Shown here piece by piece: positions 1-60,137 of a stretch of 60,137 nt of DNA (the first letter of the stretch is position 1; the number at the start of each line of letters is the position of its first letter). Source of the DNA: an uncultured Verrucomicrobia subdivision 3 bacterium (GTDB lineage: Bacteria > Verrucomicrobiota > Verrucomicrobiia > Limisphaerales > UBA11358); assembly GCA_903833055.1 (NCBI GenBank), contig CAILDU010000048.1, positions 1 through 60,137 of the forward strand, written 5' to 3'. The notes under the pieces were generated by a model that made no database searches, had not been told where the DNA came from, and saw nothing but the letters and a program-made list of their open reading frames with translations. The position numbers and the translations under genes are program-made.

Positions 1-60
1 CCGGTCGGGCTTCGCCCTCCCTCCACTGGGAATGGACAAAGAAACAACGAAAACATAAAC

Positions 61-372
61 TCAAACCAGTGCTTGGACTAACACCCAACATGGTCCAGAA
101 AGTCGAGCCCGGTCAAGGCCTTTGCAGTGAGGACAGATGGCGATGATTGGCAGACTCAATTCATGCTCGCGAACTTTCGCCAGCATCTCGCCAATGCCGA
201 GGCCGGTGATGAGCCCAGAAACGCCCTCCTTGCCACAGGCCGCGCCGAGGTGAGTGAGCAGGTAAGCCGCGCCAATGCGCCAGTCCACCCAAAAGAAAAT
301 AACGACTGCCAGTGCTTCACACACCAGCATCGTGACGATGCTAAATAACGATTGTGCAATTTGTTTTTTCAT
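61..372 (-). CDS. hypothetical small membrane protein
   Basis: 103-aa ORF. It is the last gene of a minus-strand string of three ORFs (1258 to 61). The N-terminus is hydrophobic (SLFSIVTMLVCEALAVVIFFWV). No family recognised. Confidence 0.35.
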   Translation of the reverse strand: MKKQIAQSLFSIVTMLVCEALAVVIFFWVDWRIGAAYLLTHLGAACGKEGVSGLITGLGIGEMLAKVREHELSLPIIAICPHCKGLDRARLSGPCWVLVQALV

Positions 373-425
373 TCAGAATTTTTTGTTAATTGCTATGGGG
401 TGTTATCCTGATACGGCAAAAAAAA

Positions 426-1072
<647 letters not shown>

Positions 1073-1076
<4 letters not shown>

Positions 1077-1258
1077 TGTGTGCCTGCCTTTCGTTCTTGG
1101 TGGTTTTGGTTGAGTAACGAAACCGCCGTCTCGATGACGTTTTTTTTGGTTCCGTAAATTTTTTTGAGGCGGCGAAGATTGCCGCGTGTGGAGTTGGAAA
1201 ACTCGAAAGTCTCCTTTGTCCGATTGGTTTTTGCGTCAGCCATATTCAGAGAATACAT
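1073..1258 (-). CDS. small putative ribbon-helix-helix-like DNA-binding protein
   Basis: 61-aa ORF; the start may instead be the MADAK Met at 1243. It shows a strand-helix-helix pattern (ETFEFS / TRGNLRRLKKIYG / KKNVIETAVSLL). It is divergent from ORF 1323..1535. Confidence 0.4.
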
Positions 1259-1317
1259 GAATACAGAAACAGAGCAAGCGGAAACTTTACAAATACAGGT
1301 TTAGCTGTACTGTATTC
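1251..1317. promoter_or_regulatory. cluster of GAATACA motifs in a divergent intergenic region (candidate operator set)
   Basis: GAATACA at 1251-1257 and 1259-1265, AAATACA at 1291-1297, and the inverted TGTATTC at 1311-1317. TACAG-N6-CTGTA lies at 1294-1309. Confidence 0.3.
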
Positions 1318-1322
1318 ACATC

Positions 1323-1535
1323 ATGAATCCTCAAGTTGTCACATTTAGACCAACCGGAAAAAACACGAATCGCGTTTTACTCGCGAAAACATTGGGCATT
1401 AATATGTCCGAAGTGATGAATGAACTAATGGAGAAGTATGGCGACGCCGAACTAAAGAAGCGGACTGCTCAACTGCAAAAGCAAATGGAGCGAGCGAAGG
1501 GATTTGAACCCTCGACGTTCACGTTGGCAACGTGA
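1323..1535 (+). CDS. small putative ribbon-helix-helix-like protein whose 3' end runs into the tRNA-Gly gene
   Basis: 70-aa ORF with a strand-helix-helix pattern (VVTFRP / TNRVLLAKTLG / MSEVMNELMEKYG). The last 50 nt overlap the antisense strand of the tRNA 3' half. Confidence 0.4.
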   Translation: MNPQVVTFRPTGKNTNRVLLAKTLGINMSEVMNELMEKYGDAELKKRTAQLQKQMERAKGFEPSTFTLAT

Positions 1536-1561
1536 TGCTCTACCAACTGAGCTACGCTCGC
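1486..1561 (-). tRNA. tRNA-Gly (anticodon GCC)
   Basis: 76-nt cloverleaf. Acceptor GCGAGCG/CGCTCGC, D-stem GCTC/GAGC, anticodon stem TCACG/CGTGA with loop TTGCCAA, T-loop TTCAAAT, and an encoded 3' CCA. Confidence 0.93.
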
Positions 1562-1619
1562 ATCCAAAGGTCTGTGAATCATAAGCCAACCGCTGCTGCT
1601 GGCAAGCCTGAATTTTTCG

Positions 1620-2102
1620 TTACTTGACGCTTTCGCCCAGCGTTGCGCGAATGACCTTCAACAGATAGTCGTGTTCCAGCGGCTTTTGAAAATATGCCAC
1701 CGCGCCCGTGTTGGTGGCGCGTTGTTTAGCCCCAGGATCGTCGGTGCCGGTGATGACGATAATGGGAATTTTCTTCACGTTATCCAGCCGGTGAAACCAT
1801 TCCATGATGCGAAAGCCATCCCACGGCACGCCGTCCACATCCGGCGGAAAACTCAAGTCCAGCAGAATCAAATCCGGCGCCTCTTTCCGAGCGGTTGACA
1901 CGGCGGTCGAACCGTCCATGGCCGTCAACACCTGATAACCTGCGCCTTGCAGCTTCAGGGAAATGGTCTTGATGACGATTTCGTTATCGTCCACCACCAA
2001 GATTTTTTTGGGCTGTCCGCCAGTGTTCATAAATGTGTTGCTAAAGAATCCTCTGAAACTTCGCACCGAACCTAACAAAGCGCCTGTCTGGCGCAAAGAC
2101 AT
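1620..2102 (-). CDS. single-domain response regulator (CheY-like receiver)
   Basis: KKILVVDDNEIV...DLILLDLSFP...PIIVITG...YFQKP receiver signature. The real start is probably the internal Met at 2030 (MNTGGQPKK). Confidence 0.85.
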   Translation of the reverse strand: MSLRQTGALLGSVRSFRGFFSNTFMNTGGQPKKILVVDDNEIVIKTISLKLQGAGYQVLTAMDGSTAVSTARKEAPDLILLDLSFPPDVDGVPWDGFRIMEWFHRLDNVKKIPIIVITGTDDPGAKQRATNTGAVAYFQKPLEHDYLLKVIRATLGESVK

Positions 2103-2145
2103 TTCTCGGCTTTGCCATGCGCGCCGTCGCCGCTAGAATGTCCGC

Positions 2146-2907
2146 GTGAGCAACGCTTATTACGCCCCCGGCGACCAGCGCGCCGCGAAGGTCAACGACC
2201 TCTTCGCCCGCATCGCCCGCCGCTACGATTTTCTGAACGACCTGCAAAGTTTCGGTTTGCACCGACTTTGGAAACGTCGCGTCGTCCAACTCGCGCAAAT
2301 TAAAAATGGCGACCGCGCGCTCGATTTATGCTGTGGCACAGGTGACATTTCTTTCGCCCTCGCGCGCGCTGGCGCGGCAACCACCGGCCTCGATTTCAGC
2401 GCACAGATGTTGGAAGTCGCCGCAAATAGAAGCCAGAAGTCAGAAGTCAGAAGTCAGAATAAAAATCCGCAATCCACAATCCGCAATCCGCAATTCATCC
2501 AAGGCGACGCGCAGCAGCTTCCGTTTTCGGAAAATTCCTTTGACGTTGTCACCGTCGGTTACGGTTTACGAAATCTTACAAGTTGGGAATGCGGCTTGGA
2601 CGAAATGTTTCGCGTCGCCAAACCCGGCGCACGGCTGATTGTTTTGGATTTTGGGAAACCGGCGAACGCGCTCTGGCGGCAAATTTATTTTACCCATTTG
2701 AAAATGTCCGTGCCGCTGATGGGTTGGTTGTTTTGCGGCGACGCCTCGGCTTACGCCTACATTTTGGAATCGCTCAAACATTATCCCGCGCAACTTGCCG
2801 TCGCCGAAAAAATGCACGCGTTAAAATTGCAAGATGTCCGCGTCATCAATTTGCTCGGCGGCGCAATGGCTATCAATTACGGCGTCAAGCCCGGACGCGC
2901 CGCGTAG
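2146..2907 (+). CDS. ubiE: demethylmenaquinone/ubiquinone C-methyltransferase
   Basis: YDFLNDLQSFGLHRLWKR, the SAM motif LDLCCGTGD, GDAQQLPF and GYGLRN are typical UbiE/MenG blocks. The gene carries an extra loop encoded by heptamer repeats. Confidence 0.9.
   Translation: MSNAYYAPGDQRAAKVNDLFARIARRYDFLNDLQSFGLHRLWKRRVVQLAQIKNGDRALDLCCGTGDISFALARAGAATTGLDFSAQMLEVAANRSQKSEVRSQNKNPQSTIRNPQFIQGDAQQLPFSENSFDVVTVGYGLRNLTSWECGLDEMFRVAKPGARLIVLDFGKPANALWRQIYFTHLKMSVPLMGWLFCGDASAYAYILESLKHYPAQLAVAEKMHALKLQDVRVINLLGGAMAINYGVKPGRAA
2434..2491. repeat. two adjacent heptanucleotide micro-arrays: (CAGAAGT)x3.7 then (AATCCGC/AATCCAC)x4
   Basis: Read directly: CAGAAGT at 2434, 2441 and 2448, with a partial copy at 2455. 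AATCCGC at 2464, AATCCAC at 2471, AATCCGC at 2478 and 2485. In frame inside ubiE (SQKSEVRSQNKNPQSTIRNPQ). Confidence 0.95.
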
Positions 2908-3749
2908 CCGCGCACGAAGCCGACGAACGAAGCCGCGTCGGTGACGCTGTTCTTCCAATTGTATTCGTATTCGATGGAGACATTGCCGGTGAAATTTTGG
3001 CGCTTCAATTCATCAATTACACCTGCGAGATCGCAGTAGCCAGTGCCAGCGGGAACGTCGTGCGCGGTGGGCGAAACTTCATTCATCTCATGCAGGTGAA
3101 CACTGATGATGCGCCCCGACAAAATTTTTAGGCAATCAACCGGCTTCAAACCGGACTGAACCCAATGGCCGATGTCCGCGCACGCACCAATGCGCGTATC
3201 GCGATTTTTGACAACGCTCAAAACGTAATTGGGATCCCACATTTTGTAGTCGGGTTTGTTCGGTTGGTGCTGATGGTCGTGAAAGCCCACGCGAATGTCA
3301 TATTCCTTGACCAGTTTCTCAATCGTGTCCAGCGCATCTACTGATTCGGTGGTGATGCCGTAAAGCTGAAATTTTTTGGCGAACTCAAAAATTTTCCGCG
3401 CGCCAGCCTCGTCCTTCGGAATGCTCACGACGCCGTAATTCACCGCGCGGATGTCGCGCAATTTCAATTGCGCCTGCACCGCCGCGATCATTTCATCGGT
3501 GGCGTTATGGTCGAATTTCAAATCCGGTTTTTCCGCGCTGAATTTTTGGCCGGGATAAAATTCAATGACCTTGCCGCCGGCCGCCGCCGTCTTGTCAATC
3601 GCCTCCATGACCGAAAACTCCTTAAACGTCCACGCCTGACAACCGAGCGCGAGGCCGCCGGTCAGACAGTTGGTCGGAATGGGGGTGGCGGATACGGCGA
3701 ACCCCGCGAAACAAAGCGCGGCGAGCAGTTGGGTGAGTTTGATTTTCAT
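2877..3749 (-). CDS. secreted sugar-phosphate isomerase/epimerase (xylose-isomerase-like TIM barrel)
   Basis: Signal peptide MKIKLTQLLAALCFAGFAVSA from the ATG at 3749, and TIM-barrel-like blocks (VGFHDH, CADIGHW, SVHLHE, SIEYE). The longer ORF to 3881 has no sensible N-terminus. Confidence 0.8.
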   Translation of the reverse strand: MKIKLTQLLAALCFAGFAVSATPIPTNCLTGGLALGCQAWTFKEFSVMEAIDKTAAAGGKVIEFYPGQKFSAEKPDLKFDHNATDEMIAAVQAQLKLRDIRAVNYGVVSIPKDEAGARKIFEFAKKFQLYGITTESVDALDTIEKLVKEYDIRVGFHDHQHQPNKPDYKMWDPNYVLSVVKNRDTRIGACADIGHWVQSGLKPVDCLKILSGRIISVHLHEMNEVSPTAHDVPAGTGYCDLAGVIDELKRQNFTGNVSIEYEYNWKNSVTDAASFVGFVRGYAARPGLTP

Positions 3750-3862
3750 ACGGTGATTTTTTATGGACGTAATTTTGAAGACGGATGCGGCAACGCCCCG
3801 TCTGGTGATAAGGAAATAGTTACCTACGTTCACAATTTTCACCAGCGCGAATCGCCACGGCC

Positions 3863-3884
3863 GCATTGGCCAGATGGCCAATGC
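3863..3884. promoter_or_regulatory. perfect 10-2-10 palindrome in a divergent promoter region (candidate operator)
   Basis: GCATTGGCCA-GA-TGGCCAATGC between the minus-strand isomerase start (3749) and the plus-strand oxidoreductase start (3931). Confidence 0.3.
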
Positions 3885-3930
3885 AAAACGGCTTCAAATT
3901 GATTTGATTTTTCCTATCCGCTGTTAGAAT

Positions 3931-5433
3931 TTGCTAACCATGAAATCTTCCAAGCAAACTCTCTCGCCGCATTGGAACCGCCGCAATTTTCTTAAGTCCG
4001 CCACGCTCGCTAGCGGTGCGGTCGTGTTCGGAGTTCCGACGCTACTGCGCGGTGCGAACCTGAACAGCAAATTGAACATCGCGAGCATCGGCGCGATGGG
4101 CAAAGGCCAGACCGATACTGACCATTGCGCCTCCGAGAACATCGTGGCGTTGTGCGACGTGGACTCAGCCCGCTGCGCCCCCCAGCTGAAGAAGTATCCG
4201 AGCGCAAAATTTTACCAGGATTTCCGCAAGATGTTTGATGAGATGGGCAAGGGCATTGACGCCGTGACCGTTTCCACGCCGGATCATTTCCACGCCATCG
4301 CGGAATCAGCCGCGATGCAATTGGGCAAACATGTCTATGGCCAGAAGCCGCTGACGCAGACGATTTATGAGGCGCGCTATCTGCGAGACCTTGCGCACAA
4401 AACTGGTGTTGTCACGCAGATGGGCAACCAAGGCAGCGCAGCGGATGGTCTGCGGCGTGCGGTGGAATGTGTTCACGCGGGCATCATCGGCCAGGTGCGA
4501 GAAGTTTATGTCTGGACCAACCGCCCGGTCTGGCCACAAGGCATGGACCGACCCGATGGCAGCGATCCGGTGCCGGAAACTTTGGACTGGGACATCTGGC
4601 TTGGACCCGCGCCGGTGCGGCCTTACAAAAAAGGCATTTATAATCCGTTCAATTGGCGTGGCTGGCAGGATTTCGGCACGGGCGCGCTTGGCGACATGGC
4701 GTGCCACACGGTGAACATGCCGTTCCGCTCGCTCGGGCTTGGCTACCCGACGGAAATTGAGGGAACCGCGCTCACGGGTATGAATAAAGAAACGTATCCG
4801 CTGGGCTCAAAAATTCGTTTTGAATTTCCCGCCCGAAAAATTTCCGTGCCCGCCGCGCATAAAAACTTTTTCCACCGGCACGACACGCTGGCTTTTAATC
4901 CGGTCACGCTGTGGTGGCTGGACGGCGGCCAGCCGGATGCGAAAGCGCCGAACGGCCACGATTTTAGCAACAAACCGCCGCGTGAATTGACCGCTGACAT
5001 TGAGGAGATGCTTGGCGAAGTTCCGAAAAGCGCCTGCCTGCTCATCGGCGACAAAGGCAAAATCTTTTCGCCGGACGATTACGGTGAACAATTTTTCATC
5101 CGGCTCAACGACGAAAAAAAATACCGGCATTACAAAAAGCACGAGGCCATCGCCGCGATTCCCGAATCCATCCCGCGCAATCCGCACAAGGGCGACAACG
5201 ACCATCGCCAACATCTCGAATGGATTGCGGCCATCAAGGCCGGAAAGCCGGACATGTGCTACTCGAAATTTTCCGTCGGCGCGCAACTTACGGAAATCAT
5301 GCTGCTCGGCTGCGTCGCCTTGCGCGCGGGGCAGAAGATTGAATGGGACGGCCCGAATATGCGCGCCACCAACTGCCCGGAGGCTGCACAGTTCGTCAAA
5401 CGCGAAAATCGCTCCGGCTGGGTTTTGTCGTAA
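3931..5433 (+). CDS. Gfo/Idh/MocA-family oxidoreductase with a twin-arginine signal
   Basis: Tat motif NRRNFLKSATLASGA, Rossmann block LNIASIGAMGKG, and TPDHFH..A..A...GKHVY.QKPL typical of the family. Confidence 0.9.
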   Translation: MLTMKSSKQTLSPHWNRRNFLKSATLASGAVVFGVPTLLRGANLNSKLNIASIGAMGKGQTDTDHCASENIVALCDVDSARCAPQLKKYPSAKFYQDFRKMFDEMGKGIDAVTVSTPDHFHAIAESAAMQLGKHVYGQKPLTQTIYEARYLRDLAHKTGVVTQMGNQGSAADGLRRAVECVHAGIIGQVREVYVWTNRPVWPQGMDRPDGSDPVPETLDWDIWLGPAPVRPYKKGIYNPFNWRGWQDFGTGALGDMACHTVNMPFRSLGLGYPTEIEGTALTGMNKETYPLGSKIRFEFPARKISVPAAHKNFFHRHDTLAFNPVTLWWLDGGQPDAKAPNGHDFSNKPPRELTADIEEMLGEVPKSACLLIGDKGKIFSPDDYGEQFFIRLNDEKKYRHYKKHEAIAAIPESIPRNPHKGDNDHRQHLEWIAAIKAGKPDMCYSKFSVGAQLTEIMLLGCVALRAGQKIEWDGPNMRATNCPEAAQFVKRENRSGWVLS

Positions 5434-5472
5434 AAAAATTGCCGGCGTAAAAAATTACGCCGGCAATTTTCA
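5432..5472. terminator. bidirectional rho-independent terminator
   Basis: 14-bp perfect stem AATTGCCGGCGTAA / TTACGCCGGCAATT with loop AAAA. It is flanked by an A-run and a T-run and lies between convergent genes. Confidence 0.7.
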
Positions 5473-5492
5473 ATTTTATTTCTGCGCGCCGC

Positions 5493-8400
5493 TTAGCTTG
5501 CGCGCGCGTAATTTTCAATCGGCTCCGCGCCAATCGTTCCGATGAGCGTCTTCGGATAATTAGCCGACTCGACTGCTTCTAAAGTTTTCCGAGCCTGCGT
5601 GAGCCGTTCCGCGATGCCGAGTTTTTCCGAAACGTCCGTGTAATTCGGGCGGCGCAAAAACTGGTTCAGACATTCAACGTGGCGCTTCCACAGGTTGCGA
5701 TCCACTTTTTGTTTCGCCGCCAAACGCGCCGCATACCACGGACTCGCCAGCAGATTTTCGCGCGTAAAAAGTTTCCGCACGTCCGCATGGTCGAGATGTT
5801 TTCCCTCCCACTCGTCGTTGAGCATGATGTGCAGCAACGCCTGCAACGGCGGACACGCCTGCGCGATACTGCCATCGTCAAAATACATTTTTGCGACGCG
5901 CTTCTGCGTGGTCACGATGTTATCCATGCCGTCTACAAAAATGTCTTTGCCCTGCAATTCCGGCTTGAGCATCGCCTCGGTGAACACCGCTTGCGGATGA
6001 TTGAACACGCGGCCGAAAAAGTTGTGCACGAAGCGCGCGTTGATGCGCCAGCCGAGCCGGCTTGCCAAAACTTTTTTGCCGTCGTGCTCGAAGTCGGCGC
6101 ACTTCTCGAGGAATCGGTTCGCGATAAGAAATTTCGGATCGCGTTCCTCGGCGGAAAGACGACACCAGATTTCCGGCACGATCAAACTCACGTCGTGATC
6201 CACGCGCAAATTCGGCCCGACGTAACCGGCGGCGGTGACGAACGCATTTTGTCCCGTGAGAATAAATGAAACGAGCGCGTTGTTCAGATCAATAATCGGC
6301 GGCAGCGCGTTGAACGGCCCTTTCGTCAGCGCGCCTTCGGAACCCGCGCCGGTGGTCGAAGGCGATTTGCCCGTCATGCTGCAAATGACTTCCATGAATA
6401 ATTCCGGCAGTTCAAAAAAGTGAATCGGATTGTAACACGCGAGCGCGCGGATGCCGGTTTCCGGCGGATTATTGCGACGACCCGGCAACACGGCGGTGAC
6501 CGGCGTGTATAACGGTTTTTCCGGCGGCACGCGGCGGCGCAGGCGCGCGGAAATTTCCGCCAGATACGTTTCGCTCGCGCGCACGAGGTCGGGACGCTTT
6601 TGCAAATAACGCGGATTTTTCGTCGGCTTGCCGTCCACGATGCGCGGGTTGGCGGTGCAGACAAAATAATCCGGCGTGCCGGTCGCCGCGACTTCGCCGA
6701 CAAATTTTTGCATTGGCGCGGTGAACTGATGGAAGCCGAGCGCGTCCTCAACCATGTCGCGCGCGTTCGCGGGCGTGAGCGGCTCGTAGTTGGAAAAGAA
6801 ATTTTCCGGCTGCACGAAATCAATTTCCGCCTGTTTGTCGTAGCCGCGATGAATCGCGTCGTCAGGACGCTGGAACAAACGTTGTTCGCAGTTCAGGGCA
6901 AACTTGAGTGAGTGATTTTTATCAATGTCGGCGGGCAAATCTTTCAGCAAACCCGGCGGCACGACCGTGGACGCGGTGATGTCGTCTTCCATCTGCACTT
7001 TGACGGCGGGATGAAAATCTTTGCGCAAACCAAACGTGCGCCACGCGCCGTCGCCGTCAAAACCGACGCGCAAATAAGTCGTGACGAGTTTTTTATTGTC
7101 GCATTTGAGTTCGTTGCCGGGCGTGCCGTTGATGATGTCTACGGCGAAATGTTCGCGCCAGTCGGCGCCCCATTCCGGCTTGTAATAACGCTTCACAACG
7201 AAGACGAGTTCCTTGACGTGCTGCGGCACGCCCGTGAGCCACGCATTATATTCCGGCGTGTAATCGTGTTCGTCCGGCGTGAGTAATTTGATGACGGAAC
7301 CAAGCGAGCGTTCAGGCGAAAGAATCGTGCGCGCGTCGGCGTGCGATTTTTCGACGAAACGATTGGAGTAATCGCGGTCAATCAACTCAGCCACGCGATC
7401 GAAATCATTTTTCATGTCCGACACAAACACGGGGCCGGTCAAAATGGCGTCGGTAATCGGCTTGGAAATTTCTGATTTGCCGCCGCCGGAAACCGTGCAG
7501 GGCTTGTGGCAATAAGTTCCTTCGGCGACCGTTCCGACCAATCGCCATTGGCGCCCGGCGCCCGGCGGTTTTTCCATGCGGACTTTGTAGCCGGACGGAC
7601 GGACGTAAGTTTTTTCCGGCGAAAGTTTGATGGCGTGATCGCCCATCGTGTTCGTCCAAGAAACTTTTTGCGACTTCAGATCAAAATTTGCGTCGTGCGG
7701 GACGTAGAGAATTTCCGGAAATTTTTTATCCACCGCGTAACCTTCCGGCTTCGCGTCCATCGCGCTGGCGAATTGCGAAATCATTTCCTCATAACGATGG
7801 CCGAGCTGGCGGACGTGCGCTTCGCCGCTGAATTCTTCGCCCAAATCGTAGCTCTGGAAAACCAGCGCGCCGCCCGCGTGTTCTTCTTCCGCGAGACCGA
7901 ACAAGTTGGCCGCGTAGCTCAATTGCGTCTTCACTTCTTTTTTACAGTAGCCAAAATAGTTGTCGGCAATAATCGTAACAATGACACCGGTTTCGTCACG
8001 GCAGGTCAGCTTGAACGCGTTGCCGCCGTTGTAAAGTTCGTCTTCTTTTTTCCAGCACATTCCATCGCGGCGCTGGCGTTCGGTGGCGGCATCCCAACTC
8101 GGCAAACCGACAGATTTTTTGGTCAGCTTGATCAAATGCGGCGCGAGAATAATGCAGCCGGTGTGGCCGGTCCAATGTTCCGTGTCGAGCGCGGCGTCAT
8201 TTTCCGGCAGCAACGGATCGCCGCCGTTTTCAAAAATCGTTTCGACGAAATCCAAATTGCTCACGAGATTGCCCGGCACGAAGAAGCGGACTTCCATCGT
8301 TTTCTTTTTGGTGAAGCCCGGAACTTCGGGACACACGAGCGGGCGGATGAGCAGGGTGACGAAACATTCCGCCGGCGACGGCTGCGTGGAGGTGAACGGT

Positions 8401-8909
8401 AGTTTTAATAATTCTTTCGGCGGCGTGAGTGCCTGCTGGAGAATTTTTGCGAACGTAATTTTTGGCACCCCAAGTTTGTCGTCAGGAATCGGCAAGCCGC
8501 CTTCGCAGACGTGAAAAATGCCGGCGGTCGTGCGGCGATCGCTTTTGGGATTGTGCAAAACACCTTGTTTGACGCGGTAAGAATTGATGATGTCGGAAGA
8601 AAAATCGTCGCGGTCAACTGGTAGCGAGAGCACGCGCGCGAGTCCGGCGCGGTCGAGCGTGAACGTGCGCGCGGGCAGCTTGGTCACCGGCGCATCTTGC
8701 AAATAGTCGTAGAGAAACGTCTGGATGCGCGCGTCGGCGGGGCAAAGGTGCTGGCCGAGCAGCCGGTCTTTCTCGCGCGATTGCGCGGCCATCGCGGCGG
8801 CGATCTCGACGAATTCCTTGTCGCCTTCGAGCGGCACGGGTGAGCAGCCGATGAGGGCGAGTTTGACGTTGATGTGCGCGATGAGATGTGCAGGCAACTG
8901 GCTGTTCAT
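5493..8909 (-). CDS. large conserved cytosolic protein; tentatively PPi-dependent phosphoenolpyruvate carboxykinase-like
   Basis: A single 1138-aa ORF with no signal peptide or TM segment. The size and general character match my recollection of the ~130-kDa PPi-PEPCK family. The functional call is from memory and is not verified. Confidence 0.5.
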   Translation of the reverse strand: MNSQLPAHLIAHINVKLALIGCSPVPLEGDKEFVEIAAAMAAQSREKDRLLGQHLCPADARIQTFLYDYLQDAPVTKLPARTFTLDRAGLARVLSLPVDRDDFSSDIINSYRVKQGVLHNPKSDRRTTAGIFHVCEGGLPIPDDKLGVPKITFAKILQQALTPPKELLKLPFTSTQPSPAECFVTLLIRPLVCPEVPGFTKKKTMEVRFFVPGNLVSNLDFVETIFENGGDPLLPENDAALDTEHWTGHTGCIILAPHLIKLTKKSVGLPSWDAATERQRRDGMCWKKEDELYNGGNAFKLTCRDETGVIVTIIADNYFGYCKKEVKTQLSYAANLFGLAEEEHAGGALVFQSYDLGEEFSGEAHVRQLGHRYEEMISQFASAMDAKPEGYAVDKKFPEILYVPHDANFDLKSQKVSWTNTMGDHAIKLSPEKTYVRPSGYKVRMEKPPGAGRQWRLVGTVAEGTYCHKPCTVSGGGKSEISKPITDAILTGPVFVSDMKNDFDRVAELIDRDYSNRFVEKSHADARTILSPERSLGSVIKLLTPDEHDYTPEYNAWLTGVPQHVKELVFVVKRYYKPEWGADWREHFAVDIINGTPGNELKCDNKKLVTTYLRVGFDGDGAWRTFGLRKDFHPAVKVQMEDDITASTVVPPGLLKDLPADIDKNHSLKFALNCEQRLFQRPDDAIHRGYDKQAEIDFVQPENFFSNYEPLTPANARDMVEDALGFHQFTAPMQKFVGEVAATGTPDYFVCTANPRIVDGKPTKNPRYLQKRPDLVRASETYLAEISARLRRRVPPEKPLYTPVTAVLPGRRNNPPETGIRALACYNPIHFFELPELFMEVICSMTGKSPSTTGAGSEGALTKGPFNALPPIIDLNNALVSFILTGQNAFVTAAGYVGPNLRVDHDVSLIVPEIWCRLSAEERDPKFLIANRFLEKCADFEHDGKKVLASRLGWRINARFVHNFFGRVFNHPQAVFTEAMLKPELQGKDIFVDGMDNIVTTQKRVAKMYFDDGSIAQACPPLQALLHIMLNDEWEGKHLDHADVRKLFTRENLLASPWYAARLAAKQKVDRNLWKRHVECLNQFLRRPNYTDVSEKLGIAERLTQARKTLEAVESANYPKTLIGTIGAEPIENYARAS

Positions 8910-9058
8910 GACAAATGAGATTTTTTCAGTCCGTCAGACCATCCGCCAGACCGAATCCTTTGCACCAAGTTTGCTGGCGGAAACGCCTTTGGCAACTTTT
9001 TTTTGCGCAACCGCTGGAGTTTGAGTCATTATTTTCTTAATTGACAAAAGGCTGTAGT

Positions 9059-9075
9059 GAATACAAATTGTATTC
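9059..9075. promoter_or_regulatory. palindrome GAATACA-AAT-TGTATTC abutting the higB start (candidate HigA operator)
   Basis: Perfect 7-3-7 inverted repeat ending 1 nt before the GTG start at 9076. TTGACA lies at 9041-9046 upstream. Confidence 0.4.
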
Positions 9076-9384
9076 GTGCGTATCATCAAAGAGATGTTTC
9101 TGGTGGAGATGGGAAGGAAGCATCCCAAAGCTGCCCGTTATTTGGAAGCATGGCGCACGGTTGTGAAGTCGGCGACGTGGCGAAATTTGGTGGAAGTGCG
9201 CCGGACCTATCCCGGCACGGATTCGGTGAAAATATCAAGCGGTCGTCAAGTGTTGGTGTTTAATGTTTGCGGCAATGACTACCGGCTTATTGTCGCGGTG
9301 CATTTCAACCGCCAGATTGTTTACACTTTGCGCTTTTTGACGCACGCGGAATACAGCAAAGACCGGTGGAAGGCTGAGTTGTAA
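9076..9384 (+). CDS. higB: type II toxin HigB-family mRNA interferase
   Basis: (M)RIIKE..HPKAARYLEAW...W.N..EV...YP..D......VFNVCGNDYRLIVAVHF....VYTLRFLTHAEY is the typical HigB-toxin pattern. The toxin precedes the antitoxin. Confidence 0.85.
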   Translation: MRIIKEMFLVEMGRKHPKAARYLEAWRTVVKSATWRNLVEVRRTYPGTDSVKISSGRQVLVFNVCGNDYRLIVAVHFNRQIVYTLRFLTHAEYSKDRWKAEL

Positions 9385-9457
9385 GACTGTGATAGGTTTG
9401 GAATTTGAAATCAACGCAAAATGAGATGTCTGGCGAGACTTAAACGCATTAAACATA

Positions 9458-9883
9458 ATGAAAACGGCAACACGACTCAACTTTGCAGGAATGCCTAAAA
9501 GTTACACCGGGCTATGCCAGATTCTTACGCCGCGGCCCATTCACGACAAGGTGGATTTTGAGAACGTAACGGAAATTACTGACGCAATGGCCGGCCATAA
9601 ATTGACGGCAGATCAAGAGGACTACTTTGACCTGCTCTGCCAATTGATTGAGAACTACGAAAAAGAACACGGTCAACTGATTGCGCCCAAGGTGACTGGG
9701 CTGGAAATGTTGCAGCATCTTTTGGACGCGCATGACATGAGCGCGGCGGATCTGGCGCGTTTGCTGGAAGTTCACCGGACGCTTGGCGCGATGATTTTAC
9801 GCGGCGAACGCAAGCTGACACTGAATCACGTCCGCACCTTGTCGCGACGTTTTAATGTGTCCGGTGATTTATTTCTTAATTGA
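9458..9883 (+). CDS. higA: HigA-type HTH antitoxin / transcriptional regulator
   Basis: C-terminal Xre-type HTH (GLEMLQHLLDAHDMSAADLARLLEVHRTLGAMILRGERKLTLNHVRTLSRRFNVSGDLFL). It lies directly downstream of higB. Confidence 0.8.
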   Translation: MKTATRLNFAGMPKSYTGLCQILTPRPIHDKVDFENVTEITDAMAGHKLTADQEDYFDLLCQLIENYEKEHGQLIAPKVTGLEMLQHLLDAHDMSAADLARLLEVHRTLGAMILRGERKLTLNHVRTLSRRFNVSGDLFLN

Positions 9884-9901
9884 TGGCCGTCGTGACTTTG
9901 A

Positions 9902-11989
9902 CTACTTCGCATCCATTTTCCAGATGCCGTTCCAATTTTTTGGTGGATTCATGACGAGTTCGGCGCAGCGGGCGGATAAAGTTTTGCTCGGCCCGTCGGA
10001 AAATTCCTTGCCGATGGCGGCGAACATGATTTGCGCCTCGACGAAACGACCGAAGTGGTATTCGTCGAACGCTTTTTTATAGCGCGCGCAAATCTCCGTG
10101 AAGTTCGGCGGCGTGCACGGATTTTCACACTCGAACAATTCCACCGGCTCGCTCTTGCCTTTCACGATGACGCGGTCAATCAAGCGATGCTGACCCTGCG
10201 CGCTGAATTGCGCGAACGCGTCGCGCGTGACGAGCAGCCGCGCGCCGTAAAATTTCGTGAGCGCCTCGACGCGCGCGGCCTCGTTTACGGTGTCGCCGAC
10301 GAGGCCGTAATCGAGTCGCAGCGCCGAACCTTTGTTGCCCACCAACACGCCGCCCGCGTGCAGCGCAACACCGTAACCAAATAGTTTTTGCACTTCCGGC
10401 GTGAGCGTGGCGCGCAAATCTTCCATGGCGGAAATAAGTTTTTGCGCGGCGCGGCTGGCGCGGTCGGCGGCGTCCGGTTGTTTTTGCGGCGCGCCCCAGT
10501 AACTTAAAAATTGGTCGCCAAGAAAATGTTCGAGGTTGCCTTCCTCACCCATGATGGCGCTCGTCTGCGCTTCAAAAACTTGGTTGAGCAAATCGAACAT
10601 TCCTTTCGGGCCGAGCGCCTCGGCGAGCGGCGTGGAGTTTCGCAAATCGGTCAGCAGCAAAACCACGTCGGCGCGGCGCGGTTCCATTGAGCCGGGATCG
10701 GCGAGGACGGCTTCGAGCACGCGCGGCGAAAAATAAAGTCCCATCGTGTGCTTCAATTTCATTCGCTCCAGCCGTTCGACGACGAAATCGTAAACGAAGA
10801 CGACCAAGCCGCTCAACATCAGCACCAGCGTTGGCGGCACGACATGCATGGCTTCATTCGCCGAGCGCAAATGGTTCAATACAAAAAAAGTCAGAAACCA
10901 GTAAGCCGCGGTGACACCGACGACAATCAGCAGGCGTTTGAACGGTTGCTGGACGAGCAGGCAAAGCGCCCCAGCAATCACGCCCGACATGGCGGTTATG
11001 AATAAACAAGCCACCAATGAAGGTGCTTCGAGAAATTCGCCGTGCAGCGCGGCGTTGATAATTTGCAGATGAATTTCCGGCCCGGACATCGCTTTAGGAT
11101 CAAACGGCGTGTCATGAATATCTTGAAAAATTTCAGCGGTCGGGCCGATGAGAATAATTTTGCCCTTAAAAAATTTCCCGTTGTCGTAATTATGTTCCCA
11201 CAATTTTGGCGAAAGCACATCGCCAATGGGATGCGGCTGGTAGCCTTCGCCAGAGCGTGCGGTGTAGCGAAATAACCGGGCATCAAAGCCGGACGGGATG
11301 AGTTCTGGTCGGCCAAATTTGCGGAGCGCGCGGGCATCCATGGATTCGAGGACGGTTTGGGCGGGCAAAACATCACCGATTTGCGCGCCGGTCTGGCGGT
11401 AGCGCGCCCGCCGCAAGATGTCATCAAAATCGGGCCAGATGTTGACGTAACCCAGCCGGTCATCTTCCACTGGCGAATTGGTCTCGCTGATCTGAACTAC
11501 GGATGAATTGGGGAGCTGCAACTCCGTGAAATCACCGCGCCCGGTTTTTTTAGTGCTGATATTGTAGCCAATGATGACGCGGTCTTTGTATTTTTCGAGC
11601 GCGGCGCGCAGTTCGTCGTCGCCGTCGTTTTGCGAGGCGAAAACCAAGTCGAACATAATTACCTTTGCGCCTGCATCGGAAAGTTTTTCGATGAGCCGCG
11701 CCCAAACGGCGCGCGACCACGGAAAAGAATTTTGCAAATTTTTAAGGACGGGTTCGCGGCGAATTTCGTCGTCGCTGAAATCGGCGGCATAAACCGGCTT
11801 GTCAATACCGATGAGGACGAGGCGATCATCCATGGGCGTTTTGCGACCGAGCCGCGCCTGCCAGTCCTGCGCGGAAAATTCCATTTCCTGCAACGGCACA
11901 AACCCGCGCTGCCACAAAAATAAAAACACTAGCGTGCAGACCGCGCAGATGGCGAGGACGATGGCGGTGCGGCGGGCGGCGGGTTTCAT
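9902..11989 (-). CDS. CHASE2 sensor domain / class III adenylate (guanylate) cyclase
   Basis: N-terminal TM, a periplasmic CHASE2-like region, three TM helices, and a cyclase core (VVLLLTDLRNSTPLAE ... HFLGDQFLSYWGAP ... GLVGDTVNEAARVE). Confidence 0.9.
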   Translation of the reverse strand: MKPAARRTAIVLAICAVCTLVFLFLWQRGFVPLQEMEFSAQDWQARLGRKTPMDDRLVLIGIDKPVYAADFSDDEIRREPVLKNLQNSFPWSRAVWARLIEKLSDAGAKVIMFDLVFASQNDGDDELRAALEKYKDRVIIGYNISTKKTGRGDFTELQLPNSSVVQISETNSPVEDDRLGYVNIWPDFDDILRRARYRQTGAQIGDVLPAQTVLESMDARALRKFGRPELIPSGFDARLFRYTARSGEGYQPHPIGDVLSPKLWEHNYDNGKFFKGKIILIGPTAEIFQDIHDTPFDPKAMSGPEIHLQIINAALHGEFLEAPSLVACLFITAMSGVIAGALCLLVQQPFKRLLIVVGVTAAYWFLTFFVLNHLRSANEAMHVVPPTLVLMLSGLVVFVYDFVVERLERMKLKHTMGLYFSPRVLEAVLADPGSMEPRRADVVLLLTDLRNSTPLAEALGPKGMFDLLNQVFEAQTSAIMGEEGNLEHFLGDQFLSYWGAPQKQPDAADRASRAAQKLISAMEDLRATLTPEVQKLFGYGVALHAGGVLVGNKGSALRLDYGLVGDTVNEAARVEALTKFYGARLLVTRDAFAQFSAQGQHRLIDRVIVKGKSEPVELFECENPCTPPNFTEICARYKKAFDEYHFGRFVEAQIMFAAIGKEFSDGPSKTLSARCAELVMNPPKNWNGIWKMDAK

Positions 11990-12100
11990 CGTTTAGTTTT
12001 GGGTGAAAACGTAATGGTGTAGCAGGTTATTCATCGCTGGCAACCTTGACAATTTAATACAGGTGTTAAGTTGTTCTATTGATTCCACGGCGGCGCAAAC

Positions 12101-12949
12101 ATGAAAACTTTTCTTCTTCTGGCCGGCTTGGTCGTTTGCACCCGCGTGTCGGTGCTGGCGGTGACGCCGCTGACAGAAAGCACTTTTACGGAAATCATCC
12201 GCACGGCAGATGTGGTCGCCGCCGCCAATAAATCCGTGACGCCCGCCGTGACGAATAATGTTTTCAAAGCGCCGGACTTGGTTCGCACTGGGCCGGCTTC
12301 GCGCGTGGAAATGACCGCGCCAGATCAAACGATTACGCGCGTCGGGGCAAACACAGTTTTCACTTTTGAGCCGGGCGGCAGAAATATTTTATTGGAAAAA
12401 GGCAGCGTGTTATTTCATCCGCCCGCCGGTGTCGGCGGCGGCACGGTTCGGTATCGCGGCACGGCGGCGGCGGTGCTGGGGACGACGATGATTTGCGTGG
12501 TGCTGCCGGACGGCAGTTTCAAAATTCTCGACCTCGAAGGCCATGTGCAGGTGACGCTGAAAAACAATACTCAAATTTTGCTGGAGGCCGGGCAGATGGT
12601 GATTGTGTCGCCGGATGGAAATGTGTTCAGCGACGTAATGGTTTTTAATCTCCAAGAACTTGCATCGCGTTTGTTACTGGTCGTAGGTTTTTCAAATCCA
12701 TTGTCCTCGCTGCCGTTCATTGCCACGGCGATTCAACTGCAAAACGACCAGATTCTCGCTGGCACATTGCCCAACCTCGTGTCGTTTTTGGTAGCCAGCT
12801 TGGGGCTGGAAATAATGCCGCTCCGAAATTTGCCGCCGTGGATGGTGAACGCGCCCGACCACACGCAGGTTTATGTTTCGCCGGTCACTACGTTTCCCAT
12901 TCCCAACCAGCCGTGGTATTTCGATGTTCACCACGACTTCGACAATTGA
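12101..12949 (+). CDS. secreted FecR-domain protein (paralog 1)
   Basis: Signal peptide MKTFLLLAGLVVCTRVSVLA. FecR-like core RVEMTAPDQTITRVGANTVFTFEPGGRNILLEKGSVLFH. Confidence 0.8.
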   Translation: MKTFLLLAGLVVCTRVSVLAVTPLTESTFTEIIRTADVVAAANKSVTPAVTNNVFKAPDLVRTGPASRVEMTAPDQTITRVGANTVFTFEPGGRNILLEKGSVLFHPPAGVGGGTVRYRGTAAAVLGTTMICVVLPDGSFKILDLEGHVQVTLKNNTQILLEAGQMVIVSPDGNVFSDVMVFNLQELASRLLLVVGFSNPLSSLPFIATAIQLQNDQILAGTLPNLVSFLVASLGLEIMPLRNLPPWMVNAPDHTQVYVSPVTTFPIPNQPWYFDVHHDFDN

Positions 12950-12984
12950 CAAGCTCGGCGTATTCCACTAGAAATTTTCTTAAT

Positions 12985-13863
12985 ATGAAAAACGAATTTT
13001 TGTTATTCGTCGCCTTCGCCAGCTTGGCACTCCCACTCGTTGCCGCGCCGCTGACGGAAAGCACGTTCACGGAAATCGTCAATGACGTGAACACGGTGTC
13101 CGCTACTGGTGACGCGACGACGGCGAAGTCGGGCGACGTTTTGAAAGCGCCGCAGCGCGTTCGCACCGGTCCGTCGTCGCGTGCGGAACTTACCGCGCCG
13201 GATAAGACGATTACGCGCGTCGGCGCAAATACGGTTTTTTCCTACGCAGACAGCGGACGCACATTGAATTTGGAACAAGGCAACGTCCTCTTTCACGCGC
13301 CAAAAGGTCTCGGCGGCGGCACGATTAAATCCGGCGGTGCGGCGGCGGCGGTGCTCGGCACGTCGTTGATTGTATCAGCGACAACCGGCGGCGGGTTCAA
13401 AGTAATTTTGCTGGAAGGCAAAGGCAAAGTGACTTTGCCAAATGGAAATTCCGTTACGCTCAAAGCCGGACAGGAAGTTTTTGTGCTGCCGGGCGGAACG
13501 GAATTCAGCAAAGTTTTCACCATCAATTTGGACAAGCTCGTCGCCGGTTCGCAATTGGTGAAAGGTTTTTCGCATGACCTCTCGTCGTTGCCGCTGATTC
13601 TGCTCGCCGTTCAAGATCAAGATTCGCAAATCAAATCCGGCGCATCGTCGGACACCGGCCAGCCGCCGGAATTTTTCCTGCCGCCGTCGCCACCGGGCAA
13701 CGGCCAAAACGTCCTCGACCCCGCCACCTACAACACGGCGGCGCACTCGCCGCTGAACAACCGGCAGTTCCGTTCGCTAAATAACAACCCCAACCAAGGC
13801 ACGCCGCCGAGTAACGTCGGCCCCGGCGGTCGACCGTTTGGCAGCACTGGATTCCGTGGATAA
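12985..13863 (+). CDS. secreted FecR-domain protein (paralog 2) with a Pro/Gly-rich tail
   Basis: Start at the ATG at 12985 (MKNEFLLFVAFASLALPLVA). It shares PLTESTFTEI and RAELTAPDKTITRVGANTVFSY...GNVLFH with paralog 1. Confidence 0.8.
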   Translation: MKNEFLLFVAFASLALPLVAAPLTESTFTEIVNDVNTVSATGDATTAKSGDVLKAPQRVRTGPSSRAELTAPDKTITRVGANTVFSYADSGRTLNLEQGNVLFHAPKGLGGGTIKSGGAAAAVLGTSLIVSATTGGGFKVILLEGKGKVTLPNGNSVTLKAGQEVFVLPGGTEFSKVFTINLDKLVAGSQLVKGFSHDLSSLPLILLAVQDQDSQIKSGASSDTGQPPEFFLPPSPPGNGQNVLDPATYNTAAHSPLNNRQFRSLNNNPNQGTPPSNVGPGGRPFGSTGFRG

Positions 13864-13881
13864 TTTTTATATTTTCATTTT

Positions 13882-14910
13882 ATGAGCCTTAAAAAATATT
13901 TCCTCACGGCGGCTCTGGGATTGGTCGCGAGCGTGAGCGCCTTCGCACAAATGCCGAACGCCAGTCAGCAAGTGGATTCGCTACAACAGCGCCGCCAGTT
14001 GGAACAGTCCGCGCAAATGATGATTGCCTCCAACGCCGTGCCGGAACTTTACAGCGGCGAATCCAGCGATGTCGGCCCGCAGTCCGTGCTGCAAACCAAA
14101 ACGCGCCGCACTTACTTTCAGGCGTTTGCCGACGCGCAGTATTTCTACACGGACAACATGTTTCTCGCGAATCAGAAGAAGCAGGGCGCGGATGTCCTCG
14201 TCAGCACCGTGCAAGCCGCGCACGCGCCAACCGCGTATGATTTTGCGGACGGAAAATTTTCGCCGCGCCTCGGCTTCCAGCAGCAATGGTTCAACTACGG
14301 TTTGACCGGCCCGCAAACGGTGGATGCCTACAATTTCAGCACCCACACTTTCAGCCGCGCCAACCTTGACCAGTTTGATTTCAACGCCATGACCATTTTC
14401 AGCGACGTATCATGGAGTAAACAAAATTGGACTTTCACCGCTGGTGGTTTTTACCGCCAGCTCAACGACGCGCAAAACACCGACCAGTTTTATAACGAAT
14501 ACGTTCCGAACTGGGCGATTCGCTATGATTTATTTACGAGCGATAAAACCGCCTTGTCCATCGGCTACGAAGGTGATGCGCGCCTGACCGATACCGCCAG
14601 CGTGCCGCCGAAGACCGGTAGCAATTTTAACAACCGCGTGGACAACAGCCTCGTCGTCGCCGGCAGTTGGCGCTTGTGCCGCTACGCGATTTTGCAACCG
14701 TCCTACCGTTTTCAACAAACCCATTTCACCACCACTTGGCGCGATGATTATCTGAATTCTTTCGGCCTTGCGCTCTACATTCCGTTCAACGACTACGTCA
14801 CCCTGCGCGGCTACGTCAGCTACGACATTTTGAAGACCGATGGCTTCTACGTGGAAAACAGCGACACGCTCAACGCCGGTGTCGGCTTGAATCTCACTGT
14901 TCGTTTCTGA
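13882..14910 (+). CDS. putative outer-membrane beta-barrel protein
   Basis: Signal peptide ending AFAQ, alternating aromatic/polar beta-strand pattern, and a C-terminal LNLTVRF (terminal Phe). Confidence 0.65.
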   Translation: MSLKKYFLTAALGLVASVSAFAQMPNASQQVDSLQQRRQLEQSAQMMIASNAVPELYSGESSDVGPQSVLQTKTRRTYFQAFADAQYFYTDNMFLANQKKQGADVLVSTVQAAHAPTAYDFADGKFSPRLGFQQQWFNYGLTGPQTVDAYNFSTHTFSRANLDQFDFNAMTIFSDVSWSKQNWTFTAGGFYRQLNDAQNTDQFYNEYVPNWAIRYDLFTSDKTALSIGYEGDARLTDTASVPPKTGSNFNNRVDNSLVVAGSWRLCRYAILQPSYRFQQTHFTTTWRDDYLNSFGLALYIPFNDYVTLRGYVSYDILKTDGFYVENSDTLNAGVGLNLTVRF

Positions 14911-14917
14911 AATAAAT

Positions 14918-16504
14918 TTACTGCGCCGCGACCGGCGGCTTGTGGTAAGTGTGACACTCCGCGCAAGTGTCCGCCACGCCGCCACGCGGACTGTGGCACG
15001 TCGCGCATGTTTCCTTCGTGGGCAACAAAATATCCGCCGTGTTTTTACTGTGAACCGCGTCATGGCATTGCGTGCAGGCAATGTTTGTATGCTTCGCGTG
15101 ATTAAATTTCGCCTGCGCCAGCCAGCGTTCCGTCAGGATTGGCTTCGTAATTTCCGGCAACCCCGCGTTGGAATTTTTCACCTCGTGGCAATACGCACAG
15201 CCCGGAAAAATCGCGCGCGTCGCGCCACTCACATTCCCCACAATTATTTCCGGCGCAGTCGTAGCTGTGCTGAAGAAAATCCGTTTTTCCAAATCCTCGC
15301 CGCTGCCAAATTGCGTCCGTAAACCAGCGAGTTTCTTCGCTACGAAACCGTTCGCGTCTTCATCCCTGCCAGTCTGCGCGACTAAATTCATATATTGATT
15401 TGGCAGACTCCGTAAAAACGCCGACACAAATTCCGCGCTGCCATGCGGTAGTTGCAATTCCGGTGTTTGCGGATCGAATTGTAGCGAGTGACAAACGCGG
15501 CAGTTCGGCTCGAACGCCACCGGCTTCATGAACGCGCCCGCCGCATCCGGCGAATGACAAAACGCGCAGTCCAGCTTCGCGCCGCCGGGCAATTTCGGAA
15601 TCGTCGCGCCCGTCAGATGCAGCGCGTGATTAAATTTCAACGTGTCCGGATCGCGCAATTTTTCCGTGATAAAACGAAACTGCGGATGGTCGTCCGCAAA
15701 ATGGTTGATTGTTTCCGCTTTCCGCTTTCCGCTTTCCGCTTTTACCCCCGCCATCTTCGTCGCGTCGGCGTGGCAGAAATTGCAGTTCGCATCCGTCGTC
15801 GCTGCAATTTTTATTCCCTGATGTTCCGCGTGGCAGAATGTGCAGGAAATTTGCGCCGCATCCGGCTGATGCACATTTTTACCCGCGTGACATTTCAAGC
15901 ACGACGCATCAATCGCCGTTGGCTCGGCAGCTTTGGCGAGCGCGAGCTTCTTCAAATCCCAAATTCCCGGCTCCGCGTGCAGCGCAACATTTGCCATCCC
16001 ATTCGGTCCCAAATTCCCCGCGACGTGACACGCGCCACAGTTTTGATTCAAGTGATTCGTCACCGCCAGCGCCGCGAACGCCGCGCCGGAATGCGGACTG
16101 GAAATTGTTCCGGGGCTGATGAAATTATTCCGCCACGGCGGATTGCCCAGCACAACCAAAAGCACCGCGCACGATGCCGCGATGACCGCGAGCGTCACGC
16201 GCCCGCGCCAGACGCGCAACGTCGGCACCGGCGAACATTTGGCAATTGGCCGACAGCAACTTCCATTCGGCAGCGGGCCGGACTCGCATTCGCCGCCGGT
16301 GCGCGTGCAAATCCAGCGGCCTTTCGTTTCGCCTTCTTTAACTTTCAGGACGGGTTTGCACTCGGCGGTTGCGCGACAATTTCCTTTTTGATCCGGCCCA
16401 AGCCGACACGCATTGCCTTCGCACGCGTGACCGCAAATCCAGTTTTGATTTGGCCGCGCGTAGTTATGCGCGTCAAAATCCGGCGCGGGCAGTTGCTCGC
16501 TCAT
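14918..16504 (-). CDS. membrane-anchored decaheme c-type cytochrome with a Cys-rich N-terminal domain
   Basis: Ten CxxCH motifs: CGACH, CLKCH, CTFCH, CNFCH, CAFCH, CRVCH, CAYCH, CTQCH, CATCH, CAECH. One TM helix (VTLAVIAASCAVLLVVL) follows about 95 residues containing 10 Cys. The start at 16504 overlaps the upstream stop (ATGA). Confidence 0.9.
   Translation of the reverse strand: MSEQLPAPDFDAHNYARPNQNWICGHACEGNACRLGPDQKGNCRATAECKPVLKVKEGETKGRWICTRTGGECESGPLPNGSCCRPIAKCSPVPTLRVWRGRVTLAVIAASCAVLLVVLGNPPWRNNFISPGTISSPHSGAAFAALAVTNHLNQNCGACHVAGNLGPNGMANVALHAEPGIWDLKKLALAKAAEPTAIDASCLKCHAGKNVHQPDAAQISCTFCHAEHQGIKIAATTDANCNFCHADATKMAGVKAESGKRKAETINHFADDHPQFRFITEKLRDPDTLKFNHALHLTGATIPKLPGGAKLDCAFCHSPDAAGAFMKPVAFEPNCRVCHSLQFDPQTPELQLPHGSAEFVSAFLRSLPNQYMNLVAQTGRDEDANGFVAKKLAGLRTQFGSGEDLEKRIFFSTATTAPEIIVGNVSGATRAIFPGCAYCHEVKNSNAGLPEITKPILTERWLAQAKFNHAKHTNIACTQCHDAVHSKNTADILLPTKETCATCHSPRGGVADTCAECHTYHKPPVAAQ
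15713..15740. repeat. heptanucleotide micro-array (TTCCGCT)x4
   Basis: Four perfect tandem copies. In frame on the minus strand they encode KAESGKRKAE just after heme motif 4. Confidence 0.95.
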
Positions 16505-17316
16505 CGCGCACCTCCGGAAAATCCAAAGACCAAAATAATGTGTAGCGCGGTGAAAATCATCAGTCCGTAAGTCAGCGGAATGTGGACGAACAGCCACAAT
16601 CGCAACGCGAGTTGCAGCGCGCGGTGATAATCCAATCCGTCTTTCTGGCGGACGAGCGCGGTAAGTTTCTCAATCTTTTCTTTTTCCGCGTCGTTGGCAA
16701 AACGGCGCAGGTCGTCGAGTTCCGCGAGCAGCACGCTCACTTCACGCCGCGACTCGGCCAGATGGTTCCAGAAATTTTTCGGGCCGGCGAAAAATGGCGC
16801 GAGGCGTTTCGTGTAAAATTCCGCGATGACCAGTGATTTTGCATCCGCGCCGAGTGCCAGAGTTTCCGCTTCCGTTTTCAATGCATGACGAATGGTGGGA
16901 ATTTTTTCAAAGACAACTTCGCCGCCGCGCGTCGCGAGCCGACGCGGCAAAACACGGCTGAAAAATAATCCGACCATGCCGCTGCCGCTAACCAGAACGA
17001 ACAGCCACGCGAGCACGACCTCAAACCAGCCGTGCGGCGCGCGAAAATTCAGGTGGATGAGAAACAGCAGCGTTGTGAAAAAGCCGAGGTAGATGTGGAT
17101 TTGCAGCCACGTCTCAGATTTGCCGAGCGGCAGGAATGGCAGTTTTTTCCGCACGTTGTAGATCGTCAGCACGAACATTCCCGCGAGCAGCGCCCAGCCG
17201 GTGAGGTAAGCGTAATTCGGTAGCGCATTGTATTTTGCATTCAGCCACAACGCTCCTGCAGTTGCGGCAATCAGCGCGAGCAAACCAAAAATAAATTGTT
17301 GGCGGAAGCGATTCAT
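16501..17316 (-). CDS. polytopic membrane protein with two intramembrane His-x13-His pairs (candidate di-heme b cytochrome)
   Basis: The start at 17316 (MNRFRQQF) overlaps the upstream stop (ATGA). There are five hydrophobic helices. HIYLGFFTTLLFLIH and HIPLTYGLMIFTALH each lie within a TM helix. Confidence 0.7.
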   Translation of the reverse strand: MNRFRQQFIFGLLALIAATAGALWLNAKYNALPNYAYLTGWALLAGMFVLTIYNVRKKLPFLPLGKSETWLQIHIYLGFFTTLLFLIHLNFRAPHGWFEVVLAWLFVLVSGSGMVGLFFSRVLPRRLATRGGEVVFEKIPTIRHALKTEAETLALGADAKSLVIAEFYTKRLAPFFAGPKNFWNHLAESRREVSVLLAELDDLRRFANDAEKEKIEKLTALVRQKDGLDYHRALQLALRLWLFVHIPLTYGLMIFTALHIILVFGFSGGAR

Positions 17317-19037
17317 AACTTCAGCCACTTCGAAAGCGCATCGAGATTGTTCAGGTTCATTCGCTCCAAAGCGCCGTGCGGACACGCACGTTCGCACGCG
17401 GGGCCACCGTGGTTTTCCACGCAGAGATCGCACTTCGTCGCCTTCGCGATGGGTTTCATTTCCTGATCCACGAGCAGTTCGCCGCGTTCGTCGCGCGCCT
17501 CGACCATGCGGATGGCGTCGTAGGGACAATTCGTAAAACAGGATTTGCAGCCGATGCACGTCGCGGGATTGATGACGACCTGGCCGGCGAATGACTCGCG
17601 ATGGATCGCACCGGTCGGGCAGCCGATCATGCAAACCGGATCGGCGCAGTGCATGCAGGCATTGGCGATCATCAGCCGCCCGGCGCTCGGGCCGTGGCGC
17701 AGGAAGCGCGGGTTGTTGTCGTGCGTGGAGGCGCAGGCGCGCACGCAATCGTCGCAACGCGTGCAGCGGTCGAGGTCAATGACCATCGTGGCCGTGCCGT
17801 TGAAGAAACGGTTCTCGGTGAGAAATTCCAAAATCTCCGCGCCAACTTTTTCGCGTGTGGCGATTTCGGGTGGCGCGGAATCCAAATCGTCTTCAACTTT
17901 TTCGACGGGCGGTGGCAGTTCGTTTTTCGGCAGCGACGGCAAAACAATTTCCTCCATCACGCGCGTCGGCACGATGAGCAAATGCGTGTAGCCGATGGCG
18001 CGGAGCGAGAACTGCATATTCACCGCCGCATCTTTGTTGCGCCAGTTGTGGGCAATTTCGTTTAGCCCAAAAATTTGTCCCGCGCCGATGTAGTTCAGCG
18101 TGCGTTCGCCGCCGCCGAATTTCTGGCTGACGCGCGCGAAGCCGGCGCGCAGCAAAACGATTCCGTTCGGATAATCACCTTCGCCAACAATGACGGGCTC
18201 TTTCTCCGGTCGCACGCTGCCGGATTGCGCGAGGCGTTTGTATTCACCCGACCAGTCGTAGTCGCCATAGGTCGAAAATTCCACGGCCTCGGCCACGCGG
18301 TCGAGTTGTTCCTTCGAGAGATTTTTGAACAGCGGCGTGGCGCGGAGATACGAGGCCAGCGCGCGTTCGCGGTAAATTTTATTGATGTGTGTGCGGAGCG
18401 CGTCGTCGTATTTCATAAGGTCGCGCAGACCTTGCCAGCGGATTTCCAAAAGTTCCGCGTCGTCGCTGTCGGCAAAAATTGTGGACGTGCGCGCCATGCG
18501 GCTCAACGCGGCGATTTCGCCGAAGAATTCTCCCGCGAACATTTCCGCCGTGCGGTGCTGATCCAAAATGCGCGGCACGTCCTGCAAAAAAACGCGCGTC
18601 TCCTTTTCATTTTGTCGCGCGCTGACGCCGGAACTTTGCCCGAGCAAGGTGCGCGGCAACATTTCCGGCGGACGCGAACGGTTCCAAAGCTGCGCGAGCG
18701 TGCGGAAGACGCCTTTTTTATTGGTCGCCTGACGACCGAGCAACGACGGCGGGAGATCAGGTTTCAACACTACGCGCGCCGCGCCTTGCAAAATCAGAAA
18801 CGCCGACGTGCCGTAATCGCCCTGACGCATGATGATTTCGCCTTTGCGAAATTTCAGAATGCGCGCGTCGTTGCGGAGGATTTCGCGGAGCGGCGTGCGT
18901 TTGGGAAATTTTTCGGCATCCATCCCACTGAACGGCACGGTCAGAAGCAGACGGCTCACGTCTTCGTCGGTCATGTTCGCGTCGAACGCGGCGTCCCAGC
19001 GTTGCGGGCGTTCGAGAATGGTCGGGGCGGCGGGCAT
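17313..19037 (-). CDS. tandem cyclic-nucleotide-binding domains fused to a four-cluster [4Fe-4S] ferredoxin (DmsB/NrfC-like)
   Basis: cNMP phosphate-binding cassette FGEIAALSRMARTSTIFA and a second CNB-like domain. Four Cys groups: CTRCDDCVRAC, CMHCADPVCMIGCP, CIGCKSCFTNCP, CDLCVENHGGPACERACP. Confidence 0.9.
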   Translation of the reverse strand: MPAAPTILERPQRWDAAFDANMTDEDVSRLLLTVPFSGMDAEKFPKRTPLREILRNDARILKFRKGEIIMRQGDYGTSAFLILQGAARVVLKPDLPPSLLGRQATNKKGVFRTLAQLWNRSRPPEMLPRTLLGQSSGVSARQNEKETRVFLQDVPRILDQHRTAEMFAGEFFGEIAALSRMARTSTIFADSDDAELLEIRWQGLRDLMKYDDALRTHINKIYRERALASYLRATPLFKNLSKEQLDRVAEAVEFSTYGDYDWSGEYKRLAQSGSVRPEKEPVIVGEGDYPNGIVLLRAGFARVSQKFGGGERTLNYIGAGQIFGLNEIAHNWRNKDAAVNMQFSLRAIGYTHLLIVPTRVMEEIVLPSLPKNELPPPVEKVEDDLDSAPPEIATREKVGAEILEFLTENRFFNGTATMVIDLDRCTRCDDCVRACASTHDNNPRFLRHGPSAGRLMIANACMHCADPVCMIGCPTGAIHRESFAGQVVINPATCIGCKSCFTNCPYDAIRMVEARDERGELLVDQEMKPIAKATKCDLCVENHGGPACERACPHGALERMNLNNLDALSKWLKL

Positions 19038-19055
19038 TTTCAGTTCGGAATTGTG

Positions 19056-20363
19056 TTAAGCATCCAAAACCAAATCGTTTTTCGGGCGGCAAACACAGGT
19101 GAAACAACTGCCGGCTTCCGGCGTAGCGTCAGGCTTCTTCAAATAATCCACGTCGCCGGATTTAATGGCGACGACGCACGAACCGCAACTGCCCGCGCAG
19201 CAGCCGGAATCAATTTTTACGCCCTGCGCTTTCGCAAATTCCAAAATATTTTCCGCCGACGGCTCCCAGCGCACGGTTTTATTTGAGCGCGCGAACGTCA
19301 CATTTATTTTTGCGAGATGAACCGTTTCGCTCGGCGTGGGCGCGGCCGTTTTTTTCTTCACCGTCGCCGGACCGAACGCTTCGAAGTGGACGACGCTGTC
19401 CGGCACGCCCCACGCTTCGAGGCCGTCGGTCAGACTTTTCATGAACGCGCCACTGCCGCAGAGGTAATATTCAAAATTATTCGACGGCAGAATTTCCTTC
19501 AAAAGCTCAATGCCCACGCGGCCTTCGTGATGAAAATCTTTTCCCTTCACGTCTTTGTCGCTGGGTTTGCTGTAAGCGATATGCAGATGAATGTTGTCGT
19601 TTTCCGCCGCGAGTTTTTCCAACTCGGCCTTGTGAATGTGTTCGCGGACATTGCGGACGCCGAAGAAAAAATACGCCTCACGCTTCGAGCCGCTCGCGGC
19701 AATCGCGTTCGCCATGCTCAACATCGGCGTGATGCCGACGCCGCCCGCGAGCAGCACGATGGGATTCGACTTGGCCATGTCCAAAAAGAAATGGCCGGTC
19801 GGCGCTTTGACATTCAGGATGTCGCCTTCCTTCACCACGTCGGTAAAAAAACTGGAGCCTGCGCCCGGCGGCAACTCCGGTTTGTCTGGCGGCGATTTTT
19901 CCTTTTTGATCGTGACGCGGTAATATTCTTTTTGATGCGGACTGTCGGAAAGCGAGTAGCAGCGGATGAGCGGTTTGTCGCGTCCGGGCACATCGAGTTG
20001 AAACGTGAGATACTGGCCGGGCTTGAATTGCGGCAGCGGGCGACCGTCGTGCGGCTTCAAATAAAACGCGTTCACGTCCTCGCACTCGGGATTTTTTTTG
20101 ACGACGGAAAATTTTCGTAAACCGTTCCAGCCGGTCTGCGCCTGTTCGGCCTCGCGGCAACGGATTTTGGTTTCGGCGAGTTGGGCGCGCAGTTTTTCCA
20201 ACGCGACGCGTTGCTGGCGGTTTTCGGCCCAAACGCGAAGGAGCGAGCGGAAAATTTCCAACGTCAGCCACGCGAGCAGTCCGGCGAGCAGCGCAAAGCC
20301 GACGGCGAAGCTCAAACTGTCTCCGCTGACTTGCCGCAGGGAATCAATTAGGGTTGCATTCAC
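19056..20363 (-). CDS. membrane-anchored FNR-like FAD/NAD(P)H oxidoreductase with a C-terminal 2Fe-2S ferredoxin domain
   Basis: N-terminal TM plus coiled coil. RCYSLSD (FAD), GGVGITPMLSM (NAD(P)H) and CCAGSCGSC...CFTCVC (plant-type 2Fe-2S). The start codon at 20363 is GTG, so the start is uncertain. Confidence 0.88.
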   Translation of the reverse strand: MNATLIDSLRQVSGDSLSFAVGFALLAGLLAWLTLEIFRSLLRVWAENRQQRVALEKLRAQLAETKIRCREAEQAQTGWNGLRKFSVVKKNPECEDVNAFYLKPHDGRPLPQFKPGQYLTFQLDVPGRDKPLIRCYSLSDSPHQKEYYRVTIKKEKSPPDKPELPPGAGSSFFTDVVKEGDILNVKAPTGHFFLDMAKSNPIVLLAGGVGITPMLSMANAIAASGSKREAYFFFGVRNVREHIHKAELEKLAAENDNIHLHIAYSKPSDKDVKGKDFHHEGRVGIELLKEILPSNNFEYYLCGSGAFMKSLTDGLEAWGVPDSVVHFEAFGPATVKKKTAAPTPSETVHLAKINVTFARSNKTVRWEPSAENILEFAKAQGVKIDSGCCAGSCGSCVVAIKSGDVDYLKKPDATPEAGSCFTCVCRPKNDLVLDA

Positions 20364-21535
20364 GCTGCCACTCCATTAACCAATTTGTCGCCGTGAGTAA
20401 AACAATTTGTCACCCAGCCGCAGGTTTTGTCGCCGGAATTATTCTGGCGGCGAACATTTCCAGTGGCGCGGAAACGCCGCCCAAATTTCTCGGCGCGAAT
20501 TCCTGCGCCAATTCCAGTTGCCACGGCGGCGGTGGCGCGAAACAAAATCAGTTTCTCGTCTGGTCGCTCAAGGATTTTCATTCGCAACGCCCCGCCGCGA
20601 CGCTTACGACGGCGCGCTCGAAGCAAATCGCCGACGCACTGGAAATCAAAGACCCGTCCGCCAGTTCCCGTTGCACGACTTGCCACGCGCCGTTACGTGA
20701 CGTGCCGGAAAGTCTGCGCGGTGAAAATTTCAAGGTGAGCGAATGCGTTTCGTGTGAAAGCTGCCACGGCGCGGCGGAAAATTGGTTGCGCGCGCATACG
20801 CGACACGATTACACGCGCGCCGACCGCACTGCCGCTGGAATGCGCGACTTGCAAAATCTTTACGTCCGCGCGAACACCTGCATCGCGTGCCACCAGAATG
20901 TGGACGCCGACATTCTCAAGGCCGGGCATCCGGAATTAATTTTTGAACTCGACGGCCAGAGCGTCGCCGAACCGAAACATTGGTGCGCGGAGAAAAACGG
21001 CAACGGCGCGCAGGCTTGGCTGGTTGGTCAGGCCGTGGCATTACGAGAAATGAGCTGGCAACTAGCCAATGAAAAATCTCCGACAGAAAGTGAAATCAAC
21101 CGATGGAATGCGCTTGTTTGGCTGATGCAGACGGCCGCGCCGGAGAGCAATTTGAAAATGCCGCCAAAAACCAGAGCCGTTACGATTGCCTACGCTGCCA
21201 GCACCCTTCAAGGCGAAAGTGACCAAGTTGCGCGTGACTTCGCAACGACTGACTGGTCGGATACAAAGACGAGTAAGATTTTGTCTGCATTCGCCAATTC
21301 AAACGAGTCGTTCCGCGACACGGCCGTTTCGCAAAATCTCCAAGCCCGCCGCGCCGAGCGGCTGGTGCTCGCGCTCGACCGCCTCGTCGCCTCGCTGCCG
21401 GAGTATAAAAACAACGAGCCAATGCAATCGTCGCTCAATCAACTTTTCAAACTCGCGCAATCCATTCCCGACTTCGACCCCAAAGAGTTTGCCGCCGCGC
21501 TGGAGAAACTTTCCGCCGCGCTCGCCGCGCATTGA
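20354..21535 (+). CDS. secreted multiheme c-type cytochrome (3 CxxCH plus 1 Cx4CH)
   Basis: CANSSCH, CTTCH, CESCH and CIACH. The ORF-track start (TTG at 20354) overlaps the divergent gene. GTG at 20393 (VSKTICHPAAGFVAGIILAANISSGA) is a more plausible signal-peptide start. Confidence 0.8.
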   Translation: MHSRCHSINQFVAVSKTICHPAAGFVAGIILAANISSGAETPPKFLGANSCANSSCHGGGGAKQNQFLVWSLKDFHSQRPAATLTTARSKQIADALEIKDPSASSRCTTCHAPLRDVPESLRGENFKVSECVSCESCHGAAENWLRAHTRHDYTRADRTAAGMRDLQNLYVRANTCIACHQNVDADILKAGHPELIFELDGQSVAEPKHWCAEKNGNGAQAWLVGQAVALREMSWQLANEKSPTESEINRWNALVWLMQTAAPESNLKMPPKTRAVTIAYAASTLQGESDQVARDFATTDWSDTKTSKILSAFANSNESFRDTAVSQNLQARRAERLVLALDRLVASLPEYKNNEPMQSSLNQLFKLAQSIPDFDPKEFAAALEKLSAALAAH

Positions 21536-21604
21536 ACTTTTCTTTCGCAAGCTCCAACCGTTTTTTCTACCGTTGACCGCGCAGTGCGCTTACGCTGTCC
21601 GCGC

Positions 21605-22483
21605 ATGGCAATTCTCGGCAAACGCAATTCGCTCGCGATCATCCGCGCGTCGCAGCCCGGCCTCTATCTCGACGGCGGCGAACTCGGCGAAATTCTTTTG
21701 CCCGGTCGCTACATTCCTGCCGGTCTCGCGCCCAAGCAAAAGCTCGATGTTTTTGTCTATCGCGATTCCGAAGATCGTCTCGTCGCCACGACGGAAAAAC
21801 CGCACGCGATGGTCGGCGAATTCGGCTACATGAAAGTCATCAACGTGAATCCGCAGATCGGCGCGTTTCTCGATTGGGGACTCGCGAAGGATTTGCTCGT
21901 GCCGTTTCGTGAACAGGAAATTCCTTTGCGCGTCGGCGATTGGACGGTGGTTTTTGTCGCGCTCGACGCACAGACGAATCGCATTCTCGCCAGCACGCGG
22001 CTCAATCGTCATCTCAACCGCGACACGCCCGCGTATCGCGACGGCCAGCCGGTGAGCATTCTTGTCACCGCCAAAACGCCGCTCGGCTACAACGCCATCG
22101 TGGACAACGCGCATTTCGGTTTGCTTTACAAAAGCCAGCTCGCCTACGCGCTCAAGATTGGCGCGCGCATGAAAGGCTTTGTCCGCACCGTCCGCGCGAA
22201 TGGGAAAATTGATTTAAGCCTTGATGCCGTTGGCTACAAACGCGTCGCGCCACTAACGGATTTAATTGTGACCGCGCTCAAAATGAGCGGCGGCAAATTG
22301 ACGTTTGACGACAACAGTTCGCCGGTGGAGATTCGGCAAAATTTCAACGTGAGCAAAAAGGCGTTCAAGCAGGCACTCGGAAAACTTTATAAAACGCGGC
22401 GCATCGAATTTCTTAAACCCGGAATTCAACTGCTCGAAAATGAAACGTGGGCGCCGGGAGCCCGATTAAAACCAAAGCCATGA
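21605..22483 (+). CDS. S1-like RNA-binding protein (CvfB/YitL-like)
   Basis: MAILGKRNSL..GLYLDGGELGEILLP, then repeated S1-like modules and a C-terminal winged-helix-like tail. Its stop overlaps the RNase R start (ATGA). Confidence 0.75.
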   Translation: MAILGKRNSLAIIRASQPGLYLDGGELGEILLPGRYIPAGLAPKQKLDVFVYRDSEDRLVATTEKPHAMVGEFGYMKVINVNPQIGAFLDWGLAKDLLVPFREQEIPLRVGDWTVVFVALDAQTNRILASTRLNRHLNRDTPAYRDGQPVSILVTAKTPLGYNAIVDNAHFGLLYKSQLAYALKIGARMKGFVRTVRANGKIDLSLDAVGYKRVAPLTDLIVTALKMSGGKLTFDDNSSPVEIRQNFNVSKKAFKQALGKLYKTRRIEFLKPGIQLLENETWAPGARLKPKP

Positions 22484-24885
22484 ACGAACAAATCATCCGG
22501 TTGCTGGAAGAAAAAGATTACGTGCCGTTGAGTGCGGAAAATTTGTCGCGCCACCTGCGCGTGTCGCCGGAACGCGAACCGGAATTTCAGCGCACGCTCC
22601 GTAAGTTGGAACGCGACGGCGAAATTGTGCAGATCAAAGGCGCGCGTTATGCGCTCGCCAGCGACGCGGATTTGATTCCCGGTCGCATCCGCATGAACCG
22701 CGCGGGCAAAGGCTTTCTCGCGCCCGACGACGCTTCGCTCAAGGAAATTGCCATTCCCGAAAATGCCACGCTCACGGCGTTGCACGAAGATCGCGTGCTC
22801 GTGCGCCGCGACGTGCGCCGGAAAAATTTCCGCGATGGAGATCAGGAAACCGGCGTGGTCGTTAGAATTTTGGAACGTCGCCGCACGCAAATTGTCGGCA
22901 CGTTGGCGCAGAGCAAAAATTTTCTCTACGTCATTCCCGACGACCCGCGCATTCCGCACGATGTTTATGTGACGCCGCCGCGCGATGTCGGTCGGCCCGC
23001 GCGCGTGGGCGACAAAGTTGTAGTTGAACTTCGCGAATGGGAAGAGCGCAACGCCAATCCCGAAGGCGAAATTGTCGAAGTCCTCGGCGCGCCCGATGAA
23101 GAAGGCGTGGATATGCTTTCCGTGCTGCGCCAATACAACTTGCCGCTGCATTTTCCAAAAAATGTTTTGGCCGAGGCGCACGCCGTCGGTTCGACGGTTG
23201 CAGAAAAAGACTTTGCCGGTCGCCTTGATTGTCGCGCGCACAATGTCGTCACGATTGATCCCGACGACGCGAAAGATTTTGACGACGCGATTTGTCTCGA
23301 AAAAATTTCGCCGGAGCAATGGCGTTTGTGGGTGCACATCGCGGACGTGTCGAATTACGTCAAGCCGGGAACCGCGCTCGACGAAGAAGCGCGCAAACGC
23401 GGCAACTCAACTTACCTCGTGGATCGCGTGATTCCGATGTTGCCGGAAGCGTTGAGCAATGAACTGTGTTCGCTAAAACCGAATGTGGATCGGCTGACGA
23501 AGTGCGTAGAATTTCTCGTGTCAAACGACGGTCGCGTGTTGAGCACGAAGTTTCATGCGGCGGTTATTCATTCGCAAAAGCGTTTCGCCTACGCGCAAGT
23601 TTTGGAAATTTTGCAGCGCGCACCGAGCGATGACCCGATTGAACAGATGCTGCATGCCGCGCATCAGCTCGCGCAGAAAATCCGCAAGCATCGTTTTAAG
23701 AATGGTTCGCTCGAACTGGATTTTCCCGAAACGAAAATCCGTTTGGACGAAAACGGAAAAATTTTACGCATCGAGAAAAACGAAAACGACGTGTCGCACC
23801 AGTTGATTGAGGAATACATGCTGCTCGCGAACGAGGCCGTCGCGACGCGCTTGATGAGTATGCGCACACCGGCAATTTATCGCGTTCACGAGGAGCCGGA
23901 CGCGCGGCGGTTGAACGAATACCGGCAGGAAGTCATGGCGCATAACGTTCAGTGCGGCAACTTGAGCCAGCCGTCCGAAGTGCAAAAACTTTTGGCGAAG
24001 CTCGGCACATTGCCGATTGGTCCGGCGCTCAAGATTGGATTTCTGAAATCGCTCATGCGCGCTTGCTACTCGGTCGAGCCGCTTGGGCATTACGGACTCG
24101 CGAAGAAAAAATACACGCACTTCACCTCGCCCATCCGTCGCTATGCCGACCTCGTCGTGCATCGCGCGCTGTTCGATAAAATCGCGGCGAAGGCCAGCGC
24201 GCTGAAAGAAATCGCCGAGCACATTTCTGTCACGGAAAGAAATTCCGCCGACGCGGAGCGCGACAGCAAGGACGTGAAGCTGTTTGCGTTCTTGAAAGCG
24301 CAATTGGAATCCGGCGAGCCGATAAAATATCCCGCGCTCGTGACGGACGTTCGCAACTTCGGATTTTTTGTGGACGTGACCGGTCTTGCGATGAGCGGCC
24401 TCGTGCCGTTGTCCACGATTGAAGATGACTTTTACGTCTTCGACGATCGGCGGCGAAATCTCGTTGGCCGCCGCACGCGCCGCGTGATTAAACTGGGTGA
24501 CAAACTGACGGTGCAAGTGGCGAAGGTGGATTCGTTCAAGAAGCAGGTGGATTTTTGTCTGGCCGTGGAAGAACGCAAGCCAGCACCGTTGCGCCCGCAA
24601 GCACCGCGTCCTGCGCCCGCGCGTCCGCAGCCATTTTCGCAGCACAAAAAATCTGCGCCGTTCCGGCAGGAAAATAAACGTCCGGCATTCACGCCCGCCA
24701 ATAAATCGCACTGGAAAAAATCGGAACAAAAAGATTCGCGTTCGACGCCATCGCGTCGGGAAGAGGCGCGTCCGCAGCCGGAATCGAAGCCGATGTTTCG
24801 CACGTCCGGTTCGCAACTACCGACCTCGCAGCGGCCATTGATGAAAGCCAGCAACAGCGGCAATTTTTCCAAGCGGCGGCGTTGA
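22480..24885 (+). CDS. rnr: ribonuclease R
   Basis: An N-terminal HTH/cold-shock-like region, the RNB catalytic core (TIDPDDAKDFDDAI, YLVDRVIPMLPE, HFTSPIRRYADLVVHR), an S1 domain and a Lys/Arg/Pro-rich tail. Confidence 0.93.
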   Translation: MNEQIIRLLEEKDYVPLSAENLSRHLRVSPEREPEFQRTLRKLERDGEIVQIKGARYALASDADLIPGRIRMNRAGKGFLAPDDASLKEIAIPENATLTALHEDRVLVRRDVRRKNFRDGDQETGVVVRILERRRTQIVGTLAQSKNFLYVIPDDPRIPHDVYVTPPRDVGRPARVGDKVVVELREWEERNANPEGEIVEVLGAPDEEGVDMLSVLRQYNLPLHFPKNVLAEAHAVGSTVAEKDFAGRLDCRAHNVVTIDPDDAKDFDDAICLEKISPEQWRLWVHIADVSNYVKPGTALDEEARKRGNSTYLVDRVIPMLPEALSNELCSLKPNVDRLTKCVEFLVSNDGRVLSTKFHAAVIHSQKRFAYAQVLEILQRAPSDDPIEQMLHAAHQLAQKIRKHRFKNGSLELDFPETKIRLDENGKILRIEKNENDVSHQLIEEYMLLANEAVATRLMSMRTPAIYRVHEEPDARRLNEYRQEVMAHNVQCGNLSQPSEVQKLLAKLGTLPIGPALKIGFLKSLMRACYSVEPLGHYGLAKKKYTHFTSPIRRYADLVVHRALFDKIAAKASALKEIAEHISVTERNSADAERDSKDVKLFAFLKAQLESGEPIKYPALVTDVRNFGFFVDVTGLAMSGLVPLSTIEDDFYVFDDRRRNLVGRRTRRVIKLGDKLTVQVAKVDSFKKQVDFCLAVEERKPAPLRPQAPRPAPARPQPFSQHKKSAPFRQENKRPAFTPANKSHWKKSEQKDSRSTPSRREEARPQPESKPMFRTSGSQLPTSQRPLMKASNSGNFSKRRR

Positions 24886-24936
24886 GGTTGCAGTGCGCAG
24901 CAATCGAACCGACGAAACGGTGTTCAAATTAATTGA

Positions 24937-25281
24937 ATGGATAATCCGAAGAAAAAATCTTCCAGTAAAAAAACAATTATTAAGGTTGTCATTTGCCTTC
25001 TCATTGGACTTGGCTTGGCTGTTGGCATTCCAAAATTCATTCAAGCGCGGCAAGCCGCTTTGAGAGCGGCTTGCATGAACCATTTAATTCAAATTGATGG
25101 AGCAAAACAGGAATGGAAATTGGAGCATAAAAAGACAGATGCAGATGTTCCAACTTGGGAAGACCTTAAGCCGTATATTACTAGAAATATTGAGTTAAAA
25201 TGTCCGGCTGGCGGAAGTTATACAATTGGAAAAATTGGTGAGCCTCCAAGTTGTTCGATTACAAATCACAGCTTGCAATAG
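24937..25281 (+). CDS. small membrane-anchored pseudopilin-like protein
   Basis: 114 aa with one TM helix (IIKVVICLLIGLGLAVGI), then ACMNHLIQIDGAKQEW...CPAGGSY...PSCS, which recalls PVC type-II pseudopilin C-termini. No G-FTLIE cleavage motif. The surrounding sequence is locally AT-rich. Confidence 0.5.
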   Translation: MDNPKKKSSSKKTIIKVVICLLIGLGLAVGIPKFIQARQAALRAACMNHLIQIDGAKQEWKLEHKKTDADVPTWEDLKPYITRNIELKCPAGGSYTIGKIGEPPSCSITNHSLQ

Positions 25282-25283
25282 AG

Positions 25284-26522
25284 TTAAACCAACTCCGGCT
25301 CTTCAATTTCTTTCGGCGGTTTGGAAAGTGGCGTGCCATCGGCGGCTTCGGGATACTCGAAAATTTTCCCCTCGAAATTGCGGATGACCACGCGGTCGGC
25401 GTTGTGGCTCAAAACGTATTCGGGATTGACCGGCACTTTGCCGCCGCCGCCGGGCGCGTCAATGACGTAGGTCGGCACGGCGTAACCGGTCGTGTGGCCG
25501 CGCAATTTTTCCATGATCTCCAGTCCCTTCCGCACGCTGACGCGCAGGTGCGCGGAGCCGGAAATCAAATCGCACTGGTAGATGTAATACGGCTTCACGC
25601 GGCACATCAAAAGTTTTTGGACGTGCGCTTTCATCACGTCCGCGTCGTCGTTGACGTGCTTGAGCAACACACTTTGGTTGCCGAGCGGAATGCCGGCGTC
25701 GGCGAGACGACCCATCGCGTCGCGCACTTCGGTCGTGAGTTCGCGCGGATGGTTGGAGTGAATGCTCATGAACAGCGGATGAAATTTTTTCAGCATCGCG
25801 CAAAGTTCGGGCGTGATGCGCTGCGGCAAAAATGTCGGGATGCGTGAACCGATGCGGAGAAATTCAATGTGCGGAATCGCGCGCAGGCGGCTCAATAAAT
25901 TTTCCAGTTTGTCGTCGCTCAACAGCAGCGGGTCGCCGCCGCTCAAAAGCACGTCGCGGATTTCCGGATGCGCGGCGATGTAGGCGATTTGCTTGTCAAA
26001 TTCAGGATGAAAATCGTAGCCGCTCGCGTTGCTCACGAGCCGCGAGCGCGTGCAATAACGGCAATACGCGGCGCAACGATCGGTCACGAGAAACAAAACG
26101 CGGTCGGGATAACGATGGACAAGTCCGGGCACAGGCGAGTGCGAATCTTCGCCGACGGGATCGCTCATCTCCCACGGCGCAGTGTGGGATTCTTCGATGC
26201 GCGGAATGACCTGCTGGCGGATGGGACAATGTTCATCCGCCGGATCAATGAGGTTGAAAAAGTAAGGCGTGATGCCGAGCGCGAGTTTGGTGTTCGCGAG
26301 TTTTGCGCCGGCCAATTCTTCCGGCGTGAGCGTCGGCAAAAATTTCTGCAACTGCTCGACCGTCGTGATGCGATTTTTCAACTGCCACTTCCAATCGTTC
26401 CAATCTTTTTCCGAAACGTCGCGCCAATAGCCGCGTCCGGCGGAAGTGAATTTTTTCAACGCTTGAATCGAGTTGCCCGAAGGCGGTTCGCCGCGTCCCG
26501 TGGATGAATTTTCAGCCTGCAT
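25284..26522 (-). CDS. kamA: lysine 2,3-aminomutase (KamA-family radical SAM)
   Basis: Radical-SAM triad CAAYCRYCTRS, the KamA blocks DVLLSGGDPL and YVIDAPGGGGKVP, and a length of 412 aa. Confidence 0.9.
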   Translation of the reverse strand: MQAENSSTGRGEPPSGNSIQALKKFTSAGRGYWRDVSEKDWNDWKWQLKNRITTVEQLQKFLPTLTPEELAGAKLANTKLALGITPYFFNLIDPADEHCPIRQQVIPRIEESHTAPWEMSDPVGEDSHSPVPGLVHRYPDRVLFLVTDRCAAYCRYCTRSRLVSNASGYDFHPEFDKQIAYIAAHPEIRDVLLSGGDPLLLSDDKLENLLSRLRAIPHIEFLRIGSRIPTFLPQRITPELCAMLKKFHPLFMSIHSNHPRELTTEVRDAMGRLADAGIPLGNQSVLLKHVNDDADVMKAHVQKLLMCRVKPYYIYQCDLISGSAHLRVSVRKGLEIMEKLRGHTTGYAVPTYVIDAPGGGGKVPVNPEYVLSHNADRVVIRNFEGKIFEYPEAADGTPLSKPPKEIEEPELV

Positions 26523-26573
26523 TTTTCAGTATGGGGACTATAAGTTTGAATCGCGTTCTGTCAAGTTGACCGC

Positions 26574-27923
26574 TCACGGCGCGAGGCGATTCACGTTCAA
26601 CGGCAGTTCGCTGGCTTTCAATCTGGCTTCCACATCGCGGCGCTGCGCATCCAGCAAATCCAATTTTTTTATCGTGGCGCTGGCGCTGGCGGGACGATGA
26701 AAGAAACCTTTTTTCGGACCGCCGAGAAAATCAGTGAAGGCTTGATGGTAGCCAGCGGCAACCGGCGCGAGCGGCGGCGTGAGGCGAAGCTGGATGAGTT
26801 CCAAATCGCGCAGTTTGGTGCGAAAAATTTCCGCCTGCCGTTCCGCTGGAAAATTTTGCAGGGCGGACTGCAAAGAAATTTCCGCATACACCGGCAGCGA
26901 GTTGGAGGCGTAACGGACATCCACCGGCACGGCGAGCGCGGCGTCTAGTTTTTCGCGACTGACGACGGAGGTCCATTGCGGACCGGGCGCGCGCGCCGCA
27001 AACGCGACGACGCGGAGCGCCCACCATTTTTCCACATCGAGCGGACGTTGAAAATTTTCGCGGAACGCGGCGAAGAAAGCGGATTGCCAATTTTCATGCG
27101 ACGGCAATTGCGCGAGCATCGCGCGCACATTGGCTGCGCCGTTTTTCAGCGCGAGCAAATCGTGAACGAACAATTGCGCGCTGGCGAGATAGACGCCGTC
27201 GTCGTTGCCGTTTAGCTGCGCGTCGGTCGGCCAGCTCATTTGCTCGAAGGTGAGCGCGGGATAATTTTGCAGCGTGCGGCGCGCGGCGGCGAGTGAATCA
27301 AGTCCGCGCCGCTTTTCTTCGAGCCGCGTTTGAGCAAGGCCATCAATGGTTTTATTGGGCGCGGACAAAATGACTTTGGTTTCCGCCGCTTCCAAAATTT
27401 GCCGCGCCAGTCCGTCCGCAAGCCAGGCGGGAACGACCGAGGAACGGCCGCTGACCGGCGCGTTGCGATTGGCAAGTTCGAGCAACAGCACGGTGCTGAA
27501 CGCGCGCGCGCAACGGTTGCGCGGAATGAGGTCAGGCAATTCCACTCGGTAATTCCAAGTGCGAATAAACGGTTGTGCGGCGATGACTACGTCTTCGTCG
27601 GCCGTGCGTGCGGGATGCAGCGCGAGGAAAATTTTGCCATTCCACGGTGCGTTGGCAGCCATGCCGATTTGCGTCCACAGTGCGACCTTGAAGCGCTCGG
27701 CGGAAACGGCGAGCAACGATGGTTCGAGCCGGAGCAAATCAGTGTTCGTGCCCGCTTCGGCGCGGCGGAAATAGGGATTGATGGGCGACGTGACAGAAAC
27801 AATGAACTGGCCGGAAACGCTGCTGGTGGCGGCGGGCGGGGAAAATGAAGTTTGTCCGCGGGCGGCGGCGAGGAACGTCAGTAGGCCGACCACCAGCGCA
27901 CGGAGTGTGCGCGAACGGTTCAT
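26574..27923 (-). CDS. hypothetical secreted protein
   Basis: 449-aa ORF with signal peptide (LRALVVGLLTFLAAARGQ). Its start overlaps the upstream zinc-ribbon gene stop (ATGA at 27920-27923). No family recognised. Confidence 0.7.
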   Translation of the reverse strand: MNRSRTLRALVVGLLTFLAAARGQTSFSPPAATSSVSGQFIVSVTSPINPYFRRAEAGTNTDLLRLEPSLLAVSAERFKVALWTQIGMAANAPWNGKIFLALHPARTADEDVVIAAQPFIRTWNYRVELPDLIPRNRCARAFSTVLLLELANRNAPVSGRSSVVPAWLADGLARQILEAAETKVILSAPNKTIDGLAQTRLEEKRRGLDSLAAARRTLQNYPALTFEQMSWPTDAQLNGNDDGVYLASAQLFVHDLLALKNGAANVRAMLAQLPSHENWQSAFFAAFRENFQRPLDVEKWWALRVVAFAARAPGPQWTSVVSREKLDAALAVPVDVRYASNSLPVYAEISLQSALQNFPAERQAEIFRTKLRDLELIQLRLTPPLAPVAAGYHQAFTDFLGGPKKGFFHRPASASATIKKLDLLDAQRRDVEARLKASELPLNVNRLAP

Positions 27924-28219
27924 TTTTTTTCCGGTTTGGCGGCGGGCTTGGACTCGGTTTTCGTTTCGACCTTCGTGGGTGCGTAATCTTTTTTCGCCGA
28001 CGATTTATAGCCTTCGCTGCGATAGTCGGTGATGTAGAAACCGTCGCCTTTGAACAGCAGTCCCGCGCCCGCGCCGATTTGTTTAGCGACTTTGCCGCGA
28101 CCCCATTTTTTTTGCGCGCAAAGTTCTTTGGGGCAAATTGTCAGCGTGGGCGCGGACATGGACTGGCGCGTCTCAAATTCGTGTCCGCACTTTTTGCAGA
28201 CGTATTCGTAGGTGGGCAT
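27920..28219 (-). CDS. FmdB-family zinc-ribbon protein
   Basis: MPTYEYVCKKCGHEFE...ICPKELC, which is the CxxC...CxxxxC zinc-ribbon signature, and a Lys-rich tail. Confidence 0.85.
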   Translation of the reverse strand: MPTYEYVCKKCGHEFETRQSMSAPTLTICPKELCAQKKWGRGKVAKQIGAGAGLLFKGDGFYITDYRSEGYKSSAKKDYAPTKVETKTESKPAAKPEKK

Positions 28220-28225
28220 GGCGGC

Positions 28226-28990
28226 TCAATGCGCGGGGGCATTGGTGGACGCGCCGAGCGGCGGAATGACTTTTACCGAGCCGTCGGAACCGACCTCGAC
28301 ATTCAGACCATAATTCGCCGGGGCGGGCGCATTCGTCACCGGCGCAGAACGCTGGATGAGCAATTGCGCGCCTTTTTTCGAGCCGTTGTCATTTTTCATG
28401 AGCTGCAACCGGCGCGCGACAAACAAATCATCTTTAATTTTTTTAACCTGCGTGCGAAGTTCGTTCAGGTCATTGAATTTGTGTTCGACCTCGGCCTTTT
28501 GCGCCATCTGTTTTTCCAATGCCTGTTGGAGGAAAATGCTGTTCGTCTCGGAGGCGTTGAGTTTGCTGCGCGTGTCGTCAATGAGACTGTTCAACTGCGC
28601 GATGGTGTTGGTCAGTTCGTTGGCGCGCTGGTCGAGCACTTTGTTCTGCGTTTCCAAATCGCCGATGCGCGAATTGAGCGTGACGATTTGATCCTGCGCG
28701 CTGACGATAGCGATTTTGCTGTCGTTAATCGTCTTGGCGGCGGCGTTGAGGCTGTTGGAAAGCTGCTCGGCCTGCGTCTGACTCAACACGAGATCGTTGG
28801 AGTAAGTGATGTTGACCTGATTGAGATCATTGATTTTCAAATCGGCGTTCATTACCTGATTGGAAAAATCCATGATGGAACTCATGTCGGCAACGTGCTG
28901 TTCCTCGCCGGATTTTTTTACGGCGAACAGCGCAATGGCCAGAGCGACGCAGGCAACCGCCAAAATAACGATGACAATTTTCATCTTCAT
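28226..28990 (-). CDS. membrane-anchored coiled-coil protein
   Basis: The likely start is MKMKIVIVILAVACVALAIALFA at 28990. A long Gln/Asn/Leu-rich heptad region follows. No family recognised. Confidence 0.65.
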   Translation of the reverse strand: MKMKIVIVILAVACVALAIALFAVKKSGEEQHVADMSSIMDFSNQVMNADLKINDLNQVNITYSNDLVLSQTQAEQLSNSLNAAAKTINDSKIAIVSAQDQIVTLNSRIGDLETQNKVLDQRANELTNTIAQLNSLIDDTRSKLNASETNSIFLQQALEKQMAQKAEVEHKFNDLNELRTQVKKIKDDLFVARRLQLMKNDNGSKKGAQLLIQRSAPVTNAPAPANYGLNVEVGSDGSVKVIPPLGASTNAPAH

Positions 28991-29031
28991 AAGGTTAATT
29001 TGTCGGCCAACGCCTTTTATTGTCAAGCTGC

Positions 29032-30162
29032 TTACTTCAACGGCTGATCCACGGCCGCAGCGGCATTCGGACCGGCGGCGTCAGCTTGAGCGCGGACGCT
29101 GGCGTCCAAAGCCTTGAGCGCGGGGTCGGTGATTTCCACCGACTGGTCGGCGCGCAATTTTTTAACGTAGTCCGGCGCGAGCGCTTTGATCTGTTCCGAT
29201 TCCACTTCGTTTTTGCAGATGTCAGCTACGGTCTTGTTGATTTGCGGCAACGTATCGGTGTAGGCAAATTTCTTGGCCGGCGTCAGGTCAATCATTTTGA
29301 GAATGTGATAACCGAATTGCGTGGTGACAACGTCGCTGACCTGATTGTTCGTCATGGAGAATGCGGTCGCTTCAAATTCGGGAACCATCTGGCCGCGCGA
29401 AAATTCCGGCAGTTCGCCGCCTTTTTCCTTCGAGCCGGGATCTTCGGAATACTGGCTGGCGAGCGTAGCGAAATCCGCGCCGCCGCGAATCTGTTTCAGC
29501 AGCGCGTCAATCTGTTTGCGCTTGGCGGCAACGGCGTTCGTCGGCAACGGCGTCCGCGTCGCCGGATCAATCGTCATCAGCAAAATGTGGCGGACGTGCG
29601 CCATTTCCGGCTGTTCAAAATCCGCCGCGTGTTTGTCGTAAAACGCCTTTGCCTGCGCGTCCGTGACGTTGATGTTCAATTCACGTTTGAGCGTGGCTTT
29701 GGCCGTCGCTTCCTGCGCGGCTTTGGCGCGCAAATCATCCGCCGTCATGCCGACCGCCTTGAGCTGGCGATCGAACGCCTCGACGGAACCGAAGCGTTTG
29801 ACGAGATTCGTGTATTGCAAGTTCGCCTCCGCCGCACCCACCGCGCGGTCAGCTGGCGTCGCCAATTGCAACAGCGATTGGATGGTGACCAACTGATTCA
29901 AAATCGCGATGGCAAATTCCGGAGGCAACTGCTGACCTTGCGCGGCGGCATTCGCCTTCGCACCCGTCAAAACTTGATCCAATTCGCTCTGCTTGATGTC
30001 AAAACCCTTCGCCTTGACGATGACCGGGTCGCCGAATAGCGCTTTCATCGTCGCTTCGGGACTGGCGTTGGTGCTGGCGGAAGCCGCCGCCGGAGCGGTG
30101 ACAGCGTTGGCGGAAATCACACCGGCCATCAGCGCGGCGGAAAGGAATAATTTCGTTTTCAT
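29032..30162 (-). CDS. periplasmic parvulin-type peptidyl-prolyl isomerase (SurA/PrsA-like)
   Basis: Signal peptide and the rotamase block HVRHILL...FATLASQYSEDPGSKEKGGELPEFSRGQMVPEFE...FGYHILKM. Confidence 0.85.
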   Translation of the reverse strand: MKTKLFLSAALMAGVISANAVTAPAAASASTNASPEATMKALFGDPVIVKAKGFDIKQSELDQVLTGAKANAAAQGQQLPPEFAIAILNQLVTIQSLLQLATPADRAVGAAEANLQYTNLVKRFGSVEAFDRQLKAVGMTADDLRAKAAQEATAKATLKRELNINVTDAQAKAFYDKHAADFEQPEMAHVRHILLMTIDPATRTPLPTNAVAAKRKQIDALLKQIRGGADFATLASQYSEDPGSKEKGGELPEFSRGQMVPEFEATAFSMTNNQVSDVVTTQFGYHILKMIDLTPAKKFAYTDTLPQINKTVADICKNEVESEQIKALAPDYVKKLRADQSVEITDPALKALDASVRAQADAAGPNAAAAVDQPLK

Positions 30163-30207
30163 TTGGTCAATTGGACTTACAAGTTTCGTTTCGGTTCAAA
30201 AATCGAG

Positions 30208-31809
30208 TTACAACGTTACCACTTTCACATTGCTGATGTCAGCGTCTTTTTTCAGTTCTTCCAGCAACGCCGCTGGCGGCACGCTGTCGAGGCTCAAAAC
30301 CGTCAGCGCCTTGCCGCCTACCGTGTCGCGACCGAGACTCATGCTGGCGATGTTTACCTTGTGCTTGCCGAGCAACGTGCCGAGATGGCCGACGATGCCG
30401 GGCTTGTCGCAATTGTTCAACATCAGCAACGTTCCCGTCACCGGAATTTCCACCGACTGGCTGAACAAACGCACAATGCGCGGATTATTCGGCGAACCAA
30501 AAAACGTGCCGCCAGCGGAAATTAATTTCTCCGCGCCTTTGAACGCCTGCACGTGCACCCATTCGTTGAACGTCACCGGCTCGTCCGATTTCTTTTCTTC
30601 CACCGTGATGCCGATGCTTTGCGCGACGCTGCGAACATTGACGTTATTCACGTCCTTCAAATTGCTCGTCGAGAGGAAGCCACGAATGATCGCGCGCGTC
30701 ACCGGATCAATGTTCGTGAGATTTTTGGCATTGCCGCCGTAAGTGATGTGCAGCTTGTCCGCGCCGGTCGAAAGTTGCGCGAGCAATTTGCCCAGCGCCT
30801 CGCCGAGCGGCAGATACGGTTTCACTTGCTCGGAAGTTTTCGCGTCGAGATACGGCAAGTTGACCGCGTTGCGAACTTCGCCCGTGAGCAAATAGCCCGC
30901 GATGACTTCCGCGACTTCGATGCCGCATTTTTCTTGCGCTTCTTCCGTGCTCGCGCCGAGGTGTGGCGTGAGAATCAAATTCGGCTGCTTGCGATACGGA
31001 TGATCCGCCGGCAACGGTTCCACGGCGAAAACGTCCAGCGCCGCGCCCGCCACCTTATTCGATTCCAAAGCAGCAATTAAATCCGCTTCGCAAATAATTT
31101 CGCCACGCGCGCAATTCACAATTTTCACGCCCGGTTTCATTTTCGCGAACGCCGCCGCGTTCAACATTTCCTTGGTTTCTTTCGTCACCGGCATATGCAC
31201 GGTAATAAAATCCGCCTCGCGATAAACTGCGTCCAAGTCCGCCGCGAACTCCGCGCCAATCGCGCGTGCGCGTTCTTCCGTGAGATACGGATCGTAAGCA
31301 ACGACGCGCATTCCAAACGCCAGCGCGCGTTTCGCGACTTCAGTTCCAATACGGCCCATGCCCAAAATACCGAGCGTCTTGCCCATCAATTCCACGCCGA
31401 CCTTGCCGAGTTCTTTGCGATCCCATTTGCCCGCAGCCATCGAGGCGTGCGCCTGCGGCACTTTACGCGCGAGCGACATGAGCATCGCGAAACTGAGTTC
31501 CGCCGTCGTGATGGTATTGCCGCCGGGCGTGTTCATGACGACCACGCCGTGCTTGGTGGCTGCATCAATATCTACATTGTCCACGCCCACACCGGCGCGG
31601 CCAACGACGCGCAACTGCTTCGCGGCTTCAATCACTTTGCCCTTCACCTTCGTTTCGGAACGCACCACCAACGCCACGGCGTCGGCCACGAGCGGAATCA
31701 ATTCCGCTTCCGGCAACGGCTTCGGCAGCACGACGACTTGAAATTCCGGACGCGATTGGAGCAGCGCAATACCTTTGGGCGAGATGGGGTCGCAAACGAT
31801 TATTTTCAT
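30208..31809 (-). CDS. serA: D-3-phosphoglycerate dehydrogenase (long form with ACT domain)
   Basis: MKIIVCDPISPKGI, the NAD motif GILGMGRIGTEVAKR, the catalytic CARGEI...HLGAST, and a C-terminal ASB/ACT region. Confidence 0.93.
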   Translation of the reverse strand: MKIIVCDPISPKGIALLQSRPEFQVVVLPKPLPEAELIPLVADAVALVVRSETKVKGKVIEAAKQLRVVGRAGVGVDNVDIDAATKHGVVVMNTPGGNTITTAELSFAMLMSLARKVPQAHASMAAGKWDRKELGKVGVELMGKTLGILGMGRIGTEVAKRALAFGMRVVAYDPYLTEERARAIGAEFAADLDAVYREADFITVHMPVTKETKEMLNAAAFAKMKPGVKIVNCARGEIICEADLIAALESNKVAGAALDVFAVEPLPADHPYRKQPNLILTPHLGASTEEAQEKCGIEVAEVIAGYLLTGEVRNAVNLPYLDAKTSEQVKPYLPLGEALGKLLAQLSTGADKLHITYGGNAKNLTNIDPVTRAIIRGFLSTSNLKDVNNVNVRSVAQSIGITVEEKKSDEPVTFNEWVHVQAFKGAEKLISAGGTFFGSPNNPRIVRLFSQSVEIPVTGTLLMLNNCDKPGIVGHLGTLLGKHKVNIASMSLGRDTVGGKALTVLSLDSVPPAALLEELKKDADISNVKVVTL

Positions 31810-31914
31810 AATAAAGTTAAAAAACGGATGGCAAGTTTAGATTTTTGCGCGGCAATGGTCAAACAGCGATTCTGGAAACTGCGCTTGGTTCGAACGGAAC
31901 GGCAATGAGATTTT

Positions 31915-33378
31915 TTACAAGGCCGGATTGCGCGGGAATTTGGCATACGGCAAACGCGTGCCACGATATTCCATTTGGTCGGCGCGAATTGAAATGGGCG
32001 CGGGAAACAACGCCGCGCCGCTGGCGGAAATCAAATCGTCCTGATCCACGCCGTCGCCGCTCACGCCAATCGCGCCGATCAAAACGCCGTTGCGATAGAG
32101 CGGAAAGCCGCCGGGGAAAATCGTGATGCCGTTCGGCACGGCAGCATTCACGTTGGTCATCGTAGAAAAAACCGCGCCATTCAAGGGGTTTGTGAAAACA
32201 AGCGAGCTGGCGGTGACGCTGGAATTGGTTTCCTGCGCGCCGAGCAGCGGGCCGGGCAACGTGCCGTTGATGCCGGGCGGATAAAAACTTTGCGCGAGAA
32301 AACCGACGGTGCGCGTGGAGCAGGCGGTGTTCGATGCTGAATACAGCAGGGCTGTGCGCGCCTTCTGCACACAGACATCCCAACTGAACCGCGTCGTGTT
32401 GGGCGACGTGCAAAATGTGCCGAGCACGATGGGCGTCGCGTCGTCCACGCCGGGATTATTGACGACGGTGATAAACACTTCCGCCGGTTGGCCGGGCGGC
32501 AAACGGATGCCGGCGCGCGTGGTGCGACAACGGTTCGCGGCGGCGGTGATGATATCGAGAACCTCAGTGTCCGTCAGTCGCGCGGCGCCGAGCGGCACGA
32601 ATGACGGATCGTTAATAATGGGTTGGCGCACCTCGCCGGTTTCGCCGCCGATGGTCGCCACGGGATACGCAAATGGCGCGGGCGAATTGGTGAGCGTGAA
32701 CGGTGAAATTTCCATTCCCGGCAAACTGGCGAAAGAAATTACGTTTGTCAGTTTGGTTTTAGTTTCGATGTATTCCAGCCGGATGCCCGCCGCCAAAACT
32801 TTCGAGCCAAGAATTTTATTGGGCGGCGCAAAACCGATTTGTCCCGCGAGCGCGACATCTTCATCGCTGTCCGGTTTGGTGATACGGGCGGGCGTGATGT
32901 TTGTCGGCGCGACGAGTGTGAGGCCGGGCGAACTGCCATAAGTAATGACGCTGCCGGGCGCTTTGAATTTATTGATGTCGGAAAAGCTGAGTTGCGAAAA
33001 ATTCACGCCGACGAGTGGACCGGGCGGCTTGTTGCGGATGCCAATGGGAAAATGTTGCTGCACGATGTCGCCTGCGGTGCGCGACGAAAAAGCATTGTTA
33101 TCACTGCTCAAAAACGCAGCCGTGCCGGCTTTGGCGATGGCTTCGGCAACGAGATTATCATCGCCGAGCAAATTTGTGTTCAGCGACCAGACGCCGAGCA
33201 CCCAGCCTTCGCGGTCGGTGACAGCGACGACGGCGTTCGTGTTGAGCATCGGCAGCACGGTCGCGCGCGTGACCGCCTGCGCGATGACGGTCTGGACATC
33301 AGCGAGTGTAAGTTGAGCGGACGCCGTTCGCGCAACCAGCACGGCGAAAAGCAAAATTGGAAAAATCCGTTTCACCAC
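31915..33378 (-). CDS. secreted protein with GlcG/DUF336-like (haem-degrading-family) segments
   Basis: Signal peptide MVKRIFPILLFAVLVARTASA. N-terminal AVVAVTDREGWVLGVW and C-terminal GGFPLYRNGVLIGAIGVSGDGVDQDDLISASGA resemble the two halves of a GlcG domain, separated by about 300 aa. Confidence 0.55.
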   Translation of the reverse strand: MVKRIFPILLFAVLVARTASAQLTLADVQTVIAQAVTRATVLPMLNTNAVVAVTDREGWVLGVWSLNTNLLGDDNLVAEAIAKAGTAAFLSSDNNAFSSRTAGDIVQQHFPIGIRNKPPGPLVGVNFSQLSFSDINKFKAPGSVITYGSSPGLTLVAPTNITPARITKPDSDEDVALAGQIGFAPPNKILGSKVLAAGIRLEYIETKTKLTNVISFASLPGMEISPFTLTNSPAPFAYPVATIGGETGEVRQPIINDPSFVPLGAARLTDTEVLDIITAAANRCRTTRAGIRLPPGQPAEVFITVVNNPGVDDATPIVLGTFCTSPNTTRFSWDVCVQKARTALLYSASNTACSTRTVGFLAQSFYPPGINGTLPGPLLGAQETNSSVTASSLVFTNPLNGAVFSTMTNVNAAVPNGITIFPGGFPLYRNGVLIGAIGVSGDGVDQDDLISASGAALFPAPISIRADQMEYRGTRLPYAKFPRNPAL

Positions 33379-33431
33379 ACGGCGAGCATAAGCGCTTGCT
33401 TTCCGAAAATAAACAATTTCTCATTGGGCAA

Positions 33432-35630
33432 ATGCGGCGGCCTAAATCAGAGGCACAACAGAATTTTCTCCAGCGGCTTATTTTTGCCGGACTGGTGGCG
33501 GGCGCATCATCGTCTGGTTTTGCGGACGACGCGTTGAAACCGTATCAAGCCGTCAGCACAAATACGCCGCCCGCATCGCCGGAAATTTTCAATCCCGATC
33601 CAAATCCAGTTCAGTTGCCCGAACCGCCGCAGACGAATTTTCGCTGGGTGCGGCGCGTGACCGTCAGCACGAATTCCGAACCGCAACCGCAATTCAATCC
33701 CGATCCCGGCGCGAGCTTGAAAACAAAAACGGATTTGCCCGCGCCACTTTTTAACGAGCCGAGCGCACCGCCGGTTTTCACGCCGCCGGAAATTCCCGCC
33801 GACAAAACTTTGCCGCGCGCCGACGTTCGCCTCGGCGAAATTATGCCGTCGCCGACCGCGCCGCCAATGCCCCGTTACGGTTCCGAGCCGCTGACGAACG
33901 GACTCGCGTTGCCGCGCGCGGATGTGCGCCGCGAATTAAAAATTGATCAAGAATTTCGCGTGCCGAAATATTCGCTGCGAAAAATCGATTGTCCGACGAA
34001 CGCCGTGGCGGTTCCCGACCGCTGGCGCATCGGTTTCGTGCCGTGGAAACGCTACACGAGCGGCGTCATCGAGCAGCCTTACGAGACGCCGAACGCGTCG
34101 CTCTGGGCGCCTTACAAACAAAGCGTGCTCAAGGGCGACGTGCCGATCATCGGACAGGATATTTTTCTCGACCTCACGGCGTCGTCGGAGACGGTGACGG
34201 AAATTAAACGCGTGCCGACGCCCAGCGGTGTCAGCACGGCGAACGCCGGCGAAAATTCTTTTTACGGCACGGGCGAACAAATCAGCATCCAAAATAATCT
34301 GGCGCTCTCGATAAATTTATTTCAGGGCGAAACGGCTTTTCGTCCGGTGGATTGGGCGGTGAAAATCGAGCCGGTCTTCAATGTGAACTATCTCGACACG
34401 CAAGAAAATGGCGTCGTTTCGCCCAACGCCAAGCAGGGCACGGATCGCACAAAAACTTATCTCGCGTTGCAGCAGGCGTTCGTCGAAGTGCATCTCGCGG
34501 ACTTGTCGGACACTTACGATTTTTGCTCGGTGCGCGTCGGCAACCAGCCGTTCAACGCCGATTTTCGCGGCTTCATTTTCAACGACATTAATTCCGGTGC
34601 GCGCTTTTTTGGAAATTGGAACAACAATCTTTACCAATACAACGTCGCCGTTTTTGACATGCGCGAGAAGGACACGGACTCGGAACTAAATACTTTTAAC
34701 GACCGCGACCAAGTTGTTTCCATCGTCAATCTTTACAAGCAGGATTTCATCTGGCCGGGCTACACGGCGGAATGGAGTTTTCTTGCGAACAACGATTTTG
34801 GCGGCACGCATTACGACGGCAACGGCAATCTCGTGCGCCCCGAACCCATCGGCACGGTGCAGGCGCACGACGTGAATGCGTATTATCTCGGTTGGGGCGG
34901 CGACGGTCACATCGGACGCTTCAATGTGTCGCACCAATTTTATCAGGCGCTCGGCTACGACAGTTTTAACGACCTCGCCGGTCGCCCCGTAACCATCAAC
35001 GCGCAGATGGCTGCGCTCGAAGTTTCTTACGACCGCGACTGGGCGCGCTACAAAGCGTCGTTTTTTTACGCGAGTGGCGACGGCAATCCGACCGACGGCA
35101 AAGGCACGGGCTTCGACACGATTGTGGACAATCCGAATTTCACCGGCGGCCCATTTAGTTTTTGGAATCGGCAGGGCTTAAATCTCGGCGGCACGATGGT
35201 AAACTTAAAAAATTCCAGCAGCCTCGTGCCGGATATGCGGACGAGCAAAACTGAAGGTCAGGCGAACTTCGTAAATCCCGGCGTTTATATTTTTGGTCTC
35301 GGCGCGGAATTTGATGTGACGCCGAAACTGCGTTCGTTTCTGAATGCGAATTATATTTTGCTCGCACAAACCGAGCCGGTTCAAACCGCGCTGCTCACCT
35401 CAAAAATCAGCAATGAAATCGGCGAAGACTTGAGCCTCGGTTTTCAGTATCGCCCGTTGCTAACGGACAACATTATTTTTTCCGCCGGCTTTGGCGTGCT
35501 GATTCCTGGCAGCGGCTACCGCGACATTTACGGCAACAGCGGCGCGAATGTGCCGGGCTTCAATAATAATAGCGGGAACGCGACGGCCTTTCCTTATAGC
35601 GGATTGATTGCGATCACGTTCACTTACTAA
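33432..35630 (+). CDS. large outer-membrane beta-barrel protein (alginate-export-like?)
   Basis: The likely start is MRRPKSEAQQNFLQRLIFAGLVAGASSSGFA at 33432. A Pro-rich linker with internal duplications (FNPDP, LPRADVR) precedes a long beta-strand region ending ITFTY. Confidence 0.7.
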   Translation: MRRPKSEAQQNFLQRLIFAGLVAGASSSGFADDALKPYQAVSTNTPPASPEIFNPDPNPVQLPEPPQTNFRWVRRVTVSTNSEPQPQFNPDPGASLKTKTDLPAPLFNEPSAPPVFTPPEIPADKTLPRADVRLGEIMPSPTAPPMPRYGSEPLTNGLALPRADVRRELKIDQEFRVPKYSLRKIDCPTNAVAVPDRWRIGFVPWKRYTSGVIEQPYETPNASLWAPYKQSVLKGDVPIIGQDIFLDLTASSETVTEIKRVPTPSGVSTANAGENSFYGTGEQISIQNNLALSINLFQGETAFRPVDWAVKIEPVFNVNYLDTQENGVVSPNAKQGTDRTKTYLALQQAFVEVHLADLSDTYDFCSVRVGNQPFNADFRGFIFNDINSGARFFGNWNNNLYQYNVAVFDMREKDTDSELNTFNDRDQVVSIVNLYKQDFIWPGYTAEWSFLANNDFGGTHYDGNGNLVRPEPIGTVQAHDVNAYYLGWGGDGHIGRFNVSHQFYQALGYDSFNDLAGRPVTINAQMAALEVSYDRDWARYKASFFYASGDGNPTDGKGTGFDTIVDNPNFTGGPFSFWNRQGLNLGGTMVNLKNSSSLVPDMRTSKTEGQANFVNPGVYIFGLGAEFDVTPKLRSFLNANYILLAQTEPVQTALLTSKISNEIGEDLSLGFQYRPLLTDNIIFSAGFGVLIPGSGYRDIYGNSGANVPGFNNNSGNATAFPYSGLIAITFTY

Positions 35631-35677
35631 AATTTGCGTAATGAAATTAAATCGGACAAACTCACGGTAAATGCCGG

Positions 35678-38600
35678 ATGAAAAATAAAGGAACAATCCA
35701 GCGCGGCGCGCGTTTGAAATTTCTGCATTCTGCATTGTTCATTCTGCCTTTGCTCGCCGCGTTGTCGCTGTTGGCGCAAGAAAATCCGTCCGGCTCCGGC
35801 CCGGAAATTTCGGTTCCAAAAAATATTCCCGCCGACGCGACGCACGCGTTGCCAAAACCAAACTGGATTGACCAATCACAAGCCGACGCGGACAAAAAAT
35901 CTCGCGGTTGTCTCGAATGCCACGTCGGCAGCGAGTCCATGCACGCGTCAAAAAATGTCGTGCTGGGCTGCACGGATTGCCATGGCGGCAATGCGACGCC
36001 GGGCTTGAAACAAACGCAGGCGCACGTCGCGCCGCGTAATCCGGTTTTCTGGCAAAGCTCGGCGAACCCGAACGACTCGACGATTTTGCTCAATCACGAA
36101 TCCGCCGAGTTCATCAAATTTGTAAATCCCGGCGATTTGCGCGTCGTGGAGGAAACCTGCGCGCCGTGCCACGCGGATATCGTCCACAACGTCAGCCACA
36201 GCATGATGCGCCATGGGGCGATGCTCTGGGGCGCGGCGCTCTACAACAACGGCGCATATCCGGCAAAAAATTATCGCTTCGGCCAAGCCTACGGTTTGGA
36301 CGGCTCGCCGCTGCGATTGGAAAGTCCGGTTCCCGTCACGCAGGCAATGACCGACCGCTGGGGAATTTTGCCGTTCATTGATCCGCTGCCGCGCTTTGAA
36401 ATTTCGCAACCGGGCAATTTGCTCCGCATCTTCGAGCGCGGCGGCGAAGAGCAATCGCAGCTCGGCAATCCGAATCCGTTTGAAGAACCCGGCAAGCCCG
36501 CGCGCCGTTTGAGCGAGCGCGGACTCGGCACGTTGAACCGGATTGATCCCGTATTTTTGAATTTGCAGAAGACGCGCTTGAACGATCCGCTGCTGGATTT
36601 CATGGGCTCAAACAATCATCCGGGCGATTATCGCAGCAGCGGCTGCACGGCGTGTCACGTTGTTTATGCGAACGACCGTTCGCCCACGGATTCCGGCTGG
36701 TATGCGAAATACGGCAATCAAGGCTTGAGTTTTTCCGCCGACAAAGCGATTCGCAAAGACGAGCGCGGACATCCTATCACGCACCAATTCACGCGCGCGA
36801 TTCCGACGAGTCAGTGCATGAACTGCCATATGCATCAGGGAAATTTGTTCGTGAATCCATTTCTTGGTTTCACTTGGTGGGATCAGGAAACCGACGGCGA
36901 ATTCATGTATCCGGCCAAGCAAAAAAATCCGACGCCGGAAGAATTGACGCGCGCCATTCGTGATAATCCCGAGGCCGCCGCCGCGCGCGGTTTGTGGGGC
37001 GATTTGGATTTTCTCGAAAAAGTTTCCGAGTTGAATCCGAAATTGAAAGATACGCAGTTCGCCGATTACCACGGTCACGGCTGGATTTTCCGCGCGGTGT
37101 TCAAGCACGATCGCGAAGGCAATTTACGCGACCGCGATGAAAATATTATTACGGCAGACGACCCGCAGAAATTTGCGAAGGCCGTTCACTTGAAGGACGA
37201 ACATCTCGCGCACGGAATGCAATGCGCCGACTGTCACTTCGACGTGGACGTTCACGGCAACGGCCTACTTTACGGCGAGCCGCGCGCGGCGACGACCATC
37301 GAGTGCATTGATTGTCACGGCACAATTCAAAAACGCCCGTCGCTCGTGACGAGTGGCAACGGCGGTATTTGGACCGGCACAAACATCGCCAATGTGGATT
37401 TGCGCGCGAATAATACCGCGTTTGGCCCGCGCTTTTTCTGGCAGGGAAATAAATTGTTCCAGCGTTCTTCGATGGCGCCGGACTTGATTTGGGAAGTGCC
37501 GCAAACCATTGATACTATTGATCCGAATTCGTCGCACTATAACGCAAAGTCGGCTTACGCAAAAACTTTGGGACGCGACGGAAAAACTTGGGGCGCAGTG
37601 CCGGAGCCAAAAAATTGCACGCGCGATTTGGCGCATGACAATTCAAATGTCGGTTGCCAAGTCTGCCATTCGTCGTGGGCAACTTCCTGTTTCGGCTGTC
37701 ATTTGCCGATGCGCGCGAACCAGCGCGTGCCGGCGAACAAATTTGAAGGCACGACCACGCGCAATTTTACGAGCTACAATCCGCAGGTCGTGCGCGATGA
37801 TGTTTTTCAGCTCGGCGTGGATGCGAGTTACAAGAGCAATCGCCTCGCCGTATTGCGCTCGTCGTCCGCCGTCATCGTGAGTTCGCAGAACGCAAATCGC
37901 GAATGGGTTTATTCGCAGCAGCAGACCATCAGCGCGGAGGGTTACAGCGGCGAGGCTTACAATCCGCACTTGCCGCATACAACGAGCGGCGTGGGCACGA
38001 CGAAAAATTGCGAAGACTGCCACGTTGCGAAAGCCAATGACAACAATGCTTGGCTCGCGTCGCTGCTCGGTTTCGGCACGGGCACGGTGAATTTCTTTGG
38101 CCGCTACGCCTATGTCGGCGAAGGCAAGGGCGGACTCGACGCAGTGATTTGGACGGAGCAAGACGAACCGCAGGCCGCGCTCGGCAGCCATCTGCATCGC
38201 CTCGCGTATCCCGACAATTACAAAAAATTCGTCGAAGAAGATCACAGCATTTTGCACGACGGCGAACGCAAGGAAGCAACCGAGATTCTCGATTTGATTC
38301 AGCGCGGCGAGTATCTTTACACCGCGAATGGCAAAGATGGCTTCGAGGTTTTTGATATTGCAAACATTGATCAAAAAGGCTTTTCCGAACGCATCAGCAC
38401 CGCGCCAGTTTCGCCGCTCGGCCAACGCACTTACGTCCGCACGAAATACGCCACGAGCGTCACGCTGCCGAGCACGCTTGGCGTGGATCCGCTGCGAACG
38501 CATTTGCCGGAAAATCAGGAGCAACCCGTCAGCCCGATTTACGCGTGGGTTTTTGTGACTGACCGCGAGGAAGGTTTGGTGATGGTCACGGTCGGCACAT

Positions 38601-39538
38601 TGCTCGACGGCAATCCTGACAATAATTATTTCGATAAGGAAAAAATTATCCGCTTCAATCCGGATGGAAAACTTTCCGGCGCGATGCACAGTTTCATGGC
38701 GGGAACGAATCTTTACGTCGTCGGCAAAAACGGATTGTTTGTGGTCGGTCTGCGTAATGACGCACTCGAAGCGCCAATGTTGGCGGGCGAATTGACCGAC
38801 GGTTTAAAAAATCCGCGCGCGGTCGGCGTGCAATTCCGTTATGCGTTTGTGACGGACGATGAAGGTTTCAAAGTCCTTGATGTCACCGAGCCGACGAAAC
38901 CGAAATTGATTCCCGGCGCCTTCGTGCCGCTCAAAAACGCGCAGCGGTTTTATCTCGCGCGCACTTACGCCTACGTTGCGGATGGTGCGGATGGATTGGC
39001 GTTCATTGACATTTCCAATCCGGAAAAACCGAAACTGGAACGGCTTTACAACGCCGATGGAAAATTGAACGACACGCGCGCGGTGCAAATCGGTTCGGTC
39101 AATGCGTCGGAATTTGCGTTCGTTGCGGATGGGAAAAATGGATTGCAAATCTTGCAGATGATTTCGCCGGAAAATGTTCCGGGCGCGATGGGTTTTAGTC
39201 CCGCGCCGAATCCAAAACTCATCTCAACATTCCCGACGCGCGAACCGGCGGTGGCGGTCGGTCGCGGGCTTGACCGCGACCGCGTGGTGGATGAAAGCGG
39301 AAATCAAACGGTCGTGTTCGGACGCAAGGGTTCACGTCCGTTTAATCTCGCCGAGATGAAAAAGTTTTACGAGCGCGATGGTGAACTTTACACGGTGGAA
39401 AATGTTTTTTCGCGCGATGGAAAACTGGTCACGCGCAGTGGCGATGAGTTGAAACCGACAGCGGAATTTCAATCCGAAACGCAGGAAGCCATTGCACCAC
39501 CGAGTAATAATGAGCGTTTGCTGCGGCGCGGCGAGTAA
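35678..39538 (+). CDS. decaheme c-type cytochrome fused to a C-terminal LVIVD-repeat (beta-propeller-like) region
   Basis: Signal peptide. Ten CxxCH motifs: CLECH, CTDCH, CAPCH, CTACH, CMNCH, CADCH, CIDCH, CQVCH, CFGCH, CEDCH. C-terminal repeats [58 protein letters not shown]. Confidence 0.88.
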
Positions 39539-39546
39539 AAATCTTT

Positions 39547-42288
39547 TCAGTGCGGCGATTCGGGGCGCTGAAAAATAATCGTGTCGGACGGATGATGGAC
39601 ATTGCCGCGCGGCATGATGAGCTTGGCGACGAGGCCGCTCCAGCCGGTCTGATGCGAAGCGCCCACGCCGCGTCCGCTGTCGCCGTGAAAATATTCGTGG
39701 AACAAAATGTGGTTCTTGAAATGCGGGTCGGTCGCGAGCTTCGGATGATATTTCAAAACGGGACGCTGGCCGTCCGCACCGGGCTGAAATAATTTTACGA
39801 GCCGGAGCGATAGTTCATCCGCGACTTCCTTGAGGGTCAGAAATTTTCCCGAACCGGTGGGGCATTCGATTTTGAAATCGTCGCCGTAGTAATGGTGAAA
39901 TTTCTGGAGCGATTCAATGAGGAGAAAATTCATCGGCAGCCAGATGGGGCCGCGCCAGTTGGAATTACCGCCGAAAAGTCCGGCTTCGGATTCCGCCGGC
40001 CAGTAACGGACTTCATGAATTTCGCCGCCGCAATCAAGTTGATACGGTTCGGTCTCGTGAATTTTTGACAGCGCGCGGATGCCGTGGTCGCTCAAAAATT
40101 CCGTCTCATCAAGCGCGCGACGCAGCAGACATTTCATGCGGTGACCGCGCAGCAGCGAGAGCAAATGGCGCTCGCCGACGCCGTGATCCTGCCAGCGCGA
40201 AACGAGATTCGCGAGGTCGGGACGATGCTTGAGAAACCATTCCATGCGCGCGGTGAAGGCGGGCAGACGTTTCAGCAAAGCGGGATCCAAAGTCTCAACG
40301 GCAAACAGCGGAACGAGGCCGACGAGCGAGCGGACTTTGAGCGGAATTTTTTTGCCGTCGGGCAGACAAAGTTCGTCGTAATAAAATTCATCCGTTTCGT
40401 CCCAGAGCGCCAGGCCGTCATCGGGCATGGCGTTGTCGCTGACGCCGTTGATGGCGGCGGCGATGCTCAAAAAATGCTCGAAAAATTTCGTGGCGATGTC
40501 CTCGTAAACTTTATTGTGCTGCGCGAGTTCGAGCGAAATCCGCAATAGATTCAGGCAATACATCGCCATCCAGCTTGTGCCGTCGGCTTGATTGATGAAG
40601 CCGCCGGTGGGCAATGCGGAGCTGCGATCGAACACGCCAATGTTGTCGAGACCGAGAAATCCGCCTTGAAAAATATTGCGGCCTTGCGCGTCTTTGCGAT
40701 TCACCCACCAGGTAAAATTCAAAAGTAATTTATGGAAGACGCGTTCCAAAAATTCCAAATCGCCTTTGTCGTGTTCGTCCGTTTCGCGGCGATGTTTGCG
40801 ATCCATTTGGAAGACACGCCACGTCGCCCACGCGTGCACGGGCGGATTCACGTCGCCGAACGCCCACTCGTAAGCGGGCAACTGGCCGTTCGGGTGCATG
40901 AACCATTCGCGCGTGAGCAGGTCGAGTTGACGCTTGGCGAACTCGGAATCAATGAGCGCAATCGGGATGCAATGAAACGCCAAATCCCACGCGGCGAACC
41001 ACGGGTATTCCCATTTGTCCGGCATCGAAATAATGTCGGCATTGTTCATGTGCGACCAATCGGCGTTGCGCGCGTGACGACGTTCCGGCGGCGGCGGCGG
41101 TTGCGTCGGATCGCCGTTGAGCCACGTCCGCACGTTGAAACGATAAAATTGTTTCGACCAGATCATGCCGGCGAAAGCCTGCCGCTGGATGGAACGCAAA
41201 TCGGCGTCGTGCAGACCGTCCTGCACTTCGGCGTAAAACTGATCGGCCTCGGTCAGCGCTTGTGAAAAAACCGCATCAAAATCTGTGAACGGTTTTGTGG
41301 CGGACTTGCGCGCGAGGCGCAATTGGATGGAGCGCGAGCCACTGGCGGGAATTTCCAATTCGTAATGCGCGCACATTTTTGTGCCGACGCGTTTGGGATT
41401 AACCGCGTCTTTATTGCCTGCAATGAGGTATTCGTGAAAGGCGTCTTTGAAAAATCCGGCAACTTTTTCTTCGCCGTAAATCCGCTCACGGTTCGTTTCG
41501 TTTTCGCAAAACAGCAAGTCGGGTAAAGTTTTTCCGTCGTCGGTCGCGCCGGGATGAAATTCAAAGGTGCCAAGTTCTTCGTGTTCGACGGCGACGGCCG
41601 AGCCGCCGCGCACGGCGCGTAAATTGGGTTTGTGCGCCTCTTTTTTCCACGACCATGAGTTGCGAAACATCAGGTGCGGCAGCAGATGAATCGTCGCCGC
41701 TTCGGGTCCGCGATTGTGAACGGTGACGCGCATCAAAATGTCGTCGGGCGCGGCCTTGGCGTATTCTACGAAGATGTCGAAGTAACGGTCGTCGTCAAAA
41801 ACGCCGGTGTCGAGCAGTTCAAATTCGCCGTCCGTTTTTCCGCGCTTCGCATTTTCCGCGACGAGCTGATCGTAGGGAAAAGCGCGTTGCGGATACTTAT
41901 AAAGCATCTTCAGGTAGGAATGCGTCGGCGTCGCGTCGAGGTAATAATACAGTTCCTTCACGTCCTCGCCGTGATTGCCCTCAGCGTTGGTGAGGCCGAA
42001 AAGACGCTCCTTCAAAATTGGATCTTTGCCGTTCCACACCGCGAGCGAGAGACAGAGACGTTGTAAACCGTCGCTGAAACCGGCGATGCCGTCTTCACCC
42101 CAGCGATAGGCGCGGCTGCGCGCGTGGTCGTGCGGAAAATATTCCCACGCCGTGCCGCCGGGCGAATAATCTTCGCGCACAGTTCCCCACTGACGTTCGG
42201 AAAGATAGGGTCCAAAAAATTTCCACGGCTGCGCGCCTTTTTTTTCTTTGGCGAGCCGGACTTTTTCAGCAATGACAGCAGCACACAT
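39547..42288 (-). CDS. GH63-like glucosidase (MGH1-like glycoside hydrolase)
   Basis: N-terminal [44 protein letters not shown] and the (alpha/alpha)6-type C-terminal half, both typical of the ~900-aa bacterial GH63-like family (recollection). Confidence 0.8.
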
Positions 42289-42365
42289 CCTTGAGCCTTA
42301 TTTAACAATTTTCTGACTGTCGGCAAGTGCCGATTTTTTATCCGTCCTTGTTTCTAAAATTTTCT

Positions 42366-45300
42366 TCAACGAGCGACCGGCTGTTTCTGCCGCCAGTCGC
42401 GCAAATGAACTAAAGCTTTTTCCGCCTGCGCGTCGAGGCTGGCGAGCGTTTCGCCCGCGCTGTTCGCATCGCTCACCTCGGCGGCGTCTTCGACCGTTTG
42501 GAGCATTTCCGAGAGCGGGCGGAAACCGAACAGCGCAAGTAATCCTTTCAGCGAGTGCGCGGCGCGTTTGAGATCGGGCCAGTGGGCGGCGGCGTGCAGC
42601 CGATGGATTTCCTTCAAGCGATCCGGTAGCTCATTTACGAAATCCGCCGCCATGTCGCAAACGGCGGCGCGGCCGAGGTCGTTGCACAGTTGTTCAATCT
42701 GGCCGTCATCAAAAATTTTGTCGCTGGCGGAACGCGCGGGAACGGCGGCGAGCAGCGATTGATAAAGTTGCTGCGAGGTGAACGGCTTGGGCAAATAGTC
42801 GTCCATGCCAGCGGCGAGGCAGCGTTCGCGTTCGCCGACGAGCGCGTTGGCGGTGATGGCAATGATGCGGACGCGCGGTGAAATATTTTTTTCAGTTTCG
42901 ATTTTACGAATCTCGGCGGTGGCTTCGTGGCCATCGAGTTCCGGCATATTGCAGTCCATTAAAATGGCGTCGTAAGTGCCGGAAGAAAATTTATTTACGG
43001 CTTCGCGACCGTTTTCCGTCCAGTCGGCCTTGACGCCAAAACCATCGAGCATGAGCTGCCAGAGCTTGCGATTAAAGGGATGATCCTCGGCGGCGAGAAT
43101 GCGGAGATTGGAAATGGGCGTGGTCTTGACGACGGTTTCGCGCGCAATAATTTCCGTGTCGCCGGGCAGCCGGACGGGCCGCAACGCTTCCGGTTTTTTG
43201 CCGGCGACCACGTTCACCAGCGCGTCAAACAAAGATTGTTCGCGGGCGGGTTTGAGCAACACGTTGGCGAACTGTGCCAAATCATTTTGTTCATCGCCCA
43301 ACGTCGCCGTGGGGCCGGCGAGCAAGATACATTGGACGCGGCCACGTTGTTCCATGAGCAACGTGCGCAGCGCAGCGCCGCCGAGTTCGAGCATTTCATC
43401 GTCACACAAAACAACGGGCAGAATTGTCGAGCGGATATCGTGCCGGAGCGTGCGCAATAATTCCGTGGCCGTCGCGACCTCGGAACAATCCACGCCCCAG
43501 CCGCGCAAACGTTCCGCCAGCGATTCGCGCAGACTGGCATTGGGCGCGGCGATAAGCACACGTTCGAAAACGAGACCGGGAAAACTGCGCTCGATGGCGG
43601 ATTGCGGCGGCACGGCGAAGGGCAATTCAAACCAAAAAGTTGAGCCGGTTCCCACCGCGCTGTGAACGCCGATGCGGCCGCCCATGAGTTCAATAATTTT
43701 CCGCGAGATGGCGAGGCCGAGACCGGTGCCGCCGAATTTGCGGGACGACGACGTGTCCGCCTGCATGAACGGCTGAAATAATTTATGGGTCTGTTCCGGC
43801 GTGAGGCCGATGCCTGTATCGGTAATTTCAAAACGGAGTTTGATCCGGCCTTGCGCGTGTGTGATTGGCTGGACGCGGATGATGACTTCGCCGCGCTCGG
43901 TAAATTTGACGCCGTTGCCGACGAGGTTGAGCAGCACCTGCCGGAGGCGGACGGGATCGCCAATCAACCGGTGCGGCACGTTGCGGCGGACGATGGCGGC
44001 GAGGTGAATTTTCTTTTCCGGTTCGCGCGTGGAAGCGTTTTCGAGCACGCCATCCACGATGTCGCGCAGGGAAAAATTTTCCTGCGCGATGTTCATTTTA
44101 CCCGCTTCAATCTTGGAGAAATCGAGCACGTCGTTGATGACGTGGAGCAGCGCGTTGGCGCTCGCGGCGGCGGCGGCGGCGAATTCTTTTTGGCGCGGGT
44201 CGAGGCGCGTCTGCGAAAGTAATTCAATCATGCCGAGAATGCCGCTTAACGGCGTGCGAATCTCGTGGCTCATGTTCGCGAGAAATTCGCTCTTGGCAGC
44301 GTTGGCGCGGTTGGCTTGCGCGGCGGCGGCGTTGGCCTCCTTCGCGGCAATCTGAAACTGGAGATTGGTTTTTTCCAGTGCGGCTTTGGCTTCCTGCACC
44401 GCGAGTTCGGCTTGCTTGCGGGACGTGATGTTCTGAATGACGGCCTGATATTCGAAATGTTTTCCGCTGTCATGGGTGAACCGGCGAATGTTGCATTGCT
44501 GCCATTCCACATGGCCGGCGGCGGCGACGGCGCGACGGTCAAACGAGCAGACCGGACGGTCGGCGGGCAGCGCGGCCAGATTGTCCCGCAACGTTTTCGT
44601 TTCGGCGATGGTGAGCAATTGGAAAAAATCCGAGCCGAGCAGTTGCGCTTCCGTCTGGCCGTGAAACTCACAGAAGGCTTGATTTACAAAGGTGATTTCG
44701 CCATCGGGCAGAAAGCGGCAGATTAAATCTGACTGGTCAGCGACGACGGTGCGCAGCCGTTTTTCATTTTCCGCGAGATTGATTTCTGCGCGTTGCCGTT
44801 CGGTGGCGATGGCCGCCAACAACAAATTGACTAATGCCGTCACGCAAATGTAAACGCCGAACAACCGCAGTCCGCCTAAATCGTCGTCGGTCAAAAATGG
44901 GCCGCGGCCATGCAGGAAAAAATAGACGACCATGCTTGCCGCCATCATCGTGCCCGCAACCGCACCGCGCGGGCCGAATCGGAATCCGCCCCACAACAAA
45001 AACGGCACGGGCAGATAGACGAGCGGATAATTGTGGATGCCATAAACGAACCAGGTGTTGAAGGCGACGAGCGTGCTGGCAATCAAACCGGCGGCGCAAA
45101 CGAAAGCCTCCGCGCCTTTCCGGAAATTCCAGTGCCACAGCGAACGGCTCGTCCACACGATAAAAAATGGCGGCAACACCAGCACGGCGAGCGCATTCGG
45201 AACCCACCACGCCAGCATATTGGGCAGCAGTGCGTCCCACGAAATTCGGTTTTCGCACGCCAGTCCGGCGGCGTTGAGCGCGGCGTTGAGTGCGGCGCCG

Positions 45301-45560
45301 AAACCGCAGACGACCAAGAGATAGCTCGCCACGTCGCGCACTCGTTCCTGCGCGTTTTCAAATTTAAAAAGCCATTTCAACAACGCCGCCGAGCCGAGCG
45401 CGATGAGCGTATTGCCGACGGCGGTGATGACCATGAACCAGCCAAACGGCACGCCGCCAAAAAATAAAAATAGGAACGCGCCGAGCGTGATAGCGAGCCA
45501 GTAGCGATAACCCAAAATAAAAACCACCGCCAACGCCAGCCCCGCCAGCGGCCAGAACAA
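42366..45560 (-). CDS. MASE1-PAS hybrid sensor histidine kinase with receiver(s) and an HPt domain; the 5' end is possibly frameshifted
   Basis: A multi-TM MASE1-like N-terminus, PAS, HisKA (SEFLANMSHEIRTPL), HATPase, a receiver (ILAAEDHPFNRK...ILMDCNMPELDG) and HPt (AAHSLKGLLALFG). The called start is TTG. An upstream ORF (to 45682) looks like the missing N-terminus in another frame. Confidence 0.9.
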   Translation of the reverse strand: MFWPLAGLALAVVFILGYRYWLAITLGAFLFLFFGGVPFGWFMVITAVGNTLIALGSAALLKWLFKFENAQERVRDVASYLLVVCGFGAALNAALNAAGLACENRISWDALLPNMLAWWVPNALAVLVLPPFFIVWTSRSLWHWNFRKGAEAFVCAAGLIASTLVAFNTWFVYGIHNYPLVYLPVPFLLWGGFRFGPRGAVAGTMMAASMVVYFFLHGRGPFLTDDDLGGLRLFGVYICVTALVNLLLAAIATERQRAEINLAENEKRLRTVVADQSDLICRFLPDGEITFVNQAFCEFHGQTEAQLLGSDFFQLLTIAETKTLRDNLAALPADRPVCSFDRRAVAAAGHVEWQQCNIRRFTHDSGKHFEYQAVIQNITSRKQAELAVQEAKAALEKTNLQFQIAAKEANAAAAQANRANAAKSEFLANMSHEIRTPLSGILGMIELLSQTRLDPRQKEFAAAAAASANALLHVINDVLDFSKIEAGKMNIAQENFSLRDIVDGVLENASTREPEKKIHLAAIVRRNVPHRLIGDPVRLRQVLLNLVGNGVKFTERGEVIIRVQPITHAQGRIKLRFEITDTGIGLTPEQTHKLFQPFMQADTSSSRKFGGTGLGLAISRKIIELMGGRIGVHSAVGTGSTFWFELPFAVPPQSAIERSFPGLVFERVLIAAPNASLRESLAERLRGWGVDCSEVATATELLRTLRHDIRSTILPVVLCDDEMLELGGAALRTLLMEQRGRVQCILLAGPTATLGDEQNDLAQFANVLLKPAREQSLFDALVNVVAGKKPEALRPVRLPGDTEIIARETVVKTTPISNLRILAAEDHPFNRKLWQLMLDGFGVKADWTENGREAVNKFSSGTYDAILMDCNMPELDGHEATAEIRKIETEKNISPRVRIIAITANALVGERERCLAAGMDDYLPKPFTSQQLYQSLLAAVPARSASDKIFDDGQIEQLCNDLGRAAVCDMAADFVNELPDRLKEIHRLHAAAHWPDLKRAAHSLKGLLALFGFRPLSEMLQTVEDAAEVSDANSAGETLASLDAQAEKALVHLRDWRQKQPVAR

Positions 45561-45791
45561 AGTGACTTGCCCGAAGAGCAGTAATATGATTTTTTGAAGA
45601 GCAGTCCGCCCAGAAAATAAACCACCAGCAGCGCCGTCGAACGCAACAGCGCCGGCAAGACTGGTTGTGGTGTATCACTCACGCCGGTTTCCTTTTAACG
45701 AAAAATTGCAGTCAAGGCCAGCAATATGCAAGCGGCCTTCCAAAAATTAACCGCTGACCGGCGGGCGAATTTCGTTTATGCTCCGCGCACG

Positions 45792-47234
45792 ATGAGCAAG
45801 CTGTTGTTGATTGATGATGAAGAGGACGTGCGGTATTCGCTGCAACGCATTCTCGCTTCGGAAGAAATTGAACTCGCCACCGCGTCCAGCGGCGAAGAGG
45901 GATTAAAAGTTATTCCAAAATTTAAGCCCGACCTCGTGTTGATGGACGTGCGGATGACCGGCATGACCGGCATGGAAACGCTTCGCAAAATTCGCGCGAC
46001 CGATCCCAAGTTGCTCGTCATTTTGATGACGGCTTACGGCACGACGCAAACCGCCATCGAAGCGATGAAGCTCGGCGCTTACGATTATTTGCTCAAGCCG
46101 TTCGACATCGCCAAGCTCAAGGAAGTCATCGCCAATGCGCTCAAGGCCGCGCGCGACATGAAGCAGGTCGTGTCCTACGCACCGCTTCTCGAATCCGAAG
46201 ATTACGAACTCGGCATCATCGGTCGCAGCGGCCCGATGCAGGGCGTTTTCAAACTCATCGGCCAGATTGCCGCGACCGATACCACCGCGCTCATCACCGG
46301 CGAAAGCGGCACGTGCAAAGAACTCGTCGCGCGCGCGATTTATCATCACAGCGACCGCGCGACGCAGCCGTTCCTCGCCGTCAACTGCGCCGCAATTCCA
46401 GAACAACTTTTGGAAAGCGAATTGTTCGGTCACGAAAAAGGCGCGTTCACCGGCGCGACCGTCCAGCGCATCGGCAAATTCGAGCAATGCAATAAAGGCA
46501 CGATTTTCCTCGACGAAATCGGCGACATGACGCCCGCGACGCAGACAAAAATCCTACGCGTGCTGCAATCCGGCACGTTCGAGCGCGTCGGCGGCAACTC
46601 GCCGCTGAAAGTGGATGTGCGCGTCATCGCCGCCACGAACAAGCCGTTGGAGGCCGCCGTCGCCGCCAAACAATTTCGCGAAGATTTATTTTATCGCCTC
46701 AACGTCGTGCGCATCCACCTGCCGCCGTTGCGCGACCGCCGCGACGACATTCCGCTGCTCGTGAATTACTTTCTGGAAAAAATCGCGCGTGAACATTCAC
46801 GCAAACCGAAATCCATCGCCGCCGCCGCTGTAAAATTATTTGAAAAATATCATTGGCCCGGCAACGTCCGCGAATTGGAAAACGCCATCCGCCGCGCGCA
46901 CGTCCTCGCCAAAAGCGACGCGATTTTGCCCGGCGATCTGCCGCCGGAAATTTCCGGGGCCGCCACCGGCGTGGCCGCGCCACCCACAAATAATTCCACC
47001 AGCGACGGCACAACCAGCGATGCCGCCACGCTCGCGCGCCAGCTTTTTCAAATCGCCAAACGCGATCCGAAATTAAAAATCATTCCCGCTGTCGAGCGCG
47101 AATTGGTGATTCAGGCCTTGATTGAAACGGACAACAATCAGGTTCACGCCGCCAAAATGCTCGGTATCACGCGCGCGACGCTCCGCAAACGCATCGAAAA
47201 ATTTGGCATTCAGCGGGAATTGAATGTTAAGTGA
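45792..47234 (+). CDS. sigma-54-dependent response regulator (NtrC family)
   Basis: Receiver (MSKLLLIDDEEDV...DLVLMDVRMTGMTG), an AAA+ domain with GAFTGA (EKGAFTGA), a Walker A reading GESGTCKE, and a C-terminal Fis-type HTH. Confidence 0.92.
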   Translation: MSKLLLIDDEEDVRYSLQRILASEEIELATASSGEEGLKVIPKFKPDLVLMDVRMTGMTGMETLRKIRATDPKLLVILMTAYGTTQTAIEAMKLGAYDYLLKPFDIAKLKEVIANALKAARDMKQVVSYAPLLESEDYELGIIGRSGPMQGVFKLIGQIAATDTTALITGESGTCKELVARAIYHHSDRATQPFLAVNCAAIPEQLLESELFGHEKGAFTGATVQRIGKFEQCNKGTIFLDEIGDMTPATQTKILRVLQSGTFERVGGNSPLKVDVRVIAATNKPLEAAVAAKQFREDLFYRLNVVRIHLPPLRDRRDDIPLLVNYFLEKIAREHSRKPKSIAAAAVKLFEKYHWPGNVRELENAIRRAHVLAKSDAILPGDLPPEISGAATGVAAPPTNNSTSDGTTSDAATLARQLFQIAKRDPKLKIIPAVERELVIQALIETDNNQVHAAKMLGITRATLRKRIEKFGIQRELNVK

Positions 47235-47250
47235 ACTGCCGAACCCCTTC

Positions 47251-47278
47251 TTGACACAACCCTGTTCACTGCTATTCT
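47251..47278 (+). promoter_or_regulatory. candidate sigma-70-type promoter for rpmH
   Basis: TTGACA (47251-47256), a 16-nt spacer, then TATTCT (47273-47278), about 45 nt upstream of the rpmH start. Confidence 0.3.
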
Positions 47279-47321
47279 CCCACGCTCCGGTTTTTGCGCC
47301 GGAAACAATTTATTTAATTTT

Positions 47322-47459
47322 ATGAAACGCCAGTATCAACCGTCGAAAATCCGCCGGAAACGCCAGCACGGGTTCCTCAACCGCAACTCCACCAAGAGCG
47401 GCAAGGCCACCCTCGCCAACCGCCGTCGCAATGGCCGCAAGCGCCTGACGCCGGTCTGA
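47322..47459 (+). CDS. rpmH: 50S ribosomal protein L34
   Basis: Not in the ORF track because it is under 60 aa. Manual translation gives [45 protein letters not shown], a canonical L34. Confidence 0.92.
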
Positions 47460-47463
47460 TTTT

Positions 47464-47835
47464 GTGAATCCCGCGCCGCCGAAACGCCTGCGCTTTGGCC
47501 GTTCGTCGCGGCTCGCGCAAAACCGCGATTTCGCGCGCGTGCGCCAGCGCGGAGAACGTCTCGTGGTCGGCTGCCTCATCGCAAACTGGAACAAATTGCC
47601 CGACGGCTCCGCGCCCAAACTCGGCGTCGTCACCAGCAAAAAAATCGGCGATTCGCCCGCCCGCAGCCGCGCGCGCCGCTTGCTCCGCGAAAGTTTCCGA
47701 CAGCATCAACACGAATTTGCGTCGCCGGTGGAACTCGTTTTAGTCGCGCGCAATTCCATTGTGCAAAAAGATTTTGCCGGAGTGGAAAAAGATTTTCTCG
47801 CCGCGCTGCACCGCGCGAAGCTGCTCAAGAACTAA
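47464..47835 (+). CDS. rnpA: ribonuclease P protein component
   Basis: GTG start 4 nt after rpmH. RLRFGRSSRLAQNRDFARV...G.VTSKKIGDSPARSRARRLLRE is the typical RnpA pattern. Confidence 0.88.
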   Translation: MNPAPPKRLRFGRSSRLAQNRDFARVRQRGERLVVGCLIANWNKLPDGSAPKLGVVTSKKIGDSPARSRARRLLRESFRQHQHEFASPVELVLVARNSIVQKDFAGVEKDFLAALHRAKLLKN

Positions 47836-47839
47836 AATC

Positions 47840-48133
47840 GTGAATCTCTTCCAGCACATTTTGATTTTCGCCGTGCGCGCTTATCGTCTGGTGATTTCAC
47901 CGGCGCAAACATTTTTGTTTGGCGGAAATTCCGGCTGTCGCTTTACGCCGACGTGTTCGGCTTACGCAATAGATTCAGTGCGGGAACACGGCGCAATTAC
48001 AGGAACAATTTTGTCGGCCAAACGGATTTGCCGCTGCCAGCCGTGGGGCGGCTGCGGTCACGATCCGGTTCCGAAAGCAGATGGCAGATGGCAGATGGCA
48101 GATGGGGAAATTGCAGCGGCGGACACTCATTAA
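47840..48133 (+). CDS. yidD: membrane protein insertion efficiency factor YidD, with a repeat-encoded C-terminal extension
   Basis: GTG at 47840. AVRAYRLVISP....CRFTPTCSAYA...HG...G......RICRCQPWGGCGHDPVP is the canonical YidD sequence. The 22 residues after DPVP are encoded by the heptamer array. Confidence 0.85.
   Translation: MNLFQHILIFAVRAYRLVISPAQTFLFGGNSGCRFTPTCSAYAIDSVREHGAITGTILSAKRICRCQPWGGCGHDPVPKADGRWQMADGEIAAADTH
48078..48105. repeat. heptanucleotide micro-array (GCAGATG)x4
   Basis: Four perfect tandem copies at the yidD 3' end, in the yidD-yidC junction. Confidence 0.95.
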
Positions 48134-48140
48134 AATTTTC

Positions 48141-49988
48141 ATGGATAAAACAGGAATCATTGTTATTTCACTTTGCGGCGCACTGCTCGTCTGGTGGTTT
48201 GTGGAGCAGAAAAAAGTTGCCGATCAGCAGGCGCAATACGCCGCCGCCCATCCGGTCGCAATTGCAGCGACCGGCACAAACGCGCCGTCAGCATTGACGC
48301 CGGTGAATACCGCGCCGATGCCCGTAACTGTTTTTGACACGAATGCGCCGGAGCAAACGCTCGTGCTGACAAATGGACGCGCGCGTTACACATTTACGTC
48401 GCGCGGCGGCGGCTTGAAGTTGATTGAGCTGCTGGATTATCGGCAGACGGTTTCGGCGCGCTGGAAAGATTCGGTCACGAACGCAGCAGCGGCCGTTTCG
48501 GCGTTGAACGCGCGGACGACGGTTCCCGCACTGGCAATTCTCGGCGGCGAAAGTTTGATTGGCGACGGCAATTTCACTTTGACCCAAACCGCCGGTGGCG
48601 TGCGCATGGAAAAATCTTTTCCCAACGGCTTGCGCTTGGTGAAAAATTTCCAGTTGAGTTCCAATTTCCTCGTGAATGCGAGCGTTCGCATCGAGAACAC
48701 TTCCAGCCAGCCGTTGAATTTGCCCGCGCAAGAATTCGTGGTCGGCACGGCGACGCCGATGGACGTGGATGACAACGGCCAAGTCGAAGGCGCGATGTGG
48801 TTCAATGGTGAAACGGCAGTGGATCAACCGTTGTCGTGGTTCGCGGGCGGCGGCATGGGTTGCACGCGCGGCGCGCCGCGTTCGGAATTTCGCGCTGGCA
48901 GCAATAACGTGATTTGGGCGGCGGCGCACAATCAATTTTTTGCGATGGTGGCGATGACGCCGACCAACTTGCCGGCACAGCAAATCGTCGCGCGCACGGT
49001 GACGTTGCCGCGTTTTCAAAACGTCGGCACGATGACAAATGTGGCCGCGCCGCAAGGCATTCAAACGGCGCTGGAATATCCGGCAATGACGTTGTCGGCG
49101 AATTCAGGCTTTGACCGGCAAATTGTTTTCTTCGCCGGACCGAAGGAATACCGCGTGCTCGCCCAGATTGGCGAAACGCTCAATAACCATGCGGATCAGG
49201 TGATGAATTTCGGCAGCGGCTTCGGCAGCTTCTGGGGCGTCGGCACATTTTTTGCCAAGCTGCTTTTGTCCGCGATGAACGCGGTTCATGATTTAACCAC
49301 GCTTGGTTATGGCTGGACGATTGTGCTGATCACGGTGCTGATCAAGTTGATGTTCTGGCCGTTGACGGCGGCGAGCACGCGCTCGATGAAGCGGATGCAG
49401 GCGCTCGCGCCGGAACTCGCGGAGCTTAAGGAAAAATATAAAGATGACGTGCAGAAACTCACGTCGAAGCAGTGGGAACTTTACAAGAAAAACAAAGTGA
49501 ACCCGATGAGCGGCTGTCTGCCGATGGTCATCCAAATGCCGGTGTTCATTGGCTTTTTCACGATGATTCGCAGCGCGATTGAATTGCGCGGCGCACATTT
49601 TCTGTGGGTCGCAGATTTGTCCAAGCCGGACACGCTATTCATGATTCACAGCGTGACGTTCATTCCGATTATTTGCACGCCGGAAGGTTTACCGTTCAAT
49701 CTGCTGCCGCTGTTGATGGGCGGTTCGATGTTGTGGCAATCGCATTTGACGCCGCCGTCGCCGGGCATGGATCCGGCGCAACAAAAAATGATGCGCTGGA
49801 TGCCAGCGATGTTCATTTTGTTTCTCTACAACTATTCGTCCGGCCTCGCGCTTTACTGGACGGTGAACAATTTGCTCACCGTGATGCAGACGAAATTGAC
49901 GAAATCAAATGTGCCATTCACACCGGTGGTCACGACCGGTCCGGCAACGAATCCGGCCTTGACGCCCGCGTCAAAAAAGAAAAAATAA
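48141..49988 (+). CDS. yidC: membrane protein insertase YidC
   Basis: The likely start is MDKTGIIVISLCGALLVWWF. A large periplasmic P1 domain precedes the conserved core (GWTIVLITVLIKLMFWPL, NPMSGCLPMVIQMPVFIGFF, GLALYWTVNNLL). Confidence 0.92.
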   Translation: MDKTGIIVISLCGALLVWWFVEQKKVADQQAQYAAAHPVAIAATGTNAPSALTPVNTAPMPVTVFDTNAPEQTLVLTNGRARYTFTSRGGGLKLIELLDYRQTVSARWKDSVTNAAAAVSALNARTTVPALAILGGESLIGDGNFTLTQTAGGVRMEKSFPNGLRLVKNFQLSSNFLVNASVRIENTSSQPLNLPAQEFVVGTATPMDVDDNGQVEGAMWFNGETAVDQPLSWFAGGGMGCTRGAPRSEFRAGSNNVIWAAAHNQFFAMVAMTPTNLPAQQIVARTVTLPRFQNVGTMTNVAAPQGIQTALEYPAMTLSANSGFDRQIVFFAGPKEYRVLAQIGETLNNHADQVMNFGSGFGSFWGVGTFFAKLLLSAMNAVHDLTTLGYGWTIVLITVLIKLMFWPLTAASTRSMKRMQALAPELAELKEKYKDDVQKLTSKQWELYKKNKVNPMSGCLPMVIQMPVFIGFFTMIRSAIELRGAHFLWVADLSKPDTLFMIHSVTFIPIICTPEGLPFNLLPLLMGGSMLWQSHLTPPSPGMDPAQQKMMRWMPAMFILFLYNYSSGLALYWTVNNLLTVMQTKLTKSNVPFTPVVTTGPATNPALTPASKKKK

Positions 49989-49992
49989 TTCC

Positions 49993-50445
49993 ATGTCCGC
50001 ACAACCCAAAGTCATTCTGGAAAAAATTCTCGGCTCGCTCGGTTTTTCCGCGACCGTGACGGAACAAAAATTTGGCGACGACCTGACGCTCGACGTGACC
50101 ACGGAGGAATCGGGACGCTTGATTGGCCGGCAGGGACAGACGCTTGCGGATTTGCAATACATCGTGAATCGTATTTTGTTCCAGCAGGATCAAACCGCGC
50201 CCAAGGTAACGGTGGACGTGGGCGGCTATCGCACGCAGGCGCGCGATGCGCTCATAAAAAAAGCGCAGGAAGCCGCCGAAAAAGTCCGTCGTTGGGGTGA
50301 CGCGGTGGAACTGGAAGCGCTGAACGCCTTTGATCGCCGCATCGTGCATCATGCCTTGCGCGACGATGCCGGTGTAGAAACACACAGCGTGGAAGTGGAT
50401 GGCTCGGACAAAAAAATGTTAATCCTGCGCCCCAAAAAGCATTGA
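49993..50445 (+). CDS. jag: KH + R3H RNA-binding protein (Jag/KhpB-like)
   Basis: KH block GRLIGRQGQTLADLQYIV and R3H block LNAFDRRIVHHAL. It sits directly after yidC, as in the classical cluster. Confidence 0.85.
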   Translation: MSAQPKVILEKILGSLGFSATVTEQKFGDDLTLDVTTEESGRLIGRQGQTLADLQYIVNRILFQQDQTAPKVTVDVGGYRTQARDALIKKAQEAAEKVRRWGDAVELEALNAFDRRIVHHALRDDAGVETHSVEVDGSDKKMLILRPKKH

Positions 50446-50475
50446 GCGATCCAATTATTTTAATTTCTGAAAACA

Positions 50476-50507
50476 AAAAAGCGCGAACAACATTGTTCGC
50501 GCTTTTT
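50476..50507. terminator. bidirectional rho-independent terminator
   Basis: AAAAAGCGCGAACAA-CA-TTGTTCGCGCTTTTT between convergent jag and the lipoprotein gene. Confidence 0.7.
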
Positions 50508-50520
50508 GTTTTGACGAAAT

Positions 50521-50907
50521 TTATTGATCTAGAACTTTCAAAGTGTAGGACGGTGACCAGGAACTGTCCGGCTGCGGATCGGTGCCGAAGCTGTTGCACA
50601 GGTAGTCGAATTTGAAACGGTAGGTCACGCTGTTCGCGGTCGGCGGCACGGGCACGAGACCTTCCCAACGATTTTTGACAATCGGCACCGGGCGCAGCGG
50701 AAACGGCTGGCCGTGGACGATGACATAAGGCCGGACGCTATCCCAACGCAACGCCTGCTGGTCGGAGTTGAACGCGACTTCCACGGGATAAAGATTGTCG
50801 GCATTGCGCGGCTGCTGGCTTGCCGTCATGCGTGTAAACGTGCCCGTGGTGCTGCAACCCGCGAGCAGCAAAATCGGCAATAAAGGCAGAAACTTTTTCA
50901 AATTCAT
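50521..50907 (-). CDS. small lipoprotein
   Basis: Start at 50907: MNLKKFLPLLPILLLAGCSTT, with the lipobox LLAGC. No family recognised. Confidence 0.65.
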   Translation of the reverse strand: MNLKKFLPLLPILLLAGCSTTGTFTRMTASQQPRNADNLYPVEVAFNSDQQALRWDSVRPYVIVHGQPFPLRPVPIVKNRWEGLVPVPPTANSVTYRFKFDYLCNSFGTDPQPDSSWSPSYTLKVLDQ

Positions 50908-50990
50908 CCCGAGAACCTGCCGAAAAAACGTCGTTTTGTAAAGTTGATTCCAACCTTGAACGGCGCGCCACTTTCGGTAATCCTCGCCCG

Positions 50991-52760
50991 ATGAACTCCC
51001 CAAGTCCTTCCCGCCCGGCGGCGAGCAACTTTCGCTGGATCATTTGCGCGCTGCTGTTTTTTTCCACGACCGTCAATTACATGGATCGTCAGGTCATCAG
51101 TTACCTCAAGGAATATTTTTGCACCCCAGCCGAGCTTGGTGGTTTCGGCTGGACGAACACGGACTTCGCGCATCTGACTGCGTTCTTCACCGGCTTTTAT
51201 GCCGGCATGACGATTTTGGCCGGCTGGGTCATTGACAAGATCGGGACTAAAATGGGACTAGCCCTTTCGCTGATCGTCTGGTCGATTTTCGGCATCGCCA
51301 ACGCCTTTGTCGGGCGGCTGGTGAACATGCACGTGCTGGTGCGCAGCCTCTTCGGCATCGGCGAGGCCGGAAATTTTCCCGCTTCAATTAAAACGGTCGC
51401 GGAATGGTTTCCCAAACGCGAACGCGCTTTGGCCACCGGCATTTTTAACAGCGGTTCCAACTTCGGCGCGATGATCGCCGCGCTGTTCGTGCCGTGGTGC
51501 CTCGTTTATTTCGGCAACGAAAAAGGCTGGAAGATGGCCTTCATTCTCACCGGCGCGGTTGGTTTCATCTGGCTGATTTTTTGGTTCTGGCTCTACGACA
51601 CGCCGAGCAAATGCAAACGGCTCTCGCAGGCGGAATATGATTTGATCCACAGCGATAAAGACGAAGTTCAAGCAGCGCAAGACGGTGATAAATCCGGCAA
51701 GAAAGTTGGCGCCAAACTTTTTTCTTTCGCCGGTCGTCTGCCGCGCTCCGCGTTTTGGGGCATGACCATCATGATTCACATCCTGTGCGTCTTCATTTAT
51801 TTCATCACCAAAAAAATTGTCGGAGCCGACGTGCTGCAAAATAAACCATCGCTGATTTTTTTCGCGGTGACCGTCGCGGTTGCCGTCGCGGCGAGCATGG
51901 CACTGCACGTCCGCCGCTGGCATGACCAGAATAAATCCGGCTGGCTGGTGTTGACGTATCTCATTCCGGTCGTCGCAGGATTTGTCTCGGTAATTGTGCT
52001 CGGATTTGAAAATCAGATTTATCTCGTTGGCGTCGCACTGGCATTGTTGGCGATGGCCGTTGCCGGATTCAGCGCGGGCGCATCCGAACCAAATCAATTT
52101 GGCAACGTCGGCAGCCCCGGCTTGCTCGGCCATCGCCAAACGTGGTCGTTCTTCGTCGGCAAACTTATGACCGACGGCATCTGGTGGTTTTATCTTTTTT
52201 GGTTGCCGGATTATTTGGTGAAACAATTCAACATGAAAATCCACGACACGATGTGGCCGACGTTCATTGTTTACGGCGTCGCCATCATCGGCAGCGTTTA
52301 CGGCGGCAGCATTCCGATGACGCTGATGAAACGCGGAATGCCGGTTTACAAAGCGCGCATGACCGCCATGTTTCTCATCGCGCTCTGTCCGCTCGTCGTG
52401 CTGTCCACGCAGTATTTTGGCAACGTCAGCCATTTCGGCGACATGGCGAAATACTATGCCGTCGCCGTCATCTGCATCGGCGCCGCCGCGCATCAGGCGT
52501 GGTCGGCAAATTTGTTCACGACCGTTTCTGATATGTTTCCGAAAACGAGTGTTGGCTCCGTCACCGGCATCGGCGCGATGGCTGGCGGCCTCGGCGGCGT
52601 CATCGTGCAACTCATCGCGGGCACGCTGACTGACACCTACAAATCCACGCCGCAAACCGCTTACCTCATCATGTTCGTCATTTGCGCCGGAAGCTATTTG
52701 ATTGCGTGGGCGGGAATGAAAATGCTCGTGCCGAGTCACAAACCCATCACGGATTTGTAA
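50991..52760 (+). CDS. MFS transporter (hexuronate/ExuT-like) with a DUF805-like four-helix module inserted in the central loop
   Basis: MFS blocks NYMDRQVIS, GWVIDKIGTK, EAGNFPASIK..AEWFPKRERA and DGIWWFYLFWLPDYL. The central insert has GRLPRSAFWG...VRRWHDQNKSGWLVLTYLIP...NQFG. Confidence 0.85.
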   Translation: MNSPSPSRPAASNFRWIICALLFFSTTVNYMDRQVISYLKEYFCTPAELGGFGWTNTDFAHLTAFFTGFYAGMTILAGWVIDKIGTKMGLALSLIVWSIFGIANAFVGRLVNMHVLVRSLFGIGEAGNFPASIKTVAEWFPKRERALATGIFNSGSNFGAMIAALFVPWCLVYFGNEKGWKMAFILTGAVGFIWLIFWFWLYDTPSKCKRLSQAEYDLIHSDKDEVQAAQDGDKSGKKVGAKLFSFAGRLPRSAFWGMTIMIHILCVFIYFITKKIVGADVLQNKPSLIFFAVTVAVAVAASMALHVRRWHDQNKSGWLVLTYLIPVVAGFVSVIVLGFENQIYLVGVALALLAMAVAGFSAGASEPNQFGNVGSPGLLGHRQTWSFFVGKLMTDGIWWFYLFWLPDYLVKQFNMKIHDTMWPTFIVYGVAIIGSVYGGSIPMTLMKRGMPVYKARMTAMFLIALCPLVVLSTQYFGNVSHFGDMAKYYAVAVICIGAAAHQAWSANLFTTVSDMFPKTSVGSVTGIGAMAGGLGGVIVQLIAGTLTDTYKSTPQTAYLIMFVICAGSYLIAWAGMKMLVPSHKPITDL

Positions 52761-52775
52761 GCGGTTTTATTAAGC

Positions 52776-52814
52776 AAAAAGCCCGTTGAAGATTTTTCTT
52801 CAACGGGCTTTTTT
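52776..52814. terminator. bidirectional rho-independent terminator
   Basis: AAAAA-GCCCGTTGAAG-ATTTTT-CTTCAACGGGC-TTTTTT between convergent genes. Confidence 0.75.
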
Positions 52815-52829
52815 GTTTGCCGAATTAAA

Positions 52830-53642
52830 TCAAATTGTCTGGCTCAAATAACCACCATCCACACGGATATCCGTGCCGGTCACAAACGAACTGGCCGCGT
52901 GCGACGCGAGGAAAACGCATGCGCCGACAAGTTCCTTGGACTCACCAAAACGGTTCATCGGCGTGTGACCCCAAATCGCTTTCGTGCGCGCCGTGGGTGA
53001 GCCGTCGTCGTTGAACAGCAGCTTTCGATTTTGTTCCGCCGGGAAAAATCCGGGCGTGATGGTGTTTACGCGCACGCCTTTGGTTGCCCATTCACGCGCG
53101 AGGAACTGCGAGAGGTTCAGCACCGCCGCCTTTGCGGCGGAGTAACTCATCACGCGCGAGAGCGGCAAATGCGCGGAAACACTGGCGATATTGATGATGC
53201 TACCTTTGCCGCGTTTGCACATGCCTGGCCCAAATTCCTGACATGGCAAAAACGCACCGCCGATATAATTCAAATCCAGATTCGCCTGAAGCGCTTCGAG
53301 TGAAATGTTCTCGAACGGATTTTCCGCCGTGACCGTCACCTTCGGATCGTTGCCGCCCGCAGCGTTCACGAGAATCGTCGGCGCACTGAGCGCGGCTTCG
53401 ATTTTCTTGTGTGCTTCCGCAAGGCTTGCGCGCGAACTGGCGTCGCAGGAGAAAAACGCTGCGTTGCCGTCAGCATCTTTGATGGCTTTGACACGCGCGT
53501 TGCCACGTTCTTCATTGCGGCCAAGCACGGCGACTTTCGCGCCTGCCGCAGCAAGACCGTCCGCCAGCGCGCCGCCCAGCACGCCCGTCGCGCCGATGAC
53601 TACGGCGACTTCGCCCTTGAGTGAAAAAATTTCAGAATTCAT
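52830..53642 (-). CDS. SDR-family oxidoreductase (probable hexuronate-pathway dehydrogenase)
   Basis: GATGVLGGALA (TGxxxGxG-type), NAAG and the catalytic S...YSAAK. Its neighbours are an ExuT-like transporter and kdgK. Confidence 0.88.
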   Translation of the reverse strand: MNSEIFSLKGEVAVVIGATGVLGGALADGLAAAGAKVAVLGRNEERGNARVKAIKDADGNAAFFSCDASSRASLAEAHKKIEAALSAPTILVNAAGGNDPKVTVTAENPFENISLEALQANLDLNYIGGAFLPCQEFGPGMCKRGKGSIINIASVSAHLPLSRVMSYSAAKAAVLNLSQFLAREWATKGVRVNTITPGFFPAEQNRKLLFNDDGSPTARTKAIWGHTPMNRFGESKELVGACVFLASHAASSFVTGTDIRVDGGYLSQTI

Positions 53643-53649
53643 ATTTTGG

Positions 53650-53823
53650 TTAACTGATTTTATCCGCCAATTTTAAAAGGAACTTTCCCAACTCACGCGC
53701 TTCTTCCGCGCTCAATTCTGCAGGATCTTGAGACTTGTTATTTATTTTTAAATGAATAGAAGCGGATTCATCCGTCCAAAGAGAGATTTCCCCGCCCGCT
53801 AATTCATGAATATTTTCATTCAT
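53650..53823 (-). CDS. possible small hypothetical protein (57 aa)
   Basis: Only the non-overlapping tail of ORF 53650..54114 is plausible (MNENIHELAGGEISLWTDES...). It is AT-rich with no family recognised. Confidence 0.3.
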   Translation of the reverse strand: MNENIHELAGGEISLWTDESASIHLKINNKSQDPAELSAEEARELGKFLLKLADKIS

Positions 53824-53842
53824 AGTGGGTGGGGAAGATGTT

Positions 53843-54937
53843 TTACCGCACCACACGCGCGCCGCCGCCGCCGAAAGTTTTTTCCACTTCCTTGCGGGTG
53901 GCCATGCTGGTGTCACCGGGTGTCGTGGAAGCGAGCGCGCCGTGCGCTGCGCCATATTCCACGGCCTTCTGCGCGTCGTTGAATTCGAGGAAACCAAATT
54001 GCAATCCGCTTGCGAAACTATCGCCGCCGCCAACGCGATCGAGAATTTCGAGGCCCGGATACTGGCGGCTTTCATGGAACTTGCCGTCGTGCCAGAGAAT
54101 CGCGCTCCAGTCATTCTTCGTCGCGGTGATGACGTGACGCAGCGTGGTCGCAGCGACCTTGAAGTTCGGAAATTCTTTCACGGCCGTTTCAATCATCGTT
54201 TTGAAGGCATCCGTTTCGATATGCTTGAGATCTTCCGCGCCTTTGACGGCGAAGCCGAGTGACGCGGTGAAATCCTCTTCGTTGCCGATCATCACGTCCA
54301 CATACTTCGCGATTTCGCGATTCACTTCCTGCGCCTTCTTCAGGCCGCCGATGGTTTTCCAGAGCGAGGGGCGATAGTTCAAATCGTAGCTGACAATCGT
54401 GCCGTGTTTCTTGGCGGCTTTGACGGCCTCAACGGTCAGTTCAGCCGTGGAAGCGGAGAGCGCCGCGTAGATGCCACCGGTGTGAAACCAGCGCACGCCG
54501 ACCTTGCCAAAGATGTGATCCCAATCAATGTCGCCGGGTTTGAGCTGCGAGGCGGCGGTGTTGCCACGATCAGGATTGCCGACCGCGCCGCGAATGCCGA
54601 AGCCGCGTTCAGTAAAATTCAAACCGTTGCGGACGGTGCGGCCAATGCCGTCATCTTCTCGCCACTTGATGAAGTCCGTGCAGACGCCGCCTTGCATGAT
54701 GAAGTCCTCGACCAAATGGCCGATTTCGTTGTCCACGAACGCGGTGACGACGGCCGTTTTGTAGCCGAAACATTTGCGCAAGCCGCGCGAGGTGTTGTAT
54801 TCGCCGCCGCCTTCCCAGACTTGGAAATTGCGCGCAGTGCGGATGCGGCCTTCGCCGGGGTCAAGGCGCAGCATGACTTCGCCGAGCGAGATCTGGTCGT
54901 ATTTACAGGTGGATTTGTCGCGTAATTGAATTGCCAT
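53843..54937 (-). CDS. kdgK: PfkB-family sugar kinase, 2-dehydro-3-deoxygluconokinase-like
   Basis: Start at 54937 (MAIQLRDKSTCKYDQISLGEVMLRLDPG). The C-terminal motif is RVGGGDSFASG..FG, and the gene lies in a hexuronate cluster. Confidence 0.85.
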   Translation of the reverse strand: MAIQLRDKSTCKYDQISLGEVMLRLDPGEGRIRTARNFQVWEGGGEYNTSRGLRKCFGYKTAVVTAFVDNEIGHLVEDFIMQGGVCTDFIKWREDDGIGRTVRNGLNFTERGFGIRGAVGNPDRGNTAASQLKPGDIDWDHIFGKVGVRWFHTGGIYAALSASTAELTVEAVKAAKKHGTIVSYDLNYRPSLWKTIGGLKKAQEVNREIAKYVDVMIGNEEDFTASLGFAVKGAEDLKHIETDAFKTMIETAVKEFPNFKVAATTLRHVITATKNDWSAILWHDGKFHESRQYPGLEILDRVGGGDSFASGLQFGFLEFNDAQKAVEYGAAHGALASTTPGDTSMATRKEVEKTFGGGGARVVR

Positions 54938-55083
54938 AAAGTTTCCAGATTCTAATGAAAAAACGTGAACGAACTCAAACACAATGATTCGCGCAAAATG
55001 TTCAACGCCGAATGTTGCCGCCCGATGAATGAAACCGCGAACCACGCCAAACTCGCGAACGCTTTTCAACGCAAAGATTTTGA

Positions 55084-55110
55084 CACGAATTGCACGAATT
55101 AACGCGAATT
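55084..55110. repeat. three ~10-nt-spaced direct repeats CACGAATT / CACGAATT / CGCGAATT
   Basis: Read directly. They lie immediately upstream of the left inverted-repeat element. Confidence 0.6.
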
Positions 55111-55114
55111 CAAA

Positions 55115-55240
55115 TACGCTGAAGGCGTAACGGAAATTAGCCTAGGGTTGTGAGGAACGAACTACCCTAGGAAAACGTCCCACAAAATAATTCTCCCTCT
55201 CCTCGCCGAACGAGGAGAGGGCCGGGGTGAGGAGTCGAAA
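55115..55240. repeat. left copy of a ~125-bp structured repeat element (two internal hairpins)
   Basis: It is the reverse complement of 58504-58630. Internal hairpins are CCTAGGGT..ACCCTAGG (55141-55171) and CCCTCTCCTCG-CCGAA-CGAGGAGAGGG (55195-55221). Confidence 0.9.
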
Positions 55241-55278
55241 GCGTTGCGGCGACCTCCAGATTTCGACATCATTCCGAA

Positions 55279-58200
55279 ATGCAATCGGCTGACATCATCT
55301 GCAAATGTGAGTCGTGGGAAAATTTCCAGCGACTTGCTTCGCAGTTAGGTGAAAAAGAGAAGGGCGACATATTTGAACGCCTCGTCCAGCTTTACCTCCA
55401 ACTCGAACCGATTTACTTCGCCCAAATCAAAAACGTCTGGCTGCTTGCAGAAGTCCCGCTTGAAATTCATACAAAATTAAATCTCCCAGAGCCGGACAAA
55501 GGCATTGACCTTATTGCTGAAACACACAAGTCGGAATTTTGGGCAATTCAAGCAAAGTATCGCGATGACCAGAAGGCTTCGATTCCTTGGGATGAGCTTT
55601 CGACTTTTACCGGTTTAGCTTTTGGTGTCTGTCGAAACATCAGCTTTGGCCTAATTTGTTCGACGACCGAGCACATCACGCAAGTTCTTCAAAACAACGA
55701 GCGCATCGGTTTCTGCACAATTGAAACGTGGGCGCATCTTGGCGGTGATTTCTTTCGCCGGGCGCAGGCAAAAATGCTGCACCATGCCGCCGCGCTTGAG
55801 CCGTATCAGCCGCGCGGCCACCAGATGTCTGCCATTGCCGCCGCCAAGGATCATTTCGCCACCAAATTGTCATCGCGTGGCAAGCTCATCATGCCATGCG
55901 CGTCCGGCAAAAGTCTCACCGCTTACTGGATTGCCGAAGATTTGAAAGCGACTTGGATTTTGGTTGCCGTCCCCAGCCTTGCGCTCATTAAACAGACGCT
56001 TTCTGTCTGGATGCGTGAATTTGTGGCGAGTGATGTTCAACCGGATTGGCTCTGCGTTTGCAGCGATGCCTCCGCTGGCGAAGTGGATCACGACGATCTC
56101 GTCACCTATGCACACGATTTAGGCGTGCCCTGCCTGACCGATGCTGATGGCATCGCTGACAAACTCCGAAATTTTTCCGCAGCTCGGCGCGTGGTTTTCA
56201 CTACTTACCAAAGTGGCGAAGTTCTGGCGCTCGCGGCTCGCAAGGCCGGTGTCATTTTTGATTTTGGCGTCATGGATGAGGCGCACAAAACCACCGGACG
56301 TAGAGATGGGATGTTTGCCTTTTTGCTCTTCGACGAAAATTTGCGGGTTAAGCAAAGGCTGTTCATGACGGCCACCGAACGCCGTTTCATTGGCAGTTCA
56401 AACCAAATCGCCAGCATGGAAGACCCGGAAATTTACGGGGAAACTTTTCATTCCATGAGCTTCAAGGCGGCGTTGGAATGCCAGCCGCCGATTTTGAGCG
56501 ACTACCAAATCATCACCATTGGCGTGCGTGAATCAGAAGTCGCGCGGCTGGTCAGCAGCAACAGCTACGTCAAACCTGACACCGGCAAATGGTCGGTCGT
56601 GACGGCCCAAACTTTCGCGGGGATGGTGGCATTGCAAAAGGCCGTTCAACAATACGGCATCCGCCATGCCGTCTCATTTCACAGCAGCATCGCCCGCGCG
56701 AGCCAGTTCAAACATCTGTTCGACCAACTTTCTGCTGTGAACGGCAATGGCAAAATCACGTCGTTTCATGTTTCCGGAAAAATGACGACCAGTGCCCGAG
56801 ATTCCCAAATCCGCGCGTTTCTCGCCGCATCGCCCAGCCTGCTCACGAATTCCAAATGCCTCACCGAAGGCGTGGACGTGCCGGAGATTGATTGCGTGAT
56901 GTTCGCCGATCCGAAGACGAGCAAGATAGGCATCGTGCAGGCGTGCGGACGTGCGTTGCGCCTGTCGGATGGCAAAACGCAAGGCTACATCATCGTGCCG
57001 TGCGTCGTCAGTGACGGCGCAACCGTTGAACAAGTCCGGCAAAGCGTCGCCTTCCAATTTGTCCTCGACGTGATTTGCGCGCTGGCGGCACAGGACGAAC
57101 GCATCATCGAAGAATTTCGCGCGGTATCGCAGGGCAAGCAATTCGGCTCGCGGCCAATCGTTTCGTTTAATCTGACGGAAGTAATCGCCGAAAATATCAA
57201 CACCGATAATTTTGTCCGCGCCATCGAGTTGGAATGTTGGAACAAACTCGCGCGTCTGGCATGGAGGCCATTTGAAGATGCCCGCAAATTTGCTCGGTCG
57301 CTTGAATTACATGACATTGAAGAATGGCTTGCTTGGACACGCGGCAAAATTCCAAACAAGCCGAAACGGCCGCTAGATATTCCCATTGCACCAGCAACTG
57401 TTTACCCAAAGGAATGGGAAGGATGGCGAGATTGGATGGGGACAGAAATGTTGTCATTTGAGGAAGCGCGTAAATTTGCGCGGAGTTTGGGTTTGCGGAC
57501 TCAAAGACAATGGCGGGATTATAGCAGCGGCAGGAGAACTGAATTACCTCTAAAGCCAGATGGTATTCCTTCTTCGCCAGAACGTGTATATGCCAAAGAT
57601 GGTTGGCTCGGTTATGGCGATTGGTTGGATACCGGCAATATCTCACCCACAAACAAGCGTGCGCGTAATTTTAATGCTGCAAGAGAATTCGCCCGCACGC
57701 TGGACCTGAAATCTCCCGCCGAATGGGATCTATATTGCGATGGTAAAATGGTAGGGAAGCCAGAGCGCCCGATTGATATTCCTAAGAAGGTTCAGCGCGC
57801 ATATAAAGAAAAGGGTTGGATTGGCTGGGGAGATTGGTTGGGTTGCGAGTGGGTGGAACTGCCACCGCGTGAAGTAAAGGCTCGTAAAAGACAGTTTCTA
57901 AAATACGAAGATGCACGTCAGGTTGCGCGAACACTTGGCGTAAAAACCAGCTTGGTATGGTTGAAATTTACAAAGGGAGAAATGAAACAACTTGGAGATT
58001 TTCCCCCAAACATTCCACGAAATCCTGCAAACTACTATGGAAAAGAATTTCTCGGCTGGGGTGATTTTCTGGGGACTGGTCAATTATCACCGTCAAACCG
58101 TCGAAAGCAATTCTTGCCATTTGAAAAGGCGCGATCATTTGCCAGAAATCTCGGCCTCAAGTCTTCAGTTGAATGGCATAACTACCGCGCTGGAAATATG

Positions 58201-58503
58201 CCGGATAAGGGCAAGCTACCAGATAACATTCCTTGGGGACCAAAAGAATCCTATCGCGATAAGTGGGTGAGTTGGCAAGACTGGCTCGGATCGTCAGACA
58301 AGCAGAGCCGGTGGCGAACATTCGAGCAGGCGCGCACATGGGCGCGAACGCTTGGCCTGCGAACCGCCCGCGAATGGTTTGCGTATTGCGACGGCAAAAT
58401 GCCCGACAAGCCACCACGCCCGTCCGACATTCCCAAAGATATTTACGGCGCATACGAGAAAAAAGGCTGGCAGGGAATCCACGACTGGCTCGGCGTTGCT
58501 TGA
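55279..58503 (+). CDS. PD-(D/E)xK nuclease-like N-terminal domain + SF2 (DEAH) helicase + six C-terminal ~65-70-aa tandem repeats
   Basis: Nuclease-like GIDLIAE...FWAIQAKYR. Helicase motifs PCASGKS (I), MDEAH (II), MTAT (III) and QACGRALR (VI). The repeat unit is F.EAR.FAR.LGLK...W..Y...........P..IP..P...Y...GW.GWGDWLG. Confidence 0.9.
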   Translation: MQSADIICKCESWENFQRLASQLGEKEKGDIFERLVQLYLQLEPIYFAQIKNVWLLAEVPLEIHTKLNLPEPDKGIDLIAETHKSEFWAIQAKYRDDQKASIPWDELSTFTGLAFGVCRNISFGLICSTTEHITQVLQNNERIGFCTIETWAHLGGDFFRRAQAKMLHHAAALEPYQPRGHQMSAIAAAKDHFATKLSSRGKLIMPCASGKSLTAYWIAEDLKATWILVAVPSLALIKQTLSVWMREFVASDVQPDWLCVCSDASAGEVDHDDLVTYAHDLGVPCLTDADGIADKLRNFSAARRVVFTTYQSGEVLALAARKAGVIFDFGVMDEAHKTTGRRDGMFAFLLFDENLRVKQRLFMTATERRFIGSSNQIASMEDPEIYGETFHSMSFKAALECQPPILSDYQIITIGVRESEVARLVSSNSYVKPDTGKWSVVTAQTFAGMVALQKAVQQYGIRHAVSFHSSIARASQFKHLFDQLSAVNGNGKITSFHVSGKMTTSARDSQIRAFLAASPSLLTNSKCLTEGVDVPEIDCVMFADPKTSKIGIVQACGRALRLSDGKTQGYIIVPCVVSDGATVEQVRQSVAFQFVLDVICALAAQDERIIEEFRAVSQGKQFGSRPIVSFNLTEVIAENINTDNFVRAIELECWNKLARLAWRPFEDARKFARSLELHDIEEWLAWTRGKIPNKPKRPLDIPIAPATVYPKEWEGWRDWMGTEMLSFEEARKFARSLGLRTQRQWRDYSSGRRTELPLKPDGIPSSPERVYAKDGWLGYGDWLDTGNISPTNKRARNFNAAREFARTLDLKSPAEWDLYCDGKMVGKPERPIDIPKKVQRAYKEKGWIGWGDWLGCEWVELPPREVKARKRQFLKYEDARQVARTLGVKTSLVWLKFTKGEMKQLGDFPPNIPRNPANYYGKEFLGWGDFLGTGQLSPSNRRKQFLPFEKARSFARNLGLKSSVEWHNYRAGNMPDKGKLPDNIPWGPKESYRDKWVSWQDWLGSSDKQSRWRTFEQARTWARTLGLRTAREWFAYCDGKMPDKPPRPSDIPKDIYGAYEKKGWQGIHDWLGVA

Positions 58504-58630
58504 TTTCGACTCCTCACCCCGGCCCTCTCCTCGTTCGGCGAGGAGAGGGAGAATTATTTTGTGGGACGATTTCCTAGGGTAGTCGCTTCGCTCCAACCCT
58601 AGGCTAATTTCCGTAGCGCCTTCAGCGCAT
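58504..58630. repeat. right (inverted) copy of the ~125-bp structured repeat element
   Basis: It starts the nucleotide after the helicase TGA. The first 65 nt are identical to the reverse complement of 55176-55240. The remainder is similar, and the differences fall mainly in one hairpin loop. Confidence 0.9.
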
Positions 58631-58659
58631 AAAAAACAGCCTCCATTTCTGGAGGCTGT
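58631..58659 (-). terminator. rho-independent terminator for the minus-strand gene 58703..59395
   Basis: ACAGCCTCCA-TTTC-TGGAGGCTGT. On the minus strand the stem is followed by TTTTTT. Confidence 0.65.
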
Positions 58660-58702
58660 CACGTTTTCTGGTTTTGATTTATTGCCCGCCGTGGCTCACG
58701 GC

Positions 58703-59395
58703 TTACGGATGCGGGGTCGCGGGCGGCGGCGTGGGCGGGGTCGGGCTGGCGTGGCTCGCGGTGGTGTCCACGATGATGCGCGCGTTTTCGTAATTGCTCA
58801 CGAAGGTCGCGTTGGTGATCTGGCCGGTCAGGTCGTCCATGATTCCCAAATCCACGTCGGCAGCGTCAAACTCGGCTTGGAGATTTCCAGTGACAGTTTT
58901 GCCAGCGGCGCGGGTGTCGCGCGGTTTGCTGATGAGAAGATTGTAAGCGGCAATCGCATTCGTCAACGCGGTCAGCTTGGCGGCGGTCACGCCGTAGGGG
59001 GCAAGGTTGACGATGTTCGTGTTCGCGGTGGTGTAGATGTTCTGGCAGTTGTCGCGGGATTGCACGTCGCGTCCACCCATCAAATCGCTCATGGAAAAAT
59101 CCACGGACGTTGCGAGCGTGTTGTTCTTGGTTTTCACGGCGTAGGCGTGAACGGCGTTTGCGATTGGCAACGCGGCGGCGCACATGGCCTGTCGCGCAGC
59201 CTGTTTGTCCTGTGCCACGCCGCTGGTGTCCTGCGCCTGACTTTGGGAAAAAGTCTGGATGTTGGTGACGTGGGTTTTCAGGTCGGTATAAGCATCGGCA
59301 AACGCGGTCAGCGATTGCCAAGCGGTCGGAGTGCCATCGCAGATTCCCTCGACGGCCAGATACATGGTGAGCTTGTTTAGCTGTTTAGTGTTCAT
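58703..59395 (-). CDS. hypothetical alpha-helical protein with a Pro/Thr-rich tail
   Basis: The likely start is MNTKQLNKLTMYLAVEG at 59395. About 230 aa with no family recognised, ending SPTPPTPPPATPHP. Confidence 0.65.
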   Translation of the reverse strand: MNTKQLNKLTMYLAVEGICDGTPTAWQSLTAFADAYTDLKTHVTNIQTFSQSQAQDTSGVAQDKQAARQAMCAAALPIANAVHAYAVKTKNNTLATSVDFSMSDLMGGRDVQSRDNCQNIYTTANTNIVNLAPYGVTAAKLTALTNAIAAYNLLISKPRDTRAAGKTVTGNLQAEFDAADVDLGIMDDLTGQITNATFVSNYENARIIVDTTASHASPTPPTPPPATPHP

Positions 59396-59454
59396 ATATT
59401 TTATGCCTTTCTTGCGGGGTTCGATTATTAGAACCGTCGAAAGGGGGGAAATGT

Positions 59455-59787
59455 TCAAAAATAGTCGAAAATCGAGGAAATATGAGGTTTCAGGCGTCCC
59501 AAATGACCCGGCAGACAGGCCAAGTCTGTCGCCAGACGTGCCATAGATGCCGGAAGTGGCGACATTTGAGCAGCACGACAGGCCAGATGAATCGGCAGAC
59601 GCGCCAAGTGACCTGACAGAGACGCCAAATGCTCCAGCAGACTCGTCAGAGAAGCCGGAAGATTGACCAAATGGATTGGCAGACAGGCCAGAGACGCTGG
59701 CAGTTTGACCAGACGAGACGGCAGTTGCGTTATTTCTGGCGGCAGAAAGGCCAGTTGAATTTCAAACCTGCACCGATTTGAATTCAC
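59455..59787 (-). CDS. hypothetical protein built of ~12 xxLxxLP heptads
   Basis: 110-aa ORF running through the 21-nt repeat array. Variation among units concentrates at codon third positions and at Leu first positions, which is a coding-like pattern. Confidence 0.5.
   Translation of the reverse strand: MNSNRCRFEIQLAFLPPEITQLPSRLVKLPASLACLPIHLVNLPASLTSLLEHLASLSGHLARLPIHLACRAAQMSPLPASMARLATDLACLPGHLGRLKPHISSIFDYF
59510..59761. repeat. twelve tandem, strictly in-register degenerate 21-nt repeats (plus-strand consensus GGCAGAC.GGCCA...)
   Basis: Units start at 59510, 59531, 59552 and so on up to 59741, with no indels. G1, A4, G5, C12 and A13 are nearly invariant. Confidence 0.9.
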
Positions 59788-60137
59788 TCAAATTCCACGC
59801 CGCTTCGCCGACTTCGTGCGCGAGGTGATTCAGCTCCTCGATCTCCGCCTTGGTGAACAGCAGACCGCCGTGTTGCTTGGACAATCCGCCCCAGCGCGCT
59901 TCCGGCTGGCCGGGCAACAGGCACTTCTCGTTGCCGTGACCGAGCACGTCTTCGATGATCGCCTTCACGTTCTGGACTTGCGAACGGCCTTTGACATAGT
60001 CGTTGCCCTTCATCGCGTCGGGATGGATGACTTGAAAATAAAACGTCGAGCCGCGCTTCTCGCCTTCGCCGCCCAGCTTCGTTCCGCGAATTTGCGGCAG
60101 CGAACCGCCGATGTAACCCGCGTAAAGTTCGTCAATC
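59762..60137 (-). CDS. C-terminal part of an Ldh_2-family (malate/L-lactate/ureidoglycolate-type) dehydrogenase; truncated by the window edge
   Basis: The frame is open to the window end: IDELYAGYIGGSLPQIRGTKLGGEGEKRGSTFYFQVIHPDAMKGNDY...LLPGQPE. The family call is from recollection. Confidence 0.6.
   Translation of the reverse strand, partial: IDELYAGYIGGSLPQIRGTKLGGEGEKRGSTFYFQVIHPDAMKGNDYVKGRSQVQNVKAIIEDVLGHGNEKCLLPGQPEARWGGLSKQHGGLLFTKAEIEELNHLAHEVGEAAWNLSEFKSVQV

Follow-up and report, generated by a model that had tools for sequence, protein, structure and literature searches.

A predicted outer-membrane barrel, a cytochrome joining ten hemes to a β-propeller and an HbpS-like protein form an uncharacterised module that is kept in at least five bacterial phyla. 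The module was identified in a 60,137-nucleotide stretch of DNA from an uncultured Verrucomicrobia subdivision 3 bacterium (hereafter the window; GCA_903833055.1, CAILDU010000048.1:1-60137). In the reading that we favour, and that we regard as an even call, the three genes would be the outer-envelope end of a larger chain resembling that of ptdABCDEFG, a putative porin-cytochrome complex of uncharacterised function (Elbon et al., bioRxiv 10.1101/2023.11.21.568154). This chain would carry electrons outward from NAD(P)H to the envelope, gated by cyclic nucleotides (cNMP), and the decaheme-propeller cytochrome would reduce an acceptor passing through the barrel.

The three-gene locus

ORF calls placed the genes as follows; the ATG at 33432 is the barrel start in gene calls of public contigs.

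31915..33378, minus strand: HbpS/GlcG-like gene, ORF of 487 aa
33357-35630, plus strand: barrel ORF
33432..35630, plus strand: barrel gene, 732 aa
35678..39538, plus strand: decaheme-propeller cytochrome gene, 1286 aa

ORF calls and Pfam searches bore out the layout given in a preliminary description of this DNA, with three genes, 47 nt between the end of the barrel gene and the start of the cytochrome gene, and a divergent HbpS/GlcG-like gene. A Sec-type signal peptide could be read at the N-terminus of all three proteins, and the lipobox cysteine was absent from each of these N-termini.

The 487-aa protein matched the HbpS-like family PF03928 (59 bits, cut-off 25), and its PDB sequence matches were PduO-C, EfgA and GlcG-type proteins (E 6e-5 to 6e-4). 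Its two halves align with each other by BLASTP (E 5e-9), which identifies the GlcG/DUF336-like segments previously described as split as a tandem duplication of the PF03928 domain. By these comparisons, the protein is made up of two tandem HbpS/GlcG-like domains.

The barrel and cytochrome genes are conserved as a pair

In 64 of the 67 loci that had enough upstream DNA to be informative, the barrel gene was found directly upstream of the cytochrome gene and on its strand, and the pair occurs in Verrucomicrobiota, Acidobacteriota, Planctomycetota, Myxococcota and Fervidibacter. Pairwise identities of the cytochrome and the barrel were correlated (r = 0.92, 59 loci). The pair is thus strongly conserved and co-inherited, and its adjacency is not a matter of chance; neither a pair lacking conservation nor a barrel occurring without a cytochrome partner, two of the outcomes that the preliminary description had set against a porin-cytochrome conduit, describes these loci. 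Neighbouring genes were scored within 7 kb in 42 fully flanked loci, and also in a wider set of 80. An HbpS-like gene lies within this distance of the cytochrome gene in 29 of the 42, mostly divergent and upstream of the barrel, and the 487-aa protein is an accessory partner of the module. Downstream of the cytochrome gene, an NHL-repeat β-propeller protein is encoded in 14 loci, and a GH63-like glycosidase in the window.

A highly conserved decaheme-propeller cytochrome

The cytochrome gene encodes two domains:

35780..38104, plus strand: heme domain, residues ~35-809, ten hemes (~78 residues per heme)
38105..39313, plus strand: LVIVD β-propeller of 7 or 8 blades, residues ~810-1212 (Pfam LVIVD, AF2)

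A motif scan found exactly ten CxxCH motifs, as first counted (residues 78, 98, 161, 323, 380, 516, 543, 660, 671 and 778), and no CxxCK or CX3-4CH. All ten are kept in 72 of 72 sequences from five phyla. Identity between phyla does not fall below 49%; over the 72 aligned sequences it averages 58%, and 261 positions are conserved at 97% or more. The heme domain also contains 11 additional His and two Met that are near-invariant in the alignment, enough for six-coordination of every heme. AF2, run without hemes, failed to fold this domain, for which octaheme nitrite reductase was the sole PDB profile match, weak (E 0.017) but collinear. The propeller matched Pfam LVIVD (PF08309; 61.8 bits, cut-off 20.2), and the six repeats noted earlier are readable as six units at residues ~878-1168. 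AF2 modelled the region as a confident β-propeller (pLDDT ~85-93), for which Foldseek returned generic propellers only (cd1 NirS, BtuG, YncE, BamB, AztD); no near-invariant His or Cys was present in the propeller across the 72 sequences. A conserved tail motif of 25 residues follows the propeller. In a database search with the cytochrome, 8000 of 8000 scored candidates were significant, and every family member is named "hypothetical protein".

An identity of 49-58% between phyla, sustained along 1200 residues, is seen more typically in an enzyme with a defined small substrate than in a promiscuous surface reductase. We considered that the cytochrome may be a specific periplasmic reductase or detoxifying enzyme for a small molecule such as nitrite, hydroxylamine, NO, sulfite, selenite or peroxide, which would draw its electrons from NAD(P)H and its substrate through the barrel as a dedicated uptake channel. 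The very high cross-phylum conservation, the low heme density and the long conserved heme-free segments would fit such an enzyme, as would the nitrite reductase match, which falls at hemes 1-2 and includes an NrfA-type G-x-x-C-x-D-C-H di-heme segment; the NCBIfam model ExtM, a cytochrome of selenite/tellurite operons, matched the same segment below threshold (48 bits, cut-off 800). AlgE-type barrels, moreover, conduct anionic substrates. A nitrogen-cycle role has also been raised for the ptd cluster by its authors (bioRxiv 10.1101/2023.11.21.568154). Against this, the cytochrome has no CxxCK or other unusual heme motif, the conserved His and Met suffice to six-coordinate all ten hemes, the propeller offers no conserved metal-binding His or Cys, and the likeness to nitrite reductase is non-significant and limited to generic di-heme motifs. 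We consider a dedicated enzyme unlikely, though worth keeping in view.

The barrel is AlgE-like

In the barrel protein, the signal peptide is followed by ~190 aa of Pro-rich N-terminal extension, specific to Verrucomicrobiota, and by a conserved barrel of ~540 aa. It had no sequence matches in Pfam, NCBIfam or PDB. In the AF2 model, residues 280-731 form 18 long antiparallel strands; its pLDDT is 44, so that strand count and lumen size are provisional. Foldseek with this model placed AlgE first (E 1e-10), every match being an outer-membrane barrel or porin. Three orthologues matched PF13372 (Alginate_exp) below threshold, the best with 23.8 bits (E 2.3e-5), and an x-hydrophobic-x-F/Y outer-membrane signal ends 19 of the 19 orthologues examined. 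These results point indirectly to an AlgE-like outer-membrane β-barrel of ~18 strands. Eight orthologues, acidobacterial barrels among them, carry an N-terminal CarboxypepD_reg domain. Extensions of this type are periplasmic in TonB-dependent receptors, and the acidobacterial domain thus argues for partner binding on the periplasmic side.

The pair had been described as a possible porin-cytochrome conduit. Its conservation and co-inheritance stand, and a role in envelope electron transfer is reasonable because the module is tied to a cytoplasm-to-periplasm chain (see below). Not supported is a classical MtrAB/Pcc-type arrangement, in which the cytochrome would pass partly through the barrel and hand electrons directly to insoluble extracellular acceptors. 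The conserved adjacency of barrel and decaheme and the linkage to further periplasmic and membrane multiheme proteins speak for it, and the NHL-repeat protein downstream in 14 loci recalls the cytochrome and NHL clusters of Desulfovibrio ferrophilus. Extracellular electron transfer has been proposed by the authors of related clusters (PMC5615132; bioRxiv 10.1101/2023.11.21.568154). However, neither a lipoprotein signal nor an MtrC-like partner outside the cell is encoded in the locus, none of its proteins matched the MtrB/PioB or MtrA families in Pfam or NCBIfam, and the carriers belong mostly to aerobic heterotroph lineages. MtrB has 26 strands, and a barrel that is ~18-stranded and AlgE-like disfavours MtrB-like sheathing, since it is probably too narrow to enclose the cytochrome in this way. 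The cytochrome itself spreads its ten hemes over ~775 residues, whereas MtrA holds ten in ~330. Threading in the manner of MtrAB is accordingly improbable.

Linkage to a Ptd-like inner chain

The window contains a second group of genes at 15-21 kb, which match PtdC-G in a comparison by domain composition only, and a cyclase gene:

9902..11989, minus strand: CHASE2-sensor adenylate/guanylate cyclase (Pfam)
14918..16504, minus strand: PtdG-like membrane-anchored decaheme protein; Cys-rich cytoplasmic N-terminus, one transmembrane helix, ten CxxCH
16501..17319, minus strand: PtdF-like membrane protein, 272 aa; two H-x13-H motifs in transmembrane helices
17313..19037, minus strand: PtdE-like cytoplasmic protein; cyclic-nucleotide-binding domains and a 4Fe-4S dicluster ferredoxin domain (Pfam)
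19056..20363, minus strand, start codon uncertain: PtdC-like FNR-type flavoprotein; FAD_binding_6, NAD_binding_1, 2Fe-2S (Pfam)
20354..21535, plus strand, start codon uncertain: PtdD-like periplasmic tetraheme protein of c554 type; Pfam Cytochrome_C554, three CxxCH and one CX4CH

The two loci had been taken as independent, and in the window 12 kb of housekeeping genes separate them. Comparison across genomes contradicts this view: of the 42 fully flanked loci, 29 have a homologue of a 15-21 kb gene no more than 7 kb from the pair (24 of them at least two such genes), and 13 have no Ptd-like gene within this distance. In two Opitutae loci (L009, L010), the cNMP-FeS protein, the membrane protein, the decaheme, the barrel and the cytochrome are encoded in this order on one strand, and in an acidobacterial locus (L050) eight such genes are contiguous. 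Among the 80 loci of the wider set, the tetraheme is present in 25, the PtdG-like decaheme adjoins the pair in 23, and the PtdE-like and PtdF-like genes are each present in 21.

The PtdF-like protein gave weak matches to DUF4405, an acidobacterial orthologue also to Ferric_reduct (weak, E 0.0017), and it is probably a di-heme-b, ferric-reductase-like electron carrier. We propose the PtdC-like flavoprotein, from its domains, as the NAD(P)H entry point. In Acidobacteriota, a NuoE/F-like FMN module takes the PtdC position and the cNMP protein bears a NuoG-like N-terminus; the use of two unrelated NAD(P)H modules in the same position supports NAD(P)H as the cytoplasmic partner. The CHASE2 cyclase is tentatively a candidate source of cyclic nucleotide for the PtdE-like protein and a possible member of the system, its homologues being weakly linked to the module (7 of the 42 fully flanked loci).

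Gene content, domain composition, conservation and linkage are seen directly in the sequences; from them we infer the path, and with it the direction of electron flow, docking, localisation and acceptor. Electrons would enter from cytoplasmic NAD(P)H through the FNR-like flavoprotein and pass to the 4Fe-4S protein, whose cyclic-nucleotide-binding domains make it a likely gate, possibly controlled by the nearby CHASE2 cyclase. They would cross the inner membrane through the small ferric-reductase-like protein with its two H-x13-H heme-b sites and reach the membrane-anchored decaheme, probably aided by the tetraheme c554-like shuttle. The 1286-aa cytochrome, which we propose as the terminal redox protein, would end the chain; it is probably periplasmic, docked with the tandem HbpS-like protein on the periplasmic face of the barrel. 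The barrel would then be a substrate channel rather than a cytochrome sheath. Because all ten hemes can be six-coordinate, the cytochrome is most likely an outer-sphere reductant of a diffusible acceptor entering through the barrel, with chelated Fe(III) or Mn, quinone or humic groups, or a small oxyanion as candidates.

The same chain could in principle run inward: Fe(II), reduced humics, Mn(II) or another external donor would be oxidised at or in the barrel, as by Cyc2, and electrons fed to the cytoplasm. Cyc2 combines a small barrel with a cytochrome at its mouth, and multiheme chains are reversible in principle. At the cytoplasmic end, however, an NAD(P)H module of FNR-like or NuoEF-like type is joined to a ferric-reductase-like di-heme-b protein, and such an architecture exports electrons in NOX, FRE and MsrQ. 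With Fe(II) or humics as donor, NAD(P)+ reduction is moreover uphill, and the clusters have no energy-coupling subunit. Nitrite oxidisers, which need reverse electron flow, do carry the ptd cluster (bioRxiv 10.1101/2023.11.21.568154); on balance, we find inward flow very improbable. Finally, to read the barrel as an ordinary export channel for polysaccharides or solutes, its adjacency to the cytochrome without functional meaning, one could draw on AlgE as best structural match and on the downstream glycosidase gene, but this reading is close to refuted by the adjacency in five phyla, by the co-variation of barrel and cytochrome and by a conserved neighbourhood in which no alginate or other exopolysaccharide genes were found.

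Comparison with known systems

The barrel shares with AlgE/PF13372 channels its best structural match, a strand count of 18 and orthologues that fall just below the profile threshold. It differs in having no Pfam match of its own, in an extra conserved N-terminal segment and a very conserved ~70-residue loop (residues 548-617), and in being always paired with a cytochrome rather than placed in an alginate operon.

With MtrCAB, PioAB and the Geobacter Pcc system (OmaB-OmbB-OmcB), the window shares a barrel gene beside a decaheme gene, fed by periplasmic or membrane multihemes. Profile searches of Pfam and NCBIfam detected no sequence homology to these proteins. Their barrels have 20-26 strands, and they draw on the quinol pool via CymA, ImcH or CbcL, whereas the window system would draw on NAD(P)H via a flavoprotein and a di-heme-b protein. 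The window cytochrome, heme-sparse and carrying a fused propeller, has four times the size; unlike MtrA or OmaB, it is very highly conserved and has no lipid anchor, and its locus lacks a surface lipoprotein cytochrome.

The NOX/FRE ferric reductases and MsrPQ pass electrons from NAD(P)H through flavin and a two-heme-b membrane protein to an outer-side acceptor. The inner part of the window system appears to follow the same logic, and the H-x13-H pairs fit; its components, however, are separate polypeptides with a putatively cNMP-gated Fe-S protein interposed, followed by more than 24 c-type hemes and the outer-membrane barrel.

In the "novel porin-MHC" clusters described from freshwater Verrucomicrobia (He et al. 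2017, PMC5615132), the porins have 20 or more transmembrane segments, and eight heme sites are conserved in the cytochromes. Compared by description only, they come from the same phylum and in part the same genera (Opitutus, Ca. Udaeobacter; loci L010, L023), and the porin gene again adjoins that of a periplasmic multiheme protein; a propeller and an HbpS-like partner are unmentioned. The D. ferrophilus clusters DFE_0448-0451 and DFE_0461-0465 combine multihemes with NHL-repeat β-propeller proteins, like those that follow the cytochrome in the 14 related loci; there the propeller is a separate protein, and a barrel partner is unreported.

The ptd cluster is carried by marine Alphaproteobacteria, Gammaproteobacteria, Nitrospirales and Planctomycetes (bioRxiv 10.1101/2023.11.21.568154), whereas carriers of the window type are soil and freshwater Verrucomicrobiota and Acidobacteriota. 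PtdA is a pentaheme protein with a β-sandwich, in contrast to the 1286-aa decaheme with its LVIVD β-propeller; the window system has the tandem HbpS-like protein in addition, and in the window the cluster is broken into two loci 12 kb apart. By domain composition, the two systems have five components in common, namely an FAD/NAD(P) oxidoreductase, a tetraheme protein, a cNMP-binding 2x4Fe-4S protein, a ferric-reductase-like membrane protein and a decaheme protein, and each system adds to these a porin and a terminal multiheme protein with a β-rich C-terminal domain.

A barrel gene and a decaheme-propeller cytochrome gene with a divergent HbpS-like gene upstream

Three adjacent genes make up the locus:

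31915-33378, minus strand: gene for a 487-aa HbpS-like protein, divergent upstream of the other two (ORF call)
33357-35630, plus strand: barrel gene, with the start placed by public gene calls at ATG 33432, giving 732 aa (ORF call and public calls)
35678-39538, plus strand: gene for a 1286-aa cytochrome, 47 nt downstream of the barrel gene

As read from the sequence, all three proteins begin with a Sec-type signal peptide and none has a lipobox cysteine. The 487-aa protein belongs to the Pfam HbpS-like/GlcG family (PF03928; 59 bits against a cut-off of 25), and the domain is doubled in tandem. The preliminary description of these genes, namely the ORF layout with its 47-nt gap, a cytochrome with ten CxxCH motifs and about six LVIVD repeats, and a divergent, secreted GlcG-like protein, proved accurate, since the ORFs, motif counts, Pfam scores and signal peptides all agree. 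Exactly ten CxxCH motifs were counted in the 1286-aa protein, and six LVIVD units can be read at residues ~878-1168 (Pfam LVIVD, PF08309; 61.8 bits against 20.2). A promoter and terminator scan of 31.5-40 kb gave no improvement over shuffled sequence.

The barrel and the cytochrome form a conserved pair

The cytochrome family is very large, with at least 8000 significant matches among the scored candidates, and every member carries the source name 'hypothetical protein'. Scanning one genome per species yielded at least 568 matching stretches confirmed by tblastn, the best 80 of which were taken as the locus set. These best 80 loci span Verrucomicrobiota (all major orders), Acidobacteriota, Planctomycetota, Myxococcota and Fervidibacter, and their cytochromes share at least 49% identity with the window protein over ~1200 residues (~50% between phyla).

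Of the 67 loci that extend 2.5 kb or more beyond the cytochrome on its upstream side, 64 have the barrel gene immediately before it in the same orientation, and the pairwise identities of cytochrome and barrel are strongly correlated (r = 0.92 over 59 loci). Furthermore, an HbpS-like gene is present no more than 7 kb away in 29 of the 42 loci that are fully flanked, mostly divergent upstream as in the window. Two objections to a barrel-cytochrome system had been foreseen, that the pair is not conserved and that the barrel is a stand-alone export channel; given the conserved adjacency, the identity correlation and the HbpS-like linkage, neither refutes it.

The sole clear exception to the pairing is locus L040 from a Chthoniobacteraceae MAG, which has a full-length cytochrome orthologue (6812-10897). 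No barrel or HbpS-like gene, and none of the Ptd-like genes discussed below, was found nearby despite 7 kb of upstream DNA.

The predicted outer-membrane barrel

Searches with the barrel found no match in the PDB (phmmer and profile search of sequences) or in Pfam and NCBIfam up to an E value of 10. Its AF2 model, built with 33 homologues, is of low confidence (pLDDT 44), and its use here is confined to secondary structure and to the kind of protein that Foldseek matched. By the secondary structure of this low-confidence model, residues 280-731 form 18 long antiparallel strands. Foldseek against the PDB returned outer-membrane barrels exclusively, with the 18-stranded AlgE on top (E ~1e-10) and 16-18-strand porins also among the best matches, at poor TM-scores (0.26-0.41). 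An x-hydrophobic-x-F/Y C-terminus, typical of outer-membrane proteins, is present in all 19 of 19 barrel orthologues from other phyla, and eight of the 19 carry an N-terminal CarboxypepD_reg domain. The 732-aa protein is therefore best described as an AlgE-like outer-membrane barrel, probably with 18 strands, a number that is provisional because the model is of low confidence.

Three of the 19 orthologues match Pfam Alginate_exp (PF13372) below threshold (best 23.8 bits against 25.2, E 2.3e-5), all orthologues stay under the gathering threshold and the window barrel has no match. The loci also lack the setting of an alginate or exopolysaccharide biosynthesis operon, the conserved neighbours being genes for cytochromes, Fe-S proteins and HbpS-like proteins.

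Conservation of the barrel starts near residue 190, and the Pro-rich first ~190 residues are specific to Verrucomicrobiota. A loop of ~70 aa at residues 548-617 (GDGN...GFDTIVDNPNFTGGPFSFW...SKTEGQANFVNPG) ranks with the best-conserved parts of the barrel across phyla, and yet it is unstructured in the AF2 model. It could be a pore-constricting loop or a docking site for the cytochrome.

The decaheme-propeller cytochrome

All ten CxxCH motifs are kept in 72 sequences from five phyla, and CxxCK and CX3-4CH motifs are absent from the 1286-aa protein. Beyond these motifs, conservation reaches 97% or more at 261 positions of the 72 sequences, among them 11 extra His (89, 116, 365, 369, 386, 467, 504, 509, 526, 653 and 767) and two Met (177 and 514). 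Judged by these residues, the extra His and Met would be enough to make all ten hemes six-coordinate. The hemes are spread over ~775 residues, to which the propeller adds ~400. Near-invariant His or Cys do not occur in the propeller among the 72 sequences; the residues conserved there are acidic, amide, Arg and Tyr.

AF2 modeling with 78 sequences from two phyla gave a confident 7- or 8-bladed beta-propeller for the C-terminal ~400 residues (pLDDT 85-93), a fold that joins the Pfam score in placing this part in the LVIVD family. The same modeling left the heme domain unfolded, so that a fold comparison of the heme core was impossible, and Foldseek returned generic propellers only (cd1 nitrite reductase, BtuG, YncE, BamB and AztD). 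No match to PDB sequences was obtained with phmmer. When the PDB was searched with a profile, octaheme nitrite reductase matched weakly and collinearly over two di-heme segments (E 0.017); with the similarity confined to di-heme motifs and CxxCK absent, the cytochrome is not placed in the NrfA/octaheme nitrite reductase group, and the match may serve as a lead, not as evidence of membership. Against Pfam and NCBIfam heme families, the cytochrome showed generic c7/c3 matches only, all below threshold. A whole-library representative search with the heme domain returned 2709 matches, the best 150 of which all belong to the same family or are fragments of it, with no bridge to a named family. In the literature searched, no paper connects the LVIVD repeat with multiheme cytochromes in such a manner.

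Just past the propeller, a near-invariant motif (residues ~1196-1222, window 39260-39340) is kept across five phyla; it may be an interaction peptide.

The pair is linked to the Ptd-like genes at 15-21 kb

All ORFs of the 80 loci were clustered in a neighbourhood analysis. The genes that recur beside the pair encode a multiheme cytochrome with a membrane anchor, a small protein of the membrane, an Fe-S protein that binds cNMP, a c554-like cytochrome and a NuoF-like protein, and their homologous counterparts in the window lie at 14.9-21.5 kb:

14918-16504, minus strand: decaheme protein (ten CxxCH) with a single transmembrane helix and a cytoplasmic N-terminus rich in Cys
16501-17319, minus strand: membrane protein of 272 aa, whose transmembrane helices contain two H-x13-H motifs
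17313-19037, minus strand: cNMP-binding 4Fe-4S protein (cNMP_binding in three stretches, Fer4 dicluster domain)
19056-20363, minus strand: FNR-like FAD/NAD/2Fe-2S protein (FAD_binding_6, NAD_binding_1, Fer2)
20354-21535, plus strand: c554-like cytochrome (Cytochrome_C554; three CxxCH and one CX4CH)

In 29 of the 42 fully flanked loci, at least one such Ptd-like homologue is found no further than 7 kb from the pair, and in 24 of the 42 there are two or more. In the Opitutae loci L009 and L010, the genes for the cNMP-Fe-S protein, membrane protein, decaheme, barrel and cytochrome follow in this order on one strand, and eight such genes are contiguous in the acidobacterial locus L050. The pair had been regarded as independent of the 15-21 kb locus; this recurrent flanking, with contiguity in L009, L010 and L050, contradicts that view.

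Overlaps of a few bases join the last three minus-strand genes (17313-19037, 16501-17319 and 14918-16504) and suggest that their translation is coupled. The 272-aa membrane protein matches DUF4405 at E 0.01 and one of its orthologues matches Ferric_reduct at E 0.0017, both below the Pfam cut-off. In Acidobacteriota, a NuoE/F-like FMN module replaces the FNR-like protein and the cNMP protein gains a NuoG-like N-terminus. The use of two unrelated NAD(P)H-oxidising modules at the same position speaks for NAD(P)H as the partner of the chain in the cytoplasm.

A 418-codon ORF (16501-17757, minus strand), with an apparent 340-nt overlap with the cNMP-Fe-S gene, was rejected as largely artefactual. 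Over its first 146 codons, which are rich in Arg, it merely shadows the end of the cNMP-Fe-S gene in another frame, and tblastn similarity in this part arises because the other frame is conserved. The true start of the 272-aa protein is M147 (17319), with a few-base overlap with its neighbours at both ends.

A proposed outward electron chain and its alternatives

Taking gene content, domain composition and genomic linkage as the observations, we infer that electrons flow outward from NAD(P)H. They would pass from NAD(P)H to the flavoprotein, the cNMP-gated Fe-S protein and the di-heme-b membrane protein, and then to the anchored decaheme and the tetraheme, with the decaheme-propeller as end point. 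The split flavoprotein/di-heme-b arrangement recalls the NOX, FRE and MsrQ systems. The decaheme-propeller would be periplasmic and docked to the barrel, which would act as a channel for a diffusible acceptor; this placement is proposed because a heme domain is unlikely to be sheathed by a barrel of 18 strands and because the cytochrome lacks a lipid anchor. The all-six-coordinate heme pattern would favour outer-sphere reduction of metal chelates or quinones by the decaheme-propeller. We give this main reading, an outward chain with the barrel as substrate channel, about an even chance of being correct.

More tentatively, the genes may encode an unrecognised respiratory or redox machine, very widespread among bacteria of soil and freshwater, in which a cNMP-gated NAD(P)H chain bypasses the quinone pool and feeds a new type of terminal enzyme at an AlgE-like channel, formed by the decaheme-propeller and the tandem HbpS-like cofactor protein. 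Its chemistry might be a controlled reduction of ferric iron or humics, the production of superoxide outside the cell, or the turnover of an unrecognised N or S species; to our knowledge, none of these is currently assigned to a gene in Acidobacteriota or Verrucomicrobiota. Outer-sphere chemistry apart, the decaheme-propeller could also be a specific periplasmic enzyme, an option kept alive by its unusually high conservation and one that we rate as a minority possibility.

The preliminary description had raised the possibility of an MtrAB/Pcc-type conduit, with the cytochrome threaded through the barrel. In such conduits a barrel of ~20-26 strands encloses a small, heme-dense periplasmic cytochrome with ~30 residues per heme. 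The conserved gene adjacency is shared by the present pair (64 of 67 loci); in contrast, its barrel is AlgE-like with 18 strands, a provisional count from a low-confidence model, and its cytochrome is large and heme-sparse. Neither protein is assigned to the MtrB/PioB or MtrA families in Pfam and NCBIfam (no barrel match up to E 10). Mtr-like threading is thus improbable: a conserved barrel-cytochrome system with a role in envelope electron transfer is retained from the earlier reading, and the MtrAB-type sheath is given up together with the independence from 15-21 kb. Inward electron uptake, which would run against the direction inferred from NAD(P)H, appears slightly less probable still. Chance adjacency of barrel and cytochrome, set beside the recurrence of the pair, is very improbable.

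Returning to the outward chain, a possible source of the cyclic nucleotide lies elsewhere in the window, and other genes surround the module:

9902-11989, minus strand: CHASE2-sensor adenylate/guanylate cyclase, 695 aa (Pfam)
39547-42288, minus strand: GH63/MGH1-like glycoside hydrolase, 913 aa, downstream of the cytochrome
within 42366-47234, minus strand: hybrid histidine kinase of 1064 aa (MASE1-PAS, with a receiver and an Hpt domain)
within 42366-47234, divergent from the kinase: sigma-54-dependent response regulator, 502 aa

Cyclase homologues adjoin the barrel-cytochrome module in seven of the 42 fully flanked loci (for example L005, L050, L060 and L061), and the cyclase is therefore a candidate supplier of the nucleotide sensed by the cNMP-binding Fe-S protein. 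Two FecR-domain proteins follow the cyclase (window 9902-13863). The kinase and response regulator showed no link to the cytochrome module in other loci. No Pfam family was found for the 1138-aa ORF at 5493-8909 (minus strand; E up to 0.001) or for those at 26574-27923 (minus strand, 449 aa) and 27845-29047 (plus strand, 400 aa; both E up to 10).

A secreted NHL-repeat beta-propeller protein (~426 aa) is encoded directly downstream of the cytochrome in 14 loci, including L002, L005 and L061. Its gene is missing from the window, where the GH63/MGH1-like gene occupies the downstream place; matches to the NHL protein inside the window were off-frame within the cytochrome gene and were rejected. 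L005 and L053 likewise have a GH63/MGH1-like gene close to the module, at 74% and 51% identity respectively. In L081, an ENA contig with an identical cytochrome, this gene (6870-9610) is called as two (232 and 671 aa), which points to a frameshift or assembly error there.

Implications

Acidobacteriota and Verrucomicrobiota belong to the most abundant bacterial groups of soils and freshwaters. The module is very widespread in these dominant phyla and bears on their almost uncharted envelope redox biology. Its link to a proposed chain that is fed by NAD(P)H and gated by cNMP gathers orphan multiheme genes into a single testable system of eight to nine genes. Such a system would have a defined entry for electrons, a step across the membrane and an outlet at the outer membrane. 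With Fe(III), Mn or humic matter as acceptor, it would be a candidate route by which 'aerobic' heterotrophs of soils and peat export electrons; if the decaheme-propeller is a specific enzyme, it would represent a new family of terminal oxidoreductases.

Comparison with known systems

The system is related to Ptd-like and porin-cytochrome systems and is itself uncharacterised. He et al. 2017 described 'novel porin-MHC' clusters in Verrucomicrobia, with porins of at least 20 transmembrane segments and cytochromes with eight heme sites.

The ptdABCDEFG cluster was named by Elbon et al. (bioRxiv 10.1101/2023.11.21.568154), who found it in marine Alpha- and Gammaproteobacteria, Nitrospirales and Planctomycetes and called its function 'completely unknown'. 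[quoted passage not shown] The window genes at 15-21 kb resemble PtdC-G in domain composition: 19056-20363 is like PtdC in its FAD_binding_6, NAD_binding_1 and Fer2 domains, 20354-21535 like PtdD as a member of the Cytochrome_C554 family, 17313-19037 like PtdE with cNMP_binding and the Fer4 dicluster, and 14918-16504 like PtdG with ten CxxCH. For PtdF, the candidate counterpart is 16501-17319, on the strength of its two H-x13-H motifs and the sub-threshold DUF4405 and Ferric_reduct matches. Unlike PtdA, the partner of the barrel in the window has ten hemes and a beta-propeller. The pair takes the position that PtdA and PtdB have in the published cluster, but its terminal protein is a different one and an HbpS-like partner is added; the ptd cluster would extend beyond marine taxa with a terminal module that is exchangeable.

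What the first reader, a model, noticed from the sequence alone, without database searches (positions are those of the whole stretch)
55115..58630. Nuclease-helicase gene bracketed exactly by ~125-bp inverted repeats
The sequence at 55115-55240 and the reverse complement of 58504-58630 are clearly the same element. The 65 nt nearest the gene are identical; the remainder has a handful of substitutions, mostly inside one hairpin loop. The right copy starts on the first nucleotide after the helicase stop codon, and the left copy ends 38 nt before the start codon.

Each copy contains two hairpins whose stems are conserved while one loop has diverged. This points to selection on structure.

Three consequences follow.
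- A transcript starting upstream of the left copy could pair its 5' and 3' ends over more than 100 nt, giving an RNase III substrate or a closed mRNA.
- The DNA could form a 3.3-kb stem-loop or cruciform, or undergo inversion.
- The unit could be a mobilisable or recombination-bounded cassette.

I see no transposase and no target-site duplication. The GGAGAGGG/CCTAGGG hairpin motifs look like a dispersed REP/MITE-like family, so the pairing could be coincidental placement of two copies.
Basis: seen in the sequence. Interest (0 to 1): 0.65.

Follow-up and report, generated by a model that had tools for sequence, protein, structure and literature searches.

The report
Inverted-repeat-bounded defence gene cassette
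The two 127-base inverted repeats are the arms of a recurrent kind of gene cassette in Verrucomicrobia: copies of a structured repeat (the orphan "Acido-Lenti-1" motif plus a terminator-like hairpin) face each other around swappable, mostly anti-phage genes.

Summary
Arms 55114-55240 and 58504-58630 are 127 nt and 91% complementary. The inner 65 nt are identical. They bracket one 1074-aa Mrr-nuclease/SF2-helicase gene.

It is not a chance pair of REP copies. The window and 61 kb of syntenic DNA from relatives hold no other copy. Among 30 metagenome contigs with two or more arms, 27 adjacent pairs face inward, none face outward, and 5 are direct.

Each arm has three hairpins:
- an inner GC hairpin with a T-tract, terminator-like and facing outward;
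- two outer hairpins matching Rfam Acido-Lenti-1 (30.5 and 29.0 bits, below the cut-off of 37). Corresponding arms of orthologous cassettes pass it at 48 bits.

Stems covary in 10 of 14 pairs.

Cargo differs between cassettes and is mostly defence genes or fragments. No transposase or recombinase was found among the 43 cargo ORFs scanned. The same helicase sits at three or more chromosomal sites with different arm variants, and one site holds three different cargos. In relatives, ldh_2 and kdgK are 21 nt apart; here 4.8 kb lies between them.

How cassettes move is not shown. I favour recombination at the arms, with in-trans transposition as the main rival.

The parts
55114..55240 (-). Left (5'-side) arm, read inner to outer on the - strand. 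Inner hairpin hpX is at 55195-55221, the linker AGAATTATTTTGTGGGACG follows, hairpin 1 (CCTAGGGT..ACCCTAGG) is at 55141-55171, the linker CTAATTTCCGT follows, and hairpin 2 is at 55115-55129.
   Evidence: The inverted repeat is reported. The fold has z -4.2 to -4.3. Rfam RF01687 scores 30.5 bits at 55115-55171 on the - strand. hpX is terminator-like on the - strand.
58504..58630 (+). Right (3'-side) arm. It starts on the base after the stop codon. hpX is at 58523-58549, hairpin 1 at 58573-58603, and hairpin 2 at 58616-58628.
   Evidence: Rfam RF01687 scores 29.0 bits at 58573-58629 on the + strand. hpX followed by AGAATTATTT is terminator-like on the + strand.
55279..58503 (+). Cargo gene of 1074 aa. 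It has an Mrr_cat_2 nuclease, a ResIII/Helicase_C SF2 motor, and direct DNA repeats (3 copies detected) in its 3' third that encode a repeated C-terminal unit.
   Evidence: Pfam hits are. PADLOC matches the REase/helicase part of type IIG and type I enzymes at 3.5e-86, with no methyltransferase part. The identical protein is encoded on at least 6 metagenome contigs.
55030..55113 (-). Outer extension of the left arm, made of short repeat modules (TTTGAATTCGCG, AATTCGTG twice, GTGTCA, GGCGTGGTTCGCGG). The same modules follow the arms of many other cassettes.
   Evidence: L047, L036, L081 and L253 match the window to 55030-55102. The mosaic of outer modules is shown.
58635..58660 (.). GC hairpin with T-runs on both sides, abutting the right arm. 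It is the likely terminator of the convergent 230-aa gene. The equivalent hairpin follows the same arm type in L047 and L058.
58703..59395 (-). 230-aa ORF with no family match. It lies in the same inserted segment. Its 3' end plus the terminator is also found next to an arm in L047.
54945..59757. The whole segment that is present here between kdgK (start at 54937, - strand) and ldh_2 (stop near 59762, - strand). It is absent from relatives.
   Evidence: In L126 and L127, ldh_2 and kdgK are 21 nt apart. The gap is 128 nt in L125 and 443 nt between the called genes in L124.

Best explanation
SHOWN: The locus is one member of a family of inverted-repeat-bounded gene cassettes in Verrucomicrobiota.
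- Each arm is one copy of a three-hairpin repeat. It has an inner GC hairpin followed by a T-rich tract that looks like an intrinsic terminator pointing out of the cassette. Outside that are the two hairpins and conserved CTAAT linker of the Acido-Lenti-1 motif.
- Two arms face each other head to head around variable cargo. Here the cargo is a nuclease-helicase related to the restriction/translocase half of type I/IIG enzymes.
- The cassette lies in 4.8 kb that interrupts an otherwise adjacent ldh_2-kdgK pair.

INFERRED: Arms act as portable recombination sites. Cargo is exchanged between arm-bearing sites by recombination within the conserved arm sequence, especially at the hairpin/linker junction. 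This could be ordinary homologous recombination after DNA uptake, or break-induced (homing-like) repair.
- Inverted orientation would protect cargo from deletion by arm-arm recombination.
- The outward terminators would insulate neighbouring genes whichever way the cargo points.
- Empty head-to-head doublets seen in several phyla would be the MITE/REPIN-like form that seeds new sites, moved by an enzyme not yet identified.
For: Family identity:
- Both window arms hit RF01687.
- The corresponding 3' arms of helicase cassettes L131 and L160, and the 5' arm of L214, pass Rfam's cut-off at 48.2, 48.2 and 40.9 bits.

Structure:
- Three hairpins form on either strand, with z -3.7 to -5.2.
- Across 50 arms, 88% of cells are paired and 10 of 14 pairs change on both sides. 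None of 500 shuffles reaches this, and slid controls give 24-48%.

Pairs are units:
- 27 inward-facing, 0 outward-facing and 5 direct adjacent pairs.
- Further inward pairs in genome contigs L074, L047, L093 and L081.
- There are no other copies in the window or in relatives' loci.

Cargo is variable and defence-rich. It includes TmtA, a type II REase with Dcm, a type I MTase-S, a Ser/Thr kinase, PDC-M11A, and fragments of DruA, HerA and McrBC. No transposase or recombinase family was hit in the 43 cargo ORFs scanned.

Reassortment:
- Helicase orthologues of 70-95% identity are bracketed at other loci: L128 (TerC/P-II context), L131, L132, L160 and L253.
- The L253 gene is 93% identical in DNA to the window's but has different arm variants and sits at another site.
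- That aldo-keto-reductase site holds three different cargos in L136, L188 and L253.
- The window and L047 share outer arm parts and flanks but differ in cargo and in the inner hairpin of one arm.

Terminators: the inner hairpin plus T-tract scores terminator-like on both arms, facing outward.

Insertion: relatives have 21 nt between ldh_2 and kdgK.
Against: - No recombination event was observed directly.
- No clean empty-versus-filled pair was found for the arm-to-arm unit itself. The ldh_2-kdgK gap also contains a 230-aa gene and other repeats.
- The inner 60 nt of the arms are nearly invariant across cassettes from many samples, including unpaired bases. This suggests recognition by a protein rather than homology alone.
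- About 18 arms with 3-14 kb of sequence on their inner side have no detectable partner, so pairing is frequent but not obligatory.
- Terminator function rests on a consensus scan only.
- More than half of the metagenome contigs are too short to show a second arm.
Confidence: 0.55

Rival explanations
1. The cassette is a non-autonomous terminal-inverted-repeat transposon: a MITE with passenger genes, or 'mobile insertion cassette'. It would move as a whole through a transposase encoded elsewhere. That enzyme could be a DDE type recognising the outer ends, or a Y1 HUH (RAYT/TIRYT-like) enzyme recognising the hairpins as single-stranded DNA.
For: - Arms are head to head like TIRs.
- Cargo-free head-to-head doublets about 110-250 nt apart occur in several phyla: L033, L034, L035, L076, L118, L121 and L123.
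- The sequence CCTAGG..CCTAGGCTAAT is conserved across phyla, which suggests protein recognition.
- Many arms continue into ..AATTCGTGTCA. Read from outside this is TGACACGAATT.., a TG..CA-type end with subterminal direct repeats.
- The same helicase is found at three or more sites.
- Published REP/RAYT work reports REP dimers close to stop codons, long TIRs around tyrosine transposase genes, and many REPs in the related Opitutus terrae (PMC3733652).
Against: - No target-site duplication was seen at any cassette inspected by eye.
- The outer ends are a mosaic of interchangeable modules with no fixed terminus. The window's right arm lacks the AATTCGTG module altogether.
- Inner boundaries are ragged by several bases.
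- No transposase family was hit in the 43 cargo ORFs scanned, and none appeared among the 25 Pfam families displayed (of 63) for the rest of the window.
- Cargo and arm variants reassort.
- Several cargos are gene fragments.
Confidence: 0.28
2. The arms work mainly at the RNA level. They would be terminators, stabilisers or processing sites, or would give 5'-3' pairing that makes an RNase III substrate or closed mRNA. On this view the bracket has no role in mobility.
For: - The hairpins covary.
- The inner hairpin is terminator-like.
- The motif was first described as a candidate RNA (PMC2864571).
- The stop codon abuts the arm in many cassettes, at 0-15 nt.
Against: - This does not explain a second, antisense copy upstream of the gene, the 27:0 orientation bias, or cargo replacement at fixed sites.
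- If the inner hairpin terminates, the outer hairpins are hardly transcribed from the cargo promoter.
- C.A mismatches far outnumber G.U in the annotated orientation (49 vs 5, and 38 vs 8 in the published seed). The better-paired strand is therefore the one read inward, which is not the 3' UTR sense strand.
Confidence: 0.1
3. The bracket is either a chance juxtaposition of two independent copies of an abundant intergenic repeat, or a programmed inversion switch.
For: - The arms do belong to a dispersed family, and solo arms exist.
- Inverted repeats can mediate inversion.
- Cargo is found in either orientation relative to arm subtypes in different loci.
Against: - The window holds only two copies in 60 kb, and relatives' 61 kb hold none.
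- The pair orientation is 27:0.
- Bracketing is conserved around helicase orthologues down to 70% identity.
- No invertase is present.
- Inversion would not switch anything, because the promoter-like region and the gene lie between the arms.
- The contigs that span both arms and both outer flanks (L001, L002) have the window's orientation.
Confidence: 0.04

Closest known systems
Acido-Lenti-1 RNA motif (Rfam RF01687; Weinberg et al. 2010, PMC2864571)
   Same: It has the same two-hairpin core with the conserved stem base CCUAGG/CCCAGG, a CUAAU-type linker and a short GC hairpin with a UUC-type loop. It is multi-copy and often clustered. Arms of orthologous cassettes pass the Rfam cut-off.
   Different: The window's copies have a 15-nt loop where the model has 4 nt, and they score below the cut-off (30.5 and 29.0 vs 37 bits). 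The published motif was listed as a probable trans-acting sRNA of unknown function. No link to inverted pairs, an upstream third hairpin, or gene cassettes was described.
REP / REPIN / BIME elements and RAYT or TIRYT tyrosine transposases (PMC3733652; PMC3116915)
   Same: These are short structured palindromic units that occur singly, as head-to-head dimers and in mosaics with other motifs. They lie close to stop codons, their stems covary, and G-T pairs are tolerated.
   Different: REPINs enclose tens of bases, not genes. The only gene typically bracketed is the RAYT itself. No conserved GTAG or CGTC tag is present here, and no RAYT was seen in the sequence held.
MITEs with passenger genes / mobile insertion cassettes (MICs, e.g. 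MIC231 of Bacillus cereus; from my own knowledge)
   Same: They consist of inverted terminal repeats around passenger genes, with no transposase inside and many copies with different cargo.
   Different: MIC ends match those of a known IS, and insertions carry target duplications. Neither was found here. These arms are about 127 nt or longer, hold three hairpins, and have mosaic outer ends.
Integron gene cassettes (attC) and Acinetobacter pdif modules (XerC/D sites; from my own knowledge)
   Same: These are compact, promoter-poor cassettes bounded by structured or paired recombination sites, with interchangeable cargo at fixed platforms. attC sites begin at or near the stop codon and can reach about 120-140 nt. 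pdif modules are flanked by inverted sites.
   Different: attC sites lie in direct orientation with an integrase and attI nearby. pdif sites are 28-bp Xer sites on plasmids. Here the arms are inverted, no integrase is adjacent, and the loci are chromosomal.
Neisseria Correia elements (from my own knowledge)
   Same: They are about 100-150-nt inverted-repeat elements that can carry terminators or promoters and form RNase III-sensitive hairpins when co-transcribed.
   Different: Correia elements are themselves the whole unit and do not enclose genes.

Membership tests
Rfam RF01687 Acido-Lenti-1 | Covariance-model score at or above the curated gathering score (37 bits) | tested here: not met
   The window arms score 30.5 and 29.0 bits, with E 1.6e-5 and 4.1e-5 on 201-nt searches. 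Corresponding arms in L131, L160 and L214 score 48.2, 48.2 and 40.9 bits.
Rfam RF01687 Acido-Lenti-1 | An 8-bp hairpin, a 12-nt linker beginning CUA, and a 5-bp hairpin with a 3-nt loop | tested here: met
   The full model (positions 1-46) aligns in both arms. The only departure is a 15-nt loop in place of 4 nt. Compare the seed alignment.
Rfam RF01687 Acido-Lenti-1 | Covariation supporting both hairpins | tested here: met
   Across 50 arms, 5 of 8 pairs in hairpin 1 and 5 of 6 pairs in hairpin 2 change on both sides. None of 500 shuffles reaches the observed score.
TIR transposon / MITE / mobile insertion cassette | Terminal inverted repeats bounding the unit | tested here: met
   The arms are 127 nt at 91%. 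There are 27 inward-facing pairs elsewhere.
TIR transposon / MITE / mobile insertion cassette | Target-site duplication and sharp, conserved outer termini | tested here: not met
   No duplication was seen at the cassettes inspected by eye. The outer ends are mosaics of different modules, and the window's two arms end differently.
TIR transposon / MITE / mobile insertion cassette | A cognate transposase carrying the same ends | tested here: inconclusive
   None was found among the 43 cargo ORFs scanned, or among the 25 Pfam families displayed (of 63) for the rest of the window. Whole genomes were not available.
REP/REPIN-RAYT system | A conserved GTAG (or CGTC) tag at one end of the palindrome | tested here: not met
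   The right arm reads GTAGCGCC.., but the left arm reads GTTACGCC.. and other arms read TTTGCCCC...
REP/REPIN-RAYT system | Inverted doublets as the common form | tested here: met
   Cargo-free head-to-head doublets occur in several phyla, and zero-spacer palindromic forms occur in L068, L069 and L078.
REP/REPIN-RAYT system | A RAYT gene in the same genome, flanked by the repeats | not testable with these tools
   Only the 60-kb window and short loci are held. No whole genome of this organism was available.
Integron gene cassette | One attC per cassette in direct orientation, with intI and attI at the array | tested here: not met
   The arms are inverted. No integrase appeared among the Pfam families displayed for the window.
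pdif (XerC/D) modules | 28-bp XerC-spacer-XerD sites flanking the module | not tested
   No Xer-site model was run. The resemblance is in architecture only.
Intrinsic (Rho-independent) terminator | A GC-rich hairpin followed by a T-run | tested here: met
   The hairpins at 58523-58549 (+) and 55221-55195 (-) each have 12 pairs followed by AGAATTATTT. This is a consensus match only. Function was not tested.
Type ISP / IIG restriction enzyme (cargo protein) | Mrr-type nuclease and SF2 motor together with a methyltransferase and a target-recognition domain in one chain | tested here: not met
   The nuclease and helicase parts match (PADLOC 3.5e-86 to model positions 15-643 of 1646). No methyltransferase part is present; the 3' third carries direct DNA repeats encoding a repeated C-terminal unit.

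The most novel reading that the evidence does not exclude
The Acido-Lenti-1-type arms and the inner GGAGAGGG hairpin form a previously unrecognised cassette system. It would be comparable in role to integrons, and would capture, insulate and shuffle anti-phage genes in Verrucomicrobiota and possibly other phyla. It would be driven by an enzyme that acts on the folded hairpins. One candidate is the DUF559 (Vsr-like) endonuclease. All four of its genes in the 1.68 Mb held here sit nested between two direct copies of the inner hairpin, next to an arm.
Probability: 0.2. Interest if true: 0.85.

Novelty: new variant of a known kind. Interest (0 to 1): 0.62.

Why it matters
[quoted passage not shown] It would be the end module of repeat-bounded gene cassettes rather than a free-standing small RNA.

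It describes a way in which a little-studied phylum packages and exchanges defence genes without any recognisable transposase or integrase in the cassette.

If the arms mark cassettes reliably, they are a sequence handle for finding new defence genes. Several cargos have no family match.

It also explains why assemblies break at these loci. Two short contigs end inside the arms (L003, L004), and a third (L132) carries matching 28-nt inverted ends from the arms.

Tried and rejected
Nothing further was found in these searches:
- Other arm copies in the window: none.
- Target-site duplications and sharp termini at about 25 cassettes, by eye: none. The ends are mosaic.
- A larger repeat unit or transposase around the many Saprospira copies: only about 200-nt mosaic repeats.
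- Prevotella doublets, compared to define element ends: the other contigs stop inside the element.
- Promoter scan: no sigma-70-like site for the helicase. The only one found serves kdgK, at 54978-54949 on the - strand.
- Tandem repeats in the ldh_2-proximal non-coding stretch: none at threshold.
- Arms at distant helicase homologues of 47-49% identity (L255, L257), and at L130: none. Bracketing is therefore not a property of the protein family.
- Literature searches for Acido-Lenti-1, for DUF559 with mobility, and for MITE-flanked defence cassettes: no description of this arrangement.
- A link between Koribacter TIRYT genes (PMC3733652) and the Koribacter Acido-Lenti-1 copies: gene positions estimated from ORF numbers do not coincide with the seed coordinates. 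This was my own rough estimate and not a test.

One apparent signal was set aside. The higher arm-to-arm identity of the inner part within cassettes is not informative, because that part is nearly invariant across the whole family and was also the search pattern.


Full report
**1.

The repeat finder reports inverted arms at 55114-55240 and 58504-58630, 127 nt long, 91% complementary, and 3263 nt apart. A base-by-base comparison finds 11 differences, all in the outer 62 nt, so the inner 65 nt are identical.
- Seven differences lie in the loop of the middle hairpin.
- Two form a compensatory G-C to A-T change in the outer hairpin.

The only long ORF between the arms runs from 55279 to 58503 on the + strand (1074 aa). 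Its TGA ends at 58503 and the right arm begins at 58504. The left arm ends 38 nt before the ATG. The inner hairpin pattern occurs only at these two places in the window and in none of 100 shuffles. BLAST of the arm against the whole window finds no further copy.

**2. Anatomy of an arm**

Read from the gene outward, each arm contains the following:
- TTTCGACTCCTCACCCCGG;
- an 11-bp GC hairpin, CCCTCTCCTCG-TTCGG-CGAGGAGAGGG, which I call hpX;
- a T-rich linker, AGAATTATTTTGTGGGACG;
- hairpin 1, CCTAGGGT, a 15-nt loop, then ACCCTAGG;
- the linker CTAATTTCCGT;
- hairpin 2, (A/T)(G/A)CGC-CTTCA-GCG(C/T)A.

Either strand of either arm folds into these three hairpins well beyond shuffled controls. 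As DNA the z-scores are -3.7 to -4.3. As RNA, including the next hairpin, the z-score is -5.2. The consensus scan scores hpX plus AGAATTATTT as terminator-like on the + strand in the right arm and on the - strand in the left arm. Both therefore point out of the cassette.

**3. The outer two hairpins are the Acido-Lenti-1 motif**

Rfam RF01687 matches 55115-55171 (-) at 30.5 bits and 58573-58629 (+) at 29.0 bits. The whole 46-position model aligns, and the only departure is the longer loop. The curated cut-off is 37 bits.

The published seed (Weinberg et al. 2010, PMC2864571) contains near-identical members, such as CCUAGGGCUUACGCCCUAGGCUAAUAAGUAGCGCGCCUACAGCGCU. It also shows that the motif is multi-copy and often in tandem.

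Arms in the equivalent position of other cassettes pass the cut-off:

| Locus | Arm | Bits |
|---|---|---|
| L131 (helicase orthologue) | 3' | 48.2 |
| L160 (helicase orthologue) | 3' | 48.2 |
| L214 | 5' | 40.9 |

The window's arms are therefore long-loop variants of that family, not formal members by score.

**4. A dispersed family with a third hairpin**

The hits came from Verrucomicrobiota, Planctomycetota, Acidobacteriota, Bacteroidota, Cyanobacteria, Chlamydiota, Haemophilus and others.

In many copies across these phyla, a short GC hairpin followed by a T-rich tract precedes hairpin 1. The window's hpX occupies that position. Other Verrucomicrobial arms carry CCACCC-CTTCA-GGGTGG or a GGAGAAGG hairpin there.

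On an alignment of 50 distinct Verrucomicrobial arms:
- 88% of cells pair.
- 10 of 14 pairs change on both sides, for example CCTAGGGT/ACCCTAGG, CCCGGCGT/ACACCGGG, CCCAGGGT/ACCCTGGG and CCCGGGGT/ACCCCGGG.
- No shuffle out of 500 reaches the observed values.
- Sliding the partners drops pairing to 24-48%.

**5. Pairs are units, not coincidences**

The organism is an Opitutaceae-like Verrucomicrobium, because kdgK homologues of 87-92% identity are named Rariglobus, Lacunisphaera and Opitutaceae. Its 60-kb window holds only these two arms. Four syntenic loci from relatives (61 kb) hold none.

Among the 30 contigs with two or more arms, adjacent arms are inward-facing 27 times, outward-facing never, and direct 5 times. 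The 27 pairs represent about 25 distinct cassettes.

Independent 3'-end elements would be expected to give outward-facing pairs at convergent genes, and none is seen. Genome contigs L074, L047, L093 and L081 add four more inward pairs.

Pairing is not universal. About 18 arms with 3-14 kb of sequence on their inner side have no detectable partner.

**6. Cargo**

Cargo length runs from about 0 to 5 kb. Where there is one gene, it nearly fills the space. The stop codon lies 0-38 nt from the 3' arm in most cases, and the start codon 8-127 nt from the 5' arm.

Cargo identified:
- the Mrr-nuclease/SF2-helicase (window, L128, L131, L132, L160, L253);
- TmtA (L249);
- a type II REase with a C-5 methylase (L183);
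- a type I methylase with a specificity domain (L081);
- a Ser/Thr kinase with TPR repeats (L239, L176);
- GNAT-PIN / PDC-M11A (L234);
- a large NTPase with a weak nSTAND3 match, below Pfam's cut-off (L173);
- a NOV_C protein (L135);
- DUF2779, phospholipase A1 and an HA-repeat protein;
- several proteins with no match;
- fragments of DruA (L047), HerA (L101), McrBC (L232), and AAA and TPR proteins.

No transposase or recombinase family was hit in the 43 cargo ORFs scanned. The rest of the window is housekeeping, including RNase R, YidC and RNase P.

**7. Cargo, arms and sites reassort**

Helicase orthologues are bracketed by arms of this family in different contexts:
- L128/L129: 70% identity, between TerC and P-II genes.
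- L131: 78% identity.
- L132: 84% identity. The contig carries matching 28-nt inverted ends from the arms.
- L160.

L253/L254 carry a helicase gene that is 93% identical in DNA to the window's over 55354-58499. It sits next to an aldo-keto reductase gene, and its arms have the canonical small hairpin instead of hpX.

That same aldo-keto-reductase site carries other cargos in L136 (a 191-aa ORF) and L188 (an 844-aa ORF), with both outer flanks shared.

The window and L047 share the outer arm parts and about 85-115 nt of flank on both sides. They differ in cargo and in the inner hairpin of one arm, and the change-over falls at the conserved linker.

Distant helicase homologues of 47-49% identity, and L130, have no arms. 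The bracket is therefore a property of the cassette system, not of the protein.

**8. The site in this genome**

In L126 and L127, the ldh_2 stop and the kdgK start are 21 nt apart on one strand. The gap is 128 nt in L125 and 443 nt between the called genes in L124, of which 432 nt have no match in the window and carry a small ORF.

The window has about 4.8 kb there (54945-59757), made up of:
- a 270-nt non-coding stretch;
- a 230-aa ORF with no family match;
- a terminator-like hairpin at 58635-58660;
- the arm-helicase-arm unit;
- about 175 nt of short repeat modules (AATTCGTG, GGTTCGCG).

A promoter-like site for kdgK (TTGAGT-18-TAGAAT, 54978-54949, - strand) lies inside the inserted DNA.

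The site is thus variable among relatives. However, there is no clean empty allele for the arm-to-arm unit alone.

**9. Mechanism: what is shown and what is inferred**

Shown:
- the architecture and its recurrence;
- structural selection on the hairpins;
- variable cargo;
- reassortment of cargo, arms and sites;
- absence of any transposase or recombinase family among the cargo ORFs scanned.

Inferred:
- Arms serve as portable recombination sites.
- Inverted orientation avoids deletion of the cargo.
- The outward terminator-like hairpins insulate neighbouring genes whichever way the cargo lies.

Arguments for recombination over classical transposition:
- No target duplications were found.
- Outer ends are mosaic and inner ends are ragged.
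- Some cargos are gene fragments.
- Arm variants are exchanged around nearly identical cargo.

Arguments for transposition:
- The arms have a TIR-like geometry.
- Cargo-free doublets occur in several phyla.
- The core sequence is conserved across phyla.
- The inner 60 nt are nearly invariant.
- Many arms end in ..AATTCGTGTCA.

I put 0.55 on the recombination-bounded cassette reading and 0.28 on in-trans transposition.

**10.

A transcript pairing its ends over more than 100 nt needs two things: a start upstream of the left arm, and read-through of a terminator-like hairpin. The only promoter-like sequence I can see is TTGCGG-17-CATCAT, just before the ATG. A similar sequence is present in L132. 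This is my reading, and the scan did not report it. It lies inside the bracket.

The contigs that span both arms and both outer flanks (L001, L002) have the window's orientation, so inversion is not evident. Cruciform extrusion cannot be tested here.

**11. Comparison with known systems**

In function, the cassette most resembles mobile insertion cassettes, MITEs with passengers, integron cassettes and pdif modules. The arms themselves most resemble REP/REPIN/BIME elements. It fails defining features of each:
- no target duplication or cognate IS;
- no GTAG/CGTC tag or RAYT seen;
- arms inverted rather than direct, with no integrase.

I therefore class it as a new variant of a known kind. No paper in the searchable library describes Acido-Lenti-1 as a cassette boundary.

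Noticed in passing
L101:490-1054; L139:9051-9696; L162:12941-13586; L211:686-1403: All four DUF559 (Vsr-like endonuclease) genes in the 1.68 Mb of sequence held sit between two direct copies of the inner hairpin hpX, immediately next to an arm. This accounts for at least three of the five direct '(-,-)' arm pairs (L139, L162, L211; L101 is a genome-scan locus outside that tally). The gene is a candidate for a nuclease acting on the arms. It may also be a selfish passenger that targets hpX.
   Followed up: partly
alignment A1 (50 arms) and the published RF01687 seed: In the orientation annotated by Rfam, C.A mismatches far outnumber G.U pairs: 49 vs 5 in A1, and 38 vs 8 in the seed. The opposite, inward-reading strand therefore forms the better hairpins. 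The functional strand may be the reverse of the Rfam annotation, or the folded molecule may be single-stranded DNA.
   Followed up: partly
L003 vs window 54419-54719: One metagenome contig differs from the window at 32 positions, all within 300 nt of kdgK (about 10%). It is then identical through the left arm, the whole helicase gene and 65 nt into the right arm, where the contig ends. This is either a recombination tract boundary between strains or a chimeric assembly.
   Followed up: no
window 57267-58435: The 3' third of the helicase gene carries direct DNA repeats (families D1 and D2, 3 copies each), so the C-terminal part of the protein is a repeated unit ending in a W-G-(D)W-(L/M)-G type motif. 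Homologues carry precomputed Pfam PF14882 and PF26016 hits there. Its role, possibly DNA or target recognition, is unknown.
   Followed up: no
window 59480-59757 (- strand, just after the ldh_2 stop): This non-coding stretch is rich in CTGCC/GTCTC/CTGGC words with a loose periodicity. Tandem Repeats Finder reports nothing at score 30. It lies upstream of the 230-aa ORF and is absent from relatives.
   Followed up: partly
window 58703-59395 (-); L047:2-140; L058:4632-4683: The 230-aa ORF has no Pfam or PADLOC match and a Pro/Thr-rich C-terminus. Its 3' end and terminator recur next to an arm in L047, so it may travel with this type of arm.
   Followed up: no
L194:5970-6086 region; L173:~4075-4160; L093:~4470-4530: Another small element of about 95 nt (..TTGACTCG...CCCAA(A/G)CGGCTCAAGT) is inserted inside the loop of hairpin 2 in L194. 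It also occurs beside arms in L173 and L093. Arm hairpins seem to be targets for further small insertions.
   Followed up: no
L020:3717-3890; L038, L053, L094 (Haemophilus); Saprospira loci L006-L108: In other phyla the motif forms tandem arrays (period 64 nt in a Planctomycetota MAG, 111-124 nt in Haemophilus). It is very abundant in Saprospira grandis as about 200-nt mosaic repeats. In Parachlamydiaceae, pairs are tail to tail (L027, L075), the opposite of the Verrucomicrobial arrangement.
   Followed up: partly
L124:963-2456: In the closest relative (kdgK 97% identical), a large serine recombinase gene lies about 570 nt upstream of ldh_2. The neighbourhood may therefore be a general integration region.
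   Followed up: no
window 1486-1561 (-): This is a tRNA-Gly(GCC) gene. It is the only Rfam match above threshold in the window.
   Followed up: yes
L003, L004, L132 contig ends: L003 ends 65 nt and L004 30 nt inside the arms. L132 carries matching 28-nt inverted ends from the arms. The inverted repeat breaks short-read assemblies, which will hide such cassettes from many MAGs.
   Followed up: yes
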